NCBI GenBank assembly: GCA_045115935.1 | Contig: JBGULF010000035.1 | Span: 9,162 to 73,161, forward strand | Direction of reading: 5' to 3' | Length of the DNA stretch: 64,000 nt | Origin: Anaerovoracaceae bacterium | GTDB lineage: Bacteria; Bacillota; Clostridia; Peptostreptococcales; Anaerovoracaceae | Position numbers and translations under genes: made by a program | Notes under the pieces: generated by a model | The model's input: only the letters and a program-made list of their open reading frames with translations | Database searches by the model: none | Told to the model about the DNA's origin: nothing | In this document: positions 1-64,000 of the stretch, piece after piece | Layout: the number at the start of each line of letters is the position of its first letter | Position numbering within the stretch: the first letter of the stretch is position 1

Positions 1-999
1 ATCGTATAAGGCTGGAACACGTAGTTCCTGATCTGTGAACCCCATGTAGCCATCGACTGGTCGCCCTTTATCTCGTTGAGGTTCTCCTTGTGTGCCTCCT
101 CTGCTATCCTTGTCAGCTTGGATATGAGGATCTTCATCGCGACCTCGCGGTTCATTATCTGCGAACGCTCATTCTGGCATGTGACGACTATACCGGTCGG
201 GATGTGTGTGATCCTTACGGCCGAATCCGTCGTATTTACATGCTGTCCTCCGGCGCCGCCCGACCTGTATGTGTCGATCTTCAGATCGTTCGGGTCGATG
301 TTGACTTCGATGTCGTCACCGATGTCCGGAACGACTTCCACCGCTGCGAATGACGTCTGTCTCTTGCCCATGGCATTGAAAGGCGAGATGCGCACAAGCC
401 TGTGCACACCGTTCTCTGACTTCAGCAGTCCGTAGGCGTTGTCACCGCTCACCTCGATAGTCGAACTCTTGATGCCGTAGTCGACGTCGTCCTGCCTGTC
501 GAGGATCTTTGTCTTGAAACCCTTCTTTTCGCAGTATCTTAGGTACATCCTCTCGAGCATCTCCGCCCAGTCGTTGGCATCGACTCCGCCCGTACCTGAA
601 TGTATGCTCAGTATACAGTCCTTGCTGTCGTATTTTCCGGACAGCAGCATGTTTGTCTTGAGGTCTTCCAGCTCATCCGAAAGTCTGGCGAAGCCTGCGA
701 TAACGCTCTTCGCTTCGTCCTCATCCTCAAGTTCTTCCGCTATATCTATAAGCTCGGGGAGCTCCTCAGCCTCTGAAGCGAGCCTTTCGTACAGACCCAG
801 CTTGTCCTCCAGAGATTTCTTCTCTTTGAGGACCTTCTGCGCGTTCTTCTGGTCGTTCCAGAAACCCTCTTTGAGGCTTTCATCCTCGAGCTCTTTTATT
901 CTTTTCCTGAGACCCTCCGGGTCAAAGATAACCTCCCACTTCCGCGATCTGCTCCTTGAGAGCCGGAAGCTGGCTTCTTATTTCATCAAGCTGTAACAT
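1..999 (-). CDS. prfB: Peptide chain release factor 2, 3' end cut by window edge; needs programmed +1 frameshift
   Basis: Split ORF absent from the track. Minus strand: GGAGG-4nt-ATG(999) [25 protein letters not shown], then TGA (924-922). The +1 frame continues [16 protein letters not shown]...[17 protein letters not shown]...[26 protein letters not shown]...[13 protein letters not shown] to the window edge. SPF and GGQ motifs of RF2 are present. Confidence 0.93.
921..937 (-). other. prfB programmed +1 ribosomal frameshift site
   Basis: GGGAGG (937-932) T TAT CTT TGA C (921). Internal SD-like element, slippery CTT and a TGA-C stop, the same architecture as the known prfB recoding site. Confidence 0.9.
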
Positions 1000-1074
1000 C
1001 GTTCCTCCAATTACGAATAGTAGTCAGCGTACATTATTTTTCCGCTGCTTTGTCGCTGCACAGAACCGTACGGT

Positions 1075-1179
1075 TCAGAAGTCCCATGTGTCGTACAGGC
1101 GGATGGAGATCACCGACAGCAGGCAGAACATCGCGAAGCCCGATTCAATTATTATGTGCAGGAATGTAACAAGATTCAT
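1075..1179 (-). CDS. Hypothetical 34-aa hydrophobic small protein
   Basis: ATG 1179 to TGA 1075: MNLVTFLHIIIESGFAMFCLLSVISIRLYDTWDF. One TM-like segment, located between the HAD gene and prfB. Only a weak GGAA RBS and no recognisable homology. Confidence 0.25.
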   Translation of the reverse strand: MNLVTFLHIIIESGFAMFCLLSVISIRLYDTWDF

Positions 1180-1186
1180 TTCCGGT

Positions 1187-1876
1187 TCATATCATCTCAA
1201 GCAGCTGCTCAGGTGTATCTATGCGGTATTTAGGCACAAAGCCTTCGGCCAGCATGGCCTCTTCATCGACATAGTGGCTCCAGCCGACTATCACGCTGTC
1301 TACCCCCGCGTTGTTTGCGCATCCTATGTCGTATTTAGTGTCGCCTATCATTACTGCAGCATCGCGCACATGTTCAGGTATGCCTGAACATTCATCATAC
1401 GGTTCTCCTGCATTAGCCATCATTTTTATCAGCAGCGCATCTATGGTCTCGGGATCGGGCTTGTGTGAAGACACATCATTCATGGTGACCACTTCATCCA
1501 CAAGCTGATCCATCTCAAGCTTCTTCATATAGTTCCGGAAGCTGTAGGCAGTTCTGGACGTGCCGACTCCTATGATGCATCCCCGCGCCCTGAGCTGCTC
1601 AAGGAGCTCCCTGACGCCCTCGAATACATACACTTCGTATTCCTGCTGGTGCGAGTCCTGATATGACCTGTAAAAGTCGACAACTTCATTCACCGGAGCA
1701 TCGGGTATCATCCTGCCGATCGTGTTCACGAGTATTTCCCCGAAGGAAGCCTCGATCTCCCTGACCGGCAGAGTGTGTCCCAGATAATGCTCATATGTCG
1801 CCTGCCACGATGCGACGATTATATCGTTTGTGTTGGCAAGAGTGCCGTCAAAATCAAATATTATGTATTTTTTCAT
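1187..1876 (-). CDS. HAD-IA family hydrolase (PpaX / phosphoglycolate phosphatase-like)
   Basis: 229 aa. FDFDGTL (DxDxT) nucleophile motif, GVGTSR, and GDTKYD motif IV. Confidence 0.8.
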   Translation of the reverse strand: MKKYIIFDFDGTLANTNDIIVASWQATYEHYLGHTLPVREIEASFGEILVNTIGRMIPDAPVNEVVDFYRSYQDSHQQEYEVYVFEGVRELLEQLRARGCIIGVGTSRTAYSFRNYMKKLEMDQLVDEVVTMNDVSSHKPDPETIDALLIKMMANAGEPYDECSGIPEHVRDAAVMIGDTKYDIGCANNAGVDSVIVGWSHYVDEEAMLAEGFVPKYRIDTPEQLLEMI

Positions 1877-1900
1877 GTATTATCACTGGTCCGGGTCGGT

Positions 1901-3853
1901 CTACCAGCCGCCGCCTCCGCCGCCGCCGCTTCCGCCGCCGCTGAAACCGCCTCCACTGAAGCCGCCTCCGCCGCTCCAGCTGCTTCCGCCGCCGCTTCCG
2001 CCGCTGCTCCAGCCTCCGCCGCTGCCGCCGGATGATGAAGGAATGACGATGCTGTTGTTTACGCTTGCGTTACAGTCGCTCATCATTCTTCCCATCATGT
2101 AGTAGTCAAAGGCGTCCATTCTGTCAGCGCCGCGGTACCAGTCCGGAGCATATACAGGCAGATCCTCGAAGTTCTTTATCCACTTGTTGCTCAGGCCGAA
2201 TACGTAAGCATAAGGCATTATGTGATAGAAGTATCCCGGATCTTCCTCGACGAGCTCATTCAGCTTGTCGAGCTCTGCTGTCTTTATGAAGTCTCTGAAT
2301 CCGAGCACTCTTCCGAGAAGGTCAGTGTATGCATCAGTCCTTGCGATAGCGATCACGGCAAAGAACATGCTGACCAGCGTACCTATCACAAGATACAGCA
2401 CCAGCGCCATTGCCTGAGGTCTCGAGAGAAGGGTGATCGCATCCGACACCAGCGGAAGTATGCCTACGCCCACAGTAAAGAACCAGATCGCGCCGAGGCT
2501 CTTAAGCACCGTCTTCACTTTCGAAGTGCCGCGGACATTGTCGTAGACGGAGCACATAAGATATACGGATATCAGGATATGAACGGCCGCCCAGCCGAGC
2601 ATGAATAGATCCATCTCATCACCGTTGACTCCCGCCCAGGTCACATATGCCGCTGACGGAACGATGGCAGCCACCGAGCAGCCGGCTCTTGCCATGCGCG
2701 AGTCAGGTCTGATGATGGCTTTGTTGCCTTCATACATTCCCTCAAGCTTTTCCTTCGCCTTGACAAACCTGTCTCCGAATGTATGCGAAGATGCAAGCTG
2801 AGTACTTGTCCTTACCCTCTTTTCTCCCGGGAATATGCCGAAATACATCTTTCTGACATAGTCAGGAACTTCCGGACCCGGGTCCTTTATGCCGATGAAT
2901 CTGAAGTTCTTTCTGCTTATCTCCTCTATCTCGAGGTATCCCTTATCTGCAAGGTATACGATAGTAGAGATCAGATCCTTCTTGTCGACCTTGCCGTCCA
3001 CAAGGTAGCCTACCTCGCCCGGAGTCAGATCATCCGGAGCGTAGAACTCAAGAGTCTTTACCATGTGCTTGTCTCTGCCGAAGAGGTACCAGAGCAGGAT
3101 CGCTCCGACAGGTCCGAGCAGGAACAGGAACATATTGGCAATGCTGAGTTTTCCGAATTCCGGTGCTCCTTCCCAGTATCCCTGAGGGAGCTCAAGCTGC
3201 AGTGTCACTCCGTGATGAGCCGGTATGTCATGTGCAGTGACAGTGATGGTCTTTCCGTCTTCGCTTGTTTCGAGAACGGCGTTGTCTTCGTTGGTATCGG
3301 TGCCGTATGAGCCCGAATAGACCTTCGCCTTGCTCAGATCGGCTTCCTTAGGAAGGTTGACCACGCACTTGCTCATTCCTATTTCGGTCTCCCAGTCAGT
3401 CGGGAGCAGGTTGAGGAGCAGCATGTCCTTCTCGTTATTCTCATCCTCGTACATCGCGATATTGTAATAAATGTCATAAGGATTCTCTCCGGTGAGCGTA
3501 TAGCTGCCGCTTCCGATCTTTAAGACCTGATATCCGGATTCCCTGTAGGCCTCATAGTCGTATCCCGGCACTTTGATCCCGGATAATTTCTGCCCCTGTG
3601 TAGGGATGTATCTGTAGATACCGTGATGAGCCGTGACATAGTACATATCGAGATGCTCATGGAAATCATATGAATTGTTTTCCGCAACATCGACGGTCAC
3701 ATCGTAGTTGATGGTATACATCGTGTTGTCGCTCGCATAGCTGCCCGTGCCGTCGGTCACGAACGGTATCGTCATGACTGCCAGTGCAGCTATTGCCAGC
3801 ACGGCCGCCGCCTTTTTCAGGATGCCGGTGCCGCTTGTTTTGATAGTTCTCAT
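1901..3853 (-). CDS. DUF2207-like membrane protein with Gly-rich C-terminal tail
   Basis: Track ORF 1901..4060 trimmed to ATG 3853 (AGGGGGA RBS); the upstream extension overlaps the LemA-like gene. MRTIKTSGTGILKKAAAVLAIAALAV anchor, large extracytoplasmic domain, C-terminal TM helices, then the tail SSSGGSGGGWSSGGSGGGSSWSGGGGFSGGGFSGGGSGGGGGGGW. Architecture and LemA neighbour are typical of DUF2207. Confidence 0.7.
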   Translation of the reverse strand: MRTIKTSGTGILKKAAAVLAIAALAVMTIPFVTDGTGSYASDNTMYTINYDVTVDVAENNSYDFHEHLDMYYVTAHHGIYRYIPTQGQKLSGIKVPGYDYEAYRESGYQVLKIGSGSYTLTGENPYDIYYNIAMYEDENNEKDMLLLNLLPTDWETEIGMSKCVVNLPKEADLSKAKVYSGSYGTDTNEDNAVLETSEDGKTITVTAHDIPAHHGVTLQLELPQGYWEGAPEFGKLSIANMFLFLLGPVGAILLWYLFGRDKHMVKTLEFYAPDDLTPGEVGYLVDGKVDKKDLISTIVYLADKGYLEIEEISRKNFRFIGIKDPGPEVPDYVRKMYFGIFPGEKRVRTSTQLASSHTFGDRFVKAKEKLEGMYEGNKAIIRPDSRMARAGCSVAAIVPSAAYVTWAGVNGDEMDLFMLGWAAVHILISVYLMCSVYDNVRGTSKVKTVLKSLGAIWFFTVGVGILPLVSDAITLLSRPQAMALVLYLVIGTLVSMFFAVIAIARTDAYTDLLGRVLGFRDFIKTAELDKLNELVEEDPGYFYHIMPYAYVFGLSNKWIKNFEDLPVYAPDWYRGADRMDAFDYYMMGRMMSDCNASVNNSIVIPSSSGGSGGGWSSGGSGGGSSWSGGGGFSGGGFSGGGSGGGGGGGW

Positions 3854-3866
3854 GGCAGTATCCCCC

Positions 3867-4148
3867 TTAGAGACCTTCATCGAATTCCTCAGTATGCATC
3901 TTAGGAAAGTTGAACATATTTGCGACAAGGCTGGTCGGGAAGCTCTCGACCTTGTTGTTGTAGTCGCGGAGAACCGCGCTGTAGTACTTCTTTGCGTTGT
4001 CGATGTCCTTAGGATCGCCCGCTTCCTCGTACTTGCGGAGCTCGACCATGGCGAGCTCAATGCGGTTTTTGTCCTTTGTCAGTGAATTGTATGTGACCGC
4101 GAAGAACACTGCTACTGCGATCACCAGAATGATTACAAATGTCAGCAT
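3867..4148 (-). CDS. Short LemA-like membrane protein
   Basis: 93 aa. N-terminal TM helix followed by YNSL. The C-terminal YNNKVESFPTSLVANMFNFPK resembles the LemA C-terminal motif. About half the usual LemA length. Confidence 0.6.
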   Translation of the reverse strand: MLTFVIILVIAVAVFFAVTYNSLTKDKNRIELAMVELRKYEEAGDPKDIDNAKKYYSAVLRDYNNKVESFPTSLVANMFNFPKMHTEEFDEGL

Positions 4149-4187
4149 GCCGGACTCCTTTCGTTCCTGGTATTTTAACTTCTATTA

Positions 4188-6953
<2,766 letters not shown>

Positions 6954-6973
6954 TGATATATCTTCCTTTCGTT

Positions 6974-8233
6974 TCAATCCTCATCTTCAGGCTTGTCCTT
7001 GACCGCGATGCGCGTCATGAGAGCGCGCCTTGCATCGGCCTTGGTCACCTTGACGTGGAATAATTTGTGTTTTGATTCATAATCGAACTCATCGCCCACC
7101 TTAGGCAGTCTGTCGAGCTCTATCATTACCCATCCGTTGATCGTTGTGGCGTCCGCCTCGATCTCCTCGTCGAACATCTCAAAGAAGTCCTCGAGGTTGG
7201 CTCCGCCTGCCACCATGTAGACGTCATCGCCTGCCGGTCTGACATCTCTCGATGTGACGGTGTCGTGCTCATCATAGATATCGCCTACTATCTCTTCGAT
7301 GATATCCTCCAGGGTGACCAGACCGGTCGTGCCGCCGTATTCGTCGACAACGATCGCGATATGCGTCCTCTTGGCCTGCATCTTTTTGAGAAGTACGGCA
7401 GCCTTGAGAGTCTCGGCTACATAGGCCACCGGCTTTATGATCTTTTCGGTATCCTTTATTGTCTTTACGTTGTTGTTGTAAAGATCCTTCTGGTTGATTA
7501 CTCCAATGATGTCATCGAGGTCATCCTCGTACACAGGCAGTCTTGAGAGGCCGGATTCCTTGAAGACCTTTTTGATCTCCGAAACAGGCGTGCCTCTTTC
7601 GACCGCAACAATATCGACCCTCGGAGTGAGGATGTCGATAGCTTCTATGTCGTTGAATTCGATCGCATTTGCGATGAGCTCGCTCTGCTCCTCGCCTATC
7701 GCCCCGCCGGCCTCAGCCTCTTCGACTATGGTCAGCAGCTCATCCTCGCTGAACTCCGGCCCGTCCTTCTTGCCGAAGACCTTCTTGAGGAAGATCTTGA
7801 GTCCGTTGAAAATGAATGTCAGCGGCGTCAGTATGAATATGAGCGCTCTGACGAAAGGCGTCAGCGCGAGCGCGGTCTCCTCGGCGTATTCTCTTGCGAG
7901 TATCTTAGGTGAGATCTCGCCGAATACAAGTACGAGGAAAGTGACCATGACGGTGGCGATGGTCGGTCCGACCTTTGCTCCCCATGTCATGATGCCGTAC
8001 ACAGTTGCGACGGTCGTCATGGTGATGTTGGATATGGTGTTTCCGACCAGCACCGCAGTGATCAGCTTGTCGAAATCCTCGCAGAGTCTGAGCGCATATG
8101 CCGCGCGCTTGTTGTCATCAGCCGCGAGGTTCTTGAGTTTTATCTTGTTTGCCGAGCTGAACGCCGTCTCGGTAGCCGAGAAGAACGTTGAGCTCAGCGT
8201 AAGAAGTATTATTGCTATTAAATATCCGTTCAT
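6974..8233 (-). CDS. HlyC/CorC-family transporter (DUF21/CNNM + CBS pair + CorC_HlyC)
   Basis: 419 aa. N-terminal 4-TM DUF21-type region (ETAFSSANK...), a CBS pair, and a C-terminal CorC-type domain. The ATG overlaps the stop of the upstream giant gene (TAATG at 8231-8235). Confidence 0.85.
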
Positions 8234-11200
8234 TATTCCTTTCCGGAGATCTCCCAGACGATCGTTGTATCGATCTCAGGAGTCTCGAAGTTTTCGTTAT
8301 CGTATGTCAGATACGCCTTGGCGGTGTACTTGCCCGGAGCGATAGCTCTGTTGTCCCTGTATCTGACCGCGATCTGCCATGGAACATTCTTCAGCGTGAT
8401 GTGCTTTTCAGTTCCGTCGTATTCGAAAGGCTCTTCGTAATCCCAGTGAACTGCTGAAGTATCGTACTTCGCTCTGAGAATCCTCCACTTGAGGTCAGGT
8501 ATCTCGACGGCTTCACAGTTGCGTGTGTCGTAGATGAGCCTTGCCCTTGCGGTGTATGTGCCTGCGTTGATCTTGGAATTGTCTGTATATACAACTTCGA
8601 TGTCTTCAGGCACGCCTTCGAGCTTCACTTCCTTAGCCTTGTCGTCATATACGAATACTGTGTCATCGCCGTAGTTCCACTTCACCTCTGAGAGATCGAG
8701 CGGCTTCTTGGCGATCTTCCATCTGAGTTCAGGTACTGACGGAGCTTCGAAGTTCTCCTTGTGCTTGTAGCTGAGCTTAGCTTCAGCGGTATATCCGCCT
8801 GCATCGACACCCTTGTTTCCTACGTATGCGTCTACTCTGACGCCGTCAGGCAGTCCGACCAGCCTTACGCTCTTTTCCTTGCCGTCATATACGAACTCTT
8901 CATCGTAATTCCAGCGTACCTCAGACATGTCGTAGCACGCCTTGTCGATGTGCCACCAGCATCCGCTTACAGGAGCAGGAGCCTCGTAATTGACCGGATC
9001 CTTCGCCTCTACGACAGCCATGGCCTCGTATTCGCCGGAGTTAACGGCTCTGTTGTCGGTGTATGTCACCTTGACCGTCTCCGGAAGGCCGGCGAGTTCA
9101 ACGCATTTCTCTTCGTTATCGAATGTGAATGGTCCCTCGTAGTTCCAGTGTACGCCGCTCATGTCGATAGGCGCCTTCAGGATCTCCCACTTGAACGGCG
9201 GAAGTATGCGCTCGGTGTAGTTACCCGGCTCTCTGTTGATCAGCTTTGCAGTCGTATAGTAGACGCCTGCGTCAGTCGCTGTCTCTCCTTCGTAAACAAC
9301 GTCGAATCCTTCAGGGATACCTGCAAGGAACGTTTCAGGAGTAACTCCGCGCAGTTTCTCGAAGAAGCCGAGCTGGCGGGTCTTTGTGGCGATGCATACG
9401 CTCTTCGGAGTTCCGTCGTACATATACGGACCGTCATATACCCACTCCACTTTGTCTGCATCGACTTCAACAGCGGCAGGTGCGATGTTCCAGCTGCAGC
9501 CTCCGAATACAGGCTGCTCATAGTTTTCAGCATCATACTGAAGGTCGACCGAAGCTTCATAAGATCCGGCATCCGTTGCCGTATTGCCCGTATAGACCGG
9601 TGTGACACCCTCAGGCAGGCCTTCGATGTAAACCGACTTCTCGCTTCCGTCGAATGTGAATCCGGTGATGCCGCGCCATGCAGCCTGCGACATATCGTAT
9701 GAAGCCTTGCTGATGCGCCACTCGCAGCCACCCATTTCAGGTGTGTTATAGTTGTCTGCATCGTACTGAAGGTCGGCCGATGCGCTGTAGCTGCCTACGT
9801 TTACCGCGGTGTTGCCGTGGTATACAGGAGTAACTCCTTCAGGGAGGCCGGCGATATATACTGACTTCTCGCTTCCGTCATATACGGACTTGAATTCGCC
9901 TTCCCATCTTGCGCCGGACATGTCGTATGTGGCCTTCACTATGCGCCACTCGCAGTCTCTTATCGAAGTGCCGTTGTAGTTTGCAGGATCCTTAGGCGTG
10001 AGTTCGGCATGCGCGGTGTAATTGCCGGCTGCCGATGCCGTGTTGCCTGTATACTCAACGCTGAGTGATCCCGGAATGCCCTCGAGCTTTACGGACCTGA
10101 CATCGCCGTTATATACAAACGCGCGCGAGTAGTCCCATCTCAGTCTGCGGATGTCCGGATCAGCCTTTTCGATCGCCCACTCGCAGCTCATCTCTTCCGG
10201 TACATTGAAGTCCGAAGTGTCAATGCCGAATCTTGCCACGGCTCTGTATGTGCCTGCATTGACTGCAGTGTTGCCCTCATAGCTGACGCTTACTCCTTCA
10301 GGAATGCCTGTCAGCTGTATCCTCTTCGGTGTTCCGTCAAATACGTAGCTGCCGTCATAATCCCATGCGGCTCCACTCATGTCGTAGTCGGCCTTGTCGA
10401 TGCTCCAGTCGATCCTGACCGGTTCAGGCGCCCTGAAGTTGCTGTCGGATGTTGCGAAGCTGGCGGTAGCGATATAATTGCCCGCCTTGTCAGCGCTGTT
10501 TTCATTGTATTCAGCCGTCACATTCTCAGGCAGACCTGTCAGTTCGATGGTCTTTCTGCCGCCGTCGTATGTGAAGCAGCCAGGTTCGTAGTCCCATCTG
10601 ACCGCGGACATGTCGTAATCGGCTTTCTCGATCTCCCAGTCGCAGTCTGCAACGGACGGTGTGTTGTAGTTCGCAGGGTCAGATACCGTAAGCGTCGCTT
10701 TTGCGGTATATCTGCCGGCTTCCTTGCCCTCGTTGCCGGAATAGTCCGCCTTGATGCCGTTCGGGAGCTGCTCGAGCATTACACTCTGCTCTCTTCCGTT
10801 GAACACCTTAGGATTGTTGTAGTCCCATCTGACTGCGGACATGTCGTAGTCGGCCTTTACGATCTGCCACTTGCAGCTCTCGATGACCGGCTGATTGTAG
10901 TTGTATGAGTCATAAGGAATGAGCTCTGCAGCAGCTTCGTATGAACCTGTGTCAGCAGCAGCATTGCCGGAGTATACGGCTCTGACTCCGTCAGGAAGTC
11001 CTCTGAGCGATACTTCGTGCATCCTTCCGTTATATCTGAATTCACCTTCATAATCCCAGAAAGCTCCCGACATGTCGTAATCGGCCTTCCTGATCTCCCA
11101 CTCGAGTTCCATAGGCTCAGGAGTGTTGAAGTTGCGGCTGTCTGCCGCTGTGAACGTAACGCTTGCCCTGTATTTGCCGGCATCGCGCATCGCGTTTCCT

Positions 11201-14200
11201 CTGTATGTAGGGAGAACGCCCTCAGGCAGTCCCTTCAGGACCACTCTGAACTCACTGCCGTCATATGTGAAAGGCTTGTCGTAATTCCAGCGTACATGGC
11301 TCATATCGTAATCGCCCTTTTCGATCCTCCATGTGAGGTGCTCGAGTCTGGATTTTTTAAGGTTCTCCATGTCGTCAGGAATGATCTCGGCAGCGGCTAC
11401 ATATGTGCCGGCCTGGCTGGCCTTGGCGTTGCTGTACTTGACCATTGTGCCTTCTGGCACGTTTCTGACAGCGACCGTCTTCTCGGTGCCGTCGTAAACG
11501 AAGGACTCATCATAATCCCAGCTGACTGCAGATATGTCTACCGGAGTCCTTTCGATCACCCAGTGGCATGTTGCGACTTCAGGCTTGTTGTAGTTCTTCT
11601 CATCGTACAGGAATCCGGCTCTCGCGGTATATTCACCTGCTGCCGAAGCCGAGCTGCCTTCGTACTCAGGTGTGAGGCCTTCAGGCAGTCCTGTCAGCCA
11701 GATGCCCTTTGTATCGCCGTCATACGAGAATTCCCTGTTCTCCTGCCATCTGACTTCGCTCATGTCGAACGAAGCCTTCTCGATGCACCAGTCGAGCATC
11801 ATGTCAGGGATGTTGTCCTCGTAATTATCAGGATCCTTGACGCTGAACTTCGCAGTCGAGGTGTATGCGCCCGCATCAGTTTCGGTTGCGTTGAAGTACT
11901 CTGCGGATACTCCGTCAGGGAGTCCTGCGACACTGACAGTCTTAGGGCTGCCGTCATAGACGAACGGCTCGCTGTAGTCCCAGTAAGCTCCGCTCATGTC
12001 GAACTGCGCCTTGCTGATGCCCCATGAGCAACCCTGCGGATCAGGGGCTCTGAAGTTGTTGTCATCAACAGGTGAGAAGATCGCTTTTGCGAAGTATCTG
12101 CCGGCGCCTTCTGCTGTGTTGCCTGTGTATTCGACATTGACGGCATCGCCGAGGTCGTTGATTATGCTTACGGATTTCTCGCTTCCGTCGTATACGAAAC
12201 CAGACGAGTCTGTCCATGACAGCTGCGGCAGTTTATACTCCGCCTTGTCAATCGACCACGAGCAGCCGTTGACCTCAGGCACCTCGTAATTGTTTGCGTC
12301 GGTCGGTACGAGCACCGCGCTTGCGGCATACATTCCCGCCTCTACGAATGTGTTGCCGCTGTACTCAACTTCAACTCCCTCAGGAACGTTGACCAGAACG
12401 ATCCCGTGCTCGTTTCCGTCATATTCGAACGGCTCAGAATAATCCCAGCGTACATCCGAAATATCTATCCTGTTCTTCAGTATCCTCCATCTGCAGTCCG
12501 CAGGGGATGCTACTTCGAGGTTGTCTCCGTCGAATTTCAGTCTGGCATGCGCATTGTAGATGCCTGCATCGTATGCGGAAGCGTTCTCATACTCCGCATA
12601 AACGCCCTCAGGCAGTCCTTCGAGCTCCACGCCTTTGGCCTCTCCGTCATAGGTGAAAGGTGCGTCATAGTTCCATCTTACGCCGGACATGTCGACAGTC
12701 TTTTTAGCGATACTCCAGCCTGTGGTCATGTCGTCAGGCGTATTGTAGTTGTGTGTGTCAGGATTGATGAAGGAAACGCGTGCGGTGTATTCGCCGGCTC
12801 TTCTTCCCTCATTTCCGCTGTATCTGACTCCGAGCTCCTTAGGATACGATGCCAGCTGTACGCCGTGCATCTCTCCGTCGTATTCGAAATCCGTGTCTGC
12901 GCACCATGCGGCACCGGACATATCATAGGAAGCCTTTGCGATCTCCCATTCATACTCCGCCGGGCCCATGAGGCAGTAGTTGCCTTTCAGGGATGCTCTC
13001 GCGAGATACTTTCCGGCCTGGGACTCCTCTGCTCCGTCATATTCAACGTCAGCATCCTCAGGCAGATTCGTGATGAACACCTTCTTCGGTTCGCCATCGT
13101 ATACAAAGTCTTCACAGCCCGACCACTCGAGGTCCGCTGCATCGATCTCTACCTTTTTTATCTCCCATACGCACGGAGCCACATCCTGCGGCTTCTCGTA
13201 ATTGGAGCCGTCATAACTGAATTTTGCTCTTGCGGTATAGACACCGGCTTCTCTGCCTGAATTGTTTTCATAAGAAGCAGTGACGCCCTCAGGCAGTCCC
13301 TTGAGCTCTACGGAATGCTCAGCGCCGTCATATCCGAACGGACCGTCATATACCCAGCCTACCTGCGACATGTCGTAGGTTCCCTTGCGGATCGTCCACT
13401 CGTGTTCGCGGACTATGAGCGGCTCATTGAAGTTATCCTGATCGAAATCGAAGCTGAGCGTCGATGTGTATGTGCCTGCCTCGACTCCCTCGTTTCCTTT
13501 ATATTTAGGCACGACGCCTTCAGGCAGTCCCTCGAGCCATACGCGCTTGACGCTGCCGTCGTAAGTCATGTCATCTTCTTCTGCCCAGCGCACTCCGGAT
13601 ACATCGATGTTGGCTCTGCTGATGCTCAGCTTAACGGCATTCGAAACCGCTTCGCCAATGCTGTTTGCAGCGTGGAGTCTCAGAAGATATCCGTCGCATG
13701 ATACAGGAAGGATGGCGTTATGGTTGATCGGACGCCAGCTGCCTTCTTCTCCTGTAGCGCTTATTTCAAGATATCCCGTGACTTCAGGGTCATTTACGGA
13801 AATGATGTCCGGAAGTTCGAACGGAATGGTCTCTCCGAACGAGAAAGGAGCCGGTTCGCTGACCTCCCCGATTTTCGGAGCATGTCCCCATATAGCGTAA
13901 AGATCGAGATCCCTGTCGACCGACTTGACATCTGATCCGGCCGGAAGTGCAGCTCCTTTTCCGTCAGGACGCGAGTTCCATGTCATGAACTTCCAGCTTT
14001 CATCAGGTCTGTCAAACATAGGTGTCTCTATCTGATATCCCGCGTTAGGGATCGTGCGTCTTTCCTCAACGATCTCTTCAGCCTCGCCGTCAAAGTTGCT
14101 GTGATAAAGCACCCTGAAGCCCTCTACTGCTATCGGCTTTGCCTTTTTGTACTTGCCGTATTCCTTCACTGCAAGTCTGCCGCAGTCCGTGCTTCCGTCG

Positions 14201-14619
14201 CCGTTTGTGCTGAAATCATTGCCGAGACGTATATCATCGAGCTTTGCGCACTGAGCAAACATTCTGCTCATATCCGCACAGTTACGGGTGTCGAATGAAG
14301 AGATGTCCATCTCGCGGAGGTTCGCGCATCCTTCGAACATCGAATCCATGCGTGTGACATTTGAAGTGTCAAAACCGCTCAGATCTGCCTTGATCATCTT
14401 TCTGCAGCCCCTGAACAGTCCCGCCAGAGATGCCCCGTCAGGGAAGCTCACATCGCGTGTAGCGAGCACGGATCTGATTTCGTCTTCAAAGCCCTTCCAT
14501 GGAGCTCCTTCATCACCCAGGTCTGCAGCCAGTCCGTTGTCAATGAGGAGATTGCCGTTCTCATCGATACCCCATATGCATTCGCCCCATTTGCCTACTT
14601 TTATAAAGTTGCCTGCCAT
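8233..14619 (-). CDS. Giant (2128 aa) repeat protein: 26-residue surface-protein/BspA-type LRR + Listeria-Bacteroides repeat + 23 MBG(YGX)-like repeats
   Basis: ATG 14619 with an AAGGGA RBS. aa 55-135: DLSGFDTSNVTRMDSMFEGCANLREMDISSFDTRNCADMSRMFAQCAKL (TIGR02167/DUF285-like). aa 165-245: GY..ETP...W.F..WNSRPDGKG.....LYAIW (Flg_new-like). aa 336-2128: 23 repeats of the form YDMS.V.W.Y..PF.YDG..K.V.L.GLPEGV...Y.GN....AG.Y.A.A.......NYN.P....C.W.I.KA. No N-terminal signal peptide, no LPXTG and no C-terminal TM. Confidence 0.9.
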   Translation of the reverse strand: MAGNFIKVGKWGECIWGIDENGNLLIDNGLAADLGDEGAPWKGFEDEIRSVLATRDVSFPDGASLAGLFRGCRKMIKADLSGFDTSNVTRMDSMFEGCANLREMDISSFDTRNCADMSRMFAQCAKLDDIRLGNDFSTNGDGSTDCGRLAVKEYGKYKKAKPIAVEGFRVLYHSNFDGEAEEIVEERRTIPNAGYQIETPMFDRPDESWKFMTWNSRPDGKGAALPAGSDVKSVDRDLDLYAIWGHAPKIGEVSEPAPFSFGETIPFELPDIISVNDPEVTGYLEISATGEEGSWRPINHNAILPVSCDGYLLRLHAANSIGEAVSNAVKLSISRANIDVSGVRWAEEDDMTYDGSVKRVWLEGLPEGVVPKYKGNEGVEAGTYTSTLSFDFDQDNFNEPLIVREHEWTIRKGTYDMSQVGWVYDGPFGYDGAEHSVELKGLPEGVTASYENNSGREAGVYTARAKFSYDGSNYEKPQDVAPCVWEIKKVEIDAADLEWSGCEDFVYDGEPKKVFITNLPEDADVEYDGAEESQAGKYLARASLKGNYCLMGPAEYEWEIAKASYDMSGAAWCADTDFEYDGEMHGVQLASYPKELGVRYSGNEGRRAGEYTARVSFINPDTHNYNTPDDMTTGWSIAKKTVDMSGVRWNYDAPFTYDGEAKGVELEGLPEGVYAEYENASAYDAGIYNAHARLKFDGDNLEVASPADCRWRILKNRIDISDVRWDYSEPFEYDGNEHGIVLVNVPEGVEVEYSGNTFVEAGMYAASAVLVPTDANNYEVPEVNGCSWSIDKAEYKLPQLSWTDSSGFVYDGSEKSVSIINDLGDAVNVEYTGNTAEGAGRYFAKAIFSPVDDNNFRAPDPQGCSWGISKAQFDMSGAYWDYSEPFVYDGSPKTVSVAGLPDGVSAEYFNATETDAGAYTSTAKFSVKDPDNYEDNIPDMMLDWCIEKASFDMSEVRWQENREFSYDGDTKGIWLTGLPEGLTPEYEGSSASAAGEYTARAGFLYDEKNYNKPEVATCHWVIERTPVDISAVSWDYDESFVYDGTEKTVAVRNVPEGTMVKYSNAKASQAGTYVAAAEIIPDDMENLKKSRLEHLTWRIEKGDYDMSHVRWNYDKPFTYDGSEFRVVLKGLPEGVLPTYRGNAMRDAGKYRASVTFTAADSRNFNTPEPMELEWEIRKADYDMSGAFWDYEGEFRYNGRMHEVSLRGLPDGVRAVYSGNAAADTGSYEAAAELIPYDSYNYNQPVIESCKWQIVKADYDMSAVRWDYNNPKVFNGREQSVMLEQLPNGIKADYSGNEGKEAGRYTAKATLTVSDPANYNTPSVADCDWEIEKADYDMSAVRWDYEPGCFTYDGGRKTIELTGLPENVTAEYNENSADKAGNYIATASFATSDSNFRAPEPVRIDWSIDKADYDMSGAAWDYDGSYVFDGTPKRIQLTGIPEGVSVSYEGNTAVNAGTYRAVARFGIDTSDFNVPEEMSCEWAIEKADPDIRRLRWDYSRAFVYNGDVRSVKLEGIPGSLSVEYTGNTASAAGNYTAHAELTPKDPANYNGTSIRDCEWRIVKATYDMSGARWEGEFKSVYDGSEKSVYIAGLPEGVTPVYHGNTAVNVGSYSASADLQYDADNYNTPEMGGCEWRISKASYDMSQAAWRGITGFTFDGSEKSVYIEGLPEGVTPVYTGNTATDAGSYEASVDLQYDAENYEQPVFGGCSWNIAPAAVEVDADKVEWVYDGPYMYDGTPKSVCIATKTRQLGFFEKLRGVTPETFLAGIPEGFDVVYEGETATDAGVYYTTAKLINREPGNYTERILPPFKWEILKAPIDMSGVHWNYEGPFTFDNEEKCVELAGLPETVKVTYTDNRAVNSGEYEAMAVVEAKDPVNYEAPAPVSGCWWHIDKACYDMSEVRWNYDEEFVYDGKEKSVRLVGLPDGVRVDAYVGNKGVDAGGYTAEAKLSYKHKENFEAPSVPELRWKIAKKPLDLSEVKWNYGDDTVFVYDDKAKEVKLEGVPEDIEVVYTDNSKINAGTYTARARLIYDTRNCEAVEIPDLKWRILRAKYDTSAVHWDYEEPFEYDGTEKHITLKNVPWQIAVRYRDNRAIAPGKYTAKAYLTYDNENFETPEIDTTIVWEISGKE
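8236..13614 (-). repeat. 23 tandem degenerate coding repeats, 73-79 aa each (one of 101 aa), about 230 bp period
   Basis: Repeat boundaries counted residue by residue. They sum exactly to aa 336-2128 of the giant ORF. Confidence 0.85.
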
Positions 14620-14709
14620 TTTTCTATCCCTTTTTTATCGTTAGTGTTACCTTAAATCGTGCTGCATCGAGCACATAATCATACATAGTAGATTATACTA
14701 AATAATCAG

Positions 14710-14752
14710 TGCAAAATAAAGAAATCCGCAGACCTATTTGGAATCTGCGGAT
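14710..14752 (-). terminator. Rho-independent terminator after the met-racemase operon
   Basis: Minus strand: AUCCGCAGA-UUCCAAAUAGG-UCUGCGGAU followed by UUCUUUAUUUU, 25 nt after the racemase stop. Confidence 0.75.
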
Positions 14753-14776
14753 CTCAGATCTATATTACTTCTGTGT

Positions 14777-15481
14777 CTATCGGGTGGCTCTGACCAGTGC
14801 CTCAAACATCCTGTCAGCAGGATCTATGAGGGGCAGACCGGTCCGTCCTGCGAGTTCGTCCTTAAAGTAAGGGAAATGCGTACAGCCGAGCACTATCGCC
14901 CCGGCTCCGCATGCTTCCATGTATTTCGCCATTTCTTCAAGGCCGCATTCTTCGACTATCCTTTCAGGATCCATCCCGTCCTCTATACTGCGCACGATGG
15001 CCATGTTGCCCGTACCTATAACATATACGTCGGGGCTCGAAGCCATGAGCGCCTCCTCGATAGCATGCGCCGACAGATTATTGGCTGCCATTACTCCTAC
15101 ACGGCTGAACTCCCTGCCGAGCAACCTGTATACCTGAAGAGGTGTATAGATGCGGATGTCTTCACCCGTCTCTGCCGATTTCCTGACTGCGTAGATGTCA
15201 AAATCGAAAGATCCCGAGAGCGAGTTGCAGTAGATGAAGAAATCCCTGACGCCTTCCTCTATTGCCTCGTTGAACAGGCCGTCCATTATCGCACGTTTTT
15301 CATCGTCGTCCGAATACTGGAATCTTACCTGCGCATCGCAGTCCTCCGACACCGGGCAATACAACGGCAAGAAGCCGGGCTCTGTGCCGGCTTCCTGCGT
15401 TTTGCGTTCTATGTATTCGACACCCATCTGAGTGTCTACGGGGGTTCCCGCTATGACCGCTGTTTTGATCAAATTACTCAT
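14777..15481 (-). CDS. Asp/Glu/hydantoin racemase-family protein (two-Cys racemase)
   Basis: 234 aa. IYCNSLS and LGCTHFPY match the paired catalytic-Cys motifs of Asp/Glu racemases (cf. ACNTA / LGCTHYP). The start lies 12 nt after the metQ stop. Confidence 0.7.
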   Translation of the reverse strand: MSNLIKTAVIAGTPVDTQMGVEYIERKTQEAGTEPGFLPLYCPVSEDCDAQVRFQYSDDDEKRAIMDGLFNEAIEEGVRDFFIYCNSLSGSFDFDIYAVRKSAETGEDIRIYTPLQVYRLLGREFSRVGVMAANNLSAHAIEEALMASSPDVYVIGTGNMAIVRSIEDGMDPERIVEECGLEEMAKYMEACGAGAIVLGCTHFPYFKDELAGRTGLPLIDPADRMFEALVRATR

Positions 15482-15493
15482 TTATCGTCTGAT

Positions 15494-16318
15494 TTAGAAC
15501 TTAGGCTGAACAGCTCCGTTGTATGTGTTGAGGATGAAGTCCTTTACATCATCTGTCTGGATAGCCTTTACGAGAGCCTGTGTCTTCTCGCTGTTCTCGT
15601 TGCCTGCATTTACTACGATAACGTTTACATATGTCTCAGCAGCTTCGGAATCAGCAGCCTCGTAAGCAACTGCATCGTCTGTTGTGAGGCCTGCACCGAG
15701 TGCATAGTTTGCGTTGATAACGCCAAGTGCGAGGTCAGGAAGCGAAGCAGGGATTGTTGCAGCTTCAAGCTCAACGATCTCAATGTTCTTCGGATTATCA
15801 ACGATGTCAAGCTTTGTAGCCTCGAGTCCGACTCCGTCCTTCAGTGTGATAACGCCGTTTGCTGCGAGCAGCTGGAGAGCTCTTGCTTCGTTTGTTACGT
15901 CGTTTGGAACGCCGATCTTGTCTCCGTCAGCGAGAGCATCGAAGCTGTCCTTCTGGCCCTTGTAAGCGCCCATTGCTTCATAGTGTACGTTTGCAACAGC
16001 TACCAGGTCTGTGCCGTTTTCAGTGTTGTACTGATCGAGGTAAGGAACGTGCTGGAAGTAGTTGGCATCAACGTCGCCGTCTGTTGTAGCCACGTTAGGC
16101 TGTACATAGTCATCGAACTCGACTACTTCGAGTGTCCATCCTTCTTCTGCGAGAGCTTCCGAGATCGAATTGAGGATCTCTGCGTGAGGTGTAGGAGAAG
16201 CAGCTACCTTGATGGTCTTGTCTGCGGAATCACCGCCGCCTCCTCCGCATGCTGCGAGGATACCGAGTGAAAGCACGAGTACTGCTGCAAGAATGCTGAA
16301 TCTTTTGATGTTCTTCAT
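15494..16318 (-). CDS. metQ: Methionine ABC transporter substrate-binding lipoprotein (MetQ/NlpA family)
   Basis: 274 aa. Lipobox LGILAAC followed by a GGGGG linker, NlpA-family body, downstream of metN-metI. Confidence 0.88.
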   Translation of the reverse strand: MKNIKRFSILAAVLVLSLGILAACGGGGGDSADKTIKVAASPTPHAEILNSISEALAEEGWTLEVVEFDDYVQPNVATTDGDVDANYFQHVPYLDQYNTENGTDLVAVANVHYEAMGAYKGQKDSFDALADGDKIGVPNDVTNEARALQLLAANGVITLKDGVGLEATKLDIVDNPKNIEIVELEAATIPASLPDLALGVINANYALGAGLTTDDAVAYEAADSEAAETYVNVIVVNAGNENSEKTQALVKAIQTDDVKDFILNTYNGAVQPKF

Positions 16319-16393
16319 TGTTTTGTCCCTTTCTACTAAACAGTTATACCAGTGATATTTTTTAGCTTTTATTTATACCCTTTGGGGTCTTAA

Positions 16394-17056
16394 CTAGTTG
16401 ATGCGGTTGTCGTATTTATTGACTACCTTGATTCCGATCTCCTGGAATATCTGTACAAGTATTACCAGGAGAACTATGGTTATCCACATTATCGAAGGCT
16501 GGAATCTGTAGAGTCCGTATCTGATGGCGATCTCTCCGAGTCCTCCGGCTCCGACTATACCGGCCATTGCCGTGTAGCCGAGTATGTTGATCGTAGCTAC
16601 AGCAGCTCCGTTCAGAAGCGATGGTCTGGCTTCGAGCAGCAGCACCTTGCGGATTATCTGCAGATTGCTGGCACCCATGGCCTGTGCTGCTTCTATGACT
16701 CCCGGATCGACTTCGAGAAGCGACTGCTCCACGAGCCTTGCTACGAATGGCGCCGCTGCCACTATCAGGGCTGCTGTCGCCGCCTCCTTGCCTATGCCCG
16801 TTCCGATCAGCTTACGTATGTAAGGCATCAGGGCGATCATAAGGATGAGGAATGGTACCGATCTCAGGATGTTGACTATGAAGCCAACCACCTTGTTGTA
16901 TATTCCCAGCGGCCTTATTCCTCCCGGCGCCGTCACTATGAGTGAGACTCCTATAGGAAGACCGATGATATACGATACCACCGTACAGATGATGATCATA
17001 TACAGGGAATCCAGTGTTCCGTGTGCGAGAAGGGCTATAAGTTCATGAATATCCAC
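16394..17056 (-). CDS. metI: Methionine ABC transporter permease
   Basis: 220 aa, 5 TM, MetI-type EAA loop (EAAQAMGAS). The GTG start overlaps the metN stop by 1 nt. Confidence 0.88.
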   Translation of the reverse strand: MDIHELIALLAHGTLDSLYMIIICTVVSYIIGLPIGVSLIVTAPGGIRPLGIYNKVVGFIVNILRSVPFLILMIALMPYIRKLIGTGIGKEAATAALIVAAAPFVARLVEQSLLEVDPGVIEAAQAMGASNLQIIRKVLLLEARPSLLNGAAVATINILGYTAMAGIVGAGGLGEIAIRYGLYRFQPSIMWITIVLLVILVQIFQEIGIKVVNKYDNRIN

Positions 17057-18099
17057 TATGCCTTCACCTCCTCTTCGATTTCTTCCTCTTCGATCTCAGT
17101 GACCTCTACACCTTTTGCCTTGAGGTACTCTTTCTGTTTCTCCGCCGTCTCCTTGTCGGCTGCCAGGCATATCACCATCTGTCCTTTCTGGGATCCGCCA
17201 AGCACATCGAGGTTAGCATACAGGAAGTTCACCGGCGCCTTGAGCTCTACTATCATGTTAGCTATTATCGGCTCGCCTGCATTTGCTTCATCAAACACCA
17301 GTCTGACTCTGTTCTTCGTCGACGTCTTCGTCAGCGGTTTTTCATGGATCTGTCCGTCCGGATAGAAGAGCTTTTTCGCTGCCTTAGTCTTTGGTTTCCT
17401 GAAGATCTCCGATACCTCACCGCGCTCCACGATCTCACCGTTTTCGATTACAGCGACCTTGTTGCAGAGCTGCTTTATGACCTCCATCTCGTGGGTGATC
17501 ACCACCAGTGTGATTCCGCGCTCTTCGTTGATCTTCCTCAGCAGGCTCAGAATCGATCTTGTCGTTTTAGGGTCGAGAGCCGATGTAGCCTCGTCGCACA
17601 GGATGACTTCAGGATCGGATGCAAGCGCTCTTGCAATCGCCACTCTCTGTTTCTGGCCTCCGGAGAGCTGCGACGGATACGAGTGCGCTCTGTCTTCGAG
17701 GTCTACGACCTTGAGGAGTTCCTGAGCTTTCTCGAGTGCTTCCGCCTTCGGAACTCCCGCGATCTCCAGCGGGAAGAGTATGTTTCCGATAGCGTCTCTC
17801 TGCATCAGCAGGTTGAACTGCTGGAATATCATGGATATCTTGCGCCTGTGGATGTTGAGGTCCTTGTTTTTCAGCCCTGTAAGGGTGCTTCCGTTGAAGA
17901 TGACTTTACCCTCGGTAGGCTGTTCGAGGAGGTTTATCGTTCTGACCAGTGTCGACTTGCCCGCGCCGGAAAGACCGATTATTCCGTATGAGTCTCCTCT
18001 TTCGATGTCCAGATTGATGTCCTTCAGCGCGACCACCTTGCCGCCCTTTGTATCGAACTCCTTTGTGACCCCTTTAAGTCTTATAATGTGTTCTGCCAT
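17056..18099 (-). CDS. metN: Methionine ABC transporter ATP-binding protein with C-terminal NIL domain
   Basis: Start trimmed to ATG 18099 (AAAGGAAC RBS; MAEHIIRLKGVTKEF). Walker A GLSGAGKST, signature [15 protein letters not shown], and a NIL-type C-terminus. Confidence 0.92.
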   Translation of the reverse strand: MAEHIIRLKGVTKEFDTKGGKVVALKDINLDIERGDSYGIIGLSGAGKSTLVRTINLLEQPTEGKVIFNGSTLTGLKNKDLNIHRRKISMIFQQFNLLMQRDAIGNILFPLEIAGVPKAEALEKAQELLKVVDLEDRAHSYPSQLSGGQKQRVAIARALASDPEVILCDEATSALDPKTTRSILSLLRKINEERGITLVVITHEMEVIKQLCNKVAVIENGEIVERGEVSEIFRKPKTKAAKKLFYPDGQIHEKPLTKTSTKNRVRLVFDEANAGEPIIANMIVELKAPVNFLYANLDVLGGSQKGQMVICLAADKETAEKQKEYLKAKGVEVTEIEEEEIEEEVKA

Positions 18100-18108
18100 T
18101 CTGTTCCT

Positions 18109-18149
18109 TTCTGAAAAATAATATGGGGCAGGTCTTAACGACCTGCCCC
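18109..18149 (-). terminator. Intrinsic terminator (candidate attenuator) immediately upstream of metN
   Basis: Minus strand: GGGGCAGGUC-GUUAA-GACCUGCCCC (18149-18125), then AUAUUAUUUUU. It ends about 10 nt before the metN RBS. Confidence 0.8.
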
Positions 18150-18208
18150 GGCATCTCACACATGAGAAATATACACAGTTTCCGGATTCGTTATGACCTT
18201 ATCCTATG

Positions 18209-18274
18209 CTATTCATCGGCTCTGCACATGCACATGCCCATCATTCCCATTTCCATCATCATGTTTCTTGTCAT
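18209..18274 (-). CDS. Met-codon-rich leader peptide (21 aa) of the metNIQ operon
   Basis: AAAGGAG-9nt-ATG(18274) ACA AGA AAC ATG ATG ATG GAA ATG GGA ATG ATG GGC ATG TGC ATG TGC AGA GCC GAT GAA TAG(18209) = MTRNMMMEMGMMGMCMCRADE. 9 of 21 codons are ATG and 2 are Cys. Confidence 0.6.
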   Translation of the reverse strand: MTRNMMMEMGMMGMCMCRADE

Positions 18275-18311
18275 GTGAATGTGCTCCTTTCATAGAATAA
18301 GTTCAGTTGCT

Positions 18312-18340
18312 AATATAGCAACAATTACTTGTGTTGTCAA
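18312..18340 (-). promoter_or_regulatory. Sigma-A-type promoter of the leader-metNIQ-racemase operon
   Basis: Minus strand: TTGACA (18340-18335), 17-nt spacer, TATATT (18317-18312), about 35 nt upstream of the leader ORF. Confidence 0.6.
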
Positions 18341-18382
18341 CTAATATACTTTTGGTTTTTTGTTGTTTTCCACAAAGTGCAT

Positions 18383-18955
18383 TTATTTTTCATCAGCAAG
18401 TGTTCCACCTGCTTCTCTGATCTCCTGTCTTATCAGCTTATATGCTTCCTTCATCTCATCCATGCTGCTGAAAGCATGCAGAGGCACAGGCATTATCATC
18501 GTGTCGCTCATCCATACGTAGATCGCTTCTTCTGTGAGGTCGACCTGCTTGATGTCCTTATAGTCGAACGACTGGTGGTCTTCTCCCGCATCCGTGATGA
18601 GAGCATCATCGCCTATTGTGATCACATTCTCCACTGCGTGGACTCTCTCAATGGTATCCGTTGAATTTTTAATGGCTTTATCCTGCTGTCTGAGCAGTAT
18701 TCTTTCCGCAAAAATCGGTCCGCCGATACCGATAACAGCCGCGACTGCATAGGCGATCATGGTGAACTGATGATCTGCATGGAATATTGTGAAAAGTCCG
18801 GCTATGCAGATACCGCTGATCAGATATGTCAGTCTCTGCCTGTTTACCAGTTTACGTCCGCCCTCAGTATAGAGGATACGGTAGCGGCCGAACGCTATAT
18901 AATCATCATCTGTAAGTATAAACTTAATTACTCTTGGGTTCTTTTTGGTTGCCAT
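18383..18955 (-). CDS. YcxB-like membrane protein
   Basis: Start trimmed to ATG 18955 (AAGGAGA RBS; MATKKNPRVIKF...). Two central TM helices flanked by soluble halves, as in YcxB/DUF-type proteins. Confidence 0.5.
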   Translation of the reverse strand: MATKKNPRVIKFILTDDDYIAFGRYRILYTEGGRKLVNRQRLTYLISGICIAGLFTIFHADHQFTMIAYAVAAVIGIGGPIFAERILLRQQDKAIKNSTDTIERVHAVENVITIGDDALITDAGEDHQSFDYKDIKQVDLTEEAIYVWMSDTMIMPVPLHAFSSMDEMKEAYKLIRQEIREAGGTLADEK

Positions 18956-19122
18956 CTCTGTCTCCTTATTATGCCGGCAGCTCAAGCCGGCGCATTCACG
19001 GTTAACAGTATATCACATGCAGGGCTGTCGTGGTTTTAATTTACGTGCAAAAACAGTATAATTACTTGATTGGGTTAAGAGAAAAAGTTGCTCATTCGGA
19101 TTGACAAAGAGGGGATAAAGAT

Positions 19123-20124
19123 ATGACTACAGTTGCATTTATCGGCGGAGGAAGCTTTGGTACGGCTCTTTCCACAGTGCTTGCAGGAAAAGGCTGCAGG
19201 ATCAACATCTTTGATATCGACCAGGATCATCTTGCCCGCATGGCAGCAGACATGGAAAACAAGGATTATCTTCCGGGCGTAAAGCTCGAAGGTGATTACC
19301 ATTTCTGCAAGACAAACGAAGAAGCTCTGAAAGAAGCTGAATTCGTCATCTTCGCCCTTCCGGCACAGCATGTGAGAAGCGCCATAAAATCGGCCGTTCC
19401 TTTCATCCGTGAAGACGCGATCATCACCTGCATCTCCAAAGGCCTTGAGCAGAAAACGCACAAAAGGATGTCTGAGGTCATAGGCGAATACTTCGATCTC
19501 GACAGATATGTTTGCATCAGCGGTCCTTCGCACGCCGAGGAAGTCGGCATTGGCGTCCCTACGGTCGTAGCGATGTCATCGAGGAAGGAATCCACTGCAA
19601 TAGCCATGGCAGAGCTCTTCAGCACAAACAAATTCAGAGTCTATCTGAATGACGACATGAAGGGCATGGAGCTCGCAGCTTCGCTCAAGAACGTTCTCGC
19701 AGTAGGCTCGGGAATCGCCAACGGAGCCGGCTATGGAGACAACACTCTGGCAGCCATGCTTACTATAGGCTGTGCGGAAGCGACATCACTCGGAGTTAAA
19801 ATGGGAGCAAGGCCTTCGACTTTCTTCGGACTCGCAGGAATCGGCGACATGATCGTAACATGCACGAGCATCCACTCCAGAAATTTCCGCTGCGGCAGGC
19901 TTCTCGGAAAGGGCTATAAGCCTGAGGACGCAATAAAGGAAATCGGCATGGTATCCGAGGGAATGTACACGGCAGAAGTCGCGAAGGAGCTCTCTGAGCA
20001 GATGGGCATTGATATGCCGATCTTCAACGCCATCTACGACGTCATCAACGGCAAGATCACCGTACAGGACGCGATGGAAGATCTCATGTGCAGACCGATC
20101 GGACGCGAGGCAGATTACCTCTAG
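19123..20124 (+). CDS. gpsA: NAD(P)H-dependent glycerol-3-phosphate dehydrogenase
   Basis: 333 aa. N-terminal IGGGSFGTAL Rossmann motif and a GpsA-type C-terminal domain (NFRCGRLLGKG, MVSEGMYT). Confidence 0.93.
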   Translation: MTTVAFIGGGSFGTALSTVLAGKGCRINIFDIDQDHLARMAADMENKDYLPGVKLEGDYHFCKTNEEALKEAEFVIFALPAQHVRSAIKSAVPFIREDAIITCISKGLEQKTHKRMSEVIGEYFDLDRYVCISGPSHAEEVGIGVPTVVAMSSRKESTAIAMAELFSTNKFRVYLNDDMKGMELAASLKNVLAVGSGIANGAGYGDNTLAAMLTIGCAEATSLGVKMGARPSTFFGLAGIGDMIVTCTSIHSRNFRCGRLLGKGYKPEDAIKEIGMVSEGMYTAEVAKELSEQMGIDMPIFNAIYDVINGKITVQDAMEDLMCRPIGREADYL

Positions 20125-20183
20125 ACCATTCCATCATAATCAAATATAATGAACAACGCCGGGCTCATGCCCGGCGTAAATAT

Positions 20184-20259
20184 GCGCTCGTAGCTCAGTG
20201 GATAGAGTGTCTCACTCCGAATGAGAAGGCCGCGGGTTCGATCCCCGCCGGGCGCACCA
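20184..20259 (+). tRNA. tRNA-Arg (anticodon CCG), encoded CCA end
   Basis: Cloverleaf folded by hand. Acceptor GCGCTCG/CGGGCGC, D arm GCTC-AGTGGATA-GAGT, anticodon arm TCTCA-CTCCGAA-TGAGA, T arm GCGGG-TTCGATC-CCCGC, then A-CCA. 76 nt. Confidence 0.92.
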
Positions 20260-20353
20260 ACAAACTTAAACGGCAGACCCGTTGGAATTACAGTATTCTG
20301 ACGAGTGCGTTTTTCATTTTACCCCAATTTACCCCAATTGATTTTTTAGCAAA

Positions 20354-20408
20354 AACGCGAACCTTAGAGTACTAAAATTCTCTACGCTCGCGTTGCTGTT
20401 TTTTTATT
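20354..20408 (+). terminator. Probable terminator after gpsA-tRNA
   Basis: Imperfect hairpin AACGCGAACCTTAGAG...CTCTACGCTCGCGTT followed by GCTGTTTTTTTATT. Confidence 0.5.
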
Positions 20409-20502
20409 AACTTGACTCCTGATTAAGTTGTTTTTTCTACATATTTAATAGCACATGTTCAATTTGTTTCTCTGTATAGTACGGCATATGTCGTTCCTCC
20501 TT

Positions 20503-20545
20503 CCAAATAAAAGAGGCTGCCACACTATTTTTGTGCGACAGCCTC
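20503..20545 (-). terminator. Rho-independent terminator after the flavoprotein gene
   Basis: Minus strand: GAGGCUGUCGCAC-AAAAAUA-GUGUGGCAGCCUC (13 bp with two G-U pairs), then UUUUAUUU, 25 nt after the stop at 20571. Confidence 0.8.
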
Positions 20546-20570
20546 ATATCTGTTCCTCTGTACTGTTATC

Positions 20571-21668
20571 TTATACTATCCTATTCGCATAGGTTGCGGC
20601 TTTGGCATCGATCTCAGGCACTTCGAGGATGCTCATCGGATCGTTTGCGGTCTCAACCATGGCGAATTTGCCCGGAAGTATCATCCCTTTGTTGAAATTA
20701 AGGGCACCTATTATCTGCTCAGATACGATATCGCCGCCGCTGTAGCCTGACACGACAAGCGCGTAAATTTTCTTACGGCTGAAATCGTGCGCTCTGTACA
20801 GAGCTGTCAACCTGTTGATGAAGGCTGTAAGGTTGGCGTTGAGAGCATCATTGTAATTTGGACATATCATCACCAGCGCATCAGCTTCCATCAATGCAGG
20901 ATAGACCTGCTCTGTTATTATCCCACCGTAGAAGCATCTGCCCTGTTCGCCGAAATGCAGGCAGTCCTCATATTTGCATCCCCTGCAATCCCTGATCACT
21001 CCCTCGCTTAGAGATATCTCCGTAATCTCGGCTCTGTATTCTATGTTCCTGCGCACCTTGTCCCACAGGAGCAAAGTATTGGAAGTCTTCCTTGAGCTCG
21101 CGTGGACAGCGAGCACCTTAATTCTTTCCGATCCGTTAGACACAGGCGCGCTTTCACTGCCAAAATCTCTTATCCTGTGAACGAGGTCGCGCACCTGCTG
21201 TTCGTAAACCGTTTCCAGATCAACTTTGCGAATACCGGAAAGGACGTGAAAATTCTTAAGGTCTCCGGTAGCCTCGACAAGCGGTCTGCCCGGAAAAGTG
21301 CAGCCCGAAGCATTCGCCGAGAAAGCCAGCCTTCTTGCCAGCGCCTTGGTAAAAAGCTCACTTTGCCCGTCAACCAGTATACCCCCGGACGATCCTTCGA
21401 GGCAGTCGGGATTGGACCTGAAGTACTCGAGCATCCTGTAGTACTCCATGTTGACACCGGCTTCTGTCAGGCTCACGGCAAAGAGTACATGACGGTCTCT
21501 CATACTTGTATATTGCAGCTCTGACGCTTTTTCCACCAGGGTGATATCCGTGCCTTCTCTGTCGAGCTCTTCCAGTATGTCCCCCAGAACATCTTCCATC
21601 CTTCTGTTCCAGCCCTGTATCTCGCAGAGAGGTCTCACTACTATCAATTCTCTCACAGTCCCCGTCAC
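20571..21668 (-). CDS. Two-domain flavoprotein: unassigned N-domain + NADPH-dependent FMN reductase / iron-sulfur flavoprotein-like C-domain
   Basis: 365 aa; the GTG start at 21668 is uncertain. The C-terminal half (IKVLAVHASSRKTSNT ... CRGCKYEDC ... MICPNYNDALNANLTAFINR ... VVSGYSGG) has a flavodoxin-like reductase pattern. Confidence 0.6.
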   Translation of the reverse strand: MTGTVRELIVVRPLCEIQGWNRRMEDVLGDILEELDREGTDITLVEKASELQYTSMRDRHVLFAVSLTEAGVNMEYYRMLEYFRSNPDCLEGSSGGILVDGQSELFTKALARRLAFSANASGCTFPGRPLVEATGDLKNFHVLSGIRKVDLETVYEQQVRDLVHRIRDFGSESAPVSNGSERIKVLAVHASSRKTSNTLLLWDKVRRNIEYRAEITEISLSEGVIRDCRGCKYEDCLHFGEQGRCFYGGIITEQVYPALMEADALVMICPNYNDALNANLTAFINRLTALYRAHDFSRKKIYALVVSGYSGGDIVSEQIIGALNFNKGMILPGKFAMVETANDPMSILEVPEIDAKAATYANRIV

Positions 21669-21673
21669 CCCTT

Positions 21674-22666
21674 TTAGCGTATATCACACAGCGTTGTATA
21701 AGCATTCAGGATGCGCTTGTACAGCGCGTCAGGCAGTGGCACATCCTCATACTCGAAGCCTGACTCTGTCAGTCTGTTTTTCACCCCCATAAAAGCGCCT
21801 CTGGCGCTATCCCCAAGATATACCGATCCGTAGTGCCACTCCCCGCGAAGCGTAAGCAGAATCGGAACGGCTGCGGATGATATGGCCGGAGCGATATACG
21901 GCTTGAATCCAAGCTCCCTCACTTTTAAGTTGGCGCTCGTTGCCAGCTCAGTAAGCCTCAGAGAGGCTTCCTCATCATAGTGTTCGATGCTGTTGGCTAT
22001 AACCAGGTCCTGCCCATGAGGCCCGAAAGCTCTTCCTTCAGTCTCATAAAGACTCATCGGACCTTCCGGCTCTTTGCGTGAATAGTAAAGAGCTCTCATG
22101 TTCATGACTCCGAGCCCGTATCCCTGGATCTGCCAAGGCATGAGCTCCGCCGCATCGAGAAATGCCGCCGCAAGATTATCCACAGGGTCGCTTACCACAG
22201 CTACCATCCCCTTATACTCCGCCTTGCGGGCAAGAGTTGCGTAGTGCTTTATTATCTCCCTGTTGGCATCGAGTTGAGCCATCCTGACATCCTCGACCTG
22301 CTCTGCCGAATCTACGGTCACAGGAGGGACTCCCCTGCTGGCGCAGAACACCAGCACGTCGCAGTCGAACAAAGTCTCTTCATCCAAGATCCTGATTTCC
22401 GGCAGTTTGTGAGTATCAAAAGGATAACCCACCTGGTTGATCTCGATCTCCAGACGCTCGAGGTTTTCCTGCCTTATGTCCATGATTCCGATTTCGGAAA
22501 TGACGTCGGCACCGAGCAGCCTGAGGCCTATGAGCATAGTCGTCCCTACATCTCCGAGCGCGAGTATGTTGACTCTGTTATGCCCCGCAAGTTTGACCGG
22601 GCAGCCGCCGAGTTCGATCACATTTTGTATGCCTGTATCTGCAGGCAATTCGTGCAGAAATCTCAT
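21674..22666 (-). CDS. Divergent lactate/malate dehydrogenase-family oxidoreductase
   Basis: Start trimmed to ATG 22666 (AAGGGAGAA RBS). Rossmann VNILALGDVGTT. The FGPHGQD loop corresponds to the LDH/MDH GEHGD catalytic-His loop. The stop lies 5 nt before the next gene. Confidence 0.6.
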   Translation of the reverse strand: MRFLHELPADTGIQNVIELGGCPVKLAGHNRVNILALGDVGTTMLIGLRLLGADVISEIGIMDIRQENLERLEIEINQVGYPFDTHKLPEIRILDEETLFDCDVLVFCASRGVPPVTVDSAEQVEDVRMAQLDANREIIKHYATLARKAEYKGMVAVVSDPVDNLAAAFLDAAELMPWQIQGYGLGVMNMRALYYSRKEPEGPMSLYETEGRAFGPHGQDLVIANSIEHYDEEASLRLTELATSANLKVRELGFKPYIAPAISSAAVPILLTLRGEWHYGSVYLGDSARGAFMGVKNRLTESGFEYEDVPLPDALYKRILNAYTTLCDIR

Positions 22667-22771
22667 TCCATTTCTCCCTTTTGTTGCTGTTGTTAATGCA
22701 TGCATAGGTTAGAATTTTACTATACCGTATGAATTTGGCCGGTTTATGATCGTATGTATCCGGCCGCTTAA

Positions 22772-25700
22772 TTACTGCTGCTGCTTATGCCTGAACATGA
22801 ACAGCCTCTTCAGCCTTCGCAGTTCATTATCGACATAAACCGAAGGCACGATATGGTCATCATAGTCAAGCCCCTGCCCGAGAAGCGGCATACGCGGATT
22901 AGTAATGACCGCGCCCAACCTCCTCAGTGTGAGCTTTTTCTCGAATGTCTTCTGATACTCCTCTTCGATGACACGAAGTATCGACAAAGCGTTCTCAAGG
23001 CATGTCAGGGAATACCTGTATATGCTGTCGGGATCTCCTCCGCCTACAAAACTGAATCCGGTATACGGAAGTATCAAGTTGACAGAAGCTCCCTCACCCT
23101 CCTCCGACCCGATATCCCCTGACTCGGGCGAAGTATCAGGACTATCTATGCTGTCGCCTCCGATAAAAGGATAGCAGTCTCGCTCGTTCATCCACATGCT
23201 GATCGATGGCAGGAAATACGCGCTTTCTATATCCCTTCCCATCATCTTCATCCTATCGCGCGCTTTGCCCGTAAGAAGTCCGACGATGACCTTGTGGACT
23301 TCTACTTCGTTCTGCCTCAGCACGGATTCTACTTTGCTCATGCGCTGGCCAGAGTGCAACAGGTCGTCTATAAGAATCACCGGACGGGCAAAAGACCTTA
23401 TCGTCCCCGCCTGTTCATCGAGCGTCAGATAATCTCTGGATTCTCTGACATCAAAGCCGTGAAGGTCGTTGCGGAAATACTTCTCAGTGCGTAAAGCCTT
23501 GGTGACTGTGTTAGGAACGACCACGTCAGAAAGGGCTTTGCCGAAAGGCACCGCTATGTAAGGGCCTCTCTTCTTCATCGGATCCGGTTTAACGGATACG
23601 CCATTGGTAGCCGCGACCAGATCGACTATCTTGCTGTATACGGCACTCGTATTAAATGAAAGCAGCAATTTGCCCGGATAGATGCTGCGAAGCACAGCCA
23701 GAAGGTTCTCATGTGCTTTGTCGAAAGCTTTCTGGACCCGTTGGTTCTTGTTGAGCGGAGCCTTGATCACTGTATCGGCATCCCTGAACAGTGCTATAGG
23801 GTTACGCATGTCGACCGCGTATACCGGTTTGTCAGGGTCGGAGGATATGTTGATGAATCCCTGCCTGACCACTGTCGAAATGGCTAACGGATCAACAGCT
23901 GTAACGTCCGCCGGATAGAAAACAGCATACGAATAATCCTTAGCTATGAGTGATGTCAAAAGCTCCGTGAGCAGTATCTGCCTCAGATAAGAGACATTCT
24001 CCCCTCCTGCCACGTAAAAGGCGCCTATGACCGCTATCTCGCCGCCCGCGTTGCTCCGGATGTACGAAGCGATGTCTATATCCCCGAACACATCCATGAG
24101 TTCACTGGTCCTCACGCGTTTTGCCCCTGCGGAGGCTGAAAGTCTGCCGCCAGCTGTCTCAATAGTGACACGCCTTATGTCGGGCCTCGATAGGAATTCA
24201 GCAGTCTGGCTGAGTTCTTCGCTTCTGCTTCCAAATTCTTTCAGGAAGTACTCCATCTCCGCATGCTCGCCTGGCTCGTATGTATGGATATTCAGCTCCC
24301 TCGCCTGCACTTCGTGCTTGTACGCCGGCTCGCGGACATAGAGGCTTTTGCCGTAGATGTAGTTCTGAGCCGAGAGATCTATGAGGTCAGAGATATCGCG
24401 CCCCAAATCGACATTCTCACGAATCTTTGTGGAGCTTATGTCCTCATAGAACTTGTCGAGCGTCAGATTTATCACTTTGCCCGTCACAGGATAAGCAGTG
24501 CCTTCGGCTTCGAGCCTGCGGGCCTCTCTGGCAAAGACAATATGGTTGAATGTGTGTATCGAATTTTCCTCCGGTTCCCGTCTGTATGCCGACGCGTTGA
24601 GCACGACATCGGAACCCACGGCTACATACAGCTCACGATCAGGGAAAAGACTCCTGAGATACCCGAGATCGCGCGGATTCGCTATGTTGACAGGGATGTC
24701 ATCCGGGAAGATGTACAGCCCCTCTTCGTCCGCGATGGACATCTGCAGGATGTTTCTCCTCAGCATGTGAGGTATTGTTTTCTTGGACCATGAGAATTCA
24801 TCGATGGCAAGAAAGACATCGAATCCCATGTCCCTTATGGTCGTCGCGATCGCTTTGTGTCCAAGACTGAACGGGTCGAATGTCCCTGGGAAGAATACTG
24901 CCGGTTTGTCCGGTGCAAAATCAGGGGATCCCTTCTCAGCCCTGTACTCTGTTATGTATCTATATATGTGATTGAGCGAGGCCGCGTTGTTGTAGAAGTC
25001 GATCACGCTTGAAGCCGAAGCATCAGGCATGATGGTGAGGATGCGCTTGAAGCAGTGCGAAGCGATGTTTCTCTTCTCATCGAGTGTCAGCACAGAACTA
25101 CCGAAAATGTGTACTCCGAGTGCGCGTATAGCTTCTCTGGCCACCGTCTCTCTACCGGAAGCGGCTCCCTTCATAATTAGTCCGAGTATCCGGTTCCTTC
25201 TTGTGATATCTGTTCTGTACGAGACGAAATGGGTGTAATTCTCAAGCGCGATGGCGAGGGTATCCAACGCCGCTTCCGCTGCTCTTTCAGTGCCTGAATC
25301 GATCATTTTTCCCATCTCATATATGACTTCGTCGAGTTCCTCCGGATCAAGATACAAGAGTACTATACCCAGATAATCCGGAATCAGTCCTGAGAACTGG
25401 TAGTCGTTCCTCTCAAGCCCGTTGAACAGCTCAAGCATCAGCTCGTTCCGCTTATCCATCGTCATTCTTCCCGCGATATCCAGGAGTGCCCTTCCGGCTT
25501 CCTTCCTGACAGTGACTGTTTCGCTGACCTTGATCAGGTTGGAAAAATGCGTCGCAATCTGCATCAGCCTGCTCTGATCCGCTTTCTCAAGAGCGTTCTG
25601 CTTCATCACCTTAATGTTTGCCATCTTGGTGTTCCAGGTGACATGAAGCTTGAGGTTGTCGAGAAACATTGCAGACATTTGCTCATCCGTAATAATTCCC

Positions 25701-27610
25701 TCCGAAAGATCAAGGATCTTCCTTACCCGCCTGTCGTATTCGTCGCTTGGAATCAAACCGTGATGCTCGAGGACTTCAAGCGCGATAAGATCCACACTTT
25801 TGCTGACTTTTCCTGACACATTTCGGGCAAAATCGTATATACTCTTTCGAAAGCTTGCCGTGCAGATACCAGCATCGGTCACGAGGGCCGTATTCATAAG
25901 TACGATGATTTTTTCCTCGGTTGCGGCGTCATTCATTTTGCTCCCGGCCAGATAGTATTTAGGCATATAGTAGTTTTCCAGGATGTCAAAATATCTGGGT
26001 ATGCATGAAGTCCTGCAGTTACCGGTAACGGCGCGCACGAAAAAATCCGTGCTTGCCGTGATCCACTTCCGGTGAGCCTCTGTATACTTGCGGTCAGGAT
26101 CCAGCATGAGCGCCAGGTATTCCCTGAAAAGTGAAATATTCGTGATGTTATCGTCAGGCGCCGGAATGTCCCCCGGCAGCTCTTTCTTGTACTCTTCGCG
26201 GTATTTCGATACGATATACCCCATCGTGTCTGCGGTCTGCTCGCGAATATCGCTTTCCGGATGCGCCAGATTATCGTACAGATATCTGAGAGCCAGAGCC
26301 TTCTGGCTGTCTGTCATGTAGGTCGAATACTCTCTGAGAATAGTTATGTATGTGCGTACATTCTTCCAGTCAGTCTCGCTCCGGGCAGCCTCTACCAGAC
26401 CTGAGAATAGCTGCTCACTGCCAAACCTGTGCATGACACGTATGTTGTGATCTATCGCCCGGTATTTTATCTGCTCAGTGACGCTGCTCCTGTCGAGCAG
26501 TACGTACTCTCTCCTCACAGGTACCACCGGCTCGGTGCATTCACGAGGATAGCTGTCAGCACAGTCTGCGATATCTGTATGGACTCCGTGTTCGATCATA
26601 TAATCCTCAAAGTCCTTCAGCTTGTTGTATACTCGTGCATATCTGAGCCTTTTTGCTTCATCGACATTGTCCAGCTTGCTGAGAATGACATCAAAAGCTT
26701 CGCGCAGGCTGTAGAAGTGTATTATCTCCCTGCCATTTTTCCTGGTGCTCTTAGTTCTGAAATCCGAGTAGATGAGCAAAAGCGACTCCACGGACAGATC
26801 TTCGAGTTCAAGATCCCATGTCGAATGGTTGGCTGCGATATGCGCAGTCTGTTTCAGCCCGCAGCGCCCGAGACAGTAATCTGTATAGTAATAATGAAGA
26901 TACGGAACACGCCTCTCTTCGTGTTTACGGCATCCGTACTTTCCGATATCGTGCGAAGCCGCCGCAGCGGATATCAGCGCGAGGTCGACCGTGACACCGG
27001 CCTTATATAGTTGCCGGGCTGCGTACATCGCTACATAGTGAACCCCGCTGATGTGCCCAAGAGTGTTGAATGGAGTGATCTCCGCGCCTATGCGCATGAA
27101 TTCATAAATGTAATTCTCTCTGACGAGAGCTTTCATCTTTATGTATTCATTTATAAAACTTTTTTCTCTTATCTCTTCATCGCTGAGCAGTAATATGTCG
27201 AGTATAGGATCAAATTCACAGCATTTACGCTCGTATTCATATACCGCGCGCATAAATTTGAGCAAACTGAGTCTGCCGGCCTCAAACTTTTCCGAATCCT
27301 CAGGAGCCGGAATATGTGGGAAAAGCCTGTTTCTCAGATAATCATATGTATGCGCAAGCCAGCCTCCTTCAGGCTCATCTTCAGCTTCCTTTCCGAAAAC
27401 CTTCGCCGCCGCAGTACTCCAGATCTCGACTATGTCACCCGAATTGATCCTTCCGCGGCTGTCCGCCCGCATCAGAAGATCAGAGGCGGCCTTGCTTATG
27501 ACAAGAGCGGCCTTCTCGACATCATCTCTGCTCAATCCGTTAAAGTTGAGCCGGTTTCCGTCGGAATATGATTTGATGAGTTCGTCTCTTAATATCTCAT
27601 GAGCGGTCAT
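22772..27610 (-). CDS. About 1610-aa multidomain protein: HD phosphohydrolase + long helical region + NadD-like nucleotidyltransferase + unassigned domain + type-I PRTase-like domain
   Basis: ATG 27610 (GGGAGGAG RBS). HD motifs: GHISGVH ... AASHDIGK ... ANHSTW ... IYSDFR. Nucleotidyltransferase motifs: FFPGTFDPFSLGH (HxGH) and ISSTKIR. PRPP-loop-like motif: PVILIDDLLHSGQRM. Confidence 0.75.
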   Translation of the reverse strand: MTAHEILRDELIKSYSDGNRLNFNGLSRDDVEKAALVISKAASDLLMRADSRGRINSGDIVEIWSTAAAKVFGKEAEDEPEGGWLAHTYDYLRNRLFPHIPAPEDSEKFEAGRLSLLKFMRAVYEYERKCCEFDPILDILLLSDEEIREKSFINEYIKMKALVRENYIYEFMRIGAEITPFNTLGHISGVHYVAMYAARQLYKAGVTVDLALISAAAASHDIGKYGCRKHEERRVPYLHYYYTDYCLGRCGLKQTAHIAANHSTWDLELEDLSVESLLLIYSDFRTKSTRKNGREIIHFYSLREAFDVILSKLDNVDEAKRLRYARVYNKLKDFEDYMIEHGVHTDIADCADSYPRECTEPVVPVRREYVLLDRSSVTEQIKYRAIDHNIRVMHRFGSEQLFSGLVEAARSETDWKNVRTYITILREYSTYMTDSQKALALRYLYDNLAHPESDIREQTADTMGYIVSKYREEYKKELPGDIPAPDDNITNISLFREYLALMLDPDRKYTEAHRKWITASTDFFVRAVTGNCRTSCIPRYFDILENYYMPKYYLAGSKMNDAATEEKIIVLMNTALVTDAGICTASFRKSIYDFARNVSGKVSKSVDLIALEVLEHHGLIPSDEYDRRVRKILDLSEGIITDEQMSAMFLDNLKLHVTWNTKMANIKVMKQNALEKADQSRLMQIATHFSNLIKVSETVTVRKEAGRALLDIAGRMTMDKRNELMLELFNGLERNDYQFSGLIPDYLGIVLLYLDPEELDEVIYEMGKMIDSGTERAAEAALDTLAIALENYTHFVSYRTDITRRNRILGLIMKGAASGRETVAREAIRALGVHIFGSSVLTLDEKRNIASHCFKRILTIMPDASASSVIDFYNNAASLNHIYRYITEYRAEKGSPDFAPDKPAVFFPGTFDPFSLGHKAIATTIRDMGFDVFLAIDEFSWSKKTIPHMLRRNILQMSIADEEGLYIFPDDIPVNIANPRDLGYLRSLFPDRELYVAVGSDVVLNASAYRREPEENSIHTFNHIVFAREARRLEAEGTAYPVTGKVINLTLDKFYEDISSTKIRENVDLGRDISDLIDLSAQNYIYGKSLYVREPAYKHEVQARELNIHTYEPGEHAEMEYFLKEFGSRSEELSQTAEFLSRPDIRRVTIETAGGRLSASAGAKRVRTSELMDVFGDIDIASYIRSNAGGEIAVIGAFYVAGGENVSYLRQILLTELLTSLIAKDYSYAVFYPADVTAVDPLAISTVVRQGFINISSDPDKPVYAVDMRNPIALFRDADTVIKAPLNKNQRVQKAFDKAHENLLAVLRSIYPGKLLLSFNTSAVYSKIVDLVAATNGVSVKPDPMKKRGPYIAVPFGKALSDVVVPNTVTKALRTEKYFRNDLHGFDVRESRDYLTLDEQAGTIRSFARPVILIDDLLHSGQRMSKVESVLRQNEVEVHKVIVGLLTGKARDRMKMMGRDIESAYFLPSISMWMNERDCYPFIGGDSIDSPDTSPESGDIGSEEGEGASVNLILPYTGFSFVGGGDPDSIYRYSLTCLENALSILRVIEEEYQKTFEKKLTLRRLGAVITNPRMPLLGQGLDYDDHIVPSVYVDNELRRLKRLFMFRHKQQQ

Positions 27611-27718
27611 CAGTATATCTCCTCCCAATGCACCCTATGTTCAAAATCCCTTATCAGCATTGATCGCTCCTCTGCCACAGCAGCTTATATCGCCTCAGAT
27701 ATCTCTGCCTCATTTCAG

Positions 27719-28933
27719 CTATAAGTCAATTACCGCGGTCTCTCCTGATACCTCTTCGATCAGCGGCTTTATCTTATTCAAATAACGCAAAACTACAGCC
27801 GCATGCATCCCGCCAAGTTTTATAGCCACATCATCATCCGGCAGAAAAGCGCTGCTGTGGAGAGGTTCTTCGCACCCCGCTCCTATATGATAGAAAGTTC
27901 CTGGCGCCTCATTGAGAAAACACCCGAAGTCCTCCGTTGTCATCGTCGGTCCATCGATTCTGCACACGCCTTCATCTCCGAAAAGGTCGGCCGCAGCTTT
28001 TTCAGCCAATGCTGTCATTTCGTCGTTGTTCACGATGCCCGGATGGCTGTGATTATATTCAATTACTACTGTTGTCCCTGTTTTTCCGGCGATTTCACGG
28101 ACAGTTCTGTGAAAAGCTTCCTCCATCGCGGCTCGGGTCTCCGATCCGAGAGTCCGAATTATCCCCTCGAGCTCCGCGAAGCCGGGCATTATGTTTTCTG
28201 CCGTTCCCGAGTTCATTTTGCCTACAGTCAAAACGCATTTGTCGTCTGTGATCTGTCCCGGCAGAGCGAGAAGCGCCGTGACCATTTCAACGGCTGCCGC
28301 CAACGCGTCAATCCCTTTTTCCCGTACAGCTCCGTGAGATGCCCTGCCGTTTACGACGATCCTGAACGTATCAGAAGCGGCGTAGAACTTTCCGTACATG
28401 ACCCCGATCTTCCCTGAGGGAAGATCAGGCGTTACATGCGCGCCGAAGACAGCATCTGCGCCTTCCAGGCAACCTTCTTTTATCATTCTGGCTGCTCCGC
28501 CTCTTCCCTCTTCATCAGGCTCGAACAGGAAAACTACATTTCCCTCGAGTTCATCCCTGTATGCTGAAAGTATCCTTGCCGCCCCGAGCAAAGCTGCTGT
28601 ATGCACATCATGACCGCAGGCGTGCATTTTGCCCGCATAAACAGATGCAAAATCAGCTCCTGTGATCTCAGTCAGAGGCAAAGCGTCCATGTCAGCCCTG
28701 AGAGCAACCGTCCTTCCGCCTGTTTTCCCGCGCAAAGTACCGATCACCGCAGTGCCGAGCACTCTCTTTGTTGTTATATCCAAACTATTCAGATAGCTCT
28801 CAATCAGGTCTGCAGTCCTGAATTCGTTGTTACCGAGCTCGGGATGGCTGTGGATGTCTTCCCTCAGTCGCCTGATTTCATCTGAACTCTCCGTCAGTTC
28901 GTTCCTGATCGTTTCGCAATTAATGGTTTTCAT
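27719..28933 (-). CDS. M20D-family amidohydrolase, by context probable N-acetyl-LL-diaminopimelate deacetylase
   Basis: 404 aa. LHSHPELGNNEF, RADMDALP and HACGHDVH metal-ligand motifs. It is the last gene of the dapF-dapH-aminotransferase cluster. Confidence 0.7.
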   Translation of the reverse strand: MKTINCETIRNELTESSDEIRRLREDIHSHPELGNNEFRTADLIESYLNSLDITTKRVLGTAVIGTLRGKTGGRTVALRADMDALPLTEITGADFASVYAGKMHACGHDVHTAALLGAARILSAYRDELEGNVVFLFEPDEEGRGGAARMIKEGCLEGADAVFGAHVTPDLPSGKIGVMYGKFYAASDTFRIVVNGRASHGAVREKGIDALAAAVEMVTALLALPGQITDDKCVLTVGKMNSGTAENIMPGFAELEGIIRTLGSETRAAMEEAFHRTVREIAGKTGTTVVIEYNHSHPGIVNNDEMTALAEKAAADLFGDEGVCRIDGPTMTTEDFGCFLNEAPGTFYHIGAGCEEPLHSSAFLPDDDVAIKLGGMHAAVVLRYLNKIKPLIEEVSGETAVIDL

Positions 28934-29090
28934 TCGTACATATTGCGCTAGCTGTTGTATAGCACTTACTGTATAGTCACCGGAATATATCCTCCGCTCG
29001 AGTCCTCGCTGCTCTTTCTGTCTACTCGGGTGAGCAGATCACTGCACCTTTGTAGTCATGAAATTGACCAGTTCCTGCGGGAAAATGCAC

Positions 29091-30233
29091 CTACAGGCTG
29101 CTCAGGAATTGTTCCAGCCTGTCCATTCCTTCACTGATCGCTTTCATGCTGCAGCAGTAAGATATCCTCACATGTCTGTCGGAGCCGAAAGCTGCTCCCG
29201 GCGTCACCGCGACTCCTGCCTCATCTAGGAGGTGCCGTGCGAATGTCATCGAATCCATTCTGTACTTGGATATGTCCGGAAAAGCATAAAAAGCTCCCTC
29301 CGGAACCGTCAGCTCCATGCCAGCATCCCTTAGGCGGGAAATCAGATAGTCCCTGCGCGCTTTGTATTCAGTCAACATATATGACGGGTCCGTCTCCAGT
29401 GCGGCCATACATGCCTTCTGGAACATCGCCGGAGTTGATACTATATCGAACTGGTGCACGAGTTCGAGTCTTTCTTTCACGGAATGATCCGCCATAAGAT
29501 AGCCCATACGCCATCCTGTCATCGCGTAGGGTTTGGAAAAGCTCTGAACGACCAGTATCTGCTCTTTCAGGTCGCGGTTTTCCGCAAAGCTGTGATAATC
29601 ATCCGTATAGCAAAGCGCCTTATAGACGTCGTCACATATAACGAATATATCCCGGCCTTTCACCGCTTTATAAACGGCACTCAGGCTTTCCTCTCCGTAC
29701 ACGCACCCTGTCGGATTGTTCGGTGAATTCAGGATCACCGCTTTCGTCCTGTCGGTTATCAGTGATTCGAGCTTATCCCCTTTTATCTGAAACCCATCCG
29801 AAGAGGTGTCCATATGCACCGGAACTCCTCTAGCGAGGCGAACTATTTCCTCATAGAGTACAAATGCCGGGATAGGTATAATGACCTCGTCCCCCGGGTT
29901 CAGGATCCCGAGAAGTGAGACAAAAAGGGCTTCAGTAGCACCGGCTGTTAGTATGATCTCATCAGCCTCATAATCAAGCCCGTTCTTATTCTTCTCGAAT
30001 TGCGCTACTCTGCCGAGGAGTTCTCGAGATCCGTTATTTTCTATGTAATGTGTGTCACCTGAGAAAACTGATTCAAGCGCTGCCTTGCAGATCGGCTCAG
30101 GAGTGGCAAAATCAGGCTCTCCGAGAGTAAGCCTTACGCAGTCTTTCCTTGCAGCAGCCATCGCGGAAAACTCCCTGATAGCGCTCCTCCTCAAACTGTA
30201 AACTGCTTCATTCAAGTGGTCTCTCATTGCCAT
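29091..30233 (-). CDS. Class I/II PLP aminotransferase, by context N-acetyl-LL-diaminopimelate aminotransferase-like
   Basis: 380 aa. NSPNNPTG and SFSKPYAMTGWRMGY (PLP-Lys) motifs. Lies between dapH and the M20 deacetylase. Confidence 0.7.
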   Translation of the reverse strand: MAMRDHLNEAVYSLRRSAIREFSAMAAARKDCVRLTLGEPDFATPEPICKAALESVFSGDTHYIENNGSRELLGRVAQFEKNKNGLDYEADEIILTAGATEALFVSLLGILNPGDEVIIPIPAFVLYEEIVRLARGVPVHMDTSSDGFQIKGDKLESLITDRTKAVILNSPNNPTGCVYGEESLSAVYKAVKGRDIFVICDDVYKALCYTDDYHSFAENRDLKEQILVVQSFSKPYAMTGWRMGYLMADHSVKERLELVHQFDIVSTPAMFQKACMAALETDPSYMLTEYKARRDYLISRLRDAGMELTVPEGAFYAFPDISKYRMDSMTFARHLLDEAGVAVTPGAAFGSDRHVRISYCCSMKAISEGMDRLEQFLSSL

Positions 30234-30248
30234 AGGTTCACCTTTATC

Positions 30249-30941
30249 TCACAGCTTTCTGAGGTCCTGCTCAAGCGCAGTCTTCGTTGACGTCTGTTCA
30301 TCCTTTTCCTTGATGATCCTCGCAGGACAACCGGCAACTACCATATTAGCGGATACATCCTGCGTAACTACTGCGCCGGCCGCCACAACAGCTCCCTTAC
30401 CGATGCGTATGCCTTCGATAATAACTGCATTAGCGCCTACAAGCACATCATCTTCCACAATCACAGGAATAGCTGATGCCGGCTCCACTACTCCTGCCAG
30501 TACAGCTCCCGCCCCGATATGGCAGTTACTCCCGACCTCGGCACGGCCACCTACTACAGCGCCCATGTCTATCATTGTCCCGTCGCCGATAACGGCACCG
30601 ATATTGATTACAGCGCCCATCATAATAACCGCGTTCTCTCCGATCTCTACCTGTTCCCGTATGAACGCGCCCGGCTCTATCCTGGCGTTGAGATTCTTGG
30701 TGTCGAGCAGATGGAGAGCACTGTTTCTGCAGTCATTTTCAATTACGATATCTTCTATCCTGTCAGAATTCGCCTTTACTATTCCGCAAAGCTCTTTCCA
30801 ATCACCGAAAACGATCTTGTCTCCCGCTCCGAAGACTCTGGCGCTTCCGTAATCGACCGGTTCTTTTTCCTTGACGAACATCCTGACAGGCGTTTTCTTC
30901 TCAGCATTGCCGATATACCGTATTATCTCCTGAGCGTCCAT
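30249..30941 (-). CDS. dapH: 2,3,4,5-tetrahydropyridine-2,6-dicarboxylate N-acetyltransferase
   Basis: 230 aa. N-terminal DapH domain (TPVRMFVK...) followed by hexapeptide left-handed beta-helix repeats ([26 protein letters not shown]...). Confidence 0.88.
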
Positions 30942-31063
30942 AACACTTCTCCCCCGGTTCAGTTTTTTAATTCTAAGTGATACTCTTCATTCGCCATCAT
31001 AAGGAATCTCTCCTTCAGACAATCTTTACGAAAACCCCATCCTTGAATGACAAAATGATAAAA

Positions 31064-31936
31064 CTATACCCCTATATATCCGGTAAAAACGTCTTCAGCC
31101 GGGCCGGTCATGAAACATTTACCTGTCGCCCGATCGTATCTGATCAGAAGATCTCCGCCCGCGAGATGTACAAGCACTTCATCATCGATTTTGTCCGCCA
31201 TGATTCCCGCAAATACCGAGGCAGCAGCGCCTGTACCGCATGCCAGAGTCTCTCCTGAACCTCTTTCCCATACGCGAAAGAATATTTCTCCTCGGCTGCT
31301 GATGCTTATGAATTCGGAGTTTACTCCATCAGGAAATCTTTCCCGGGCAAGTATGTCTCCAATCTTCTTTATGTCGATAAATTGCAAAAGTGATCTCTCA
31401 TATGAGGCGGCAATCAGGTCGTTGCTATCGCAGAAGGTATCTCCAAGCTGAGGATTATCCTCCAAAAAGAAAACTGCATGAGGATTACCTATGTCGACTG
31501 CTGTGAAAATAAGTTCTGCGCCGCATAAATTCAAGGACTCAGGGCCTACGCTTACCAGCTTCGGCTTTCCCATGTCGACAGTAACAGAAGTGACGCATCC
31601 ATCCTCAACATCAAAGCTGACCTCTCTCAAACCGGCTTTCGTGTCAATGACCGCATGTCTTCTGTCTTCAGGAATGATGCCGTTATCATATATGTACTTG
31701 GCGACACATCTGATACCATTGCCGCACATGCTTCCTTCCGATCCATCCAGATTGAACATATGCATATATGCATCAGCGCGAGCTGACGGCTCGATGAGTA
31801 TAAGCCCATCTCCGCCTATTCCATAGTGCCTGTCTGACAGTCTGACAGCGAGTGAAGACGGATCATCTACCTGTTCTTCAAAACAGTTGATGTAAATGTA
31901 GTCATTTCCGCAACCCTGCATTTTGGTAAATCTCAT
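31064..31936 (-). CDS. dapF: Diaminopimelate epimerase
   Basis: Start trimmed to ATG 31936 (MRFTKMQGCGNDYIYI). Paired catalytic-Cys motifs SMCGNG and ACGTGA. Confidence 0.92.
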   Translation of the reverse strand: MRFTKMQGCGNDYIYINCFEEQVDDPSSLAVRLSDRHYGIGGDGLILIEPSARADAYMHMFNLDGSEGSMCGNGIRCVAKYIYDNGIIPEDRRHAVIDTKAGLREVSFDVEDGCVTSVTVDMGKPKLVSVGPESLNLCGAELIFTAVDIGNPHAVFFLEDNPQLGDTFCDSNDLIAASYERSLLQFIDIKKIGDILARERFPDGVNSEFISISSRGEIFFRVWERGSGETLACGTGAAASVFAGIMADKIDDEVLVHLAGGDLLIRYDRATGKCFMTGPAEDVFTGYIGV

Positions 31937-31967
31937 GTCAGTTCCCCGTTTTGATCTGTGATCCACC

Positions 31968-33050
31968 TTAGATCTTTACGATCCAGTCTCCCATAATGTC
32001 AGGAAGTTTACCGATCTGCATACCGTAAAGCGTATCATAAAGCTTCTGGCTTACATCTCCGACTACTTCGTTGTTGATTACGTGGTCAACGCCCTTGTAG
32101 TTCAGAACTCCAATAGGCGAAATAACACAAGCTGTTCCTGTTGCCCATGCTTCCTTGAGGGTTCCGTTCTGAATCGCCTCGAAAATCTCATCGAGCTCGA
32201 TACGGCGTTCCTCCACTTCATATCCCCACTTACGGAGCAGCTTTATTACACTGTCTCTAGTGACACCCGGGAGGATAGAACCTGTAAGCATAGGAGTAAC
32301 GATCTTATCTCCAATCTTGAAGAAAGCGTTTGAAGTTCCTACCTCTTCAACATAGCGACGCTCTTTCGCGTCCAGCCAGAGGACTTCCTCACAGCCGAAC
32401 TCATGAGCCTTATAGGAGGCGATCATGCCGCATGCGTAGTTGCCTGCGCACTTCGCGAAACCGGTACCTCCGATAGCAGCTCTGATATACTCCTCTTCCA
32501 CTAGGATACGGCTGCCGTGCAATTTGCTCTCATTGCCCTCATAGTAAGCGCCAACAGCACAAAGGATGATGATGAACCAGTACTTCTTGGCAGGCAGTAC
32601 CGAGAAGCTGACCTCCGGCGAGATGATAAATGGACGTATATAAAGTGATGTTCCCGGATCGGTCGGTGTCCAGTCCTCATCGACTTTGACGATAGCCTTA
32701 ACTGCAGCGAGGAAGAGATCCTAATCCATTGGAGGGATGCACATTCTCTCGTTGGTGCGGTTAAGACGCTTTGCGTTCATATCCGGGCGGAACAGATTGA
32801 GCCCGCCTTCTGGATTTCGGTAAGCCTTGAGACCCTCAAACATCATCTGTCCGTAATGCAGAGTTGTCGAACCCGGATCCATGCAGATCGGTCCGTATGG
32901 GATGATGCGTCCGTCGTGCCAGCCCTTTCCTTCGTCATAGTCCATGATAAGCATATGATCGGTAAAGTATTTTCCGAATCCAAGCGACTTGCAGTCAGTC
33001 GGCTTTGGTTTTGGATTAGTGTTTCTTGTTACCGGAAATGTGTATTCCAT
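31968..33050 (-). pseudogene. ilvE: Branched-chain amino acid aminotransferase interrupted by one in-frame TAG (codon 110)
   Basis: Track ORFs 32721..33050 and 31968..32522 share one frame. The 198 nt between them translate without a stop as DLFLAAVKAIVKVDEDWTPTDPGTSLYIRPFIISPEVSFSVLPAKKYWFIIILCAVGAYYEGNESK. The only defect is TAG at 32723-32721. The GGTGFAKCAGNYA PLP-Lys motif is intact. Confidence 0.85.
32721..32723 (-). other. In-frame amber codon inside ilvE
   Basis: ...ATG TGC ATC CCT CCA ATG GAT TAG GAT CTC TTC CTC GCT GCA..., one substitution away from GAG, CAG or AAG. Confidence 0.9.
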
Positions 33051-33221
33051 GTCATGCTCCCTTTTGAATTGTCTTTTAAATTTCGTTCTTTTGTAAAACA
33101 GTTATAATTAGAATAACTCCATTGCAATGCTATTCATAATACATATTATGTTGGTATTACGATATGATTTGTGTATGATCCACGCAAATCCGCCGTTTGC
33201 TCCGTTCCTCTTGATTACTGG

Positions 33222-33284
33222 CAAGTGTAAACAAAAAAAGGATTCCGCTCAATCATGCGAAATCCTTACCACAAACCCATGCAT
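33222..33284 (-). repeat. Copy A of a ~60-bp terminator-containing repeat
   Basis: Plus strand: caagtgtaaacaaaaaaaggattccgctcaatcatgcgaaatccttaccacaaacccatgcat. Aligns over its full length with 35828..35885. Confidence 0.8.
33229..33267 (-). terminator. Rho-independent terminator downstream of the HD-RyR gene
   Basis: Minus strand: AAGGAUUUCGC-AUGAUUGA-GCGGAAUCCUU followed by UUUUUGUUU. Confidence 0.75.
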
Positions 33285-33415
33285 CGTTCCCGAGTCATTC
33301 CAACGTTTGAGTGCATCGTTCCGACTTTTTTCCGTTTTTTGAAAATCGCTAAAGCGCTTGATTTCACTGTGTTTCAGCGTTTTATCAGACCAATCGGGCG
33401 CACCATTCCCATTTT

Positions 33416-35545
33416 TCACTTGTCGCTGTTTATCCTGTAGATCCGCAGGCCGTCATACTTCTTTATCAGCTTGAGCATGCTCATCATAGGTTTCCAGTCC
33501 TTGCCCTGCTCATCAGGCGGCAGCTGATCATAATGCGCTTTGATCTCTTCTGCTGAAGGATCCCCGTCCATGGTCAGCTTGTGCCTTCTGGTCTGTTCCC
33601 TGAGCGCTGCGCGGACCTGTGATTCTGAAAAGTCTTTTGCGAGTCCGAATTTTTCAGGATGTGTGACATCGAGATCCTTGTCTTCATACTCAATCCCGTA
33701 GCTCCAGCTCATGGATATATGCTCCCTCACCCATCTGTCGTGCTCCATCGGCGCTATCAGGTCGAGTTCTTCCTGGGTGAACGAGGTGAGCATGTCGAAA
33801 TCGACAGGCTTGTCCGTATAGAAGCAGCCTATCTTGTTCAGATACAGATCGAAGTTCCTGGCCTGACGTATATTGGACAGTTTGTACTCGAGCGACATCA
33901 CATCGAATTCCGTCTCCAGCTGCTCTGTCTTGACCGTCTCCTCTTCGCCCTGATGTCTGTATCTTCCGTTGAGGGATACTGCAAAATCATACAGGTGCAG
34001 GAAGTTGCTGTCAGAGAGATATATGTGCTTGCTCTTTCTGTTGGCCCGCCTTACATCCGGGACGGCATTCAGAGGCATTATCGATGTATCGACTATGTGC
34101 CTTATTTCGGTGAGGAATATCTTCTCCTTTTCATTCATGTCGCTGTAGGCCTTGAGTCTTGGGGCTTTGCCTGCCTTTTTCTTTCCGGCTTTCTTTTTCA
34201 GTCTGACCCAGGCATCATATTTTTCTCTGAAGTCATCGATCTTAGGTGATTCTTCGGCGTCATAGTAGTAGACCGCGTTTATCTTTCCATCACTGAAGTC
34301 GAAGTCCGCGGCCATCGGATGCAGCTCGGTCCTCGAATTGCGCCCGTAAGCCGTTCTGTCCCAGCACTGCAGTTCATCGCAGATCATGAGCATGTAAGCC
34401 AGCGGATGGAGCCTTGCCTTGAGAGCCGGTTTTCTGTCCGGATCCTTATAGAAGGCGATCGCGAACTTGAACAGACTGTTATGCAGCATTATCGCGGACA
34501 GAACATCGATGTGAGCACTTGTTATGCTGTCGATCCCGCGCTGGCTGCCGATGGTTTCGAGCAGTTCCCTGCAGAGTCTGGCTGAGCTGAAATAAGCGTG
34601 ATCCATGAAGTAGCCGTTTTCATTCGGCTCTACCGGCTTGCTCCTGAGCTTGCCTAGCATATACTGTTCATGAAAACCGTATGCATCTCCGAGCTTTTTT
34701 GTAATATCGTAAGCCAGAAGCTCATCGGTGCTTCTAAAGTCCTTATGATATATATCTTTGAACCTCGCCCTTGCCTTTTCATTGAGATTCGTCAGCGAGT
34801 AGATATCATGAAATGCCAGGTATATCGTCCCCTTGCCTCTTTCCTTCTTGTCCACTTCGAAATATGACATGACCTGTTCGAATGGTATCTCGAACGGATA
34901 TCCTATGTCGTGGAAGAGCGATGTGAGTCCCCAGTACTCCAGGAAGAAGTTCGCGGTCTTAGCCGACTTTCTCTCCTCTGATTCCCCGCGTTTAAACCCG
35001 ATCAGGTCCTTGTAGAAGCGGCGGAATACCCTGCGGTATTTCTCATTGTTTTCGTAGATCGCGAGACCCAGAGCAAAGACATATACCGAATGGGAGTAAT
35101 GATCCCTGTGCTTCATCAGGAGCGAGCTCGCGTTTGACTCAAATTCCGAAAGGAGTTCAATCATGTTCTGCGAAGCTCCGTATCTGCCTATGAACATCTC
35201 TAGGAAACAGTAATACACGGTGTATGCATCTTCGGCAGTGCCCGAGTCGATGAAATTGCCCAGTTCTCTCTCGAGGCACAGGCGGTCAATATCCATCTGC
35301 ATATTGTACGGGATCTGTCCGGAAGAGGTGCTTCTGCCGGTGCACTGAGCACCAAAGAACTCCGCTTCAGCCTTCTCGTCAAATCTCAGCCCCTCACATC
35401 TTTCGTGAAGGAACCTGAGCGCAGAAGATTTGAGGTCATTGCGGTGTCCGACGGTGTAATACAGAGGCGGCTCCTTCGGTCCGAGATCCTTGCCGAATCG
35501 CTCTTTATTAACTTCCCTCATTGTCTTAAATGCTGTATACGCCAT
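33416..35545 (-). CDS. HD-domain phosphohydrolase fused to a C-terminal RyR domain (709 aa)
   Basis: ATG 35545 with an AGGGGGAA RBS. HD motifs: HRDHYSHSVYV ... LFHDIGYPFE ... MLHNSL ... ICDELQ. The C-terminus APMEHDRWVREHISMSWSYG ... LPPDEQGKDWKPMMSMLKLIKKYDGLRIYRI matches the RyR-domain pattern (H..W......GW.YG ... eK..D...v..ip..L...G..i.r). Confidence 0.7.
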   Translation of the reverse strand: MAYTAFKTMREVNKERFGKDLGPKEPPLYYTVGHRNDLKSSALRFLHERCEGLRFDEKAEAEFFGAQCTGRSTSSGQIPYNMQMDIDRLCLERELGNFIDSGTAEDAYTVYYCFLEMFIGRYGASQNMIELLSEFESNASSLLMKHRDHYSHSVYVFALGLAIYENNEKYRRVFRRFYKDLIGFKRGESEERKSAKTANFFLEYWGLTSLFHDIGYPFEIPFEQVMSYFEVDKKERGKGTIYLAFHDIYSLTNLNEKARARFKDIYHKDFRSTDELLAYDITKKLGDAYGFHEQYMLGKLRSKPVEPNENGYFMDHAYFSSARLCRELLETIGSQRGIDSITSAHIDVLSAIMLHNSLFKFAIAFYKDPDRKPALKARLHPLAYMLMICDELQCWDRTAYGRNSRTELHPMAADFDFSDGKINAVYYYDAEESPKIDDFREKYDAWVRLKKKAGKKKAGKAPRLKAYSDMNEKEKIFLTEIRHIVDTSIMPLNAVPDVRRANRKSKHIYLSDSNFLHLYDFAVSLNGRYRHQGEEETVKTEQLETEFDVMSLEYKLSNIRQARNFDLYLNKIGCFYTDKPVDFDMLTSFTQEELDLIAPMEHDRWVREHISMSWSYGIEYEDKDLDVTHPEKFGLAKDFSESQVRAALREQTRRHKLTMDGDPSAEEIKAHYDQLPPDEQGKDWKPMMSMLKLIKKYDGLRIYRINSDK

Positions 35546-35558
35546 TTTGTTTCCCCCT

Positions 35559-35705
35559 TTAGTCTTCGAACTTCGAGTCTACATACTCAAATTCGTCCAT
35601 GTACGGGTAATCCCGCCAGAAATCATCCATCCTTTTCTTATCTGCTCGCACGGACCATTTCCCCCGCGTCTGCCACGTTTCCGAGAGCGTATATATTGCC
35701 CGCAT
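35559..35705 (-). CDS. Hypothetical 48-aa protein immediately upstream of the HD-RyR gene
   Basis: GGAAG-6nt-ATG(35705) ... TAA(35559): MRAIYTLSETWQTRGKWSVRADKKRMDDFWRDYPYMDEFEYVDSKFED. The stop lies 13 nt before the HD-RyR ATG. Below the track length cutoff; no homology recognisable. Confidence 0.3.
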   Translation of the reverse strand: MRAIYTLSETWQTRGKWSVRADKKRMDDFWRDYPYMDEFEYVDSKFED

Positions 35706-35827
35706 CTGCGACTTCCGTGCAGCCTCCGGTTTGTCGCTGTATACTATTGCATCATAAATATATCATATATATCACATTCGACATAGAATGGACGCGCAGG
35801 GAACAATTCTGTTTTGCTGATCATCAT

Positions 35828-35885
35828 CAAGTGTAAAAAAGGACTTCGCGCAATCATGCGAAGTCCTTACCACAATTCAATGCAT
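35828..35885 (-). repeat. Copy B of the ~60-bp terminator-containing repeat
   Basis: Plus strand: caagtgtaaaaaaggacttcgcgcaatcatgcgaagtccttaccacaattcaatgcat. Confidence 0.8.
35834..35868 (-). terminator. Rho-independent terminator after the DDAH-like gene
   Basis: Minus strand: AAGGACUUCGC-AUGAUUGC-GCGAAGUCCUU followed by UUUUACAC, 30 nt after the stop at 35900. Confidence 0.75.
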
Positions 35886-35899
35886 TTTACCTGTTCAGA

Positions 35900-36670
35900 T
35901 CAGAATCTGAGCGACAGACAGCTGAGTCCGCCATCGATTTTCCTGAATTCGGAAGTATCCACCAGGATCACAGGATAGCCCGCCTCCTCTACTGCCTTCT
36001 GTACCGCATCATAGCCCAGCGGCACTATGACGGTACCGTTCATCCATATGCAGTTGGCTCCGTACGCTTCCTCCTCCGGAACGATTATCTTCTCGTATGA
36101 AGCGAAGTCCGGCTTGTCTATGAACTCTCCCGATACGAGCATCTTGTTGTTCTCGATATAGTTGACGCCGGTCTTAAGATGCAGGACCTCAGTCAGCGGG
36201 ACTTCCTTTACCGCATAGCCATATTTGCCGAAAAATTCAGCGAACTGTTTTATGCCCTCTTCATTGGTTCTTGCGGATACACCTATATAAAAGGTATCTC
36301 CGACCTTCATGACATCTCCGCCCTCGAGCGTGCCCGGAGCCTTGATATATCCGATCTGATCATCCGAATAAAACTGTTTGACCGCATCCACAATGTATTC
36401 GGTCTCGCCGTTTCTTGTTCCTGCACCCGGATTTGTAATAATAGCGCACTTTTCCGCTACAACAGCCACGTCCTCGACAAAGCACGAATCAGGATATTCC
36501 TCAAGTGCAGGCAGCACCAGCACATCCACACCTGTCTCTTTCAGCGCCTCAATGTATTTTGCATGCTGCTCGAGAGCTTTCTCGTATATCGGCTGGCCAA
36601 GTTCGGGAGCTGAAGTGATCCCGTCACAGATTTTTGAACACGGCGTCCGTACAATCGTATGCTTAAACAT
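35900..36670 (-). CDS. Dimethylarginine dimethylaminohydrolase (DDAH)/amidinotransferase-superfamily protein
   Basis: 256 aa. FVEDVAVV, LHLKTG and C-terminal GGLSCLSLRF (catalytic Cys) are typical of DDAH-type guanidino-modifying enzymes. Confidence 0.75.
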   Translation of the reverse strand: MFKHTIVRTPCSKICDGITSAPELGQPIYEKALEQHAKYIEALKETGVDVLVLPALEEYPDSCFVEDVAVVAEKCAIITNPGAGTRNGETEYIVDAVKQFYSDDQIGYIKAPGTLEGGDVMKVGDTFYIGVSARTNEEGIKQFAEFFGKYGYAVKEVPLTEVLHLKTGVNYIENNKMLVSGEFIDKPDFASYEKIIVPEEEAYGANCIWMNGTVIVPLGYDAVQKAVEEAGYPVILVDTSEFRKIDGGLSCLSLRF

Positions 36671-36691
36671 TTTGATATTGATCTCCTTTTT

Positions 36692-37414
36692 CTATAATAC
36701 TTTGGACAGGAAGTCCTGAAGTCTCGGGTTCTGCGGGTTCTCAAAGAATTCCCGCGGCTCATTCTCCTCCGCTATGACGCCTTCGTCCATGAACAGCACG
36801 CGGGTCCCTACTTCTTTTGCAAAGCCCATTTCATGCGTTACTATCGCCATTGTCATTCCGTCATTTGCCAGTTCTCTTATCAGTTCGAGCACCTCGCCGA
36901 CCATCTCAGGGTCGAGAGCGGAAGTAGGTTCATCGAACAGCATCACGTCCGGACCCATTGCAAGTGCACGCACTATCGCTACACGCTGCTTCTGTCCTCC
37001 GGAAAGCGTCGAAGGATATACATTGGCTTTATCCGCAAGGCCTATCCTCGTCAGCAGTTCCATCGCCCTGTCTTTTGCTTCCGCTTCGCTCATCATCTTA
37101 TGGTAAAGCGGAGCGAGAGTCATATTCTCGAGTATCGTTTTGTGAGGAAACAGGTTGAACTGCTGGAAAACCATGCCCATCTTGCATCTTACGCTGTCCA
37201 GGTCCGTCCTCTTGTCCGTCAGGTCTGTCCCTTCGAAAATTATCTGCCCGCCCGTAGGCACCTCGAGCATGTTCATGCATCTGAGCAGTGTGCTTTTGCC
37301 TGAGCCCGATGGTCCGATTATTACCACGCGCTCACCCTTGTCTATATGCAGGTCGATTCCCTTCAGCACCTCAAGTTTGCCGAAGTCTTTCTTAAGTCCT
37401 TTAATGTCTATCAC
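36692..37414 (-). CDS. Polar amino acid ABC transporter ATP-binding protein (GlnQ-like)
   Basis: Walker [10 protein letters not shown], signature [15 protein letters not shown]. Start set to GTG 37414 (AAAGGAGG upstream; [12 protein letters not shown]). The ATG at 37462 would add 16 non-homologous residues inside the permease gene. Confidence 0.88.
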
Positions 37415-38123
37415 TCTGAGCCAGCCTCCTTTCAAGTCTCTTAACAGCCTTGGACAGGCCATAGACCAGTATGAAGTACACTATAGCTACCGATATGAGT
37501 GTAAAGTACGGTGACATCGTCCTGCTTCTGATAAGATCGCCTGCCCTGGTCAGATCGACTACGGCAACCATTCCTACGATGGATGTTTCCTTGAGGACCG
37601 CGATCGCCTCATTGCAAAGCGCCGGCAGGATATTTTTGATTGCCTGAGGGAGTACAATCAGGCGGAGCGTCCCGATCTGGGAGAGACCGAGTGAACGCCC
37701 GGCCTCTGTCTGTCCGTAATCTACCGAACCGATACCGCCTCTGATAACCTCAGATACATATGCTCCGGAGTTGACGCCGAATGCAATACAGCATACGAGC
37801 ACCTTGTTTGGAAATCCGCTCATTATGATGAACGTCATGATCATAAGCTGGATCGCGAGCGGCGTTCCGCGCATGACCGCAACATATGCGGCGCAGATCT
37901 TGTCCAGGATTATAAGGCACTTTGCCCCGATCGTATCCTGATGCTTGTCACGCGCGTTCTCCGCAAGTGAATGTATGAAAGAGACTATGACTCCCAGGAT
38001 GATTCCGATCAGAGCAGCCACTATGGTTATGATCAGCGTATTTTTGAAACCTTCAATAAAGATCTTGTAACGGTTGTCTCTTATGAAGGTTTTGATGAAT
38101 CCCTGTTTAATACTTTCAAACAA
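37401..38123 (-). CDS. Polar amino acid ABC transporter permease (His/Glu/Gln/Arg/opine family)
   Basis: 240 aa. TTG start with AGGAG 7 nt upstream. EAA-type loop [23 protein letters not shown]. Confidence 0.85.
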
Positions 38124-38161
38124 TTATGGTCTCCTGATTTTCTGTTATTACTATCTCTATA

Positions 38162-39007
38162 TTACAGCTTGGAAGCTTCCTCACTGTGCTTTACGAACCA
38201 CTCGTCGATCTGTCCGTTTGCTACGAGCTCCTGGATGATCTCGTTGATCTTTGCCGTGAACTCATCATCTCCCTGAGCCATTGCAGCGCCGATGTTCTCA
38301 ACGTCAGCTTCTGTTCCGTCTGCATATACAACAGGGAAGCACTTCAGAGCATCTCCGTTTGCCGTTACGAGATTCTCAGCAAGAACCGAATCGCATACGA
38401 TAGCTGACAGTGTTCCGCTCTTGAGCTCCTCTGCAGCATCAGGCAGAGCCTTGTACTGATTGTTCTGTGCGCCGGAGCCTGCAAGAACTCCGCTCTCAAC
38501 TTCGTCGCTGACGAGGAAGTCGCCTGTTGTTCCGAGATGCGTTCCAATCATCTTACCGGCAAGGTCATCCATTGCAGCGATGTCGCTGTCTGCAGTGACT
38601 ACCATATACTGCTGCACTGAAGTGTACGGATCAGTGAAAGCCATCTGCTCCTTACGCTCATCTGTGATAGTGATGCATGCAAGAGCCAGGTCTGCATCGC
38701 CGTTTACCAGTGCGGTCGGGATGGTATCAAATGCAATATTGGATACTTCGAGTTCTACGCCAAGCTGATCGGCAATATACTGAGCGATCTCAATATCTAT
38801 TCCGGTCGGTTGTCCGCCTTCACCGATATACTCAAACGGGGCCCATGCCGCATCTGTGCAGACCACGATCTTGCCTTTATCCTGGATAGCTGCAAGCTTA
38901 CCGCCTTCGCTGCCGCTGCTGCTTCCGCCGCCTCCACACGCTGCAAGAGCCAGCACCATTACGGTGGAAAGTGCGATCATTATCATTTTCTTGATTGTTT
39001 TACTCAT
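38162..39007 (-). CDS. Amino acid ABC transporter substrate-binding lipoprotein
   Basis: 281 aa. Lipobox LALAAC followed by a GGGGSSSGSEGG linker, then a type-3 SBP body. Confidence 0.85.
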   Translation of the reverse strand: MSKTIKKMIMIALSTVMVLALAACGGGGSSSGSEGGKLAAIQDKGKIVVCTDAAWAPFEYIGEGGQPTGIDIEIAQYIADQLGVELEVSNIAFDTIPTALVNGDADLALACITITDERKEQMAFTDPYTSVQQYMVVTADSDIAAMDDLAGKMIGTHLGTTGDFLVSDEVESGVLAGSGAQNNQYKALPDAAEELKSGTLSAIVCDSVLAENLVTANGDALKCFPVVYADGTEADVENIGAAMAQGDDEFTAKINEIIQELVANGQIDEWFVKHSEEASKL

Positions 39008-39092
39008 TTCTCAATACTTCCCTTCTTAGTTAACTTTTGTGATTAATTATACTTAAATTTGTATAATTATACCGTATATTCATAATAGTTGC

Positions 39093-39121
39093 ATTATAAA
39101 TATTCGCGTTCATATTGTCAA
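39093..39121 (-). promoter_or_regulatory. Consensus sigma-A promoter of the amino-acid ABC/DDAH operon
   Basis: Minus strand: TTGACA (39121-39116), 17-nt spacer atatgaacgcgaatatt, TATAAT (39098-39093), about 85 nt upstream of the SBP ATG. Confidence 0.65.
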
Positions 39122-39279
39122 TGTTTTCGATTGTATATATACGGGAACATATAGCACTCGGCCTGAAATCCTTGATATTTCAACACTTATGCGCTATTCG
39201 CATTTTTATTTCGTATCATTATTAAAGTGTATATTTATTCATTTAACGCTGTAACAACGAACAATCAGCATATGCACTG

Positions 39280-39321
39280 CACTATAAAAGCCCAGTCCAG
39301 TATGAGACTGAAATGGGCTTT
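39280..39321 (-). terminator. Terminator after the TlpA-like gene
   Basis: Minus strand: AAAGCCCA...(19-nt partly paired loop)...UGGGCUUU followed by UAUAGU. The U-tract is weak. Confidence 0.45.
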
Positions 39322-39344
39322 GTATAACTTTTTAAACTGTCTGC

Positions 39345-40115
39345 TTACTGTCCTGCCAGATATTCCTCGACAGCTTTTTTATATCTTTCGGCATCTGCGC
39401 CGACGATAGGTTTGCAGATGATGTTGCCTGAGCTGTCCAGAATAAATGTGGTCGGTACTGCTTCCACATTACTGAACACCTGCATCACGGACTCGCTGGC
39501 CAGTATGTTAGTGTATTTTACTCCTGCCTCCCTGCATATCTTTCCGGCAAGTTCGATATTATCTTCATTGCCGGCCGGCGGCGCATCGATCACGACGCCC
39601 ACCACCTGAACGTTATCCGGGAATTCTTCATCAAGCTTTGCCAGATCAGGCATTTCCCCGATGCAGGGACCGCAGTAAGTACCCCATACATTCAGCACGG
39701 TCACATCCTTGTCAGCAAAGATGGCTTCGGTCACAGTATTACCGTCCATGTCAACCGATTCGAAAGCGCCTAAATTGCTTCCGATCTCCAGCTCTTCTAC
39801 CGCGTAACGGGAGCTGCCGTCTTCAGCATCACCGGTATCTGTTATGCCCCTTGCGATAGCGATAAACACAATTGCATACATAACGATAATGGATACAGTT
39901 GCCAGAATATCCAGCACTCCCAGGATCTTCAGCGTTTTGTCCTCTCTTGCGGATCTGCGCCCGATAAAAAAGAACACGAAGCCCAGAAATGCCAGTATTA
40001 CTGAGATGGTCGTGACTGTTCCTGCCTGCGCGTTCGAAAATATAAGTATGAAAGACAGTACTGCTGAAATTACCGGTATCAGCTTTATGAATATCAGTAT
40101 GTTTTTCTTATTCAT
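39345..40115 (-). CDS. Membrane-anchored TlpA/ResA-family thiol-disulfide oxidoreductase
   Basis: 256 aa. Three N-terminal TM helices, then a thioredoxin fold with WGTYCGPC. The ATG overlaps the upstream stop (ATGA). Confidence 0.8.
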   Translation of the reverse strand: MNKKNILIFIKLIPVISAVLSFILIFSNAQAGTVTTISVILAFLGFVFFFIGRRSAREDKTLKILGVLDILATVSIIVMYAIVFIAIARGITDTGDAEDGSSRYAVEELEIGSNLGAFESVDMDGNTVTEAIFADKDVTVLNVWGTYCGPCIGEMPDLAKLDEEFPDNVQVVGVVIDAPPAGNEDNIELAGKICREAGVKYTNILASESVMQVFSNVEAVPTTFILDSSGNIICKPIVGADAERYKKAVEEYLAGQ

Positions 40116-41254
40116 TTCCTCTGTTTTAGTATACGTACCCGGCGCACCCTTTGTCTTCTGTCTCTGATACGCCTTATAACCACTTTCCTTGTGCTGTGCA
40201 TCAGCCCGCCCATAACAGTCTTAAGTTCTGACTGTTTTTCCTTAGGCAGGTTCCTTATCGTAGCCAGTATCTTTCCCGCAGATGCCCTCCTGTTGATGAT
40301 CATCTCATCGAAAGTGTCCATGCCGGTCGCTTCAAAGAAAGAGAACAGCGTGTTTACGAACATTTCTCTTGATTTATCATCTAAACTGCCGAGCCATTCT
40401 TTCTGTGATTCGTTGATAAGAGATCCGACCGCAGACTGCTTTGTCTGCTTGAATCTGTTTCTCTCGATCTTCCACGTCATGGCGTCGTGCTGCAGAAGGC
40501 CCGGATCTTTGCTTTTTACGATAATGTGCCCCACATTGCTGGTAAGCAGCATCCCGACGACCGATGTATCAGGAACTATGCTCACCACTCTTGGGAGTAT
40601 GCGCTTATACGCCTCACGTTCCATCACCTCGCTGCGGAAGCCCGGACCGTCATTGGTATACACAGCAAGGATGCGGTCCTGGATCTCACTGTCGCAGAAG
40701 GCTGCGGCGTATACGGCGAAATTACCGCCCTTTGAATGGCCTCCGACCCGTATCGGTCTGTTTATCTTTTTACCTACTTCATTAAGATAGCGCACTGCGC
40801 TCCGCTGCCCTTCAGTTTCAGGCATGTAGCTCATATTGAAGTCTTCTTTCCACCCGGCGACAGTGGTGTCAGTGCCTCTGAAGGCTACATACGCGCTGCC
40901 GTCGCTCAGCAGAAATGTCACTGCCGCCATCTGCATGTCCTTGTCACTGTTGACTATGTCCACGTATCTGGTGAGTAACGTATCACGGAAACGATCGCCT
41001 TTCAGCATGTCGTCCATGAGCAGCGGCGCCCTCACGAAATGAAAAATGCTTTTCCTTGCCCTGCTGCGTGAGTGAGTTGCAAAGTATAGCCGGTCTGCAG
41101 TCCCGAGATCGGTCTTGTTGAAACTGTCGTCCAGTATGCCGTCGAAATCCGTATATACCAATAAAGAGAGGACAAGATTATCCACCTCGTTGAACGGATC
41201 TTCCTCAAAAGACAGGATGCCCCTTCTTTTAACATAATCGAATATGTCAGCCAT
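40112..41254 (-). CDS. Mbeg1-like (DUF2974) alpha/beta-hydrolase, paralog 1
   Basis: 380 aa. AFRGTD...W.EDF and the nucleophile elbow GGHSKGGNFAVYAA. About 60-65% identical by eye to 47493..48596. Confidence 0.7.
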   Translation of the reverse strand: MADIFDYVKRRGILSFEEDPFNEVDNLVLSLLVYTDFDGILDDSFNKTDLGTADRLYFATHSRSRARKSIFHFVRAPLLMDDMLKGDRFRDTLLTRYVDIVNSDKDMQMAAVTFLLSDGSAYVAFRGTDTTVAGWKEDFNMSYMPETEGQRSAVRYLNEVGKKINRPIRVGGHSKGGNFAVYAAAFCDSEIQDRILAVYTNDGPGFRSEVMEREAYKRILPRVVSIVPDTSVVGMLLTSNVGHIIVKSKDPGLLQHDAMTWKIERNRFKQTKQSAVGSLINESQKEWLGSLDDKSREMFVNTLFSFFEATGMDTFDEMIINRRASAGKILATIRNLPKEKQSELKTVMGGLMHSTRKVVIRRIRDRRQRVRRVRILKQRK

Positions 41255-41263
41255 GATCTGCCT

Positions 41264-41806
41264 CTACTGAATATATACTATCTCAGTCTTTCTGAACGCC
41301 GATATTATATTCAGGATCGACGAGTAAATAAGCCCTATGCTGTATACCCAGACCGCTATATTCAGCCTGTCGAATGCGATACCGCATATTAAAACGATCA
41401 GCGCAAGTAATATGTTCGTTATGCCATATGCCATTTTCAGTCTCCACGAAGACCCGATCTTTCTGGATTCATTGGCCCTCAGTGCAGATACCGCTCCGGT
41501 GAAAATATGCAGAGCTGAAATGTATATAAGTATGTATGCCGTCGGGTGCTCAAAAATCGTGCCCGCAAGTACGCCCAGGTCAAGAAAGATCATGCCTCTG
41601 AACAGCACGTTCTTTCCGCCTACCATGTGTCTTGCCATCGAAAAGTAATACACTATGGCCTGCAGTCCTCTCAGGGTCATGCCCGCCTGTATAACTATTA
41701 TGACTAATTTCAGTCCGTGTATGGCATCCAGGTAGAACATGAGAACTGCTACGGCAATTGTGAACAAGGCAGATATCGTGTTCATGACCCTTCCGAATCT
41801 AGTCAT
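41264..41806 (-). CDS. Integral membrane protein (DUF308/HdeD-like, tentative)
   Basis: 180 aa, about 6 TM helices. GGAGG RBS. The start overlaps the upstream gene by 8 nt. Confidence 0.4.
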   Translation of the reverse strand: MTRFGRVMNTISALFTIAVAVLMFYLDAIHGLKLVIIVIQAGMTLRGLQAIVYYFSMARHMVGGKNVLFRGMIFLDLGVLAGTIFEHPTAYILIYISALHIFTGAVSALRANESRKIGSSWRLKMAYGITNILLALIVLICGIAFDRLNIAVWVYSIGLIYSSILNIISAFRKTEIVYIQ

Positions 41807-42968
41807 TGATCTGCCTCCTTCCGTATTCTTTCGCGAGTTTCTGGAAATCCCTTATTCCTCTGAAACCGCTTTTCTCAAAGTCCACGGAAACACCTGCAAT
41901 AGGGTTCCCCGACGTAAAGATCCTGTTGGTCACCATGCTCTTCTGCGCGAGTGCAGCAATGATGAACCTGCCGAGGAACGTGCCGTCTCCGGACTCCTCG
42001 TCAGCAGCTGTGTATTCGTTCTGATACTTTTCAACGTCAAATTCTTCAACTTCACAACCGGAGATCTTTTCAGCGAGTTCTTTCCAGTCTGCCGATGCGT
42101 TTATCTGACGTTTTTCAAGCAGGCTCCTTATGTCATCCTCCCACGGTCTGACCGCATCGAAGTCATAAATGCCGGTCCCGAACTCCTCACCGGTCCTGAG
42201 ACATCTGAGAGCATAGGTCATCTGACAGAATGCGTGATAATAATCGGAAGGATTGTCCTTCAGTATTTCTTTATAGCCACCCCATGCAGGGAGATATTTA
42301 TAACGGGCATAGCCATAGTCCGGGAAGTGTCCTGCCCGGCCGTGCCCCAGATTCATTATCGAATTCTCATCACTCTGGTACAGACTGTTTGTATATACAC
42401 CCTTTTCAGGATCATCGACACCGCGCGGATCGTGGTTGAACTTTATCTGAACTTCCCTGAAGTCGTCGCCTTCAGGTACAAGCTCGTAGAAATAATAATT
42501 CACATTGTTGATCGCAAGTGTCGGTGTGCCGGCAAAATAGCGGTGCGCCCATGTGTCGGAGAGCACATGCATTGCCAGGCCCACAGCCTGCAGACTTCTG
42601 CCCCGTGCCAGTTCTACTGTATCTTTAAGAAGTGCGCTGTTTGTATTGCAGATGAGCCTGTATTTATTCAGGTATCTTCTGCCGCAGTATTTCTCTGCTT
42701 TTGCGTCAAGATCTCCCGGGAGAAAATGGAATGAAGCCCATATCCTCGTGATATCCTGCAGCCCTGTCGGATCAGTTCGCGCGTCCATCAGCTCAAGCTG
42801 CAGCTGAGTGGTTGCCGCACTGCGCGGACCGTTCAGCTTATTCAGCAGGGTCCTTGAACAGCAGTCGGTAAACTGGTCACTATAAGCGATCTGCAGGCTC
42901 TCGTCATGAGTGTAACCTGCGATCATCGCTGCGCAATATGTTGCATAATAATGAAAATCCAGCTGCAT
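41799..42968 (-). CDS. Hypothetical protein with His-rich N-terminal pattern (possible Zn phospholipase C / P1-nuclease-like fold)
   Basis: 389 aa. MQLDFHYYATYCAAMIAGY ... WASFHFLP ... HVLSDTWAHRYF ... GHGRAGHFPD. The conserved His/Asp spacing suggests a metalloenzyme. Tentative. Confidence 0.35.
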   Translation of the reverse strand: MQLDFHYYATYCAAMIAGYTHDESLQIAYSDQFTDCCSRTLLNKLNGPRSAATTQLQLELMDARTDPTGLQDITRIWASFHFLPGDLDAKAEKYCGRRYLNKYRLICNTNSALLKDTVELARGRSLQAVGLAMHVLSDTWAHRYFAGTPTLAINNVNYYFYELVPEGDDFREVQIKFNHDPRGVDDPEKGVYTNSLYQSDENSIMNLGHGRAGHFPDYGYARYKYLPAWGGYKEILKDNPSDYYHAFCQMTYALRCLRTGEEFGTGIYDFDAVRPWEDDIRSLLEKRQINASADWKELAEKISGCEVEEFDVEKYQNEYTAADEESGDGTFLGRFIIAALAQKSMVTNRIFTSGNPIAGVSVDFEKSGFRGIRDFQKLAKEYGRRQIND

Positions 42969-42971
42969 CTG

Positions 42972-43571
42972 CTATTCCTGCTCTTTCTGTTCTGCGCTCT
43001 GACCGACCCTTTTCCGCACTTTTCTTATTCTTATTGCAGAAAACACCAGTTCAAACAGCATGATTATTGACGTAAGTTCAATGATCTGTGCCGACAATGA
43101 ATTATCGTTGCTGAGTGCTAAAGGGGCTTCCTGCGAATGTACCGAAAAAAAGTTTACGGCCATCACCGCTACATTAAAGATGATCAGCAATACCGCAAGG
43201 ATGAGATATCCGTTATGCCTCCGGAAGCCTCTTCCTTCAGCAACTGCTGATAATCCGATAAAAGTCCTGAAAACCAGAAATAAAGCCATGATTATCAGAA
43301 CCATTGCAAGCTCGATATAGAAAATATATTGATCAGGTATAGCTAAGCCGCTTTCATCAATAGTCTTTCTTAAGAAAGCGACCATCTCGTCCCTGAGCAG
43401 AAAAAGCGAACCCAGCGTCTTGACTACAGTCCAGACACTGAAAAGTATGGTTCCCGATCCCACTACTATGAGAGTGTTCTGTGATCTTCTCAGGAGAATA
43501 TGATCGATGTCATTGTTAATGTGGTTCACTATGGCCCCTCTTCTGTTTCTCAATAATACTTTATTATACAC
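42972..43571 (-). CDS. Hypothetical 4-TM membrane protein
   Basis: 199-aa ORF from GTG 43571. An alternative GTG at 43529 has AGAGGGG 5 nt upstream. No recognisable family. Confidence 0.45.
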   Translation of the reverse strand: MYNKVLLRNRRGAIVNHINNDIDHILLRRSQNTLIVVGSGTILFSVWTVVKTLGSLFLLRDEMVAFLRKTIDESGLAIPDQYIFYIELAMVLIIMALFLVFRTFIGLSAVAEGRGFRRHNGYLILAVLLIIFNVAVMAVNFFSVHSQEAPLALSNDNSLSAQIIELTSIIMLFELVFSAIRIRKVRKRVGQSAEQKEQE

Positions 43572-43609
43572 CCCCCTGTGCGTCAGGTATCTGCTTTACA
43601 TACCTGAAT

Positions 43610-43641
43610 AAAAAAAAGTATCGGATCGCAATGCCCGATAC
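43610..43641 (-). terminator. Terminator after the permease gene
   Basis: Minus strand: GUAUCGG-GCAUUGCGAU-CCGAUAC followed by UUUUUUUU. Confidence 0.7.
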
Positions 43642-43683
43642 TTTTCTTTTGTTTAGTTCAGCACGCTGTCTGCATGCTGTATT

Positions 43684-44760
43684 CTACATGCCGCCCAGGA
43701 ACATCAGCGCGTACTTGAGCGCGATACCGGATACCATGCCGATGAATGGATCCGAGAAGCTTGTTACGATGATTACGCAGCCTCCGACGACCGGATCCTC
43801 GGTAAGTGCTGCTGAAGCATCCTGCGGGAATACGGCGAAAGCTCCGAGCACGAACAGGAAGCCAGAGATGGTCTCTGCAGGAATGTACTTTGCGATCTTT
43901 GTGATCGTCCTTGTCAGGAAGATCGCAGCTACGATAGCTGCAAGCAGGATTCCCGCGAGAATCGGATGAGGCGCAGCTGCAGTGCCGCTGATGATGGCCT
44001 CAACCGGACCGCCTCCGAAGAATGCGCTCGCTGAGTCAGCCAGACCTGAGTATACGGTGATGGCGTCAACATTAGCTGTCTCGCCCGCTATGCCTGCTGT
44101 GATGGTCGCATACGCAATATTGCCGCCGATCTGCAGCGTGCAGACAGCCAGTACACTCCTTATGATATGCATGTTGCAGGTCAGCTTGAGCGGTATGAGT
44201 TTTTCCTTGCTCATATCGATCTCGAGCATGTTGCCGGCGTCGCCTGTAACTTTTGCTCTGACCAGGTGTGCGATAGTACTCAGTATTACGGATACCGCGA
44301 TAGTCCAGATCAGGTCGTTAGTAGCAAAATAGATGATCAGCGCAGATGCCATGGAAACAGCGGAAACGAATTTGTTCTGCTTGATCATGTCGAAGCCCGC
44401 CTTTGCCAGCATGAGGCCGACACCGGCCAGCATGGCGTTGAGGATGCATGGTCCGATGAAGTCCATGGTCTTGGTCAGCACTCCGCAGAACCCGAGGACC
44501 GCCATAACGATTCCGCTGTAGAAGATAATGTTCAGTCTTTCATTACGGTCATGGCTGATGGTTCCTGCAAGCACTATGCTCTCAGCCTGCAGCGAGATCG
44601 GAGCAATCTGATGAGTCAGCGCCATTCCGAATCCGCCTACGATGAAGCCCAAAGCTGTCGGGAATGCGGCAAAGCCGTATGAAAGCGAGAATACCGCCAT
44701 CGGGATCGCGTTAAAAACGACTGCGATGGCTGCGAAAATATCTTTCAGATATAAAGCCAT
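43684..44760 (-). CDS. Multi-pass permease of unknown specificity (nucleobase/anion permease-like)
   Basis: Start trimmed to ATG 44760 (AAAGGGGG RBS). About 10 TM helices. No diagnostic motif recognised. Confidence 0.45.
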   Translation of the reverse strand: MALYLKDIFAAIAVVFNAIPMAVFSLSYGFAAFPTALGFIVGGFGMALTHQIAPISLQAESIVLAGTISHDRNERLNIIFYSGIVMAVLGFCGVLTKTMDFIGPCILNAMLAGVGLMLAKAGFDMIKQNKFVSAVSMASALIIYFATNDLIWTIAVSVILSTIAHLVRAKVTGDAGNMLEIDMSKEKLIPLKLTCNMHIIRSVLAVCTLQIGGNIAYATITAGIAGETANVDAITVYSGLADSASAFFGGGPVEAIISGTAAAPHPILAGILLAAIVAAIFLTRTITKIAKYIPAETISGFLFVLGAFAVFPQDASAALTEDPVVGGCVIIVTSFSDPFIGMVSGIALKYALMFLGGM

Positions 44761-44851
44761 ACAATACCCCCTTTCCCAAACGATAGGAAACATTTATGTA
44801 CTCCATTATAAACATATTGTAGCACAACTATTCCGCAACGGTTCATGCTTA

Positions 44852-45643
44852 TTATTTTTTGTCTTTGAGAGTCAGGTATAGTTCGGCATCTGTAGCTGCC
44901 TGATACGGGTTCGTGAATACGATATTGAGTATGCCGAATGTTATCGCTCCTACGAGTCTCCACCCGATGAATGAGAGGTCGAGCACGAAGGACGTCCACT
45001 TGCTTCCGTACATCATTTGCGCAGACAGATCTCTTGCCTCCTTGCCGGAGACCTTCGGATCCTCTGCGATTATGTACGGCACAAGTCTCCAGCAGTATGC
45101 CTTGTAGATACCCGGGACGATAAGAAGCAGTATCCACAGCAGGTTGAGTACCTGTGTGCCGAACATTGCAAACACGATGTCCCTGTAGTTTTTTCCGAAG
45201 CCGAAGCCGATGTTTCCGCCGCCTACGCTTGTCTGCGGGTCTGACGAATTCTGAATGAAAAACTTCCTTGCACCTACATTCAAAGGATTCAGAATAAGCG
45301 CGCAGACCATCACGCCCACCAGGGCAGCGATAGAGATGAGCGCAATGACAGCAGATGAGAATATTACCGACGGAACGATATTGTTTTTTATCCCGTCTAA
45401 ATCGAGTTCCTCTCCGTTGACTTCTACAGAAACAGCGTCGTCTCCGCTTACGGATTCATCATATGATTCCACGACCTGGTCATTGCCGTTCAGATAATGC
45501 CTGGTAGTGACCGTTGTGGAAGACGTTGATCCGCTGCCTATACCGCCCGCGATCATTAGGATCAGCGCTGCGATAATGCATGCTATTTTATTGGCATTGT
45601 ATGCCGCTTTGCCTTTTGCCTTAAGTTCTTTGCGATCCCACAT
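44852..45643 (-). CDS. DUF975-family membrane protein
   Basis: 263 aa. MWDRKELKAKGKAAY... start and C-terminal PGIYKAY.W.LVPYI..E.P pattern typical of DUF975. Confidence 0.65.
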   Translation of the reverse strand: MWDRKELKAKGKAAYNANKIACIIAALILMIAGGIGSGSTSSTTVTTRHYLNGNDQVVESYDESVSGDDAVSVEVNGEELDLDGIKNNIVPSVIFSSAVIALISIAALVGVMVCALILNPLNVGARKFFIQNSSDPQTSVGGGNIGFGFGKNYRDIVFAMFGTQVLNLLWILLLIVPGIYKAYCWRLVPYIIAEDPKVSGKEARDLSAQMMYGSKWTSFVLDLSFIGWRLVGAITFGILNIVFTNPYQAATDAELYLTLKDKK

Positions 45644-45677
45644 TATTTAATGCCCCTTTCATCATCACAAAGCAGGA

Positions 45678-46655
45678 TCAGTATCCTGCATTTATATCAA
45701 TAAGATGCGTCAGCTCCCTGCCGTCTGCATAGCGTCTGAGATTGTCACAGAAAATATCCACTGTGATGTCTACCGTTTCGGGCAGTCCCATATCACCCGA
45801 AATGTGCGGTGTGATTATGCAGTTTTTTGCAGTCCAGAGCGGATGATCCGCAGGAAGCGGCTCGGGATACATTACATCGAGCGCAGCGCCTGCAAGACGT
45901 CCTTCATTGAGCGCATCTATGAGAGCTTCCTGATCGATGACTGTGCCGCGTCCTACATTTATGATGAATGTTTTCTCAGGCAGCAGGGCCATGCGCTCAG
46001 CGCTCAGGAGTCCTTCCGTGTCCGGAGTCCCCGGCACGCAGATCACCAGTACATCTATCTGCTCATCCCCGCTGCATCCGCTCACGGCGTTTTCGAAATC
46101 ATCGATCCTGAACACTTCATCGAACCAGTCTCTGCTTCTTCCGCTGCGGCTGAAGCCTATCACCTTCTTTGCTCCGAGAGCCTTGTATCGTTTTGCCGCG
46201 TTCTGTCCCAGGTTTCCCGTGCCGGCGATGGCGATCACGCTTCCCTTGATAGATCTGATCTCAAGGTCTCTGGTCCACCCTCTGTCTGCAACGACCCTGA
46301 AGTACTCCGGCATGCGCCTCATCAGCAGAAGCGTCACCATTATAATGTGCTCGGATATCGCAAGGCCGTATGCTCCGGAGCTGTTTGTGAGTATGACATC
46401 TCCGCGATCGAAGGCCCCACTCTTCAGAAAGTGCCCGACTCCGGCGGAAACCGAGTGGCACCACCTGATCTGCGGCATCTCCCTGAGAAGCTCGCCTTCA
46501 TCACAGTAAGCCACCTCCGCGTCACTGATCTTTCCGGCTGCCTCTTCACCGCTGTCGAAGAAGCTCATCTCAAATCCGCATTCTTCAGCAACAGAGCGCA
46601 TATGATCCTTGTTGGCTTCAGATAAGAAATCACATATAGCGTAGCATTTCCTCAT
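45678..46655 (-). CDS. D-isomer-specific 2-hydroxyacid dehydrogenase family protein
   Basis: 325 aa. IAGTGNLGQNAAKR Rossmann motif, NVGRGTVIDQEAL, ITPHISG catalytic His. Confidence 0.85.
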   Translation of the reverse strand: MRKCYAICDFLSEANKDHMRSVAEECGFEMSFFDSGEEAAGKISDAEVAYCDEGELLREMPQIRWCHSVSAGVGHFLKSGAFDRGDVILTNSSGAYGLAISEHIIMVTLLLMRRMPEYFRVVADRGWTRDLEIRSIKGSVIAIAGTGNLGQNAAKRYKALGAKKVIGFSRSGRSRDWFDEVFRIDDFENAVSGCSGDEQIDVLVICVPGTPDTEGLLSAERMALLPEKTFIINVGRGTVIDQEALIDALNEGRLAGAALDVMYPEPLPADHPLWTAKNCIITPHISGDMGLPETVDITVDIFCDNLRRYADGRELTHLIDINAGY

Positions 46656-46684
46656 GTCAGTACCTCTTCCCGCACTCCGTACTT

Positions 46685-47458
46685 TTACTTGAATTCGATC
46701 TTCAGTTTGTACCTGGATGACAGGTTCGCGATCACCGGCTGGAAAATCTCCCAGATGGAGTGTTCAGCGGCAATTTTTGCGTCTTCTATCACTTTCTCGT
46801 CTTCGAGTTTCTGAAGCATTCTCTCCTTGGCCTGTGTTTCTACCTCAGCCTGCTGCTCAGGCGTCAGCTTGATGTTCCCGAATGCGAAAGCTTCCTTTTC
46901 AACTTCTCCGAACTGGATGTTCTCGCTCGGAATGTTGATAGGCTCGAGCACCGGAGCCGGCACCTTTATCGTTACCGTCTTCGTCTCTTCATCGAGCGTG
47001 ATATCGTCCGCCTTAAGACCGCTCAGATCTACAGTGTAGATCGCTTTTCCGTTGTAAGTAATGAGCTGATATTTGGAGAAGGCCTTTATTTTGAACAGCC
47101 CTGCCTGTGTCAGCGTCGAAACGTCGGAGACCTCTCTGGAGTAAACCTCCAGCTTCTTCAGCTGCTCCTCATCACCGAGAACGGCCTCAGCAAAATCCGC
47201 GGCCTTATAGCCAAAGATCCTGTGGTTTATCAGCGTGAGATCGCGGTCCTCAACGGCAGTCTCCGTAGTGAAAAGAGCCCTGAAAGCATCTTTTACCGCA
47301 AGACCGTGCATATAGGCGGTAAACGTCGTAAGTATCAGCATACCGACGATGATGCCCACGAAAAACGTGCGTATCCTTGCAAACCAGCCTTTGCGGCGGC
47401 CTTTTCTCTCAGCTTTTCTGAGTTCCTGCTTCATATCCTTATCATTATTCTCACCCAT
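46685..47458 (-). CDS. DUF4230-like membrane-anchored protein
   Basis: 257 aa. AAGGAGG RBS, basic N-terminus plus one TM helix. The body (YTVDLSGL...D......I.VP.P) resembles DUF4230. Confidence 0.55.
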   Translation of the reverse strand: MGENNDKDMKQELRKAERKGRRKGWFARIRTFFVGIIVGMLILTTFTAYMHGLAVKDAFRALFTTETAVEDRDLTLINHRIFGYKAADFAEAVLGDEEQLKKLEVYSREVSDVSTLTQAGLFKIKAFSKYQLITYNGKAIYTVDLSGLKADDITLDEETKTVTIKVPAPVLEPINIPSENIQFGEVEKEAFAFGNIKLTPEQQAEVETQAKERMLQKLEDEKVIEDAKIAAEHSIWEIFQPVIANLSSRYKLKIEFK

Positions 47459-47492
47459 TTTTACCCTCCTTGATATCCTGTCAGGATACTGA

Positions 47493-48596
47493 TCATATCT
47501 TGTCTGACAGCCGGTCCCTGACTGCCTGTGTGCTGCTCTGTATGAGCTCGCCCATTATGTCTTTCACTTCTTCCTGTCGTTCTTTCGGCAGTTTTGTGAT
47601 GGATGACAGTATCTTTTCTGCGGTTTTCAGCTTGTTTACCTTCATCTCCCCGAAGGTGGCCATTCCGGTAGCTTCAAACAGGGAGAAAAGCGTGTTCACA
47701 AACAGCTCTCTGGATTCATCCTCTATCTTGCTGAGCCAGTCCTTCTGGGATTGCCTAATAAGCGTACCCAGTCTGGAAGGTTCTGTGACCACGAATCTGT
47801 TGCGCTCTATCTGCCATGTCAGCGAAACGTGCTGATCGAGGCCTTTTTCACTGCTCTTCACAACTATGTGGTCGACTTTGCTCGTGAGCAGCATTCCGAT
47901 AATGGATGTGTCAGGCACGATGCTTACCACTCTCGGGAGTATGCGTTTATACCCTTCTCGCAGCATCACCTCATCGCGGAATCCCGGACCGTCGTTTGTA
48001 TATACCTTGAGGATACGGTCCTGTACCTCTTTTTCGCAGAAGGCCGCAGCATACACAGCAAAGTTTCCGCCCTTTGAGTGCCCTCCGACCCTGATCGGTC
48101 CTTTGAATTTACCGGCGACTTCGTTTAAGTACCGCATCGCGCTGAGCTGCCCTTCCGTATCCGGCAGAAAACTCATGTTGAAGTCTTCCTTCCAGCTTAC
48201 GATCGTGCTGTCCGTACCCCTGAACGCGACATATATGCTGCCGTCATTCAGAAGGTAGGTCACAGCCGATATCTGCATGTCCTTGTCAGCATTGATCATA
48301 TCCATATACTTGGTGAACTTCATGTCGCAGAAGCGTCCGCCGCTGAGCATGTGATCCATCAGGAGCGGTGCTCTCAGCAGGTGATTGCTGCTCTTTTCAG
48401 CCTCTTCGCGGGAATGTGTTCTGAAGTACCGCTCATCCGCTGTTTTAAGGCTTACCGTCCTGAAGCTGTCGCTCAGTATACCGTCAAAATCGGTGTACGC
48501 CAACTCGGCGAGCACAAGATTGTCCACCTCGTTGAATGGATCTGCCCCGAAAGGCACATCTCCTCTCCATTTAAGATAATCGAAGATATTTGCCAT
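47493..48596 (-). CDS. Mbeg1-like (DUF2974) alpha/beta-hydrolase, paralog 2
   Basis: 367 aa. The same motifs (AFRGTDSTIVSWKEDF, GGHSKGGNFAVYAAAF) as 40112..41254. Confidence 0.7.
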   Translation of the reverse strand: MANIFDYLKWRGDVPFGADPFNEVDNLVLAELAYTDFDGILSDSFRTVSLKTADERYFRTHSREEAEKSSNHLLRAPLLMDHMLSGGRFCDMKFTKYMDMINADKDMQISAVTYLLNDGSIYVAFRGTDSTIVSWKEDFNMSFLPDTEGQLSAMRYLNEVAGKFKGPIRVGGHSKGGNFAVYAAAFCEKEVQDRILKVYTNDGPGFRDEVMLREGYKRILPRVVSIVPDTSIIGMLLTSKVDHIVVKSSEKGLDQHVSLTWQIERNRFVVTEPSRLGTLIRQSQKDWLSKIEDESRELFVNTLFSLFEATGMATFGEMKVNKLKTAEKILSSITKLPKERQEEVKDIMGELIQSSTQAVRDRLSDKI

Positions 48597-48605
48597 TTAG
48601 CCTCT

Positions 48606-48995
48606 CTATGCCTTCTCAGCAAGCTTTCTGATCACTTCTATATCCGAAGGCAGCCATCTTACCTGCCACGGATCGTCCAGCGGGAGCCATCTCGCCGACT
48701 CATGCTCAAGCAGAGTAAGCTCGCCGCTGATGATGCTGCAAATGAAACAGTCCATGGAAATATGAAACTCGGGGTAGTCATACTCCACGGTCGTAAAGAA
48801 CTCATCGACGGACACCAGCGTATCGAGCTCCTCCTTTATCTCTCTTACAAGAGCATCTTCGGGCGTCTCACCGGCTTCCACCTTGCCGCCCGGGAACTCC
48901 CACCAGTCCTTCCACGCTCCGTAGCCGCGCTGCGTTGCGAAAAAGTTTCCGTCCTCAATTATTATTGCTGCGACGACTTTTATCGATCTGTACAC
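48606..48995 (-). CDS. NUDIX hydrolase (MutT-like)
   Basis: 129 aa. GTG start with AAGAGGA RBS. Nudix box GGKVEAGETPEDALVREIKEELD. Confidence 0.85.
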   Translation of the reverse strand: MYRSIKVVAAIIIEDGNFFATQRGYGAWKDWWEFPGGKVEAGETPEDALVREIKEELDTLVSVDEFFTTVEYDYPEFHISMDCFICSIISGELTLLEHESARWLPLDDPWQVRWLPSDIEVIRKLAEKA

Positions 48996-49008
48996 CTGGG
49001 TCCTCTTT

Positions 49009-49293
49009 TTACTTTGAGTAACGCTCGAGTACTGTTTCCTGCACGAACTCCGCCTTTAATTCACCGAAGCGCTTAAAGTGAGGCTCGGTGTTGTGACTTT
49101 TGACAGCCTCTTCATCGCGCCACTTCTCAAACAGAAACAGCTCGTCCGGATCTGCATCGGCGAAGTAGAAATCGTATTTTATGTTGCCCGCTTCTGCGCG
49201 GCTTGCCTCATCGAGGCCTTCAGCCTTGATGGTTTCGAGGAATTTTTCCCTCATTCCTTCTTTACATTTGTAAGTGACGTTCAGGATCTCCAT
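49009..49293 (-). CDS. Antibiotic-biosynthesis-monooxygenase (ABM/dimeric alpha-beta barrel) family protein
   Basis: About 94 aa (MEILNVTYKCKEGMREKF...). ATG 49293 preferred because AAAGGAG lies 6 nt upstream. Confidence 0.65.
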   Translation of the reverse strand: MEILNVTYKCKEGMREKFLETIKAEGLDEASRAEAGNIKYDFYFADADPDELFLFEKWRDEEAVKSHNTEPHFKRFGELKAEFVQETVLERYSK

Positions 49294-49309
49294 GTCCATC
49301 TCCTTTCGC

Positions 49310-50428
49310 TTAGACGCCGAGCGTCGGCTGATCGTATTTGAACAGAATACAGTTGATTTCGTATATATCGTAATTGGAATGCTCTATGCAGTACTCGATT
49401 ATCTTATCAGTCATCATGCTCGGTGAGAGAGCCAGTCCCGCCCTGGCGAGCAGGTCTCTCGTCTCATCTATGCTGAGCTCGAGCGCTATGGCAAGAGCAA
49501 GTGCAGTTTTTTTACTCGGTGTATAGTCTACATTGCTCCTTATTTTGGAGAAATGCTTTCTGTCGATATTTGCCTTTTTGTATACTTCGGGATCTGTCAG
49601 CCCTTTGCGGTCTATGAGCATGAAGAGATACTGCTGAAAGGTCTTATCCAGATGGATGATCCTCTCCTCCAGGGACATCTCCGCCGATGGAAATGCAGGT
49701 GAATACAGAGGCTCTGCCATCTTCTGGGAAAAGATCTCATCCATATGCGGCGATCCGTATGCTGAAGCATCTTCATCAGCCAGCAGATCATAGTCCTCGT
49801 CTATGAAAGGCGCCCCTTCCATAAGTGTCCGCTCTTCGGCTTTTCCCCTTTTACGAAAGGTGTTAAAGAACCCGCGGCTGCGAGGTGATGCGTAGTATTC
49901 CGCTTCCCTGTCGCCGATGAATGACTTTATATCCGAAAAGAGCTTGCCCGATACTTCGAAGGACTCCTTGTCGTAAACGACAAGCATCACTTCCATCTCA
50001 TTCGCAAGCAGGAATCCGCTTATTTCCGACATTGCTATGCGGAGCGCTTCATCTTTCGGGAATCCGTACGTGCCGGTAGCGATAAGCGGAAATGCTACCG
50101 ACTCGCAGCCAAGCTCTTTCGCAAGTTCCAGTGATTTTCTGTAACAGGAGGCTACTGTTTCACGTTCACCGTGACCGCCTCCGCGCCAGGCCGGACCTAC
50201 CGTATGGATAATGTATTTTGCGCGCAGATCAAAGGCCGGCGTCCAGGCAGCCTCGCCCGGAGACAGCGGTCCGATCTCTCTTCTGGCCTCGAGCAGCCTG
50301 TCCCATCCGGCAGCCTTGTATACCGAATGATCGACACCCCTGCCGACTCCGACCGCAGGATTGGCCGTATTGACTATCGCATCGGCTTCTACATTTATTA
50401 TGTTGTTGCGTATTATCTGCAGTGCCAT
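49310..50428 (-). CDS. Macro domain (ADP-ribose binding/hydrolase) fused to a C-terminal HTH domain
   Basis: 372 aa. N-terminus: ADAIVNTAN ... GVDHSVYKAAG ... IIHTVGP ... SVAFPLIATGTYGFP. The C-terminus LIDRKGLTDPEVYKKANIDRKHFSKIRS ... ALALAIALELSIDETRDLL is XRE-like. Confidence 0.8.
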   Translation of the reverse strand: MALQIIRNNIINVEADAIVNTANPAVGVGRGVDHSVYKAAGWDRLLEARREIGPLSPGEAAWTPAFDLRAKYIIHTVGPAWRGGGHGERETVASCYRKSLELAKELGCESVAFPLIATGTYGFPKDEALRIAMSEISGFLLANEMEVMLVVYDKESFEVSGKLFSDIKSFIGDREAEYYASPRSRGFFNTFRKRGKAEERTLMEGAPFIDEDYDLLADEDASAYGSPHMDEIFSQKMAEPLYSPAFPSAEMSLEERIIHLDKTFQQYLFMLIDRKGLTDPEVYKKANIDRKHFSKIRSNVDYTPSKKTALALAIALELSIDETRDLLARAGLALSPSMMTDKIIEYCIEHSNYDIYEINCILFKYDQPTLGV

Positions 50429-50523
50429 TTTATTCCCTCACAATTACGGCAGCGCACCGTAGCGGTACGCTGCCTATATTATACACTAATATCAATATAC
50501 GCTATATTCATTTTGTCAGAGCC

Positions 50524-51177
50524 TTATTTCGCTCTGCACGCATAATCCGCACGGATCTCATCGAGCTCATCGTCTGCCAGAGTGTAACCCTTCGACATCT
50601 TCACCATAGACTCTGCCACTACGGAGAAGTTCTTCGCGATCCCGACATCATCGTTCAGGAACCTTGCCGATCTTTCCGGCGCGATGCCTATCCTTCCTGC
50701 CACGCTTACGGCATCCATGTTGGCGCCGAGGAATATGAATTCCCAACCGTACTTTTTCTGCTGTCTCTCGATCATGCGCTTCACCCGTCTGAAATCGTAG
50801 ATGACGCTGGAATTCTCCATGCCGTCTGTCGTTATTACAAAGAGTGTCTTCGACGGCCTGTCCTCTTCCCTTGCATATTTATGGACGTTGCCGATATGAT
50901 GGATCGCTCCTCCGACTGCATCGAGCAGCGCCGTGCTGCCTCTGACGTAATAGGTATCGCTGTCGAGTTCTCTCACCTTTTCTACCGGGACTCTGTCGTG
51001 GACCACTTCCGATATGTGATCGAAAAGCACTGTCGACCAGATGATGTTGTCAGATTCCTCCTTCTGCTTTGCGAGCATGGAGTTGAAGCCGCCTATAGTA
51101 TCCGCCTCAAGGCCTCCCATCGATCCGCTCCTGTCCATGATGAAAACAACTTCTACCTTTTCATTATTATTCTTCAT
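50524..51177 (-). CDS. Small cytoplasmic von Willebrand factor A (vWA) domain protein
   Basis: Start trimmed to ATG 51177 (AAGGAGGAAG RBS). MIDAS motif FIMDRSGSM ... TTDGMEN. No signal peptide. Confidence 0.75.
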   Translation of the reverse strand: MKNNNEKVEVVFIMDRSGSMGGLEADTIGGFNSMLAKQKEESDNIIWSTVLFDHISEVVHDRVPVEKVRELDSDTYYVRGSTALLDAVGGAIHHIGNVHKYAREEDRPSKTLFVITTDGMENSSVIYDFRRVKRMIERQQKKYGWEFIFLGANMDAVSVAGRIGIAPERSARFLNDDVGIAKNFSVVAESMVKMSKGYTLADDELDEIRADYACRAK

Positions 51178-51301
51178 TTCGCTTCCTCCTTTTTCGATGT
51201 TTTCCTTTCCTTCTTGCAGGTTCATGCTTTCCCTGTTGCAACTACATAATAGTAAAAGAGGAGATCTGATCGGTCGCCCGCCATGCGACATATTTATGAA
51301 A

Positions 51302-51341
51302 GCAAAAAAACGGAGTGCTCAACGATCATGTTGAACACTCC
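51302..51341 (-). terminator. Terminator after the SEC-C-motif gene
   Basis: Minus strand: GGAGUGUUCAAC-AUGAUC-GUUGAGCACUCC followed by GUUUUUUUGC. Confidence 0.8.
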
Positions 51342-51370
51342 TGTTATATAAGCGTGTAATGAGTGCGCCG

Positions 51371-52375
51371 TCAGTTGCGGCCGCAGCAGTTTTTATACTT
51401 TTTGCCGCTCCCGCAAGGACACGGATCATTTCTGCCGATCTTTGCGCGCTTTACCTGAGTGCCGCTCTTTGCCGGAGAGCCCGTGCTGTTTCCGCGGCTT
51501 TTCAACGACATTATCGCCACCATTTCGTAGTAGTCATGGCCGCGGTTATCCCTTACACGGCACTCACGGCTCATCTCTATATAGAGCTCGGTGAATTTAA
51601 AGCGGATCTCGTCAGAAGGGAACTCGATCGCAGGCCCGCCTTCTCCGCCTGCTGCGAAAGCCTCGATTGCATCGTTCACGCGCATGTGGTTATTGACGGT
51701 CTCGTAGAGGTCATGCAATTTGATGGATGCTGTATCCGGATCCAAACCGAGGTTTTCCTCCATGAAGTCCTTCAATTTCATGTGCGATTCGCGGCTGATG
51801 AGGCTGCCCTGATCGTAAAGCTCCTCAACCTCCCCGATCGTCGGCACATAGAACGGAATGTCGCCCTGGACCTGCTGATCAAGGTACTTGTAGTAATCGT
51901 TCTTCTCGAATCCGTTAAGTACGAGTTTGCCGTCCCTTTCGGTGAACCACTGATTGTACAGAGGAGTCGAATCGAACAGCTCCATGATCTCAGCCATGTC
52001 CGCGTCAGGATATCTGAGAGCAAACAGGTTCCTCAGCGCCTCATATGTCATGACGCCGTAAAGATACCTTCCCGCTTCGATGCACTTGTACATCCAGTTG
52101 CGCTTGCGCCATCTCAGAGTCAGCTCATCGGAACGCACCTCTTCATATGTTCTGCGCACTTCCTCAGGAACTATCACCTTGTCTCCCGGTTCGCAGAGCA
52201 CCAGGCCCTCTCTCTCCAGGAGCTGCGCAAGTATCTTGTCGGTCTCAACGGTCAGGATGACGCCGGCAGGCTTGTCGAGAAGGAAGCGGAACATCGCCAT
52301 CTCGCTCTCTCCGAGCGCCGTCAGTCTGTCCTCAAAAGATGCAGTTTGTATCGTATATGTTTCGTTATCTTTCAT
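51371..52375 (-). CDS. SEC-C metal-binding-motif protein of unknown function
   Basis: 334 aa. The C-terminal [22 protein letters not shown] is nearly identical to the SecA tail at 4188..4260. The N-terminal 300 aa are unassigned. Confidence 0.7.
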   Translation of the reverse strand: MKDNETYTIQTASFEDRLTALGESEMAMFRFLLDKPAGVILTVETDKILAQLLEREGLVLCEPGDKVIVPEEVRRTYEEVRSDELTLRWRKRNWMYKCIEAGRYLYGVMTYEALRNLFALRYPDADMAEIMELFDSTPLYNQWFTERDGKLVLNGFEKNDYYKYLDQQVQGDIPFYVPTIGEVEELYDQGSLISRESHMKLKDFMEENLGLDPDTASIKLHDLYETVNNHMRVNDAIEAFAAGGEGGPAIEFPSDEIRFKFTELYIEMSRECRVRDNRGHDYYEMVAIMSLKSRGNSTGSPAKSGTQVKRAKIGRNDPCPCGSGKKYKNCCGRN

Positions 52376-52386
52376 CTTCTTTCAGT

Positions 52387-53061
52387 TTAGTTGCTTGGAT
52401 GCGGCATATATGCATAGAGGTTCATGGCAAGTGCGTTGATCGGCATCGTCTGCAGCCATACCTTTCCCGGTCCGGTCACGACCGTGTTGAACAGGCCCTC
52501 TCCTCCGAGAAGCACATTGGTCAGTCCTTTGACCGTCTGGATCTCCATGCTGCAGGTAGCTTCCATTGCGGCAACATATCCGCTGTCGATTATCAGCTTC
52601 TCACCGGCTCCGAGCTCTCTTTCCTGTACCGAACCGTCGATCTCAAGCCAGACATAGCCGCTGCCTGAATATCTCTGCATGAGGAATCCTTCTCCGCCGA
52701 AGAATCCGGCCGAAGCTCTCTGCTGCAGATAAATGTCCATGTTGACTCCCTGTGTTGCAGCGAGGAATGAAGTCTTCTGCGCAATAAGCGGAGTCTGACC
52801 GATATTGAAGGCAAGGATGTCTCCGGGGCTGTGCTTTGCGAGAGTGAGCTCTCCTGCCCTGGCTGCAGTATAGTGATTGAGCGCAAGGGATTCGCCTATG
52901 AGCGCCTTTTTGAACATTCCGCCGAGGCCTCCCGTCTTTGTCTCCATCTGTATTCCCGGGCTCATCCAGGCCATTGCGCCGCTCTGGCACTTGATGCTCT
53001 CGCCCTGCTCCATATGTAAAGTCAGCACTGTGAACGGCTGATTCTTGATCTCATATTTCAT
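52387..53061 (-). CDS. AIM24/TIGR00266 (DUF124) family protein
   Basis: Start trimmed to ATG 53061 (AAAGGAG RBS). MKYEIKNQPFTVLTLHMEQGESIKCQSGAMAWMSPGIQMETK is typical of the family. Confidence 0.7.
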   Translation of the reverse strand: MKYEIKNQPFTVLTLHMEQGESIKCQSGAMAWMSPGIQMETKTGGLGGMFKKALIGESLALNHYTAARAGELTLAKHSPGDILAFNIGQTPLIAQKTSFLAATQGVNMDIYLQQRASAGFFGGEGFLMQRYSGSGYVWLEIDGSVQERELGAGEKLIIDSGYVAAMEATCSMEIQTVKGLTNVLLGGEGLFNTVVTGPGKVWLQTMPINALAMNLYAYMPHPSN

Positions 53062-53170
53062 TGGTTCCGGCTCCTTTCGTTTTTTAGATATTTCTGCAGT
53101 TATTATACACCCCGCCCGTATGCTTCGCATTACAATATCCGCGCAGGGAAAAACATATCGCGCATACGGC

Positions 53171-54064
53171 TCACTCCTTCTGACCGAGTATCGTAGCTCC
53201 GAAAATGATAGCAGCTCCCGCTATCTCCCTTACACTCATAAGTTCGTGCAGGAAGATGGCGCCGAAGATCATGGCAAACACCGCCTCGAGGCTCATTATG
53301 AGCGCGGCAGTTGAAGAGTCCGTATATTTCTGGCCGATAATCTGCAGCGTGTAGCCGCCCGCTGTCGGAACGAAAGTCTGGTAAAGCAATACAGGGATCC
53401 CGGCAAATACAGCAGCGAGAGTCGGACCTTCTGCCACAAGAGCTATCACCAGACCCGCAATGCCGCAGAAGAAAAACTGCGCCTGTGATATCAGCACAGC
53501 GTTGTCCCTGTCGACAAAGCAATTGACCGCGACTATCTGCGCCGCGAATCCGGCTGCGCTTGCAAGCGTAAGCCAGTCGCCGGCTGTGGCTCCTCCGAGT
53601 CCTCCCTTAAGACTCATGACCGCAAATCCGATCATCGCGAGAGCTATGCACAGAACGGTGCGCCTTTTTACCCTGCTGCCCACAAAGACGCTGAAGAGCG
53701 GAGTGAACACGATATATATGGATGAAATGAATCCGGACTTGCCCGCGCTTACGGTCAGCAGCCCTATCTGCTGGGTCGCCGTTCCTATAAGCATGAACAG
53801 TCCGCAAAAGACTCCTGCTTTCAGGAGTCTCTTTTTTCTGTAGTCTATCTGCGCCTGTGTACTGCTTTTCAGCGAAAGATATCCGCTGGTCCTAAGCCCG
53901 CGCATGGCTATCGGAGTCAGCACCAAAGCCGCCATAAGCTGCCTTACGGCGTTGAATGTCATCGGCGGCATCACCCTGTTTCCGAGCTTCTGAGAGATGA
54001 AGCCGGTCCCCCAGAGTATTGCTGTCAGAAGCAGTATGAGGTTGCCTTTATTTTTATCGCTCAT
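53171..54064 (-). CDS. DMT-superfamily (EamA) transporter
   Basis: 297 aa, 10 TM helices, two EamA repeats. Confidence 0.8.
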   Translation of the reverse strand: MSDKNKGNLILLLTAILWGTGFISQKLGNRVMPPMTFNAVRQLMAALVLTPIAMRGLRTSGYLSLKSSTQAQIDYRKKRLLKAGVFCGLFMLIGTATQQIGLLTVSAGKSGFISSIYIVFTPLFSVFVGSRVKRRTVLCIALAMIGFAVMSLKGGLGGATAGDWLTLASAAGFAAQIVAVNCFVDRDNAVLISQAQFFFCGIAGLVIALVAEGPTLAAVFAGIPVLLYQTFVPTAGGYTLQIIGQKYTDSSTAALIMSLEAVFAMIFGAIFLHELMSVREIAGAAIIFGATILGQKE

Positions 54065-54089
54065 GCGTCGATTTTACAAAGAAAAACGC

Positions 54090-54118
54090 TTGACTTCAAG
54101 GCTTTGAAACCTTATACT
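54090..54118 (+). promoter_or_regulatory. Sigma-A promoter of rplM-rpsI
   Basis: TTGACT (54090-54095), 17-nt spacer, TATACT (54113-54118). Confidence 0.6.
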
Positions 54119-54347
54119 AATCGAGCGTGTGCGCAGACTATGCTCACCGCGAGCAGAGGCAGGCCAGAAGGCCGGCAGCCGAAGCACTAATAATTCATTA
54201 CTAGTTATGCCGAACCAGAAAGACGACCGCAGGCGCGGGCAGGTCTCTCCCAGTAGGCGGACCGAACAAGATCCGCAATAAGGCAGTCGTACCGTAAAAC
54301 AGACGCAAAGCACATAGGCAGATCCAAGTAGGTAGAAAGGAATCAAG
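54119..54347 (+). promoter_or_regulatory. Long GC-rich 5' leader of rplM (candidate r-protein autoregulatory leader)
   Basis: About 225 nt between the predicted promoter and the rplM ATG. Local hairpins: UGCUC-ACCGC-GAGCA and GGCC-AGAA-GGCC. The minus-strand ORFs listed here lack coding support. Confidence 0.35.
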
Positions 54348-54776
54348 ATGAAGTCTTACATCGCTAAGCCATCCGATATCGACCGCAAGTGGTACGTTAT
54401 CGATGCAGAAGGACAGACTCTCGGTAAGCTCGCTGTAGAAGCAGCAATGCTCCTGAGAGGAAAGAAGAAGCCGACTTACACACCGCACATCGACACAGGC
54501 GACTACGTCATCGTGATCAATGCTGAGAAGGTTGCAGTCAGCGGCAAGAAGGAATCCGACAAGATCTACAAGAGACACACCGGTTATCCGGGCGGACTCA
54601 GAGAGACAACTCTCGGCGAAATGAGAGCGACAAAGCCTGAGGAGATCATCCTCCACGCTGTTCGCGGAATGATGCCGAAGGGCAGACTCGGACGCCAGAT
54701 GTTCAAGAAGCTCAAAGTATACGCAGGACCTGAGCATCCACATGCAGCTCAGAAGCCTGAAGTATGGACTTGGTAG
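54348..54776 (+). CDS. rplM: 50S ribosomal protein L13
   Basis: 142 aa. [29 protein letters not shown]... is canonical L13. Confidence 0.97.
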
Positions 54777-54792
54777 AAAGGAGGAGTAGACA

Positions 54793-55191
54793 ATGGCAAA
54801 GACTATGTATCAGGCAACAGGCAGAAGAAAGTCATCCGTAGCCAGAGTTAGACTTCTTCCTGGAGCAGGCAACATCATCATCAACAAGAGAGACATCGAT
54901 ACTTACTTCGGCGAGAAAGATATCGTTAAGAACGAAGTCAGAAGACCTCTCGAGCTCACAGGTACACTCGGAAGCTTTGATGTAATCGCTACTGTTAACG
55001 GCGGCGGTTTCACAGGCCAGGCAGGAGCACTCAGACACGGAATCGCAAGAGCACTTTGCGAAGTCGATGAAGAGGCTTACAGACCTGCACTCAAGGCAGC
55101 TGGTTTCCTGACAAGAGACCCAAGAATGAAAGAGCGTAAAAAGCCGGGTCTCAAAAAAGCGAGAAGAGCAAGCCAGTTCTCGAAGAGATAA
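54793..55191 (+). CDS. rpsI: 30S ribosomal protein S9
   Basis: 132 aa. [19 protein letters not shown] and C-terminal RRASQFSKR. Confidence 0.97.
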
Positions 55192-55213
55192 TTATTATTG
55201 CAATGACTCGCAC

Positions 55214-55258
55214 AGAGATGTTTTCCGGGTTAACCGGGAAGCATCTCTTTTTCTTTTT
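55214..55258 (+). terminator. Rho-independent terminator after rpsI
   Basis: 15-bp stem AGAGAUGUUUUCCGG-GUUAA-CCGGGAAGCAUCUCU, then UUUUUCUUUUU. Confidence 0.9.
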
Positions 55259-55370
55259 GCGCTTAAGAGTTCTCAGGGCTTTTATCCTCTGTGGTGATTT
55301 ACTTCATACAAGCGAAATGGTATTTTGAAAGTGCAGGATTTTGCGATTATTAACGGGGAGCGGGATAAAT

Positions 55371-57539
55371 ATGAAAAGAAAGGTGCTGGTCCCGGTCATT
55401 ATCGCTGCATTATTGCTTACCTTCTGCAGATGCAGTGATGAAGACCTGGCGGAAACGGGAACAGGCGGTCTGCGTAAGACAACTGCAGGTCTGAATATAC
55501 AGGTGGATGAGTCCTCCGGATCCATGAGCATAGAGAGGCCCACGATAAAGAACATTCCCATGGGTGATAAAGATACATGGACTGTATTCGTGTATCTGTG
55601 CGGCTCTGATCTTGAGTCACGCATATTCTTCGGCGGAGGAATGGCTTCCGATGACATAGAAGAAATGTGCAAGGCCTCGGCCAGCGACAATGTACGCTTT
55701 GTTATCGAGACCGGAGGCTGCTCATACTGGCATGACGACAATATAGACAGCGACTTTCTCGGCAGATATGTCGTCGAGAACGGGAAGCTGAAAAAAGCCG
55801 GTGAGGTCAGACAGGCATCTATGGGAAAAACCTCTACCCTGACCGGCTTCCTTAAGTGGGGTATCAAAAAATATCCTGCAGAGAAAATGGGAGTCATATT
55901 CTGGGATCACGGCGGCGGCAGCCTGTCCGGAGTCTGCTTCGATGAGCTCGAAGACAATGACTCGCTCGGCCTTCGCGAGATCGATGCAGCATTTCTCAGC
56001 CTTGCAGACAGCGGAGAACTGACAGACAAGTTCGAATTCATCGGTTTTGACGCATGCCTGATGGGCACGGTAGAAGCCGCAAACATCCTTGCTTCTTATT
56101 CTGACTACATGTTCGGATCGGAAGAGAGCGAACCGGGATCCGGATGGGATTACAAAGCGATCGGCAATTATCTGGCAAAGCATCCTGATGCGGATGGAGC
56201 GGCCCTCGGTAAAGTTGTCTGCGACAGCTTCAAAAGTCAGTGCGATGAATCGGGCGATGGTCAGATAGCAACGCTGTCTGTCATCGACCTGTCGCAAATG
56301 GATTCGCTACTCAAGAAATTCAACAGTTTCTCCAGGCAAATATACCGGAAAAGCGAAGACAAAGACGTTCTTTCATCAATGGTGCGCAAAATCAATTCCG
56401 TTGATAATTTCGGCGGCAACAACAAAGCAGAGGGTTATACCAATATGGTAGACCTTGGCGGCATCATCTCATCATGTAAAAAATGGTCGGATAAAGCCGA
56501 GGCAGCAGGCGACGCCCTGAACAAAGCCGTAATTTATAAGGTTTCCGGAGCGGATCATAAAAAAGCTTCCGGCCTGTCTACATACTATCCGCTGATGATA
56601 GAGGGTTCAAAAGAGCTCAGTATATTCGAGGGAGTATGCATAAGCCCTTACTACATGTCTTTCGTCGGGCGTCAGGGCTATGGCAGTGCCAACGGCGGCA
56701 ACATAGAGGATTATGATGATGAGGACTTATACGAAGGCGGAGTCTGGGAATGGCTGAACAGCTTCCTCTTCGACGATGAGACCGGCGAATACGAATTTGA
56801 TGATGAATACGAGGGCGAAGGCAGTTTCTGGGATTTCCTGGATGACTATGATGAAGATGCTCAGAGCGAGCTGATCTCTTTCGAATATGAACCTGAAATG
56901 AGCTCCGCAGGTGAGTATTATTTCGTCCTTGATGACGAAGGATCCCGTAATACCTGTGACGTGATCGCTCTTGTATACAACGAGCTTGATGACGGCACAT
57001 ATATAGAACTGGGTGAGACATACGATGTGAACATCGACTGGGATACCGGTTATGTCAGCGACAACTTTGACGGATACTGGCTGTCACTTCCTGACGGGCA
57101 GAATCTGGCCACCTACATAGTCGATGTGACGGACGACTACATCATCTACACATCGCCGGTACTGCTTAACGGAGAAGAGACATATCTCAGGATGAGACAG
57201 TATCTGGATGACGGAAGGGTCAAGGTCGAAGGCGCGTGGGACGGTATAGATGAATACGGAGCATCCGGAAGGAATATCATCAAGCTCAGGAAAGGCGATA
57301 AAATAACCCCTACCTATTACTGCATCGATGAAGACGGCGACGATCTCGATGAGTATGAGGGTGAGCCTTACACAATAAAATCGGAGAAAGGCAAGCCTAA
57401 GATCGAATACGACTATCTGTATGCAGGAGATTATTCATATGCATTCTGCATAACCGATATTTACGGCGATGACTATGTCACGGATCTTGTGGACTTCCAC
57501 ATATCGAAAAACGGAGATATCAGTTTCTACGAGGATTAA
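55371..57539 (+). CDS. Clostripain-family (peptidase C11) lipoprotein with acidic linker and C-terminal domain
   Basis: Start trimmed to ATG 55371 (MKRKVLVPVIIAALLLTFC lipobox). His/Cys dyad motifs VIFWDHGGG and IGFDACLMG. Confidence 0.85.
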   Translation: MKRKVLVPVIIAALLLTFCRCSDEDLAETGTGGLRKTTAGLNIQVDESSGSMSIERPTIKNIPMGDKDTWTVFVYLCGSDLESRIFFGGGMASDDIEEMCKASASDNVRFVIETGGCSYWHDDNIDSDFLGRYVVENGKLKKAGEVRQASMGKTSTLTGFLKWGIKKYPAEKMGVIFWDHGGGSLSGVCFDELEDNDSLGLREIDAAFLSLADSGELTDKFEFIGFDACLMGTVEAANILASYSDYMFGSEESEPGSGWDYKAIGNYLAKHPDADGAALGKVVCDSFKSQCDESGDGQIATLSVIDLSQMDSLLKKFNSFSRQIYRKSEDKDVLSSMVRKINSVDNFGGNNKAEGYTNMVDLGGIISSCKKWSDKAEAAGDALNKAVIYKVSGADHKKASGLSTYYPLMIEGSKELSIFEGVCISPYYMSFVGRQGYGSANGGNIEDYDDEDLYEGGVWEWLNSFLFDDETGEYEFDDEYEGEGSFWDFLDDYDEDAQSELISFEYEPEMSSAGEYYFVLDDEGSRNTCDVIALVYNELDDGTYIELGETYDVNIDWDTGYVSDNFDGYWLSLPDGQNLATYIVDVTDDYIIYTSPVLLNGEETYLRMRQYLDDGRVKVEGAWDGIDEYGASGRNIIKLRKGDKITPTYYCIDEDGDDLDEYEGEPYTIKSEKGKPKIEYDYLYAGDYSYAFCITDIYGDDYVTDLVDFHISKNGDISFYED

Positions 57540-57552
57540 GTGAAGCCATACG

Positions 57553-57583
57553 AAAAAAGGAGTTCATTGCGAACTCCTTTTTC
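57553..57583. terminator. Bidirectional terminator between convergent clostripain-like and fruA genes
   Basis: AAAAAGGAGTTC-ATTGC-GAACTCCTTTTT, a perfect 12-bp arm with A/T runs on both sides. Confidence 0.85.
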
Positions 57584-57617
57584 ATTGTCATTATTATCTG
57601 CAGCTTTCTGTTATCGC

Positions 57618-59549
57618 TTATTCTACGACATCCTTCTTGAGTATGCCGAGCAGCACAGCTCCAATGACAGAACCTACAATAAGTGCTACGAGATACATTG
57701 CAACGTTGCCTACTACAGGGAATACGAAGATTCCTCCGTGAGGTGCCATGAGCGTGCACTTGAATGCCATCGAGAGCGCGCCTGCGACTCCGGAACCGAC
57801 CATCAGTGATGGGATAACGTGCAGCGGGTCTGCAGCTGCGAACGGGATAGCACCCTCTGTGATGAAGCTGAGACCCATGACGATGTTTGCAGGTCCACTC
57901 TTTCTTTCAGCTTCTGTGTATTTCTTCTTGGATACCATTGTGGAAATAGCGATAGCGAGAGGCGGTACCATTCCGCCGACCATTACTGCAGCCATGATCA
58001 TGTAGCCGATCTCATTCTGGTTTGCGAGCGCTGCTGTACCGAATACATATGCAGCTTTGTTGAGCGGGCCGCCCATATCCGTAGCCATCATGGCTCCGAG
58101 AATAAGTCCCAGAACGACACTGGAGCCCGAGCTCATTCCCATAAGAACGTTTGAGATCCATGTGTTAAGCGCACCAACAATAGGGTTGATCAGGCACATG
58201 AGCACACCGATTAATAATGTTCCGAACAACGGGTAAATGAGTACCGGCTTGATTCCTTCCAATGACGCAGGAAGTTTATCACAGACTTTCTGCAGTCCCT
58301 TGACGATGAATCCCGCTGCAAAGCCTGCAACAAGAGCGCCGAGGAATGCGGATGGGATGCCGCCGCCAGGAGAAGCGAATGTAGAACCTGATGCAGCGAG
58401 AGCGCCTCCTACGAAACCTACTACCAGAGCAGGACGGTCAGCGATACTGCGTGCGATGAATCCTGCAAGGACAGGAAGCATGAAGCCGAACGCTGTGCCT
58501 CCGATAGACTTGAACCATGCAGCGACCGGAGTGTTAGAACCGAAGTTGCTCGGATCTATTGAGTAGTCATCCAGAAGGAACGCTAATGCGATCATGATAC
58601 CGCCGCCGATGACGAATGGAAGCATGTGTGATACGCCGTCCATAAGGCTCTTGTAAATAAACCTTCCTACGCTTTCGCCTCCGGCTGAATCGCTTTCTGC
58701 TGCTGCAGCGCCTGAGTGCTGATATACCGGAGCATCTCCTGCTATAGCACGGTCAATGAGACCTTCTGAGCGGTGGATAGCATCAGCTGTTGATGCCTTG
58801 ATGAGCTTCTTGCCATTGAAACGTCCAAGATCAACGTTCTTGTCAGCTGCGATGATTACAACGTCAGCTTCCTTGATATCGTCTGCAGTGAGTACGTTCT
58901 TGGCACCGCCTGATCCCTGAGTCTCGATCTTGACGCCAACGCCCTTTTTAGTTCCGGTCTGCTCAAGTGCTTCAGCTGCCATGTAGGTATGTGCAATACC
59001 TGTCGGGCAAGCTGTAACGCCGACAACCTTTGTTCCCTTTGCAGGAGCAGCTGCAGCTGCAGCAGGAGCAGCAGCCTCTTCTTTTCCGAAGCGGTCAGCT
59101 TCCTTGTCATCGATCAGAGCAAGGAACTCATCGACTGTCTTAGCTGCTACGAGTGCACCTGAGAACTCAGGATCCATGAGCATTGTCATGAGATTGGCAA
59201 GAACTTCGAGATGTGTGTCAGCAGCACCGGCAGGTGCAGCGATCATGAAGAACAGGTTGCTGTCAGTTCCGTCGAGGCATCCGTAGTCAACGCCTCCAGG
59301 TACTGTCATTGCTACAAGACCAGGCTGCTTAGCAGCGTCAGTCTTAGCATGAGGAACAGCAATGCCCATGCCTACAGCAGTGGAGCCCTGAGCCTCTCTG
59401 GCCTCGATGGCCTTCTTGTAGCCAGCCTTGTCATTAAGGTTGCCTACCTTGTCGTGAAGTCCTACCAGAATGTCGATCGCGGCATTTTTATCTGCCGGGC
59501 TCTGATTCAGAAGAACTCCCTCTTTCTTCAGTAAATCGGTTATTTTCAT
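57618..59549 (-). CDS. fruA: PTS fructose-specific EIIABC component
   Basis: 643 aa. EIIA-2 (GIAVPHAKT), Ala-rich linker, EIIB (VTACPTGIAHTYMAAEAL), and a multi-TM EIIC. Confidence 0.9.
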   Translation of the reverse strand: MKITDLLKKEGVLLNQSPADKNAAIDILVGLHDKVGNLNDKAGYKKAIEAREAQGSTAVGMGIAVPHAKTDAAKQPGLVAMTVPGGVDYGCLDGTDSNLFFMIAAPAGAADTHLEVLANLMTMLMDPEFSGALVAAKTVDEFLALIDDKEADRFGKEEAAAPAAAAAAPAKGTKVVGVTACPTGIAHTYMAAEALEQTGTKKGVGVKIETQGSGGAKNVLTADDIKEADVVIIAADKNVDLGRFNGKKLIKASTADAIHRSEGLIDRAIAGDAPVYQHSGAAAAESDSAGGESVGRFIYKSLMDGVSHMLPFVIGGGIMIALAFLLDDYSIDPSNFGSNTPVAAWFKSIGGTAFGFMLPVLAGFIARSIADRPALVVGFVGGALAASGSTFASPGGGIPSAFLGALVAGFAAGFIVKGLQKVCDKLPASLEGIKPVLIYPLFGTLLIGVLMCLINPIVGALNTWISNVLMGMSSGSSVVLGLILGAMMATDMGGPLNKAAYVFGTAALANQNEIGYMIMAAVMVGGMVPPLAIAISTMVSKKKYTEAERKSGPANIVMGLSFITEGAIPFAAADPLHVIPSLMVGSGVAGALSMAFKCTLMAPHGGIFVFPVVGNVAMYLVALIVGSVIGAVLLGILKKDVVE

Positions 59550-59631
59550 TTTTTCCCTTTCTGCGCTGTGCGCATGCTATAAAAGATAACCCCCATACCA
59601 TATATTATTTACGAAACCGCATGGCGCATGC

Positions 59632-60537
59632 TCACAGAGTTTCGAAAATACTGTTTATAAGCTCTCCTGTAGCGAGATCGTCCGAGAAAGCAGTTGCGCT
59701 TCCTGCAGCGGTTCCCATATTGAGAGCAACGCGATAATCATGGCTCTTCATGTAGCCTGCAACAAAGCCTGCCACCATCGAGTCGCCGGCGCCTACGGAG
59801 TTCTTAACTTTTCCTTTCGGAACTCCTACGCGGAATCTCTGACCGTCTTCGGTAATGAGCATCGCTCCGTCTTTAGCCATTGAGATAAGTACGTTCCTTG
59901 CGCCCATATCCTGGAGCTTTCTTGCGTATTCTTCGATCTCATCGTCTGTCTTAAGTACGACGCCGAACATTTCGCCGAGCTCGTGATTGTTTGGTTTGAT
60001 CAGGAACGGATTGTATTTGAGAACCTTCAGGAGAAGATCCTTTGTGGCATCTACTACGAACATGATGCCTTTGCCGTAAAGTCTCTCGAGAATGATCTCG
60101 TATACATTGCTAGGAAGTGAATTAGGAATGCTTCCTGCCAGGATGAGCACATCACCTTCCTGAAGCTTGTCGAGCTTCTTGAGCAGCTCATCGTATGCCT
60201 CATCGCTGATCTTTGGGCCCTGAGCATTGATCTCAGTCTCCTCTTCGCCTTTGATCTTGACGTTGATCCTGGAGATACCTTCCTCCAGCATGATGAAGTC
60301 AGCGATTATGCCCTTCTTGTTTACGCTCTCAACGATCGCCTCTCCCGTAAAACCTGCTGCAAATCCGAGAGCTGTATTCTCGATGCCGAGGTTTTTAAGA
60401 ACAGTTGAAACGTTGATGCCCTTTCCTCCGAAGAAACAGTCTTCAGATGCCGACCTGTTGGTCATACCCGGATCAAGCGGTTTATCCATTCTGACGATAT
60501 AATCGATCGCGGGATTAAAAGTAACGGTGTAGATCAT
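59632..60537 (-). CDS. fruK: 1-phosphofructokinase (PfkB family)
   Basis: 301 aa. MIYTVTFNPAIDY start, GAGDSMVAG motif, directly upstream of fruA. Confidence 0.88.
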   Translation of the reverse strand: MIYTVTFNPAIDYIVRMDKPLDPGMTNRSASEDCFFGGKGINVSTVLKNLGIENTALGFAAGFTGEAIVESVNKKGIIADFIMLEEGISRINVKIKGEEETEINAQGPKISDEAYDELLKKLDKLQEGDVLILAGSIPNSLPSNVYEIILERLYGKGIMFVVDATKDLLLKVLKYNPFLIKPNNHELGEMFGVVLKTDDEIEEYARKLQDMGARNVLISMAKDGAMLITEDGQRFRVGVPKGKVKNSVGAGDSMVAGFVAGYMKSHDYRVALNMGTAAGSATAFSDDLATGELINSIFETL

Positions 60538-60604
60538 ATGATCCTCCTTTCAAAGTGGTACTTTAGCCTGTATTCCTCGAAGTGTGCTTCGAATTATTAT
60601 CTCT

Positions 60605-61042
60605 TTAAAGGCTCTCAGGGCCGAAGCTGAGCGGAAGCAGCTCATCGAGAGTGTTCTCGAGATAGTCTTCAGGTGTTTTAGCTGAGAGAACTATCATCGA
60701 GTCCTTATCTCCAAAATCCCTCATGACCTGTCTGCAGGCGCCGCACGGTACGCAGTACTCTCTGCGCTCTCCGTCTGTGCCGCCTACTATAGCGACTGCC
60801 AGAAGGGTTTTCTCACCTTCTGCGATCGCATGGAATATTGCGTTTCTTTCGGCGCAGATAGTCATGCCTAAAGAAGCGCTCTCGACATTGACTCCGGTGT
60901 ATATCTCTCCGGAATCGAAGAGCGCTGCAGCAGCAACGTTGTAGTGTGAGTACGGCGCATATGAATTAGGCAGTTTTTCTATCGCCTTTTCAATAAGGAC
61001 CTTTTTCATGTCCTCATCTTTTCTGATATCTCCGTCGTACAT
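60605..61042 (-). CDS. cdd: Cytidine deaminase
   Basis: 145 aa from ATG 61042 (AAGGGGGA RBS). Zinc motifs CAERNAI and CVPCGACRQ. Confidence 0.88.
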   Translation of the reverse strand: MYDGDIRKDEDMKKVLIEKAIEKLPNSYAPYSHYNVAAAALFDSGEIYTGVNVESASLGMTICAERNAIFHAIAEGEKTLLAVAIVGGTDGERREYCVPCGACRQVMRDFGDKDSMIVLSAKTPEDYLENTLDELLPLSFGPESL

Positions 61043-61060
61043 GCGTGTCCCCCTTTGACA

Positions 61061-61822
61061 CTAGAATTCAAACCTAGGGTGATCCTTGTCTACGATGCCG
61101 GTCGCTACAGTACAGCTGCGTCCGGACTGGGCAAAGTAGTTGGCAACGAGCTCGGTGAAGTCCTTCATCGCCCTTTTGACCTCATCGAGATTCAGATCGG
61201 AGAATCCGTCTATAGGATAGAGGACTCCGGTCGTCTTTTCGGTCATCTTGCCGACCTCGCTCTGTCTCCAGGTCCAGCGGCGTGTTCTTACTTCATGGCC
61301 CGAGACGTATACGACCTCGCCCGGTTCAGGGTTGTCGAATTCATCTTCAGCTGCGCCGAACGGTCTGAAAGTATCTTCAGCTGTTGCCGGCCTTACCTCG
61401 AGGCCTGTATCCTCGCAGCCCCTGCCCTTGCCGTCAGGACGAACGAAAGTGTAAAGATCGTGTGCTCCGATAGGCAGCTTATACTTCAGCGAGATCGCGT
61501 TGCCGAGATCTACCGCAGGATTGATCGAAGGAAGGCCTTTGCCTTTGGCGAGACGGTCCATGAGAGCTTCAGCTGCGCATGCATATCTGTTAGGATTCAT
61601 GCCGAGTGCACGAAATGCTTCCCTGTAAGGAACTACGCAGGGATCGTTCTTTGCCTTGTTGCCCGATTCAGCGAAGTACTGAATGACCGCATTCGAATTA
61701 TCCTCAAGCATCTTCTCGATCGCAGGATATTCCTTAGCGTTGTTTATTCCCGTAACAGCCACTACGCCGACCACGAAATTCGGCAGCTTATCGAACACCT
61801 CTTTGCTTACTTCATAAAACAT
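61061..61822 (-). CDS. B3/B4 tRNA-binding-domain protein (PheT B3_4-like)
   Basis: 253 aa. Pattern (PSINPAVDLGNAISLKYKLPIGAHD ... TRRWTWRQS) resembles standalone B3/4-domain proteins. Confidence 0.5.
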   Translation of the reverse strand: MFYEVSKEVFDKLPNFVVGVVAVTGINNAKEYPAIEKMLEDNSNAVIQYFAESGNKAKNDPCVVPYREAFRALGMNPNRYACAAEALMDRLAKGKGLPSINPAVDLGNAISLKYKLPIGAHDLYTFVRPDGKGRGCEDTGLEVRPATAEDTFRPFGAAEDEFDNPEPGEVVYVSGHEVRTRRWTWRQSEVGKMTEKTTGVLYPIDGFSDLNLDEVKRAMKDFTELVANYFAQSGRSCTVATGIVDKDHPRFEF

Positions 61823-61870
61823 CTTTAATACCCTTCCTTTAACGCATATATATGTAATAATAGTCTATTT

Positions 61871-61902
61871 GAAAAAAAGTGACAAGGCTGTAGCCTTGTC
61901 AC
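61871..61902 (-). terminator. Terminator after the DUF1858 gene
   Basis: Minus strand: GUGACAAGGC-UACA-GCCUUGUCAC followed by UUUUUUU. It is preceded by a second hairpin, AUACUUGCC-GGUAUA-GGCAAGUAU (61954-61930). Confidence 0.8.
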
Positions 61903-61962
61903 TATCCGTTTTTTAAATAATTTTATTAAATACTTGCCTTATACCGGCAAGTATGGCACCGC

Positions 61963-62154
61963 TTATGCGAGTGCTTCATTCAGAGCCGATACGAGCTGAT
62001 CAGCATCAAGTCCGTGTACCTGTGCAGCAGCGTCGATGGACTCACCCTGCGAAGCCGGGCAGCCAATGCACATCATGCCGTTTGCGAAGAAAGTACGGAC
62101 CAGTTCAGGATGCTCATTGATAACGTCTCCGATGATCATATCCTTTGTAATCAT
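61963..62154 (-). CDS. DUF1858 / hybrid-cluster-protein-associated redox disulfide domain protein
   Basis: Start trimmed to ATG 62154 (AAAGGAG RBS). MITKDMIIGDVINEHPELVRTFFANGMMCIGCPASQGESI. Confidence 0.7.
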   Translation of the reverse strand: MITKDMIIGDVINEHPELVRTFFANGMMCIGCPASQGESIDAAAQVHGLDADQLVSALNEALA

Positions 62155-62252
62155 TTGAATGGACTCCTTTCGTCGATTTATCTCTACATCGCATATAGTA
62201 CAACCGCGGGCGGTCAAAAGCAAGCGATATTCCTATTTATCAGATAGGATTT

Positions 62253-62852
62253 TTACAGTGCTGCCTTGATCGCATCCAGGAACTCACTGTACTCCGTGAA
62301 TGCGTGGTACTGAGGATAATCTTTCCTTATCTGTTCGGTGGTGCGGAACAGGAATCCCGCCTTGCTGGCTTCTATCATCTCGAGATCATTGTAGCTGTCT
62401 CCCGCAGCGATGGTATCGTAGCCGATGGACTGCAGAGCCCTGACGGTAGCGAGCTTGGTATGGTCGCAGCGCATCCTGATGTCAGAAATATATCCTTCAT
62501 CATCGATCACGAGCTCATTGCAGAATATGGCAGGCCAGTCGAGCTGCCTCATGAGAGGTTCAGCAAACTGCGAGAAAGTGTCACTGACGATTATCACCTG
62601 AGTAATGGTGCGAAGCTCATCCAGGAATTCCTTTGCTCCCGGAAGCGGATGTATTTTTGCAATGGTATTCTGCACATCCTTGAGCTTGAGTCCGCGCTCC
62701 CTGAGGAGGTTGATCCTCCACTTCATCAGCTTATCATAATCAGGTTCGTCTCTTGTGGTCCTTCTGAGTTCGGGAATACCGCTCTCTTCGCTGAAAGCGA
62801 TCCAGATTTCAGGATAGAGGACACCTTCCATATCCAGACATACTACGTTCAT
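62253..62852 (-). CDS. thrH: Phosphoserine phosphatase / homoserine phosphotransferase ThrH-like HAD protein
   Basis: 199 aa. CLDMEGVLYPEIWIAF ... TTRDEPDYDKLMKWR ... VIIVSDTF.QFAEPLMRQL ... IAAGDSYNDLEM is collinear with my recollection of Pseudomonas ThrH. Confidence 0.75.
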   Translation of the reverse strand: MNVVCLDMEGVLYPEIWIAFSEESGIPELRRTTRDEPDYDKLMKWRINLLRERGLKLKDVQNTIAKIHPLPGAKEFLDELRTITQVIIVSDTFSQFAEPLMRQLDWPAIFCNELVIDDEGYISDIRMRCDHTKLATVRALQSIGYDTIAAGDSYNDLEMIEASKAGFLFRTTEQIRKDYPQYHAFTEYSEFLDAIKAAL

Positions 62853-62865
62853 TCTTTACTCCTTT

Positions 62866-63804
62866 TTATTCTACCGGGAATCCGTAATACGGCTCCCCGT
62901 AATAATATTCATATTCTTCTTCGGTCTGTTCTTCAGGCTCATCAGGCAGACCGCATGCCATGCTCTGGCAGCCTCCCTGTCCGGGAGTTCTGAACCATGT
63001 TTCGGCAGCACCGAAATGTCTTGCTATCATCGATGCGATCTCTGAATCGATATCGAACGAAAGCTCCTTCAGAACCGGATTGAGTATCAGTTCCGTCAGT
63101 ATCACTTTTGCCGGATCCGCATGGCTTACTGCACAGATGGCATCGCCTCTGTTTACAGAATAAAGGCCGCATCCGTTCATGCTTTCCGACTCTACCAGCC
63201 TGAGCATTTCGCTGCTTGGCTCAATATGCGGCTGATCTGTCAGGAATGCCTCTCTGTACGTGTTGTACTTTTCCGCCGGCATATGCTGAAGGTCTATCTC
63301 AGCTCTGAACGGCGTAGGATCAGCTCCTTCGATATCAAGATCATATTCGTCGAAATCATCGAACTCATCAAAGTCGAATTCCGGCGACATGACAGCTCTT
63401 TCGACCGCGAAGAAATGCGGTTCATAGCCAAGCTCCGCATAATAGGATATAAGCGATGGTTCAGCCGGCGATACTATCGAGATGCCGCCTGCCTCTGTGA
63501 CCTTATCCCTTACGAAGGATGTCAGCATGGCAGCAAAGCCGCGCCCGCGTCTGTCTTCACGTGTGCAGACCGCATAGCTGACATATACCGGTCTGTCCCG
63601 GTATGTGCCGCAGAGGTGACATGTAAGAGCGGAACACACTTCGCCGGATCCATCGACCACGGCATATCCCCTGATGTCATCTCCGAAATTCTCATAAAAC
63701 GAATCGACATATGCAGGTGTGTCGCCAAAGACTTCACACCACAGGGCACGCAGCCCCGCATAATCAGCCGAACCGTATTCGATTTCTTTTATCTGAACAT
63801 CCAT
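62866..63804 (-). CDS. GNAT-family N-acetyltransferase with extended C-terminal region
   Basis: 312 aa. The acetyl-CoA loop VCTREDRRGRGFAAML is followed by an acidic stretch and an unassigned domain. Confidence 0.55.
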   Translation of the reverse strand: MDVQIKEIEYGSADYAGLRALWCEVFGDTPAYVDSFYENFGDDIRGYAVVDGSGEVCSALTCHLCGTYRDRPVYVSYAVCTREDRRGRGFAAMLTSFVRDKVTEAGGISIVSPAEPSLISYYAELGYEPHFFAVERAVMSPEFDFDEFDDFDEYDLDIEGADPTPFRAEIDLQHMPAEKYNTYREAFLTDQPHIEPSSEMLRLVESESMNGCGLYSVNRGDAICAVSHADPAKVILTELILNPVLKELSFDIDSEIASMIARHFGAAETWFRTPGQGGCQSMACGLPDEPEEQTEEEYEYYYGEPYYGFPVE

Positions 63805-63809
63805 AAAAG

Positions 63810-64000
63810 CTATTTCTCTATGGCGAAATACTTCATGAGCAGTATATCGGGATGATAGCTCAGCTTGGCCTTTCTCAGTCCCTCGATGCCCATGTCTTCT
63901 TCACGGTTGAAAGCAACTATATCCGGATACTCAGCCTTCACCAGCCTTGCGAACTCGCGGTTTACCATGGTGTAAGCGCCTTCAACGCCCGGAAGCGCCT
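63810..64000 (-). CDS. C-terminal fragment of a DUF2156/LPG-synthase-C-like protein (5' end outside window)
   Basis: Open frame from the window edge: [62 protein letters not shown], then TAG (63812-63810). Confidence 0.4.

Follow-up and report, generated by a model that had tools for sequence, protein, structure and literature searches.

The methionine importer operon metN-metI-metQ of an Anaerovoracaceae bacterium is preceded by a leader in which an open reading frame (ORF) packed with Met codons is followed by an intrinsic terminator, and this leader is conserved, carries signs of being translated, folds into two helices (P1 and P2) in addition to the terminator helix, and contains no known riboswitch. 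The arrangement is likely to represent a transcription attenuator of the ribosome-mediated (leader-peptide) kind, through which metNIQ expression would follow the supply of charged elongator Met-tRNA, with the reservation that neither expression data nor mapped 5' or 3' ends are available for any member of the family. The features identified in the window, i.e. the whole 64,000-nucleotide stretch of DNA that was analyzed, are collected in Table 1.

Table 1. Features of the metNIQ leader and operon, listed in the direction of transcription.
Feature	Position (strand)	Details
Inverted repeat TTTGTGGAAAACAACAAA (TTTGT-N8-ACAAA)	18359..18376 (-)	about 27 nt 5' of the -35 box, centre near -62
Sigma-70-type promoter	18312..18340 (-)	-35 TTGACA 18340-18335, 17-nt spacer, -10 TATATT 18317-18312
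P1 5' strand, GAAC + CUUAUUCUAUG	18291..18304 (-)	directly 5' of the SD; pairs with 18208-18195
Leader SD, AAAGGAG	18284..18290 (-)	9 nt before the ATG at 18274
P2 5' strand, GCACAUUCACAUG	18272..18284 (-)	SD-AUG spacer and start codon; pairs with 18236-18224
Leader ORF, peptide MTRNMMMEMGMMGMCMCRADE	18209..18274 (-)	21 codons + TAG; 9 ATG, 2 TGC
P2 3' strand, CAUGUGCAUGUGC	18224..18236 (-)	codons Met14-Cys15-Met16-Cys17
P1 3' strand, CAUAGGAUAAG + GUC	18195..18208 (-)	begins right after the stop codon
Antiterminator candidate, 5' strand, AGGUC-A-UAACGA-AU-CC	18184..18199 (-)	complements the apical half of the terminator
Small hairpin P3, UCUCA-UGUG-UGAGA	18154..18167 (-)	from folding
Intrinsic terminator, GGGGCAGGTC-GTTAA-GACCTGCCCC (18149-18125) and U tract ATATTATTTTT (18124-18114)	18114..18149 (-)	10-bp GC-rich stem, 18149-18140 with 18134-18125; loop GUUAA; tail AUAUUAUUUUU
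Antiterminator candidate, 3' strand, GG-UCGUUA-A-GACCU	18130..18143 (-)	end of the terminator 5' arm, loop, start of the 3' arm
metN SD, AAAGGAA	18110-18104 (-)	ATG at 18099
metN	17056..18110 (-), own SD included	ABC_tran and NIL domains (Pfam)
metI	17056-16394 (-)	BPD_transp_1 (Pfam)
metQ	16318-15494 (-)	NlpA lipoprotein (Pfam)
Asp/Glu/hydantoin-racemase-family gene	15481-14777 (-)	Pfam; the block metI-metQ-racemase-like spans 14777..17056

On the minus strand the parts follow one another in the order promoter, SD, Met-rich ORF, intrinsic terminator, metN-metI-metQ. The promoter matches at 11 of 12 positions, has an extended -10 (TG before TATATT), and is the top promoter-like site within 14500-19200; from its position transcription is predicted to start at about 18308-18304, no start having been mapped. 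The Met codons of the leader ORF occupy positions 1, 5-7, 9, 11, 12, 14 and 16, and when all 661 ATG-started ORFs of 8-45 codons on both strands of the window were compared, it was the only one with eight or more. This unique density of Met codons, together with the recurrence of the ORF in relatives described below, shows that it is not a chance ORF. A spacer of 59 nt separates its stop codon from the terminator hairpin, and the segment formed by the stop codon and the P1 3' strand (18211-18197) has stops in all three frames (UAG, UAG, UAA). The original prediction had named the promoter, the SD, the 21-codon ORF with nine ATG codons, the terminator and metNIQ downstream, all of which are present in the sequence, and had further claimed that metN has no room for a promoter of its own, which also holds. 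Its placement of the end of the terminator about 10 nt before the metN ribosome-binding site required correction, as only 3 nt lie between the end of the U tract and the metN SD, and 14 nt between it and the metN ATG.

Comparison with other genomes shows that the leader travels with metN. MetN of the window is 73-95% identical to MetN of 18 close relatives (L001-L018; Mogibacterium/Anaerovoracaceae), and a leader lies upstream of metN in all 17 of those whose contigs include the upstream region; the contig of the remaining one (L007) begins within the leader and retains only the leader's terminator plus a decayed second copy. The order metN-metI-metQ is kept in every relative whose contig extends far enough, and the racemase-like gene is next after metQ in 12 of the 18. 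A pattern scan of metagenomes returned 120 stretches, which yielded six genuine leaders, each on a metagenome contig and always immediately 5' of metN. Among the other stretches, six stronger nhmmer matches were inspected and none is a leader; they comprise a eukaryote-like Met/Gly repeat (L126) and genes that encode the motif MAMGMMGM(F/W), which we take to be multicopper oxidases (unverified). Alignment of 23 leaders shows that the ORF, the SD and the terminator are conserved upstream of metN, and the promoters of the relatives keep TTGAC(A/T) and TAT(A/C/T)(A/G/T)T. This comparative evidence supports the earlier proposal that a Met-rich leader and terminator control metNIQ by read-through; the function itself remains an inference.

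The alignment also bears on whether the ORF is translated. The SD is almost invariant across the 23 leaders, only L018 requiring a shift of one column, and it stands 9 nt from the AUG in every leader except L018 (10 nt). The leaders encode 18 distinct peptides of 20-25 residues with 7-9 Met each. Their N-terminal parts fall into length classes of 24, 27 and 33 nt, all in frame, and every length change amounts to whole codons; in a second group of leaders, from more distant Clostridia (below), additional gaps are solely of 3, 6 and 9 nt. In-frame insertions and deletions in two groups, together with the retained SD and AUG, are signs of translation, if indirect ones, inferred from sequence alone without ribosome profiling. 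Members of the close family share the peptide core MM(M)xMGMMGMCMC; beyond the Met core the peptide is not conserved, and the N- and C-termini vary in sequence as well as length. Residues other than Met have been replaced (E to D, N or T; G to R; C to R). Glu and Gly codons that lie between Met codons show no synonymous variation in the close family, pointing to an additional constraint at the RNA level for which the attenuation model does not account.

Of the helices, P1 encloses the SD and the ORF, with 98% of cells paired and one compensatory pair in the 23 leaders; in L018 both strands have been swapped wholesale for another complementary pair (as judged by eye). P2 is paired in 99% of cells, with compensatory double changes at two pairs, and the base of the terminator stem covaries (three pairs with double changes). 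Overall, pairing amounts to 86-99% in P1, P2 and the terminator, and six pairs have changed on both sides, values reached in none of 500 shuffles; all three helices are supported by compensatory changes. In folds without a ribosome the AUG is fully paired in 23/23 leaders and the SD partly so, and in 22/23 the strand preceding the SD pairs with two or more nt of GGUC. A complete terminator is present in 22 of the 23 close leaders, the 3' arm being absent from L010, and every distant leader inspected has one; the loop and upper stem (GGCAGGUCGUUARGACC) of the close family are unusually conserved for a plain terminator. P3 is not general, as in most relatives a conserved CUCAU pairs instead with an upstream AUGAG. 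In L014, L016, L178 and L107 UGC has become CGC or CGU (Cys to Arg) with compensation on the P2 5' strand; since both Cys codons become Arg together with compensatory changes in P2, they likely serve RNA pairing and not sensing.

These results bear on the possibility that the ORF is an ordinary first operon gene for a functional Met/Cys-rich micropeptide (for instance metal-binding, antioxidant, or accessory to the transporter). In favor of this are the conservation of the ORF, its good SD and its abundance of sulfur amino acids. Against it, a terminator stands between the ORF and metN in nearly all members, the termini are free to vary, the Cys codons track RNA pairing, and an exact look-up of eight leader peptides among 15 billion predicted proteins returned none of them. 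The explanation is highly unlikely; the same absence means that protein searches are unable to extend the family.

No known RNA family accounts for the leader. With Rfam 15 at gathering thresholds only a tRNA was matched in the whole window, and at E<=10 the interval 17950-18500 returned noise only, with no SAM class (SAM-I/S-box, SAM-II to SAM-VI, SAM/SAH) and no T-box; the original statement that neither S-box nor T-box is present therefore stands under covariance models. Matches to STnc450 (E 0.02, over the -10 region) and to RsaE (on the opposite strand, over the terminator) are far below their gathering scores and were rejected. These models do recover SAM-I in L037, L041 and L047, and they also recognize T-boxes in L059 and L068; the three SAM-I elements, all in Cellulosilyticum relatives, are the only ones upstream of metN among the 60 distant loci scanned. 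Nor does the leader meet the criterion for a TRAP-like site (9-11 (G/U)AG triplets 2-3 nt apart, which need not be translated): its repeated triplet is AUG, spaced by 0 or 3 nt in the single frame that starts at the SD-served AUG.

Beyond the close family, distant Clostridia (MetN 54-59% identical) have different Met-dense ORFs with 7-13 Met codons in front of metN, each followed by an intrinsic terminator (L019, L020, L021, L023, L029, L030, L031 and L034). Among distant leaders a helix analogous to P1 is found, and the pattern M-x-M-x-M-C is seen again. The 80 metN loci examined contain 23 small ORFs with at least eight Met codons, and 22 of them lie upstream of metN on the same strand; 21 of these 22 are leader ORFs 69-279 nt upstream, and the remaining one (L063, 214 nt upstream) was counted without inspection. 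A Met-codon-dense leader ORF with a terminator is present in at least 26 of the 80 loci, in Anaerovoracaceae/Mogibacterium and several other rumen and gut Clostridia. By nhmmer the distant leaders resemble the close family only marginally (E 1e-4 to 0.02), no better than spurious matches do, so common descent is not shown. From the fact that distant Clostridia have different Met-dense ORFs and terminators before metN, it is inferred that selection acts on the Met codons rather than on one particular sequence.

Two further explanations can be weighed against this evidence. In the first, which is unlikely, translation is irrelevant, the ORF is incidental, and the P1-P2 domain with its purine-rich loop AUGAUGAUGGAAAUGGGAAUGAUGGG is an RNA-level sensor, i.e. 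a small-molecule aptamer (for Met, SAM or a related compound), a site for tRNA-Met, or the target of a protein that binds spaced AUG triplets (TRAP-like, compare the (G/U)AG repeats), binding of which would set the choice between terminator and antiterminator. In its favor are the compensatory changes in P1 and P2, conservation of the loop at the nucleotide level, including the Glu and Gly synonymous sites, the pairing of AUG and SD in ribosome-free folds, and the fact that the Met codons are not positioned as in classical attenuators. Against it are the strong SD at a fixed spacing from the AUG in all members, loop insertions and deletions that are whole codons in two independent groups, retention in the distant leaders (barely similar by nhmmer) of Met-codon density and not of the loop sequence, the lack of an Rfam match, and the oddity of a lone hairpin with a 35-nt open loop as an aptamer. 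The second explanation is a ligand-sensing arrest peptide, in which the nascent Met-rich peptide, acting in the exit tunnel with free methionine or SAM, would make the ribosome stall and so control the terminator; TnaC, which stalls with tryptophan, and the MTO1 region of plant CGS1, which does so with SAM, would be its models. The conserved core in the close family and the recurrence of M-x-M-x-M-C among distant leaders speak for it. Its non-Met residues can be replaced, however, the distant leaders share only richness in Met, and a stall at high methionine upstream of the stop codon would free the antiterminator and induce the importer when methionine is abundant, which is the wrong sign; this explanation is accordingly very unlikely.

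The inverted repeat upstream of the promoter raises another possibility. Nearly every one of the 23 aligned leaders has TTTGT-N8-ACAAA equally far from its -35 box, despite differing upstream genes, and resembling elements occur in L023 and L030; it may be a transcription-factor site tied to the promoter, no factor having been identified. The leader could then be a constitutive partial terminator, or merely dampen expression, with methionine control exerted by a factor at the repeat, as its conservation at a fixed distance along with the leader would suggest. This reading leaves the packing of Met codons into many divergent ORFs unexplained and is very unlikely as a replacement for attenuation; as both layers can coexist, it is more an addition than an alternative.

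Attenuation requires an antiterminator, and the conserved segment after the stop codon is a possible candidate, its complement being the apical half of the terminator. The pairing is present in 93% of cells in the 23 sequences; covariation does not exceed that of shuffles and is not significant because most positions are invariant. RNAfold forms the pairing in 7/7 transcripts truncated after the terminator loop, and alifold finds it as well. Once the first bases of the 3' arm have emerged, GGUC is paired to these bases in 18 of the 22 sequences, irrespective of ribosome state. Both antiterminators suggested in the original prediction failed: UCCGG:CCGGG is found only in the window and, shortened, in L001 (others have UCCAG, AGCC and similar), and the G-U helix UGUGCAUG/CAUGUGUG is not conserved and is absent from every fold.

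In the attenuation model, whose response to methionine, antiterminator and state for each ribosome position are all inferred, transcription from the strong promoter would yield a leader of about 205 nt, on which a ribosome would bind the conserved SD and translate the 20-25-codon ORF with its 7-9 AUG codons. With Met-tRNA plentiful, the ribosome would reach the stop codon, melt P1, and reach or abut AGGUC 3-16 nt downstream; with AGGUC blocked the antiterminator would remain incomplete, the 10-bp terminator would form, and transcription would stop 14 nt before metN. With Met-tRNA scarce, the ribosome would be held at an AUG codon at least 15 nt upstream of the stop, leaving AGGUC-A-UAACGA-N2-CC free to pair with GG-UCGUUA-R-GACCU in the apical half of the terminator; because this pairing would start before the terminator 3' arm is made, the terminator would be blocked and RNA polymerase would enter metNIQ. 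Without a ribosome, P1 and P2 would lock the SD-proximal region and the start codon, which would probably restrict translation to a ribosome loading co-transcriptionally.

The exact switching logic is unresolved, and the geometry is borderline. The distance from the first base of the stop codon to the start of the antiterminator is 3-16 nt across leaders, and in the window GGUC lies 13 nt from the stop codon; AGGUC starts 12-13 nt after that base in the window and 12 leaders of the same geometry, and 15-16 nt after it in L005 and L006. A distance of 12-13 nt is only at the edge of the footprint of a terminating ribosome, and with the RNA masked to +13 the antiterminator still formed in 14 of 22 sequences. 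The terminator is 5-12 kcal/mol more stable than the antiterminator in the only three leaders where the calculation worked; the E. coli trp terminator is also stronger than its antiterminator, and there the order of synthesis decides. The estimated barrier to refolding from antiterminator to terminator is ~17-20 kcal/mol with AGGUC free and ~8-9 kcal/mol with AGGUC not free, and 11 of the 22 leaders gave this result; in the subgroup to which the window belongs, the crude barrier model favors another hairpin, CAUAG:CUGUG, with a low barrier.

Other folding approaches did not settle the matter. Equilibrium folding with masked ribosome positions proved uninformative alone, as the full-length minimum-energy fold always has the terminator. 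The ribosome-free and stalled states give an identical outcome in equilibrium folds, so the default state is undetermined. A role for P1 as a strict anti-antiterminator was rejected: its extension covers GGUC in 22 of 23 ribosome-free folds, yet GGUC switches in 18 of 22, and P1 is at most a weak competitor (~3-5 kcal/mol). An alternative hairpin around the antiterminator strand, CAUAG:CU(A/G)UG, was likewise set aside: alifold forms it with the P1 5' strand omitted, but it is weak (5 bp), even though the crude barrier model favors it for the window's subgroup. The Met codons lie in the P2 loop and 3' strand and, unlike the Trp codons of trp, are not part of a strand in competition with the antiterminator; the model thus leaves the difference between a stalled and a missing ribosome unexplained. 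The model also leaves out the lowered initiation at the leader AUG that is expected under methionine starvation.

A bolder reading, which can be put forward only as a possibility, is that the leader is a translation-gated switch whose default is read-through and not a trp-style attenuator with Met codons swapped in. In this reading P2 would lock the start codon by means of the leader's own Met-Cys codons, so that only a co-transcriptionally loading ribosome would translate the ORF, and termination would need a ribosome that finishes the ORF and sits on the P1 3' strand and AGGUC. Low fMet-tRNA (no initiation) and low Met-tRNA (no elongation) would then give the same output, to import methionine.

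Like the E. coli trp, his, leu, thr, ilvGMEDA and pheA attenuators, the leader combines a short ORF enriched in cognate codons with a terminator and a putative competing upstream segment, has its stop codon near that segment, and has a terminator thermodynamically stronger than the candidate antiterminator. Unlike them it concerns methionine, which also feeds initiation, a Firmicute (Clostridia) host, and an importer rather than a biosynthetic operon; its regulatory codons lie in the loop and 3' strand of P2, a hairpin that sequesters the leader's own start codon; the ORF is wholly enclosed by P1, the 5' strand of which is not translated; and no pairing like the '1:2' of trp was found with the regulatory codons. 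SAM-I (S-box) riboswitches and Met T-boxes occupy the same position with the same output, a terminator before metNIQ, as SAM-I does here in the Cellulosilyticum relatives, whereas they sense SAM or uncharged tRNA directly by RNA; the window has no such aptamer, and the proposed sensor is the translating ribosome. As is proposed here, the hairpin that sequesters a translation initiation region in ermC/cat-type translation attenuation is remodeled according to where a ribosome stands on a short leader ORF; there the sequestered site is that of the downstream resistance gene and the stall depends on a drug, whereas here it is the leader's own start and the output is transcription termination.

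The original statement that no characterized Met leader is known needs qualifying. In C. jejuni a MetL leader peptide has been predicted upstream of metBA (PMC3847290) and its translation start observed (PMC11955535), and CJsORF19 (MMYQMR) lies upstream of the Met-binding protein gene Cj0772c (PMC11955535); in S. lividans metL (..ARCMCRRMCAF) is predicted upstream of metNIQ (PMC8079986). Like the peptide of the window, these predicted peptides are encoded by small Met-codon ORFs in the leaders of methionine genes, with attenuation proposed and the mechanism uncharacterized, and S. lividans metL shares both the operon and the Met-Cys pairs (the published peptides were compared by eye only). They differ in having 3-4 Met codons, compared with 7-13 in the Clostridia leaders, and in that no family-wide comparative or structural analysis has been reported for them; S. 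lividans metL is moreover leaderless and has no clear terminator. In the literature searched, no characterized Met leader peptide and no uORF upstream of metN was found, and earlier predictions of this type of sensor are few.

Methionine control in Firmicutes is the textbook case of riboswitch and T-box regulation, and leader-peptide attenuation is considered rare in the phylum. The Met leader ORFs are missing from protein collections and the RNA is missing from Rfam, so current annotation overlooks them. A start-codon-sequestering hairpin made of the regulatory codons themselves sets the design apart from classical attenuators, and the leader offers a compact, conserved system of ~200 nt for asking how a cell reads methionine supply through the ribosome when both the initiation and the elongation of every protein depend on this amino acid; a Met leader would also show how sensing of Met-tRNA differs from sensing of SAM. 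If the bolder reading is true, the leader would solve the problem of methionine feeding both initiation and elongation, and would be a common regulator of metNIQ across several lineages of Clostridia in which the operon is not under S-box control.

The methionine-codon-rich leader preceding metN is real, strongly conserved and unannotated. On a minus-strand reading of 17900-18500, all the elements listed in the original prediction (promoter, SD, Met-rich ORF, spacer, terminator) held. The hairpin had been placed about 10 nt before the metN SD; the true gap is smaller, with the U tract ending 3 nt before that SD, and thus the claim that no space remains there for a further promoter also held. 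Of the window's 661 ORFs with an ATG start and 8-45 codons, the leader ORF alone has at least eight Met codons, and the stability of the leader fold exceeds that of shuffles (z = -2.5). Elsewhere in the window, the operon has a 2128-aa ORF downstream (8233-14619, minus strand) and, upstream on the opposite strand, a tRNA-Arg(CCG) gene (20184-20259, plus strand).

Features of the metN leader in the window, and leader ORFs of more distant metN loci (L019-L034)
Feature	Position	Strand	Details
Promoter	18340-18312 (-35 TTGACA 18340-18335; -10 TATATT 18317-18312)	minus	17 nt between boxes, including TG; 11/12 match, top promoter-like match in 14500-19200
P1 5' strand	18301-18291	minus	CUUAUUCUAUG; immediately 5' of SD
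Leader SD	18290-18284	minus	AAAGGAG; 9 nt before ATG at 18274
P2 5' strand	18284-18272	minus	GCACAUUCACAUG; SD-AUG spacer and start codon
Leader ORF	ATG 18274 to TAG 18211-18209	minus	21 codons, encodes MTRNMMMEMGMMGMCMCRADE; nine ATG, two TGC
P2 3' strand	18236-18224	minus	CAUGUGCAUGUGC; codons 14-17
P1 3' strand	18208-18198	minus	CAUAGGAUAAG; immediately 3' of stop
Spacer		minus	59 nt, leader stop to hairpin
Terminator hairpin	18149-18125	minus	10 bp, GGGGCAGGUC-GUUAA-GACCUGCCCC
Terminator tail	18124-18114	minus	AUAUUAUUUUU
metN SD and start	18110-18104; ATG 18099	minus
Downstream genes			MetN (ABC_tran + NIL), MetI, MetQ (NlpA lipoprotein family), then Asp/Glu/hydantoin-racemase-family gene
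L019 leader ORF			MMNTTMRTMLMMTSNMMMPMGMCMCTF...
L020 leader ORF			MRYQSSTNMMNMTTMMSMCMRSMMQMC...
L021 and L023 leader ORFs			M..MMNMMDMCMGMCMCTFTDK...; shorter versions in L029, L031
L030 leader ORF			MTIYRNSMMDMMMMCMTMGMRN...
L034 leader ORF			MAQFSNSMMNMDMMMQMSMGMCVMMMCK...

With MetN of the window as query, 80 loci were collected from species-representative genomes, the 18 nearest of which (73-95% identity) come from rumen and gut MAGs named Mogibacterium, Anaerovoracaceae or 'Clostridiales'. The same leader precedes metN in 17/17 of these relatives whose contig covers the upstream region, the contig of the 18th (L007) beginning within the leader. Scanning metagenomes for the core 18-mer returned 120 stretches, including six true leaders, each directly upstream of metN; those of the remainder that were inspected are unrelated coding sequences. 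In the aligned metN upstream regions, the Met-rich ORF and terminator originally noted in the window alone proved to be conserved in relatives. Across the 23 complete leaders there are 18 distinct peptides, 20-25 residues long and each with 7-9 Met; the SD lies 9 nt from the AUG in 22 leaders and 10 nt away in the other, and the AUG-to-core distance, spanning the variable N-terminal part, falls into three classes (24, 27 and 33 nt), all in frame. In close leaders residues between the Met positions are replaceable (E to D/N/T, G to R, C to R) and Met positions are seldom altered; we have no explanation for the invariance of synonymous sites in the intervening Glu and Gly codons in the close family. 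None of eight leader peptides looked up is present in a collection of 15 billion predicted proteins. Arrest of the TnaC type, with the peptide sensing free Met or SAM, is very unlikely, since that peptide varies except for Met and the regulatory sign would be wrong.

Several close loci carry variations around the leader. A second, decayed Met-rich ORF lies between terminator and metN in L009 (2916-2985; MMMELRMMDMCMCAPK, without SD, ending 19 nt before the metN AUG), L007 (48-121, frameshifted), L012 and L085 (fragments only), apparently a relic of tandem duplication of the leader. L010 (~2990-3001) has a complete leader and keeps the terminator 5' arm and loop, without 3' arm or U tract, metN starting at once; this could reflect misassembly, or a natural deletion that renders the operon constitutive. 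An extra 60-110 nt with a weak U tract and further hairpin follow the terminator in L002, L005 and L006 (and in L013, L015 and L017); the first three also have a promoter-like TTTATG-N17-TAAAAT there, conceivably a second, leader-independent metN promoter, as inferred from sequence alone. At the other end of the operon, the racemase-family gene (14777-15481, minus strand) adjoins metQ, as in 12/18 close relatives. MetNIQ systems take up D-methionine, and the gene could therefore encode a methionine racemase, an activity that is only inferred. A terminator-like hairpin (15398-15367) falls within the annotated ORF, so the true start codon may sit further downstream.

The device extends beyond the close family. 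Where MetN identity is just 54-59%, in loci from Lachnobacterium and MAGs labelled only Clostridia, Eubacteriales or Bacillota, the same position on the same strand holds small Met-dense ORFs, and an intrinsic terminator separates each of them from metN; gaps within the L021 group measure 3, 6 or 9 nt. When 4083 small ORFs were counted across the 80 loci (0.5 Mb, both strands), 23 had at least eight Met codons, and 22 of these lie upstream of metN on its strand: 21 are leader ORFs, 69-279 nt upstream, and the other, uninspected, is in L063, a Lachnospiraceae MAG (1721-1852; 43 codons, nine Met, 214 nt upstream), where it may be another variant. L074-L076 have ..(F/C)AMRM(F/S)M(C/R)A.. ORFs (..AMRMFMCA.. 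type), then a terminator, 116-131 nt upstream of metN; these contain only 3-4 Met codons, have SD and start paired with the ORF, resemble the published S. lividans metL peptide (..CMCRRMCAF), and might be a low-Met-count cousin. Nucleotide similarity across groups is marginal, and the common ground is therefore Met-codon density, position and architecture rather than one sequence; nothing argues more strongly for the AUG codons being read as codons than such density without common sequence. An RNA-only sensor of ligand, tRNA or TRAP-like protein is unlikely: SD and AUG are conserved, indels stay in frame in two groups, and loop sequences are not conserved across groups.

An inverted repeat, TTTGT-N8-ACAAA (TTTGTGGAAAACAACAAA in the window; 18359-18376, minus strand), precedes the -35 box by ~27 nt and has its centre near -62. 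It occupies the same position in L001-L018 and metagenome contigs L081, L085, L107, L153, L178 and L179, with similar repeats in L023 and L030, and is retained despite a differing upstream gene. It looks like a possible operator of an unidentified transcription factor; CRP or Rex consensus is not fitted by the half-site spacing. As sole source of Met control such a factor is very improbable, as it leaves the Met-dense ORF unexplained, but it may well provide a second control layer.

Rfam 15 at gathering thresholds found only tRNA in the whole 64 kb, no SAM riboswitch or T-box, and a permissive scan of 17950-18500 (E<=10) gave only noise far under the cut-offs (STnc450, RsaE on the wrong strand, plant miRNA, snoRNAs). 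The originally claimed absence of S-box and T-box thus held, and the leader RNA is unrepresented in Rfam. This negative carries weight because the same library finds SAM-I riboswitches and T-boxes in related loci: among 60 distant loci scanned, SAM-I precedes metN in three, all Cellulosilyticum. T-box leaders lie within the operon downstream of metI in two Clostridiales/Oscillospiraceae-like loci (L059 4902-5145, L068 4895-5153), where they probably precede metQ, not metN. Likewise, no characterised Met-codon leader peptide was found in the full-text literature searched, as had been claimed; three uncharacterised predictions exist, namely C. jejuni MetL (20 aa, three Met codons, upstream of metBA; PMC3847290), whose translation start was later detected by initiation-site profiling (PMC11955535), C. 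jejuni CJsORF19 (MMYQMR, upstream of a Met-binding-protein gene; PMC11955535) and S. lividans metL (..ARCMCRRMCAF, upstream of metNIQ without clear terminator; PMC8079986).

Helices P1, P2 and the terminator are well supported in the alignment of 23 leaders: their observed pairing or covariation was reached by 0/500 shuffles, and slid registers all score far lower. P1 is paired in 98% of cells, with a U-A to C-G change in L153 and, by eye, the entire helix swapped for CUACGCGUUAAUU/AAUUAGCGUAG in L018; the terminator stem base covaries. P2 is paired in 99% of cells, with A-U to G-C changes at two positions that make Cys15 or Cys17 Arg; pairing with the CAC before the start codon, not cysteine sensing, therefore accounts for the Cys codons. 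A functional micropeptide is accordingly very unlikely: Cys/Arg changes are RNA-driven, the termini are variable and a terminator intervenes before metN. None of the 23 leaders leaves its start codon unpaired in the ribosome-free fold, and distant leaders show, with other sequences, the same two features, pre-SD paired with late ORF and start codon with Met-Cys codons. Stop codons occur in all three frames across the ORF end and P1 3' strand (UAGCAUAGGAUAAGG; 18197-18211, minus strand), and every AUGA of the Met run yields a +1-frame UGA; ribosomes slipping frame at hungry AUG codons would, by inference from the sequence, still stop inside the leader.

No convincing antiterminator had been found by eye. 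A conserved candidate is now available: the post-P1 segment AGGUCAUAACGAANCC (18199-18184) and the apical terminator (GGCAGGUCGUUARGACC) are unusually conserved and complementary (AGGUC/GACCU, UAACGA/UCGUUA, CC/GG). Pairing is kept in 93% of cells, with C-G to U-A in L016 and a shifted 6-bp version in L018; covariation is not significant because most columns are invariant, and the antiterminator remains a model-predicted hypothesis. For transcripts cut after the terminator loop, RNAfold gave UAACGA..CC:GG..UCGUUA in 7/7, whichever ORF part was masked as ribosome-covered, and Alifold also recovers the pairing; with the first five 3'-arm bases added, GGUC pairs with them in 18/22 leaders. Every full-length minimum-energy fold has the terminator, which is favoured over the antiterminator state by 5-12 kcal/mol in the three leaders that gave an energy for both. 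In E. coli, the trp attenuator likewise has the stabler terminator, order of synthesis deciding the outcome. Findpath barriers from full antiterminator to terminator are ~17-20 kcal/mol, and ~8-9 without available GGUC, both values applying to 11/22 leaders; in the window's own subgroup a different pre-fold, CAUAG:CUGUG, was chosen, with a low barrier. The refolding procedure is crude and the outcome suggestive, not clean.

The original attenuator interpretation is thus supported at the level of comparative genomics; antiterminator and switching logic are still hypotheses. The window leader probably belongs to the leader-peptide attenuators, its function being inferred; a survey of attenuators describes such peptides as rare in Firmicutes (PMC2965389). 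It departs from known examples in amino acid, phylum, regulatory-codon density and importer target, and in an architecture where the regulatory codons sequester the leader's own start codon. Ribosome-mediated attenuation in classical outline is the most likely mechanism, with Met response, antiterminator and switching inferred. A ribosome finishing the ORF would cover the P1 3' strand and reach AGGUC, and the terminator would form; one stalled on an AUG codon, 15 nt or more before the stop, would leave the antiterminator strand free and permit read-through. The stop-to-GGUC distance is 3-16 nt, and the window's 13 nt is just at the limit of what a terminating ribosome covers; with the +13 mask, the antiterminator still formed in 14/22 sequences. 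The Met codons lie outside any strand competing with the antiterminator, and the sole competitor found, a P1 extension over GGUC (22/23 ribosome-free folds), is weak and has an untranslated 5' strand. On this evidence, an untranslated leader might therefore either terminate, as that of trp does, or allow read-through. Default read-through is a possibility, by inference only, and is attractive for methionine because starvation impairs initiation too; if it is true, P2 would gain a role as a gate admitting only a co-transcriptionally loaded ribosome.

Follow-up and report, generated by a model that had tools for sequence, protein, structure and literature searches.

A three-gene unit conserved in anaerobic Bacillota joins a large HD, NadD-fold nucleotidyltransferase and PRT-like fusion protein to two putative redox partners

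The locus and its conservation

The window, which is the whole 64-kb stretch of DNA analysed, carries on its reverse strand the three genes announced by the initial annotation, a fusion ORF of about 1610 aa, an LDH-like gene and a flavoprotein gene, followed by a strong terminator; ORF calls and translation show this unit to be real. The sequence of the window matches a MAG of a rumen Anaerovoracaceae. The features of the unit, numbered along the window, are the following.

27619..27626 (-), ribosome-binding site GGGAGGAG of the large gene, read from the sequence
22772..27610 (-), gene of the multidomain protein, 1612 aa, stop codon included (ORF and translation)
27131..27610 (-), N-terminal helical region, aa 1-160 (AF2, helices only)
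26576..27130 (-), HD phosphohydrolase domain, aa 161-345 (Pfam HD, DVU_1551-type HD model)
24932..26494 (-), HEAT/ARM-like alpha-solenoid, aa 373-893 (AF2 and Foldseek)
24311..24931 (-), NadD-fold nucleotidyltransferase (NT) domain, aa 894-1100 (CTP_transf_like, TIGR00482, Foldseek)
24857-24886 (-), GTFDPFSLGH motif of the NT domain, aa 909-918
24419-24439 (-), ISSTKIR motif of the NT domain, aa 1058-1064
23636..24310 (-), GNAT-like fold, aa 1101-1325 (Foldseek)
23171..23635 (-), PRT-like domain, aa 1326-1480 (sub-threshold Pribosyltran, weak fold matches)
23339-23380 (-), PRPP-type loop VILIDDLLHSGQRM of the PRT-like domain, aa 1411-1424
22775..23170 (-), C-terminal extension, aa 1481-1612 (AF2 secondary structure and conservation)
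21674..22705 (-), gene of a divergent LDH/MDH-superfamily dehydrogenase, 343 aa
20571..21668 (-), gene of a two-part flavoprotein, 365 aa (Pfam FMN_red)
20503..20545 (-), intrinsic terminator at the 3' end of the unit

The longest form of the large ORF (22772..27628, reverse strand) begins at a TTG, but translation more probably starts at the ATG at 27610, since GGGAGGAG lies 8 nt before it and since the database protein P0001, 1612 aa long and 100% identical to the protein of the window, begins there. The gap between the large gene and the LDH-like ORF, first given as about 100 nt, measures 66 nt to the first ATG, or ~105 nt should translation really begin at M14. In agreement with the spacing originally reported, the flavoprotein ORF begins 5 nt past the LDH-like stop. 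The stem of the terminator (20545-20513) is 13 bp long, 8 of its pairs being GC, and the T tract TTTTATTT comes after it.

At least 464 species genomes, spread over the Bacillota, contain relatives of the multidomain protein, and the operon itself is carried by hundreds of species of anaerobic gut Firmicutes. The LDH-like gene lies directly 3' of the large gene in 72 of 83 loci and the flavoprotein gene is third in 66 of the 83, this order being kept in nearly all loci having enough DNA. Anaerobic Bacillota maintain the large, LDH-like and FMN_red genes as an operon-like unit, in which the linkage of the two partners to the large gene is strongly conserved. Some genomes possess the large gene without its partners. 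Beyond the two partners, no conserved neighbour was found across the loci compared.

The joining of HD, NT, GNAT and PRT folds in large multidomain proteins is common in conflict systems, and the unit might by this likeness belong to anti-phage defence or to some other conflict system in which a nucleotide signal is formed or destroyed. The probability of such a role appears very small: no defence system was matched in PADLOC and no relative was found among IMG/VR viral contigs, identity to the window protein declines from Anaerovoracaceae and Mogibacterium, where it is highest, to more distant groups of Bacillota, and the gene neighbourhoods are of housekeeping type and variable between lineages, the unit of the window lying between lysine/DAP genes and tRNA-Arg with gpsA.

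Architecture of the large protein

Seven parts succeed one another in the large protein: N-terminal helices, the HD domain, the HEAT/ARM solenoid, the NT domain, the GNAT-like fold, the PRT-like domain and a helical tail. The fusion of HD, NadD-like NT and PRT-like domains is real, as the initial annotation had claimed, and these are the most constrained parts, with mean pairwise identities of 63%, 60% and 53%, respectively. They retain catalytic-type motif residues throughout the clade of the window protein, in which neither the NT nor the PRPP motif has degenerated. The N-terminal helical region is poorly conserved (26%), and the C-terminal extension contains long helices and an invariant GGD (1484-1486). 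Modelled together, the C-terminal NT, GNAT-like and PRT-like domains pack into a single compact block (pTM 0.82). The full architecture matched no curated family model, and a literature search yielded no paper describing it; at curated thresholds, the identification of the protein as NadD, YqeK or a canonical PRT was ruled out.

The HD phosphohydrolase motif recognised earlier was located at H186, H220-D221, H239, H262 and D283, and its metal-ligand residues are invariant among family members. Pfam HD matches the window protein weakly (E 0.015, under the Pfam cut-off). Across 39 diverse members it was recovered in 34 (best E 3e-5), and a DVU_1551-type HD model matches all 39. YqeK was rejected as the identity of this domain, no YqeK model being present among the HD-matched families at E<=1. 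The region that follows, first described as helical and ~550 aa long, is indeed helical and can be refined to a HEAT/ARM solenoid of ~520 aa, made of helical hairpins throughout (AF2 pLDDT 89), whose best Foldseek matches are importins, PP2A-A, SF3B1 and a designed ARM protein (E 4e-5 to 6e-4).

The NT domain matches Pfam CTP_transf_like (E 5.5e-10), and NadD is its best match both in sequence (PDB entries 8aih and 2h29) and in fold (Foldseek E 6e-8, TM 0.72-0.75). The initial annotation had seen a complete NadD-type signature; GTFDPFSLGH and ISSTKIR are present, but the former contains SxGH and not HxGH, and resembles the TxGH of PPAT. The NT domain could be the cell's NaMN/NMN adenylyltransferase, with the other domains as add-ons for salvage or proofreading after the manner of NadD-YqeK, NadR or NadM-Nudix, and this reading as ordinary NAD biosynthesis agrees with the NadD matches, with database names of family members that include nicotinate-nucleotide adenylyltransferase, and with the finding of no other NT-fold gene within the 64-kb window. 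It nevertheless seems quite improbable, because against the NadD model TIGR00482 (E 1.5e-10) the domain scores 41 bits for a cut-off of 112, and because DEFSWSKK and ANPxD stand where NadD has its substrate motifs PPHK and SYTxDT. In related clades the catalytic His or the ISST motif is gone, a loss that would not be tolerated in an essential NadD, and the genomes with a large gene devoid of partners also speak against this role. Searches for a riboswitch and for an NAD-regulon context revealed neither. The distance from the NadD cut-offs and the missing substrate motifs also weigh on the multi-enzyme reading developed below.

The type-I PRPP loop attributed to the C-terminal region is present and conserved, and the domain also possesses PFGK (1355-1358) and PNTVTK (1366-1371), with its invariant residues in place, but its assignment to the PRTs is less secure than was first suggested. 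Among 39 members, 30 give a sub-threshold match to Pfam Pribosyltran, the best with E 2e-4; the NCBIfam HGPRT and APRT models reach just E~0.06, and the BFVD Foldseek matches are weak (a PRT-domain protein at E 6.6e-3, UMP synthase at E 9.8e-3). When its profile was compared with that of E. coli Hpt, the alignment was limited to the 26-residue PRPP loop, at 3% probability, and SGxR replaces the phosphate-binding TGxT. The sub-threshold assignment and the SGxR are likewise points against a multi-enzyme.

The domain of ~200 aa left unassigned by the initial annotation can now be given a GNAT-like fold, for which Foldseek returned the regulatory domain of M. tuberculosis ICL2 as best GNAT structural match, together with TmcA and GCN5 and, among further matches, many viral GNATs. 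It is the least constrained of the folded domains (33% mean identity, few invariant residues); Pfam GNAT is matched weakly in just 3 of 39 members, and the Q/RxxGxG/A CoA loop is absent. The citrate lyase ligase CitC combines a GNAT-like domain and a cytidylyltransferase-like domain in one chain, and the large protein resembles it in placing a GNAT-like fold beside a HIGH-type NT fold, although in reversed order and with a weakly conserved GNAT-like fold. This likeness might point to a chemistry of CoA or acyl-adenylate type. The NT domain would then work like PPAT or the CitC ligase domain, with the GNAT-like fold as the binding site of a pantetheine thiol. A phosphoribosyl group, like that of the 2'-(5''-phosphoribosyl)-3'-dephospho-CoA prosthetic group, would be added by the PRT-like domain, and the 2-hydroxy acid would come from the LDH-like enzyme. 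PGTFDPFSLGH is equally near the TxGH of PPAT and the HxGH of NadD, and PPAT sequences give weak matches. Four Mogibacterium-clade loci have coaBC immediately upstream, L085 has coaD two genes upstream, and in L088 a 2-hydroxyacyl-CoA-dehydratase-activator-like gene lies 3' of the operon. Such neighbours are confined to single clades, however, no NAD, purine or CoA gene showing conserved linkage around the main clade; NadD models score far above PPAT models, no CitC model, Citrate_ly_lig (Pfam) included, is matched in the large protein, and no citrate lyase, ACP or other lyase genes occur near the operon. With the CoA pyrophosphate loop absent as well, we give this chemistry little credence.

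The redox partners and the sister clades

The LDH-like protein just passes the Pfam Ldh_1_N cut-off (29 bits for 27), and its PDB sequence matches are L-2-hydroxyisocaproate dehydrogenase, MDH and LDH (E 4e-3 to 0.1). LGDVG, D76, R141, R204 and H230 are retained among 68 orthologues, with N202 where LDH has an Asp; the protein is a putative NAD-type dehydrogenase with its catalytic residues H230, R141 and R204 preserved. The flavoprotein was rightly described as two-domain and FMN-reductase-like: its FMN_red domain occupies aa 183-341 (Pfam E 5.8e-20), and 66 orthologues add an invariant motif C228-x2-C231-x4-C236-x-H238-x6-C245 (nt 20934-20987), while the N-terminal ~180 aa are poorly conserved. 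No NCBIfam model was matched. With its FMN loop and four invariant Cys, it is probably a flavodoxin-like FMN protein of the iron-sulfur flavoprotein kind. The compact four-Cys motif and the FMN_red domain recall Isf and the NADPH-dependent FMN reductases, but the Isf motif differs from the CX2CX4CX8C spacing found here, and the poorly conserved N-terminal domain is additional.

The core formed by the GNAT-like and PRT-like domains delimits a closed superfamily of 362 clusters. Its sister clades retain the scaffold and the PRT loop, lack the HD domain or have a degenerate NT, and exchange their partners. HD-less relatives keep the order of the large, LDH-like and FMN_red genes, which overlap there, and the degenerate-NT clades examined are devoid of redox partners and adjoin a PPDK_N ATP-grasp protein (P0251, P0200) or an APH-type kinase.

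This exchange of partners, as if they were targets, is consistent with a regulatory writer/eraser or sensor, in which the solenoid, a typical protein-binding scaffold, would bind partners, the NT domain would attach AMP to them or to a bound prosthetic group, the HD domain would remove the mark, and the PRT-like and GNAT-like folds would sense PRPP, nucleotides or acyl-CoA. PRT folds serve as sensors in PurR and PyrR, as does the GNAT-like domain of M. tuberculosis ICL2, which senses acyl-CoA; the GNAT-like fold here has no catalytic signature, and the NT or HD domain is dispensable in some clades. GlnD and Rel/SpoT similarly unite a nucleotidyl-transferring domain, an HD hydrolase and small-molecule-binding folds in one large protein, but GlnD has a pol-beta-type NT and ACT sensors, Rel/SpoT makes (p)ppGpp with a different synthetase fold, and the candidate sensors of the large protein are PRT-like and GNAT-like. 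No HIGH-motif enzyme of NadD/PPAT fold is known to modify proteins, and protein AMPylators have other folds. The PPi-loop-like FGK, the PNTVTK loop and the GGD exceed the needs of a pure sensor, and the HD, NT and PRT domains are all highly constrained in the clade of the window protein. A regulatory function is in our opinion rather unlikely; the HEAT scaffold and the clade-variable partners also fit it, which counts against the multi-enzyme reading.

A multi-enzyme of nucleotide metabolism

The model we tentatively prefer, with considerable doubt, is that of a multi-enzyme of nucleotide-cofactor or dinucleotide metabolism. The PRT-like domain would convert PRPP and some base or acid into a ribonucleoside 5'-monophosphate, and the NT domain would transfer AMP from ATP onto its 5'-phosphate to form a NAD-like 5'-5' dinucleotide; a route from base through mononucleotide to dinucleotide had been put forward as a possibility by the initial annotation. 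The HD domain would hydrolyse a pyrophosphate or phosphoester and so serve turnover or proofreading, in the way YqeK serves NadD. Since the operon also occurs in versions that lack HD, this domain would be accessory. The solenoid would hold the LDH-like and Fe-S flavoprotein partners, whose redox action would be directed at the base, at a 2-hydroxy-acid precursor or at the product, and the GNAT-like fold would be a structural or ligand-binding adaptor and not an acetyltransferase. In favour of this model are the high constraint on the HD, NT and PRT domains, the compact packing of the C-terminal block, the catalytic or cofactor residues kept by both partners, and the gene order maintained in nearly all loci having enough DNA and in HD-less relatives as well.

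There is a documented precedent in which NadD is fused to, or clustered with, an HD pyrophosphatase active on NaAD analogues and Ap4A (PMC9426524). Like the NadD-YqeK of Firmicutes and mycoplasmas, the large protein carries in one chain a HIGH-type NadD fold (ISSTxIR) and an HD phosphohydrolase, and a similar pairing of synthetic and hydrolytic activities is plausible by analogy. The link to nadD and yqeK drawn by the initial annotation holds as this analogy only: the HD domain is N-terminal, of DVU_1551 type and separated from the NT by the solenoid, the NT is devoid of NaMN-binding motifs, and the large protein, 1612 aa long against ~360 aa for NadD-YqeK, further contains GNAT-like and PRT-like domains and has two redox partner genes of its own.

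The degenerate-NT clades examined adjoin ATP-dependent phosphotransferases in place of redox partners, and this exchange of kinase and NT fits an ATP-dependent activation step that could be supplied in different ways. The pattern is imperfect since P0218, a PPDK_N-linked relative, retains the xxGH motif; this exception, and the want of conserved NAD, purine or CoA linkage in the main clade, count against a multi-enzyme.

The product of a PRT, a ribonucleoside 5'-monophosphate, belongs to the acceptor class of the NadD/NMNAT enzymes. NAD salvage offers NadR (HTH-NMNAT-RNK), NadM-Nudix and the phage pair NadV and NatV, in which, as proposed here, an NMNAT/NadD fold is joined to or clustered with the enzyme of the preceding or following step. 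The large protein has no Nudix, kinase or HTH domain, and its PRT-like domain is type-I-like with an altered loop, whereas the PRTs of the NAD pathway are type II enzymes, which also argues against ordinary NAD biosynthesis. The proposed order of a PRT followed by an adenylyltransferase parallels that of NadV/PncB followed by NadM/NadD.

A three-gene operon and its distribution

The unit is made of three consecutive minus-strand ORFs that fill positions 20571-27628 of the window. The largest of them opens with TTG at 27628 and possesses an alternative ATG at 27610, which GGGAGGAG precedes at a spacing of 8 nt; on the basis of this upstream element and of P0001, a 100% identical database protein of 1612 aa that begins at the same ATG, we adopted the coordinates 22772-27610 and the 1612-residue numbering.

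Features of the operon and of its upstream neighbourhood
22772-27610, minus strand: gene of the large protein (ORF; start placed by the RBS-type element and P0001)
21674-22705, minus strand: LDH-like dehydrogenase (ORF)
20571-21668, minus strand: flavoprotein (ORF; start 5 nt past the LDH-like stop)
20545-20503, minus strand: terminator-type hairpin, 13-bp GC-rich stem and T tract, ending the unit
27719-31966, minus strand: lysine/DAP run directly upstream of the large gene (dapF, dapH, an aminotransferase and an M20 deacylase-type peptidase)

The search for a terminator-like site in the 108 nt that separate the lysine/DAP run from the large gene found none, and this neighbourhood is not kept in other genomes. 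Downstream of the unit, tRNA-Arg(CCG) and gpsA lie on the opposite strand. L005, a contig of a rumen Anaerovoracaceae MAG, is 100% identical to the window. Beside dapF, a 184-aa ORF (31968-32522, minus strand) matches the C-terminal half of Aminotran_4 only (profile positions 118-220); it may represent a class IV aminotransferase that has been truncated or frameshifted. At E<=1e-4, Pfam recognises no domain in a 709-aa ORF at 33416-35545 (minus strand), which gives a faint RyR-domain match only.

Full-length relatives of the large protein, 37-75% identical to it, are present in at least 464 species-representative genomes. Among the matches listed, the carriers belong to Anaerovoracaceae, Mogibacterium, Megasphaera, Colibacter, Acidaminococcaceae, Oscillospiraceae, Lachnospiraceae, Anaerotignum, Peptococcaceae, Sedimentibacter and Tissierellia, with one Spirochaetes MAG, and cultured carriers include Megasphaera, Mogibacterium, Anaerotignum, Anaerovorax, Sedimentibacter and Clostridium fessum. 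The linkage of the fusion to the LDH-like and flavoprotein genes, whose lack elsewhere the initial annotation had named as an argument against its own reading, is conserved: in 84 loci searched by tblastn, the LDH-like and then the flavoprotein gene follow directly downstream in almost every sufficiently long locus, the exceptions being L014, L061, L065 and L082. An all-against-all ORF census of the flanks finds only the three genes of the operon to recur (83, 72 and 66 loci), the next commonest neighbour being a 455-aa gene in divergent orientation, gdhA-like by its sequence (11 loci). The gene coaBC, with its Flavoprotein and DFP domains, stands directly upstream and co-directional in four Mogibacterium-clade loci only: L001 (6663-7874), L008, L014 (4568-5770) and L079. 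L014, from M. diversum, combines coaBC upstream with the lack of both partner genes downstream.

Neither the window nor nine related loci gave a match to any Rfam element, riboswitches included. A defence system is very improbable: the PADLOC-DB models gave no match to any of the three proteins at E<=0.01, no relatives of the large protein were found in the IMG/VR viral contigs, and this reading was rejected on both counts. Taken together with the linkage census, the lack of riboswitches, PADLOC matches and viral relatives points to an autonomous chromosomal three-gene module.

Architecture of the large protein

The initial annotation had described a fusion of an HD phosphohydrolase, a NadD-like nucleotidyltransferase (NT) and a phosphoribosyltransferase-like (PRT) domain, and every motif that it quoted was found in the large protein where it had been placed. 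The three domains of catalytic type, of which the PRT one is a putative assignment, are real and are the most constrained parts of the protein, with their motif residues kept.

Parts of the large protein, with mean pairwise identity measured across 39 genomes
aa 1-160: helical N-terminus, 26%
aa 161-345: HD domain, 63%
aa 373-893: HEAT/ARM solenoid, 40%
aa 894-1100: NadD-fold NT domain, 60%
aa 1101-1325: GNAT-like fold, 33%
aa 1326-1480: PRT-like domain, 53%
aa 1481-1612: helical C-terminal tail, 46%

About 85% of this protein is invisible to Pfam, which reports CTP_transf_like (E 5.5e-10), a sub-threshold HD and nothing else, while sequence and profile searches of the PDB return NadD, NMNAT and PPAT only; databases label the family members loosely as NadD, phosphohydrolase or hypothetical. 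Members longer than 1700 aa owe their extra length to low-complexity insertions only, and no fusion to the partner proteins was found among them. Two AlphaFold2 models were built from a 48-sequence family alignment, covering aa 1-900 (pLDDT 89, pTM 0.88) and aa 880-1612 (pLDDT 83, pTM 0.82). The best 50 PDB matches of the N-terminal model by Foldseek are all HEAT/ARM solenoids (importins, PP2A-A, SF3B1), and the HD fold is not among them.

Across 39-48 members, the HD metal ligands (H186, H220-D221, H239, H262, D283) show no or almost no variation, and Pfam HD matches 34 of the 39 diverse members (best E 3e-5). At E<=1, the HD half of the NCBIfam DVU_1551 NTP-transferase family model matches all 39 HD regions, TIGR00295 27 and HDIG 25. 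The metal ligands would fit a YqeK-type (COG1713) enzyme, yet this assignment was rejected, no YqeK-named model being present among the 16 NCBIfam families that match the 39 regions at that threshold; PRK07152, the model of the NadD-YqeK fusion, matches the large protein by its NadD half only.

The NadD-type signature, announced as complete, stands in part: GTFDPFSLGH (aa 909-918) and ISSTKIR (aa 1058-1064), the latter corresponding to the C-terminal ISSTxxR motif, are present, but Ser replaces the first His of HxGH. The second, H918, is invariant in 48 members; G909, D912-P913-F914, K919, DEFSWSK (937-943), G999, D1001, Y1009, D1057, S1059, S1060, I1063 and R1064 are invariant too. By Foldseek, the C-terminal model matches at least 40 NadD chains of the PDB (E 6e-8 to 1e-5, with target TM scores of 0.67-0.75 across some 200 residues, and of 0.72-0.75 at E 6e-8) and also NMNATs among the viral predicted structures of BFVD. 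Plain NAD biosynthesis is improbable as the function: TIGR00482 (NadD) gives E 1.5e-10 and 41.4 bits, where its cut-off is 112.45, and the remaining NadD models likewise score far under their own cut-offs. In NadD, NaMN is bound by PPHK after strand 2 and by SYTxDT. Aligned with E. faecium NadD (8aih), the NT domain shows a deletion, or the invariant DEFSWSKK, where NadD has PPH(V), and ANPRD where it has SYTYDT. Membership of NadD (TIGR00482/PRK00071), which fold and motifs fit, was rejected on these failed cut-offs and missing NaMN-binding motifs. It is this motif and score evidence that weakens the housekeeping-NadD reading; the search for a canonical nadD, which found none, covered the 64-kb window and the loci retrieved from relatives.

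The following fold resembles the GNATs. Its PDB matches by Foldseek are ICL2 (9obo, 2e-5, the acyl-CoA-binding domain of the M. tuberculosis protein), TmcA (2e-5) and GCN5 (3e-5), and more than 25 viral GNATs of BFVD are matched by the same C-terminal model. Motif A (Q/RxxGxG/A), which forms the CoA pyrophosphate loop, is absent, the equivalent consensus reading xxIxNxxQIxLTE with no Gly pair; Pfam GNAT models match weakly in just 3 of 39 members, and few residues are invariant. The fold looks like an adaptor or ligand-binding module. CoA-type chemistry, or acyl-adenylate chemistry resembling that of CitC, is likewise an explanation to which we give little probability: the CoA loop is missing, and coaBC adjoins the large gene in the Mogibacterium clade only.

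In type I PRTs, the PRPP loop consists of four hydrophobic residues and an acidic pair followed by xx(S/T)GxT. The PRPP-type loop of the PRT-like domain reads VILIDDLLHSGQRM, with its hydrophobic run, D1415-D1416 and G1421 conserved, and the final Thr of the pattern is here an invariant Arg, R1423. P1355, G1357, K1358, P1366-NTVT-K1371 and D1416 are also invariant in this domain, F1356, D1415, H1419 and G1421 nearly so, and G1484-G1485-D1486 is invariant. Pribosyltran (PF00156) scores 15.5 bits against a gathering threshold of 26.3, and 30 of the 39 members give weak matches, the best at E 2e-4, that cover profile positions ~79-130 only; the best NCBIfam PRT model reaches E~0.06 on the large protein. 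Foldseek on BFVD gives weak matches to a PRT-domain protein (E 6.6e-3) and to UMP synthase (E 9.8e-3), and the PRT fold is not among the best 50 PDB matches of the C-terminal model, which are all NadD or GNAT. The search for E. coli Hpt homologues, intended to give a diverse PRT profile, yielded nothing below 87% identity. Against Hpt itself, hhalign aligned the PRT sub-alignment over no more than the 26 columns of the PRPP loop with 3% probability; an extension by eye to the PPi loop, the flexible loop and the C-terminal motif of HGPRT was dropped, as hhalign aligned the PRPP loop only.

Partner proteins and the wider superfamily

From its sequence, the second gene product belongs to the LDH/MDH superfamily but diverges strongly within it: it reaches 29 bits with Ldh_1_N, whose Pfam cut-off is 27, the L-LDH and MDH models give 32.5 bits against 303.55 and 26 against 283, and the best PDB sequence match is L-2-hydroxyisocaproate dehydrogenase (E 4e-3). 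In 68 orthologues, LGDVG, the glycine motif of the Rossmann NAD domain, is invariant, an acidic D76 after strand 2 is at least 90% conserved, and R141, R204 and H230 (GPHG) are invariant; N202, at least 90% conserved, occupies the position equated with the LDH dyad Asp, and the active-site loop is longer. The equivalences with the catalytic His-Asp dyad (H195, D168) and the substrate arginines (R109, R171) of LDH were assigned by eye from motifs. In the flavoprotein, the FMN_red domain spans aa 183-341 (E 6e-20, 71.8 bits against a cut-off of 24) and carries a motif, C228-x2-C231-x4-C236-x-H238-x6-C245, that is invariant in 66 orthologues and suggests an Fe-S centre; its spacing departs from that of the Isf motif. 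The N-terminal ~180 aa are poorly conserved.

An exhaustive HMMER search with the GNAT and PRT part (aa 1101-1612) gathered 362 clusters at 50% identity, essentially all of the same architecture or fragments thereof, so that this core forms a closed family without stand-alone annotated relatives. Three sister types were read from full-length sequences beginning with Met. Type (i) lacks the HD domain and keeps intact NT motifs (1075-1310 aa; proteins P0234, P0187, P0209); orthologous LDH-like and FMN_red genes come next, with overlapping stop and start codons. A 161-aa gene upstream of these versions, considered as a split-off N-terminal domain, encodes an unrelated coiled-coil protein. In L088, a BcrAD_BadFG-DUF2229 activase-like gene pair lies after the operon. 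Type (ii), also HD-less (1065-1290 aa; P0251, P0218, P0200), often has KD or RD in place of the GH of the first motif, has lost the ISST motif and is without LDH-like or FMN_red genes; just upstream, adjacent or overlapping, is the gene of an 850-860-aa protein with a central PPDK_N ATP-grasp domain between N- and C-terminal parts that match no assigned family, and the two genes form a paralogous module. Type (iii) possesses the HD domain, GQK instead of GHK, no ISST motif and no redox partners; its constant neighbour is a convergent downstream gene for an APH-family kinase of ~310 aa, and purH-purD are upstream in two of the three loci, purD being directly adjacent in L093.

Loci of the sister types
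Type (i), HD-less three-gene operons (large proteins of 1075-1266 aa): L085 8001-13124; L088 7001-12855; L089 731-6250
Type (ii), two-gene modules: L086/L087 5426-11198; L090 866-7275; L091 699-6937
Type (iii), HD present: L092 5001-10882; L093 3629-10800; L094 6001-11776

In every type, the large majority of members have a recognisable PRT loop, DDxx(H/D/N)xGxR, and the existence of HD-less and degenerate-NT types indicates that some lineages can do without HD catalysis and some without NT catalysis. Among the loci looked up, redox partners accompany only intact-NT proteins, some of which are without them (loci L014, L061, L065, L082 and protein P0218), and the degenerate-NT proteins adjoin ATP-dependent phosphotransferases. 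A regulatory writer/eraser or sensor is another explanation for such a protein; we consider it unlikely, and it would provide the first NadD-fold writer/eraser.

A putative nucleotide-cofactor multi-enzyme

The model we propose, tentatively and as one possibility, is that of a multi-enzyme. The large protein would build a mononucleotide from PRPP and would then adenylylate it to a dinucleotide, which the HD domain would cleave or proofread in the main clade. The solenoid would dock the LDH-like and putative Fe-S flavoprotein partners, whose substrate would be the base, a 2-hydroxy-acid precursor or the product. The product of a PRT is a ribonucleoside 5'-monophosphate, the acceptor class of the NadD/NMNAT enzymes. 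We favour the multi-enzyme because of this fit, of the compact fusion block and of the YqeK precedent. Indeed, an HD pyrophosphatase is coupled to NadD in the case of YqeK (PMC9426524).

The large protein would work most like the fused nucleotide-cofactor enzymes NadD-YqeK, NadR and NadM-Nudix. It is not a member of these families, since it falls under the NadD cut-offs without the substrate motifs, its HD matches no YqeK-named model, its PRT-like domain does not reach the Pfam threshold of type I PRTs and has an altered phosphate loop, and its GNAT-like fold is without the CoA loop of GNATs. Curated models, the defence catalogue and the literature searched gave no description of the architecture or of the operon; the three genes form a real, widespread and uncharacterised module of known folds in a combination without described counterpart. 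What is new is the architecture and the operon, and the function that we propose is putative. The initial observation is thus confirmed and extended, and its interpretation, a channelling from base to dinucleotide or a nucleotide signal, is supported in part only.

In a bolder form of the model, which we consider unlikely, the operon would make, trim and redox-tailor an undescribed NAD-like cofactor or signal, the wider HEAT-NT-GNAT-PRT superfamily being a modular platform whose ATP-activation step comes from the NT domain, a PPDK_N partner or an APH-type kinase. If so, many anaerobic Firmicutes of gut and rumen would use an NAD-like compound on an unknown base or a 2-hydroxy-acid-derived moiety. 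The remainder of our expectation goes to explanations outside the main reading and its four rivals.

The family is large and well conserved, its carriers matter in gut and rumen fermentation, and a NadD label on its members would mislead metabolic reconstructions of NAD synthesis. Should the three catalytic domains act in sequence, they would constitute an unrecognised branch of nucleotide-cofactor metabolism. Either way, the hypotheses can be tested with cultured carriers, point mutants at definable sites (H220/D221, H918, D1415/D1416) and two co-purifiable partners.

Elsewhere in the window, a 2128-aa ORF (8233-14619, minus strand), just upstream of a CNNM/CorC transporter gene and secA, has an N-terminal DUF285 match and low-complexity repeat matches only, and is probably a large repeat or surface protein.

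Follow-up and report, generated by a model that had tools for sequence, protein, structure and literature searches.

The locus examined here raises two questions: what a 709-aa protein that combines a putative HD-type hydrolase with a ryanodine-receptor-type (RyR) domain does in an Anaerovoracaceae bacterium, and how its gene came to lie among genes for amino-acid metabolism. The window—the whole stretch of DNA analysed, 64,000 nucleotides long—contains the gene as an uninterrupted minus-strand frame (Table 1), with a strong ribosome-binding site (AAAGGGGGAA) 5' of its ATG and a terminator-like hairpin at 33267-33238, roughly 150 nt past its stop codon. The gene is flanked upstream by a DDAH-like gene and an ABC transporter for polar amino acids, and on its downstream side by ilvE, dapF and a dapH-like gene. 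A previous sequence-only reading had described this placement, a terminator belonging to the gene itself and a set of sequence motifs, and all of these were borne out; in the translation, HYSHSVYV occupies aa 149-156, LFHDIGYP aa 210-217, MLHNSL aa 353-358, ICDELQ aa 388-393, MEHDRW aa 600-605 and GKDWKP aa 681-686. Base composition showed no anomaly. A Pfam scan of the neighbouring genes brought up no integrase or transposase, and no TIR gene lies beside the HD-RyR gene. Searches of the protein against Pfam, NCBIfam and PADLOC returned a single sub-threshold RyR match and nothing else of use.

Table 1. Features of the HD-RyR gene and its flanks, in the direction of transcription (window positions).
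Feature	Position	Strand	Basis or remark
Direct-repeat copy A, terminator-type hairpin just past the DDAH-like gene	35835..35885	-	
Remains of a decayed DSP-PTPase ('Swiss Army Knife') gene from the TIR island	35562..35685	-	tblastn
Intact ORF, 709 aa: HD-like module, Lys-rich linker, helical middle region, RyR domain	33416..35545	-	open throughout
All-alpha HD-like module, aa ~80-445	34211..35308	-	residue conservation across homologues
Lys-rich linker KKKAGKKKAGK, aa 450-460	34166..34198	-	length differs among homologues
RyR (PF02026) domain, aa ~575-705, with clade-specific insert	33431..33823	-	family-level Pfam matches
Dispersed intergenic element of ~95 nt, starting 10 nt past the HD-RyR stop	33306..33405	-	alignment, closing stem
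Direct-repeat copy B, terminator hairpin of the HD-RyR gene; within a 209-nt unit present elsewhere in the genus	33234..33284	-	

To our knowledge, no function had been assigned to prokaryotic RyR-type domains before 2026, and the single case characterised so far is a phage enzyme, which cleaves Thoeris signals. The phage protein RyDEP (Mycobacterium phage DyoEdafos gp78) binds and cleaves 2'/3'cADPR by means of H-x-x-W, His and Asp positions in its RyR domain, and phage sponges with an RyR domain of Pfam family PF02026 are also known (PMC13232231). The window protein itself matches PF02026 with 22.1 bits (E = 1.9e-4), below the gathering cut-off of 27.4 bits. The model is nevertheless matched by 35 of 63 diverse homologues, with a best E of 2.3e-33, and nine of ten family members of ~760 aa exceed the gathering threshold. 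Searches of PDB sequences, whether with the single protein or with the family profile, gave weak matches to RyR2/RyR3 repeats (E 0.003-0.03). The signature E-H-x-x-W ... G-W-x-Y-G ... H-x-x-[LMV] ... Y-x-x-L ... K-D is present and colinear with canonical members, the four ligand residues included. In the family alignment the ligand tetrad of RyDEP falls on H602, W605, H655 and D683, the last of these an assignment that rests on that alignment, given that HMMER's own alignment to RyR structures places the Asp position on Ala. Within the close clade H602, W605, W614, G617, H655, Y672, L675, K682 and D683 are invariant. The AF2 model forms helices at 591-611, 641-652, 665-674 and 677-696 of this region; a Foldseek search with the full-length model returned no RyR structure. 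The family-level matches and the conserved ligand residues support a genuine C-terminal RyR domain, as the sequence-only reading had proposed. The protein shares the RyR/R12-type domain with RyDEP and the phage sponges, and the ligand positions with RyDEP. It differs in other respects: RyDEP is a small phage protein, whereas here the RyR domain forms the C-terminus of 709 aa that also include a large, conserved enzyme-like module, and the protein is chromosomal and host-encoded.

The identity of the N-terminal module proved harder to settle. Six residues (H152, H212, D213, D315, H316 and H355) are invariant among the 63 homologues, which share 26-52% identity, and D390 is kept in at least 90% of them. 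Their order is colinear with the HD pattern H ... HD ... (D)H ... H ... D seen in phosphohydrolases of the PF01966 type (HDIG, the HD domain of RNase Y, and binuclear HD-GYP/PDE-type enzymes), and motifs I and II can be aligned: hhalign against a verified PF01966 family pairs H152 with motif I and the H212-D213 pair with the HD dyad of motif II (Prob 62-69%, P 4e-5 to 7.5e-5), compared with P values of 0.3-0.5 for three unrelated controls. When an HMM of the module was run on the organism's own genome, two Pfam-verified HD proteins were among the top five matches. On the other hand, large insertions (60 and 103 residues) separate the motifs, unlike in HD phosphohydrolases, and no Pfam HD model matches the window protein or any of the 63 homologues. 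NCBIfam gave no HD-type match for the window protein, and the family profile found no HD match among PDB sequences at E up to 10. Foldseek, run with predicted models of pLDDT 80-81 and pTM 0.83-0.86, returned nothing at E < 0.001 for the full model against PDB or for the N-terminal domain model against PDB and BFVD—the matches, to PPX/GppA, PDE and HDc proteins, stayed at noise level. Of the earlier claim of an HD phosphohydrolase, the colinear, near-invariant motif set and its profile alignment therefore stand, while the Pfam, PDB-profile and structural searches lend it nothing. An HD phosphohydrolase-like module is plausible, not demonstrated, and in the protein as a whole a probable metal-dependent hydrolase is joined to a nucleotide-binding domain of the ryanodine-receptor type.

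We then asked in what company the family occurs. Within the genus, homologues turned up in 4 of 24 genomes, and within the class in 7 of 399, a patchy distribution that supports the earlier view of the gene as accessory or conflict-type; a conserved syntenic position in most relatives was looked for and not found. In two relatives (G005 and G019) the HD-RyR gene belongs to a cluster with two TIR-TPR genes and a SLOG/DUF4231 gene, and four further contexts combine TIR_2 genes with a partner of 531-533 aa. This partner family consists of membrane proteins; DUF4231 was matched by 7 of 7 members searched, and SLOG by 6 of them. Seen from the partner's side, HD-RyR is present at 42 of 80 loci that encode a SLOG + DUF4231 (SLATT-like) protein, directly adjacent at 28, and TIR was seen at 28 of the 42 loci with HD-RyR versus 8 of the 38 without. 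Within Thoeris-like TIR clusters of rumen and gut Clostridia, then, the family regularly accompanies a membrane protein of the SLOG + SLATT-like kind, and the notion of a self-contained single-gene cassette, which the sequence-only reading had favoured, is not supported. The surroundings in the window, with amino-acid metabolism genes about the gene and no defence neighbours, would also suit a housekeeping enzyme of nucleotide metabolism that has nothing to do with conflict systems; we consider this scarcely credible for a gene of so sparse and non-syntenic an occurrence, which elsewhere shows a consistent link to TIR and SLOG-SLATT genes and whose context varies even between copies that are 99% identical.

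Thoeris systems offer the closest frame of reference. Type I employs ThsA (SIR2-SLOG), type III several TIRs with a SLOG effector, and type VII a TIR with the SLATT protein ThsH and canonical cADPR (10.64898/2025.12.03.692087). The clusters of the relatives resemble the systems with SLOG or SLATT effectors in that one to several TIR genes accompany a SLOG + DUF4231 membrane protein. They differ by a third conserved component, the HD-like + RyR protein, of which the accessible part of that source makes no mention (10.64898/2025.12.03.692087), and the window locus differs further in having neither TIR nor SLOG-SLATT genes.

A mobile-element origin of the gene as a weapon against such systems was weighed against the same contexts. 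The characterised RyR-domain proteins associated with prokaryotes are exclusively phage anti-Thoeris enzymes or sponges (PMC13232231), and a RyDEP-like Thoeris counter could have been left in the chromosome by a phage, a plasmid or an integrative element. Consistent with this, one homologous cluster lies ~7 kb from a phage-type integrase, and one homologue was found on a contig labelled 'UNVERIFIED Bacteriophage sp.'. However, that contig is the only hit among 50,697 phage records, against none among 72,556 plasmid records; it shows a TIR-like neighbour, and no similarity to the other island genes was found on it. In the relatives the gene shares operons with those very TIR and SLOG-SLATT genes—encoded alongside TIR genes and not, as RyDEP is, against them—and in the window the Pfam scan of neighbouring genes brought up no integrase or transposase. 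An anti-defence gene is, on this evidence, very unlikely.

How did the window copy come to stand apart from its usual partners? Directly upstream of it lies a remnant of the phosphatase gene of the TIR island, whose intact version gives a PTP-SAK Pfam match. The remnant survives as two pieces in different frames, matching aa 32-43 and aa 429-457 of the G005 protein (460 aa), and tblastn found 10 of 12 and 25 of 29 residues identical, respectively (pairwise E 6e-18 for the latter). A short upstream ORF had been considered as a remnant of the SLOG-SLATT gene, an assignment we rejected when tblastn traced it to the phosphatase gene. Copies of HD-RyR that are 99% identical to the one in the window are located in the native island in gutted form, where the genes next to them are deleted or fragmentary. 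The own assembly, which is 88% complete, yielded no SLOG-SLATT homologue. It does hold five TIR_2 ORFs away from the HD-RyR gene, and TIR-TPR paralogues at 30-41% identity. The window gene is, very probably, an orphaned member of the TIR-associated HD-like + RyR family.

Such a history invites the suspicion that the gene is a functionless relic, the last piece of a decaying island caught before a disabling mutation and carried along by recombination. The state of the neighbouring island genes would fit, as would the very recent split of the orphan copies (dS ~0.02) and the in-frame TAA in the G013 homologue. The substitution pattern speaks against it. Relative to diverged homologues, dN/dS is 0.08-0.12, and ~0.1 holds family-wide; relative to the 99%-identical orphan copies, it is 0.14-0.2, an estimate that rests on 11-14 substitutions only. 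These comprise five non-synonymous and 6-9 synonymous differences, so that 5 of 11-14 changes alter the protein when ~77% would be expected under neutrality. Moreover, at least three different contexts preserve the 2.1-kb frame intact, together with its ribosome-binding site and terminator. The orphan reading frame is still under purifying selection, a relic is improbable, and the window copy is the lone survivor of a decayed cluster, still kept by selection. That the protein is retained without its TIR and membrane partners argues for a function independent of the cognate system, and makes the orphan informative in its own right.

As to what that function may be, we envisage a soluble protein of two modules, a very divergent HD-like metal-dependent hydrolase and an RyR-type nucleotide pocket. 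Its most likely role would be to bind ADP-ribose signals made by TIR proteins and to hydrolyse those or another nucleotide. The RyR pocket would capture a TIR-made signal of the ADP-ribose type, e.g., a cADPR isomer; the HD-like centre would then cleave the bound nucleotide at a phosphoester or pyrophosphate bond; and the protein might, by clearing the signal, put a brake on the SLOG-SLATT effector. An orphan could serve as a free-standing scavenger for the other TIR systems of the genome. This reading in full—an HD-like hydrolase with an RyR pocket, orphaned from a TIR cluster, its role as a brake included—is a tentative one, to which we give somewhat less than an even chance. An analogous arrangement exists in type III CRISPR systems, in which ring nucleases (Crn1-3, Csx3) are host enzymes that destroy the second messenger of their own system and limit effector activity. 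The role would be the same as that proposed for HD-RyR, though the folds are unrelated and the signal there consists of cyclic oligoadenylates. A bolder version sees in the HD-like + RyR family the first host enzyme to destroy TIR-made cyclic ADP-ribose-type signals and the built-in off-switch of a Thoeris-like TIR / SLOG-SLATT system, with the module representing a new, highly derived HD branch or a new fold, and with orphans persisting as scavengers against auto-activation of other TIR systems; it is speculative, and we regard it as rather unlikely.

The same two modules could be wired the other way round. In a signal-activated effector, the RyR domain would sense the TIR-made nucleotide and switch on the HD-like hydrolase, which would degrade cellular nucleotides or nucleic acids and so add to the SLOG-SLATT pore a second arm for killing or arrest; the orphan would then be driven by the other TIR proteins of the genome, for which the TIR-TPR paralogues are candidates. 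An enzyme joined to a ligand-binding domain is also the layout of ThsA (SIR2-SLOG) and of other Thoeris effectors (10.64898/2025.12.03.692087). The HD-like residues are constant in all members, whereas the RyR tetrad is degenerate or lost in some, and a constant catalytic module with a sometimes degenerate RyR domain suits 'sensor + effector' no less than 'signal degrader'. Fusion proteins of ~760 aa also exist in which a further sensor-type SLOG domain is appended after RyR—an arrangement that led us to reject the idea of RyR and SLOG as interchangeable C-terminal sensors. Yet a suicide effector that depends on its cognate signal should, after the loss of its TIR and partner genes, erode as the phosphatase gene beside it has, while this gene is intact and constrained (dN/dS 0.14-0.2). 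No nuclease-type or dNTPase-type similarity was found in Pfam, NCBIfam or the PDB profile search, and the defence-model check that had been suggested for the locus gave no support: PADLOC models, those for effectors and of the dGTPase type included, do not match the protein. We consider an effector role a serious, if unlikely, alternative to signal clearance. Should the family be wired as proposed, the RyR pocket and the conserved hydrolase-like module would make up a new component of TIR immune signalling, be it a receptor, a second effector or the off-switch.

The arrival of the gene at its present position can be outlined from its flanks. A fragment of the already decayed island, comprising the phosphatase-gene remnant, HD-RyR and the ~95-nt element, may have entered by recombination at a point between the terminator of DDAH and the promoter of ilvE. 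No empty site was present among 21 DDAH loci, three near-identical ilvE loci and 12 metagenome contigs, and because of this we infer both the insertion boundaries and the mechanism. The DDAH loci of the 21 relatives have different downstream genes, ilvE at the near-identical loci is preceded by a DUF975-like gene, and in metagenome contigs with DDAH, homology stops at the stop codon. The ~95-nt element, of which the genus has multiple copies, delimits the transferred segment on its right-hand side. Because its reverse complement has ...GGTTCAACCGGGCGCACCA at the end, a tRNA 3' fragment was considered, and rejected: ARAGORN detected no tRNA, and no matching 5' acceptor strand was seen. Rfam, likewise, assigned no RNA family to the flanks. 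The two copies of the direct repeat that the sequence-only reading had taken as possible borders are real, but an empty site between them did not come to light, and copy A was not found after DDAH in the 21 relatives or the metagenome contigs. The repeat is 51 nt long and occurs just twice in the 2.79-Mb assembly; its copies are 86% identical, and the difference in the stem between A and B is compensated.

The HD-RyR gene occupies positions 33416-35545 on the minus strand and reads through 709 codons without interruption, with AAAGGGGGAA sitting 7 nt before its ATG and a terminator-like hairpin lying downstream at 33267-33238. The sequence-only reading, which had described a 709-aa ORF with a series of motifs and its own terminator, placed between the DDAH/ABC genes and the ilvE-dap genes, was accurate on each of these points—every motif quoted lies at the place assigned to it (see the table). 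The upstream neighbours are a DDAH-like gene and a polar amino-acid ABC transporter, and those downstream are ilvE, dapF, a dapH-like gene, an aminotransferase and an M20 peptidase; the G+C content of the gene (0.48-0.51) does not differ from that of its flanks. We also observed that ilvE, encoding a branched-chain aminotransferase, forms one 360-codon frame whose sole break is an in-frame TAG at 32721-32723 (codon 110). Two other genomes whose ilvE-dapF block is ~99.7% identical read GAG (Glu) at this codon, and the TAG reflects either nonsense mutation in the recent past or an error of assembly. Two further ilvE paralogues are present on other contigs of the same genome.

Positions of features in the window, the HD-RyR protein, its own genome and the gene cluster of two relatives (G005 and G019)
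Feature	Located in	Position
HYSHSVYV	HD-RyR protein	aa 149-156
LFHDIGYP	HD-RyR protein	aa 210-217
MLHNSL	HD-RyR protein	aa 353-358
ICDELQ	HD-RyR protein	aa 388-393
KKKAGKKKAGK	HD-RyR protein	aa 450-460
MEHDRW	HD-RyR protein	aa 600-605
GKDWKP	HD-RyR protein	aa 681-686
~95-nt conserved intergenic element, starting 10 nt after the HD-RyR stop codon	window	33306-33405
209-nt unit (~95-nt element + terminator)	window	33197-33405
TIR + TPR paralogue	own genome	C121:~211700-214130
TIR + TPR paralogue	own genome	C118:~10200-11930
TIR + TPR paralogue	own genome	C81:~1970-3780
LRR_5 protein	G005/G019 cluster	gene 1
83-aa ORF	G005/G019 cluster	gene 2
TIR_2 + TPR protein, 835 aa	G005/G019 cluster	gene 3
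372-aa protein	G005/G019 cluster	gene 4
DSP-PTPase 'Swiss Army Knife' protein, 460 aa	G005/G019 cluster	gene 5
182-aa protein	G005/G019 cluster	gene 6
TIR_2 + TPR protein, 899 aa	G005/G019 cluster	gene 7
SLOG/DUF4231 membrane protein, 556 aa	G005/G019 cluster	gene 8
HD-RyR	G005/G019 cluster	gene 9

The suggestion that HD-RyR is a lone single-gene insertion is not supported for the family, as the copies of relatives usually sit in clusters with TIR and SLOG/DUF4231 genes. In G005 and G019, the HD-RyR proteins (90% and 89% identical to that of the window, respectively) are encoded by the final gene of a single-strand cluster. In G017, a DUF4062 + STAND NTPase gene precedes HD-RyR. In G013, another relative within the genus, a homologue on contig C6 (L005/L006/L061; 46-53% identical) is flanked by a DUF4062 gene on one side and a SLOG-like gene on the other; an in-frame TAA separates its HD-like and RyR parts, so that the gene may be split or a pseudogene. 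On long metagenome contigs, homologues of 60-72% identity are found beside TIR_2(-LRR) genes and a 531-533-aa partner. A 75%-identical copy (P0020) comes directly after a partner of 555 aa, and the visible part of its locus holds no TIR gene. The partner proteins make up one family, matching DUF4231 in 7/7 cases (best E 1.6e-5) and the YAcAr SLOG model in 6/7; we take DUF4231 to belong with the SLATT families. A census starting from the partner covered 80 loci in species-representative genomes, the counts being a description of a pattern rather than a statistical test because these genomes are interrelated. An HD-like ORF was present in 42 of the 80 loci, 41 of these ORFs also matching the RyR profile, and HD-RyR was directly adjacent to the partner on the same strand in 28 (23 upstream, 5 downstream). 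TIR seeds matched 28/42 partner loci with HD-RyR vs 8/38 without it. The pairing of HD-RyR with a SLOG-SLATT membrane protein is obligate-looking, and TIR neighbours are frequent.

No TIR or SLOG-SLATT gene lies near HD-RyR in the window, and a search of the whole assembly (88% complete) detected no SLOG-SLATT homologue. Other contigs of the assembly carry five TIR_2 ORFs, among them three TIR-TPR paralogues with 30-41% identity to the TIR-TPR proteins of the G005 island. Immediately upstream of HD-RyR, positions 35562-35648 encode 29 residues that share 86% identity with the C-terminal end of the island phosphatase (aa 429-457 of 460), and the abutting stretch 35650-35685, in another frame, matches phosphatase aa 32-43 at 10/12 positions. 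Taken together, these two segments are a remnant of the phosphatase gene, internally deleted and frame-shifted. The upstream 48-codon ORF is this remnant and not a small partner protein. We further discovered a 99%-identical HD-RyR gene on six metagenome contigs, at least five of which represent the native island with its interior missing, as recognised by LRR_5 and a 154-aa gene, with 89-96% identity to G005. In these gutted islands, what follows LRR_5 is a series of pieces: the final ~40 residues of the 372-aa gene come first, then the initial 18 of the phosphatase gene and a further-deleted C-terminal phosphatase remnant, and lastly HD-RyR, which is intact. The phosphatase sequence resumes at ~aa 429-430 (...ADKK...) in both the window and the gutted-island lineages, for which reason the window copy probably descended from an island that had decayed beforehand.

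High identity to the other orphan copies spans 35600 to 33395, extending in one contig (L033) to 33311, through a ~95-nt element that is closed by a 9-bp stem and contains a hairpin. This element has no Rfam or tRNA match and occurs in multiple copies in the genus, after unrelated ORFs. The 209-nt unit that it forms with the terminator recurs at 99-100% identity in the genomes of two other species, in different contexts. Three further genomes carry it at 93% identity ahead of an ilvE-dapF block that is 99.7% identical, and there the upstream gene encodes a DUF975-like membrane protein and not HD-RyR. The ilvE-dapF block (31000-33199) is ~99.7% identical in G053, G065 and G076—species-representative genomes of the same genus with a different upstream neighbour—which points to an exchange in the very recent past or to contigs cross-binned between MAGs. 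The left junction falls between the DDAH terminator (copy A of a 51-nt repeat) and the phosphatase remnant. The repeat has two copies, distinguished by a compensated stem change, and is found nowhere else in the genome; copy A is absent after DDAH in 21 relatives and in the metagenome contigs. No recombinase gene was found among the neighbour genes examined, and no empty site in the loci of relatives and metagenomes compared. The inferred mechanism, which fits these observations, is recombination at dispersed repeats that bear terminators, and not site-specific integration.

The orphan gene is kept by purifying selection without its TIR and SLOG-SLATT partners. Comparison with homologues of 73-90% protein identity gave dN/dS values of 0.08-0.12, and between the orphan copies there are 5 non-synonymous and 6-9 synonymous changes, against a neutral expectation of ~77% non-synonymous (binomial P ~1e-3, on small numbers).

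The predicted RyR domain is borne out by the family. This protein itself scored below the threshold for PF02026 (22.1 vs 27.4 bits; E = 1.9e-4; aa 579-624) and matched RyR2 and RyR3 repeat structures only weakly. PF02026 matched 35/63 representatives (26-52% identity; best E = 2.3e-33), and nine of ten ~760-aa family members exceeded its gathering score, which settles the presence of the domain. Canonical members show the pattern EH.RW ... GW.YG ... H..[LMV]V ... PY..L...K.DR in the family alignment; in the window's clade, an insert of ~10 residues precedes the Y..L segment and the loop that follows GW.YG is variable. Residues H602, W605, H655 and D683 align with H75, W78, H100 and D117 of RyDEP, a phage enzyme in which they bind and cleave 2'/3'cADPR (PMC13232231). 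All four are invariant within the close clade, and the tetrad is degenerate in some family members. Since homologues bearing the ligand residues are reported to include non-catalytic sponges (PMC13232231), the tetrad indicates ligand binding and not necessarily cleavage. Triple fusions of an HD-like module, RyR and a C-terminal SLOG-like domain also exist (P0172-P0246, ~745-781 aa), combining in a single polypeptide what the window's clade encodes as two genes.

The N-terminal module (aa ~80-445) is all-alpha in predicted models (pLDDT 80-81, pTM 0.83-0.86). H152, H212-D213, D315-H316 and H355 are invariant in 63/63 homologues and D390 nearly so, in the order seen in binuclear HD enzymes. Searching all six-frame ORFs (100 aa or longer) of its own genome with a module HMM placed two Pfam-confirmed PF01966 proteins within the top five matches, both aligning over the HD dyad and the DH/HN motifs. 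Comparison by hhalign with an 18-sequence alignment of one own-genome HD family (Prob 62-69%, P 4e-5 to 7.5e-5) placed H152 on motif I and H212-D213 on the HD dyad, whereas three unrelated control comparisons gave P 0.3-0.5. However, HD-type Pfam models matched 0/63 homologues, NCBIfam and PADLOC searches of the protein returned no match, and the family profile found no HD proteins among PDB sequences at E up to 10. Foldseek searches of full or domain models against PDB or BFVD gave nothing significant, with PPX/GppA, PDE and 'HDc' entries at noise level only. The assignment as an HD phosphohydrolase is plausible, and we therefore term the module HD-like—probably a very derived member of the HD superfamily.

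In HD-RyR, a conserved enzyme-like centre is joined to a RyR pocket with intact ligand residues. The pocket would bind a TIR-made ADP-ribose-type nucleotide, and the HD-like centre would hydrolyse either this nucleotide or another cellular nucleotide or nucleic acid. Hydrolysis of the bound nucleotide would make HD-RyR a brake that turns over the signal. Nearly as good is an effector role, in which RyR senses the signal and the HD-like centre acts on other cellular nucleotides or nucleic acids; the catalytic residues are indeed universally conserved while the RyR tetrad is degenerate in some members. Yet loss of the cognate sensor should have led a suicide effector to decay, as happened to the phosphatase neighbour, and a lone scavenger would be useful in a genome with five other TIR ORFs, for which reasons we slightly favour the brake.

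The relatives' clusters correspond to the parts list of Thoeris types I, III and VII, with SLOG or SLATT effectors (10.64898/2025.12.03.692087). Neither RyR, PF02026 nor DUF4231 is mentioned in that work or the supplements examined; in the literature searched, the RyR domain and Thoeris came together only in the RyDEP paper (PMC13232231), and no description of a host HD-RyR protein was found. We class HD-RyR as an undescribed RyR-bearing component of Thoeris-like TIR signalling. What the window contributes to this family is an orphan copy, a source for the upstream mini-ORF and evidence of selection.

The family is large, with more than 2,144 matches among the candidates scored, all unnamed or 'hypothetical', and 791 clusters at 50% identity. 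The names that homologues and loci carry indicate Mogibacterium/Anaerovoracaceae, Lachnospiraceae and Oscillospiraceae sampled from ruminants and guts. Its distribution is patchy, in line with the accessory character proposed for the gene: HD-RyR occurs in 4/24 other genomes of the genus, 0/16 from other families of the order and 7/399 of the class, and homologues were found in 0/72,556 plasmids and 1/50,697 phage records, an unverified contig. This single 'phage' record (L160; MT836912.1, 'UNVERIFIED: Bacteriophage sp.') is an unannotated 8.3-kb contig whose four long ORFs show no similarity to other island genes; it encodes a 774-aa HD-RyR-like ORF and, after it, an ORF of 703 aa whose start (FISY) is TIR-like.
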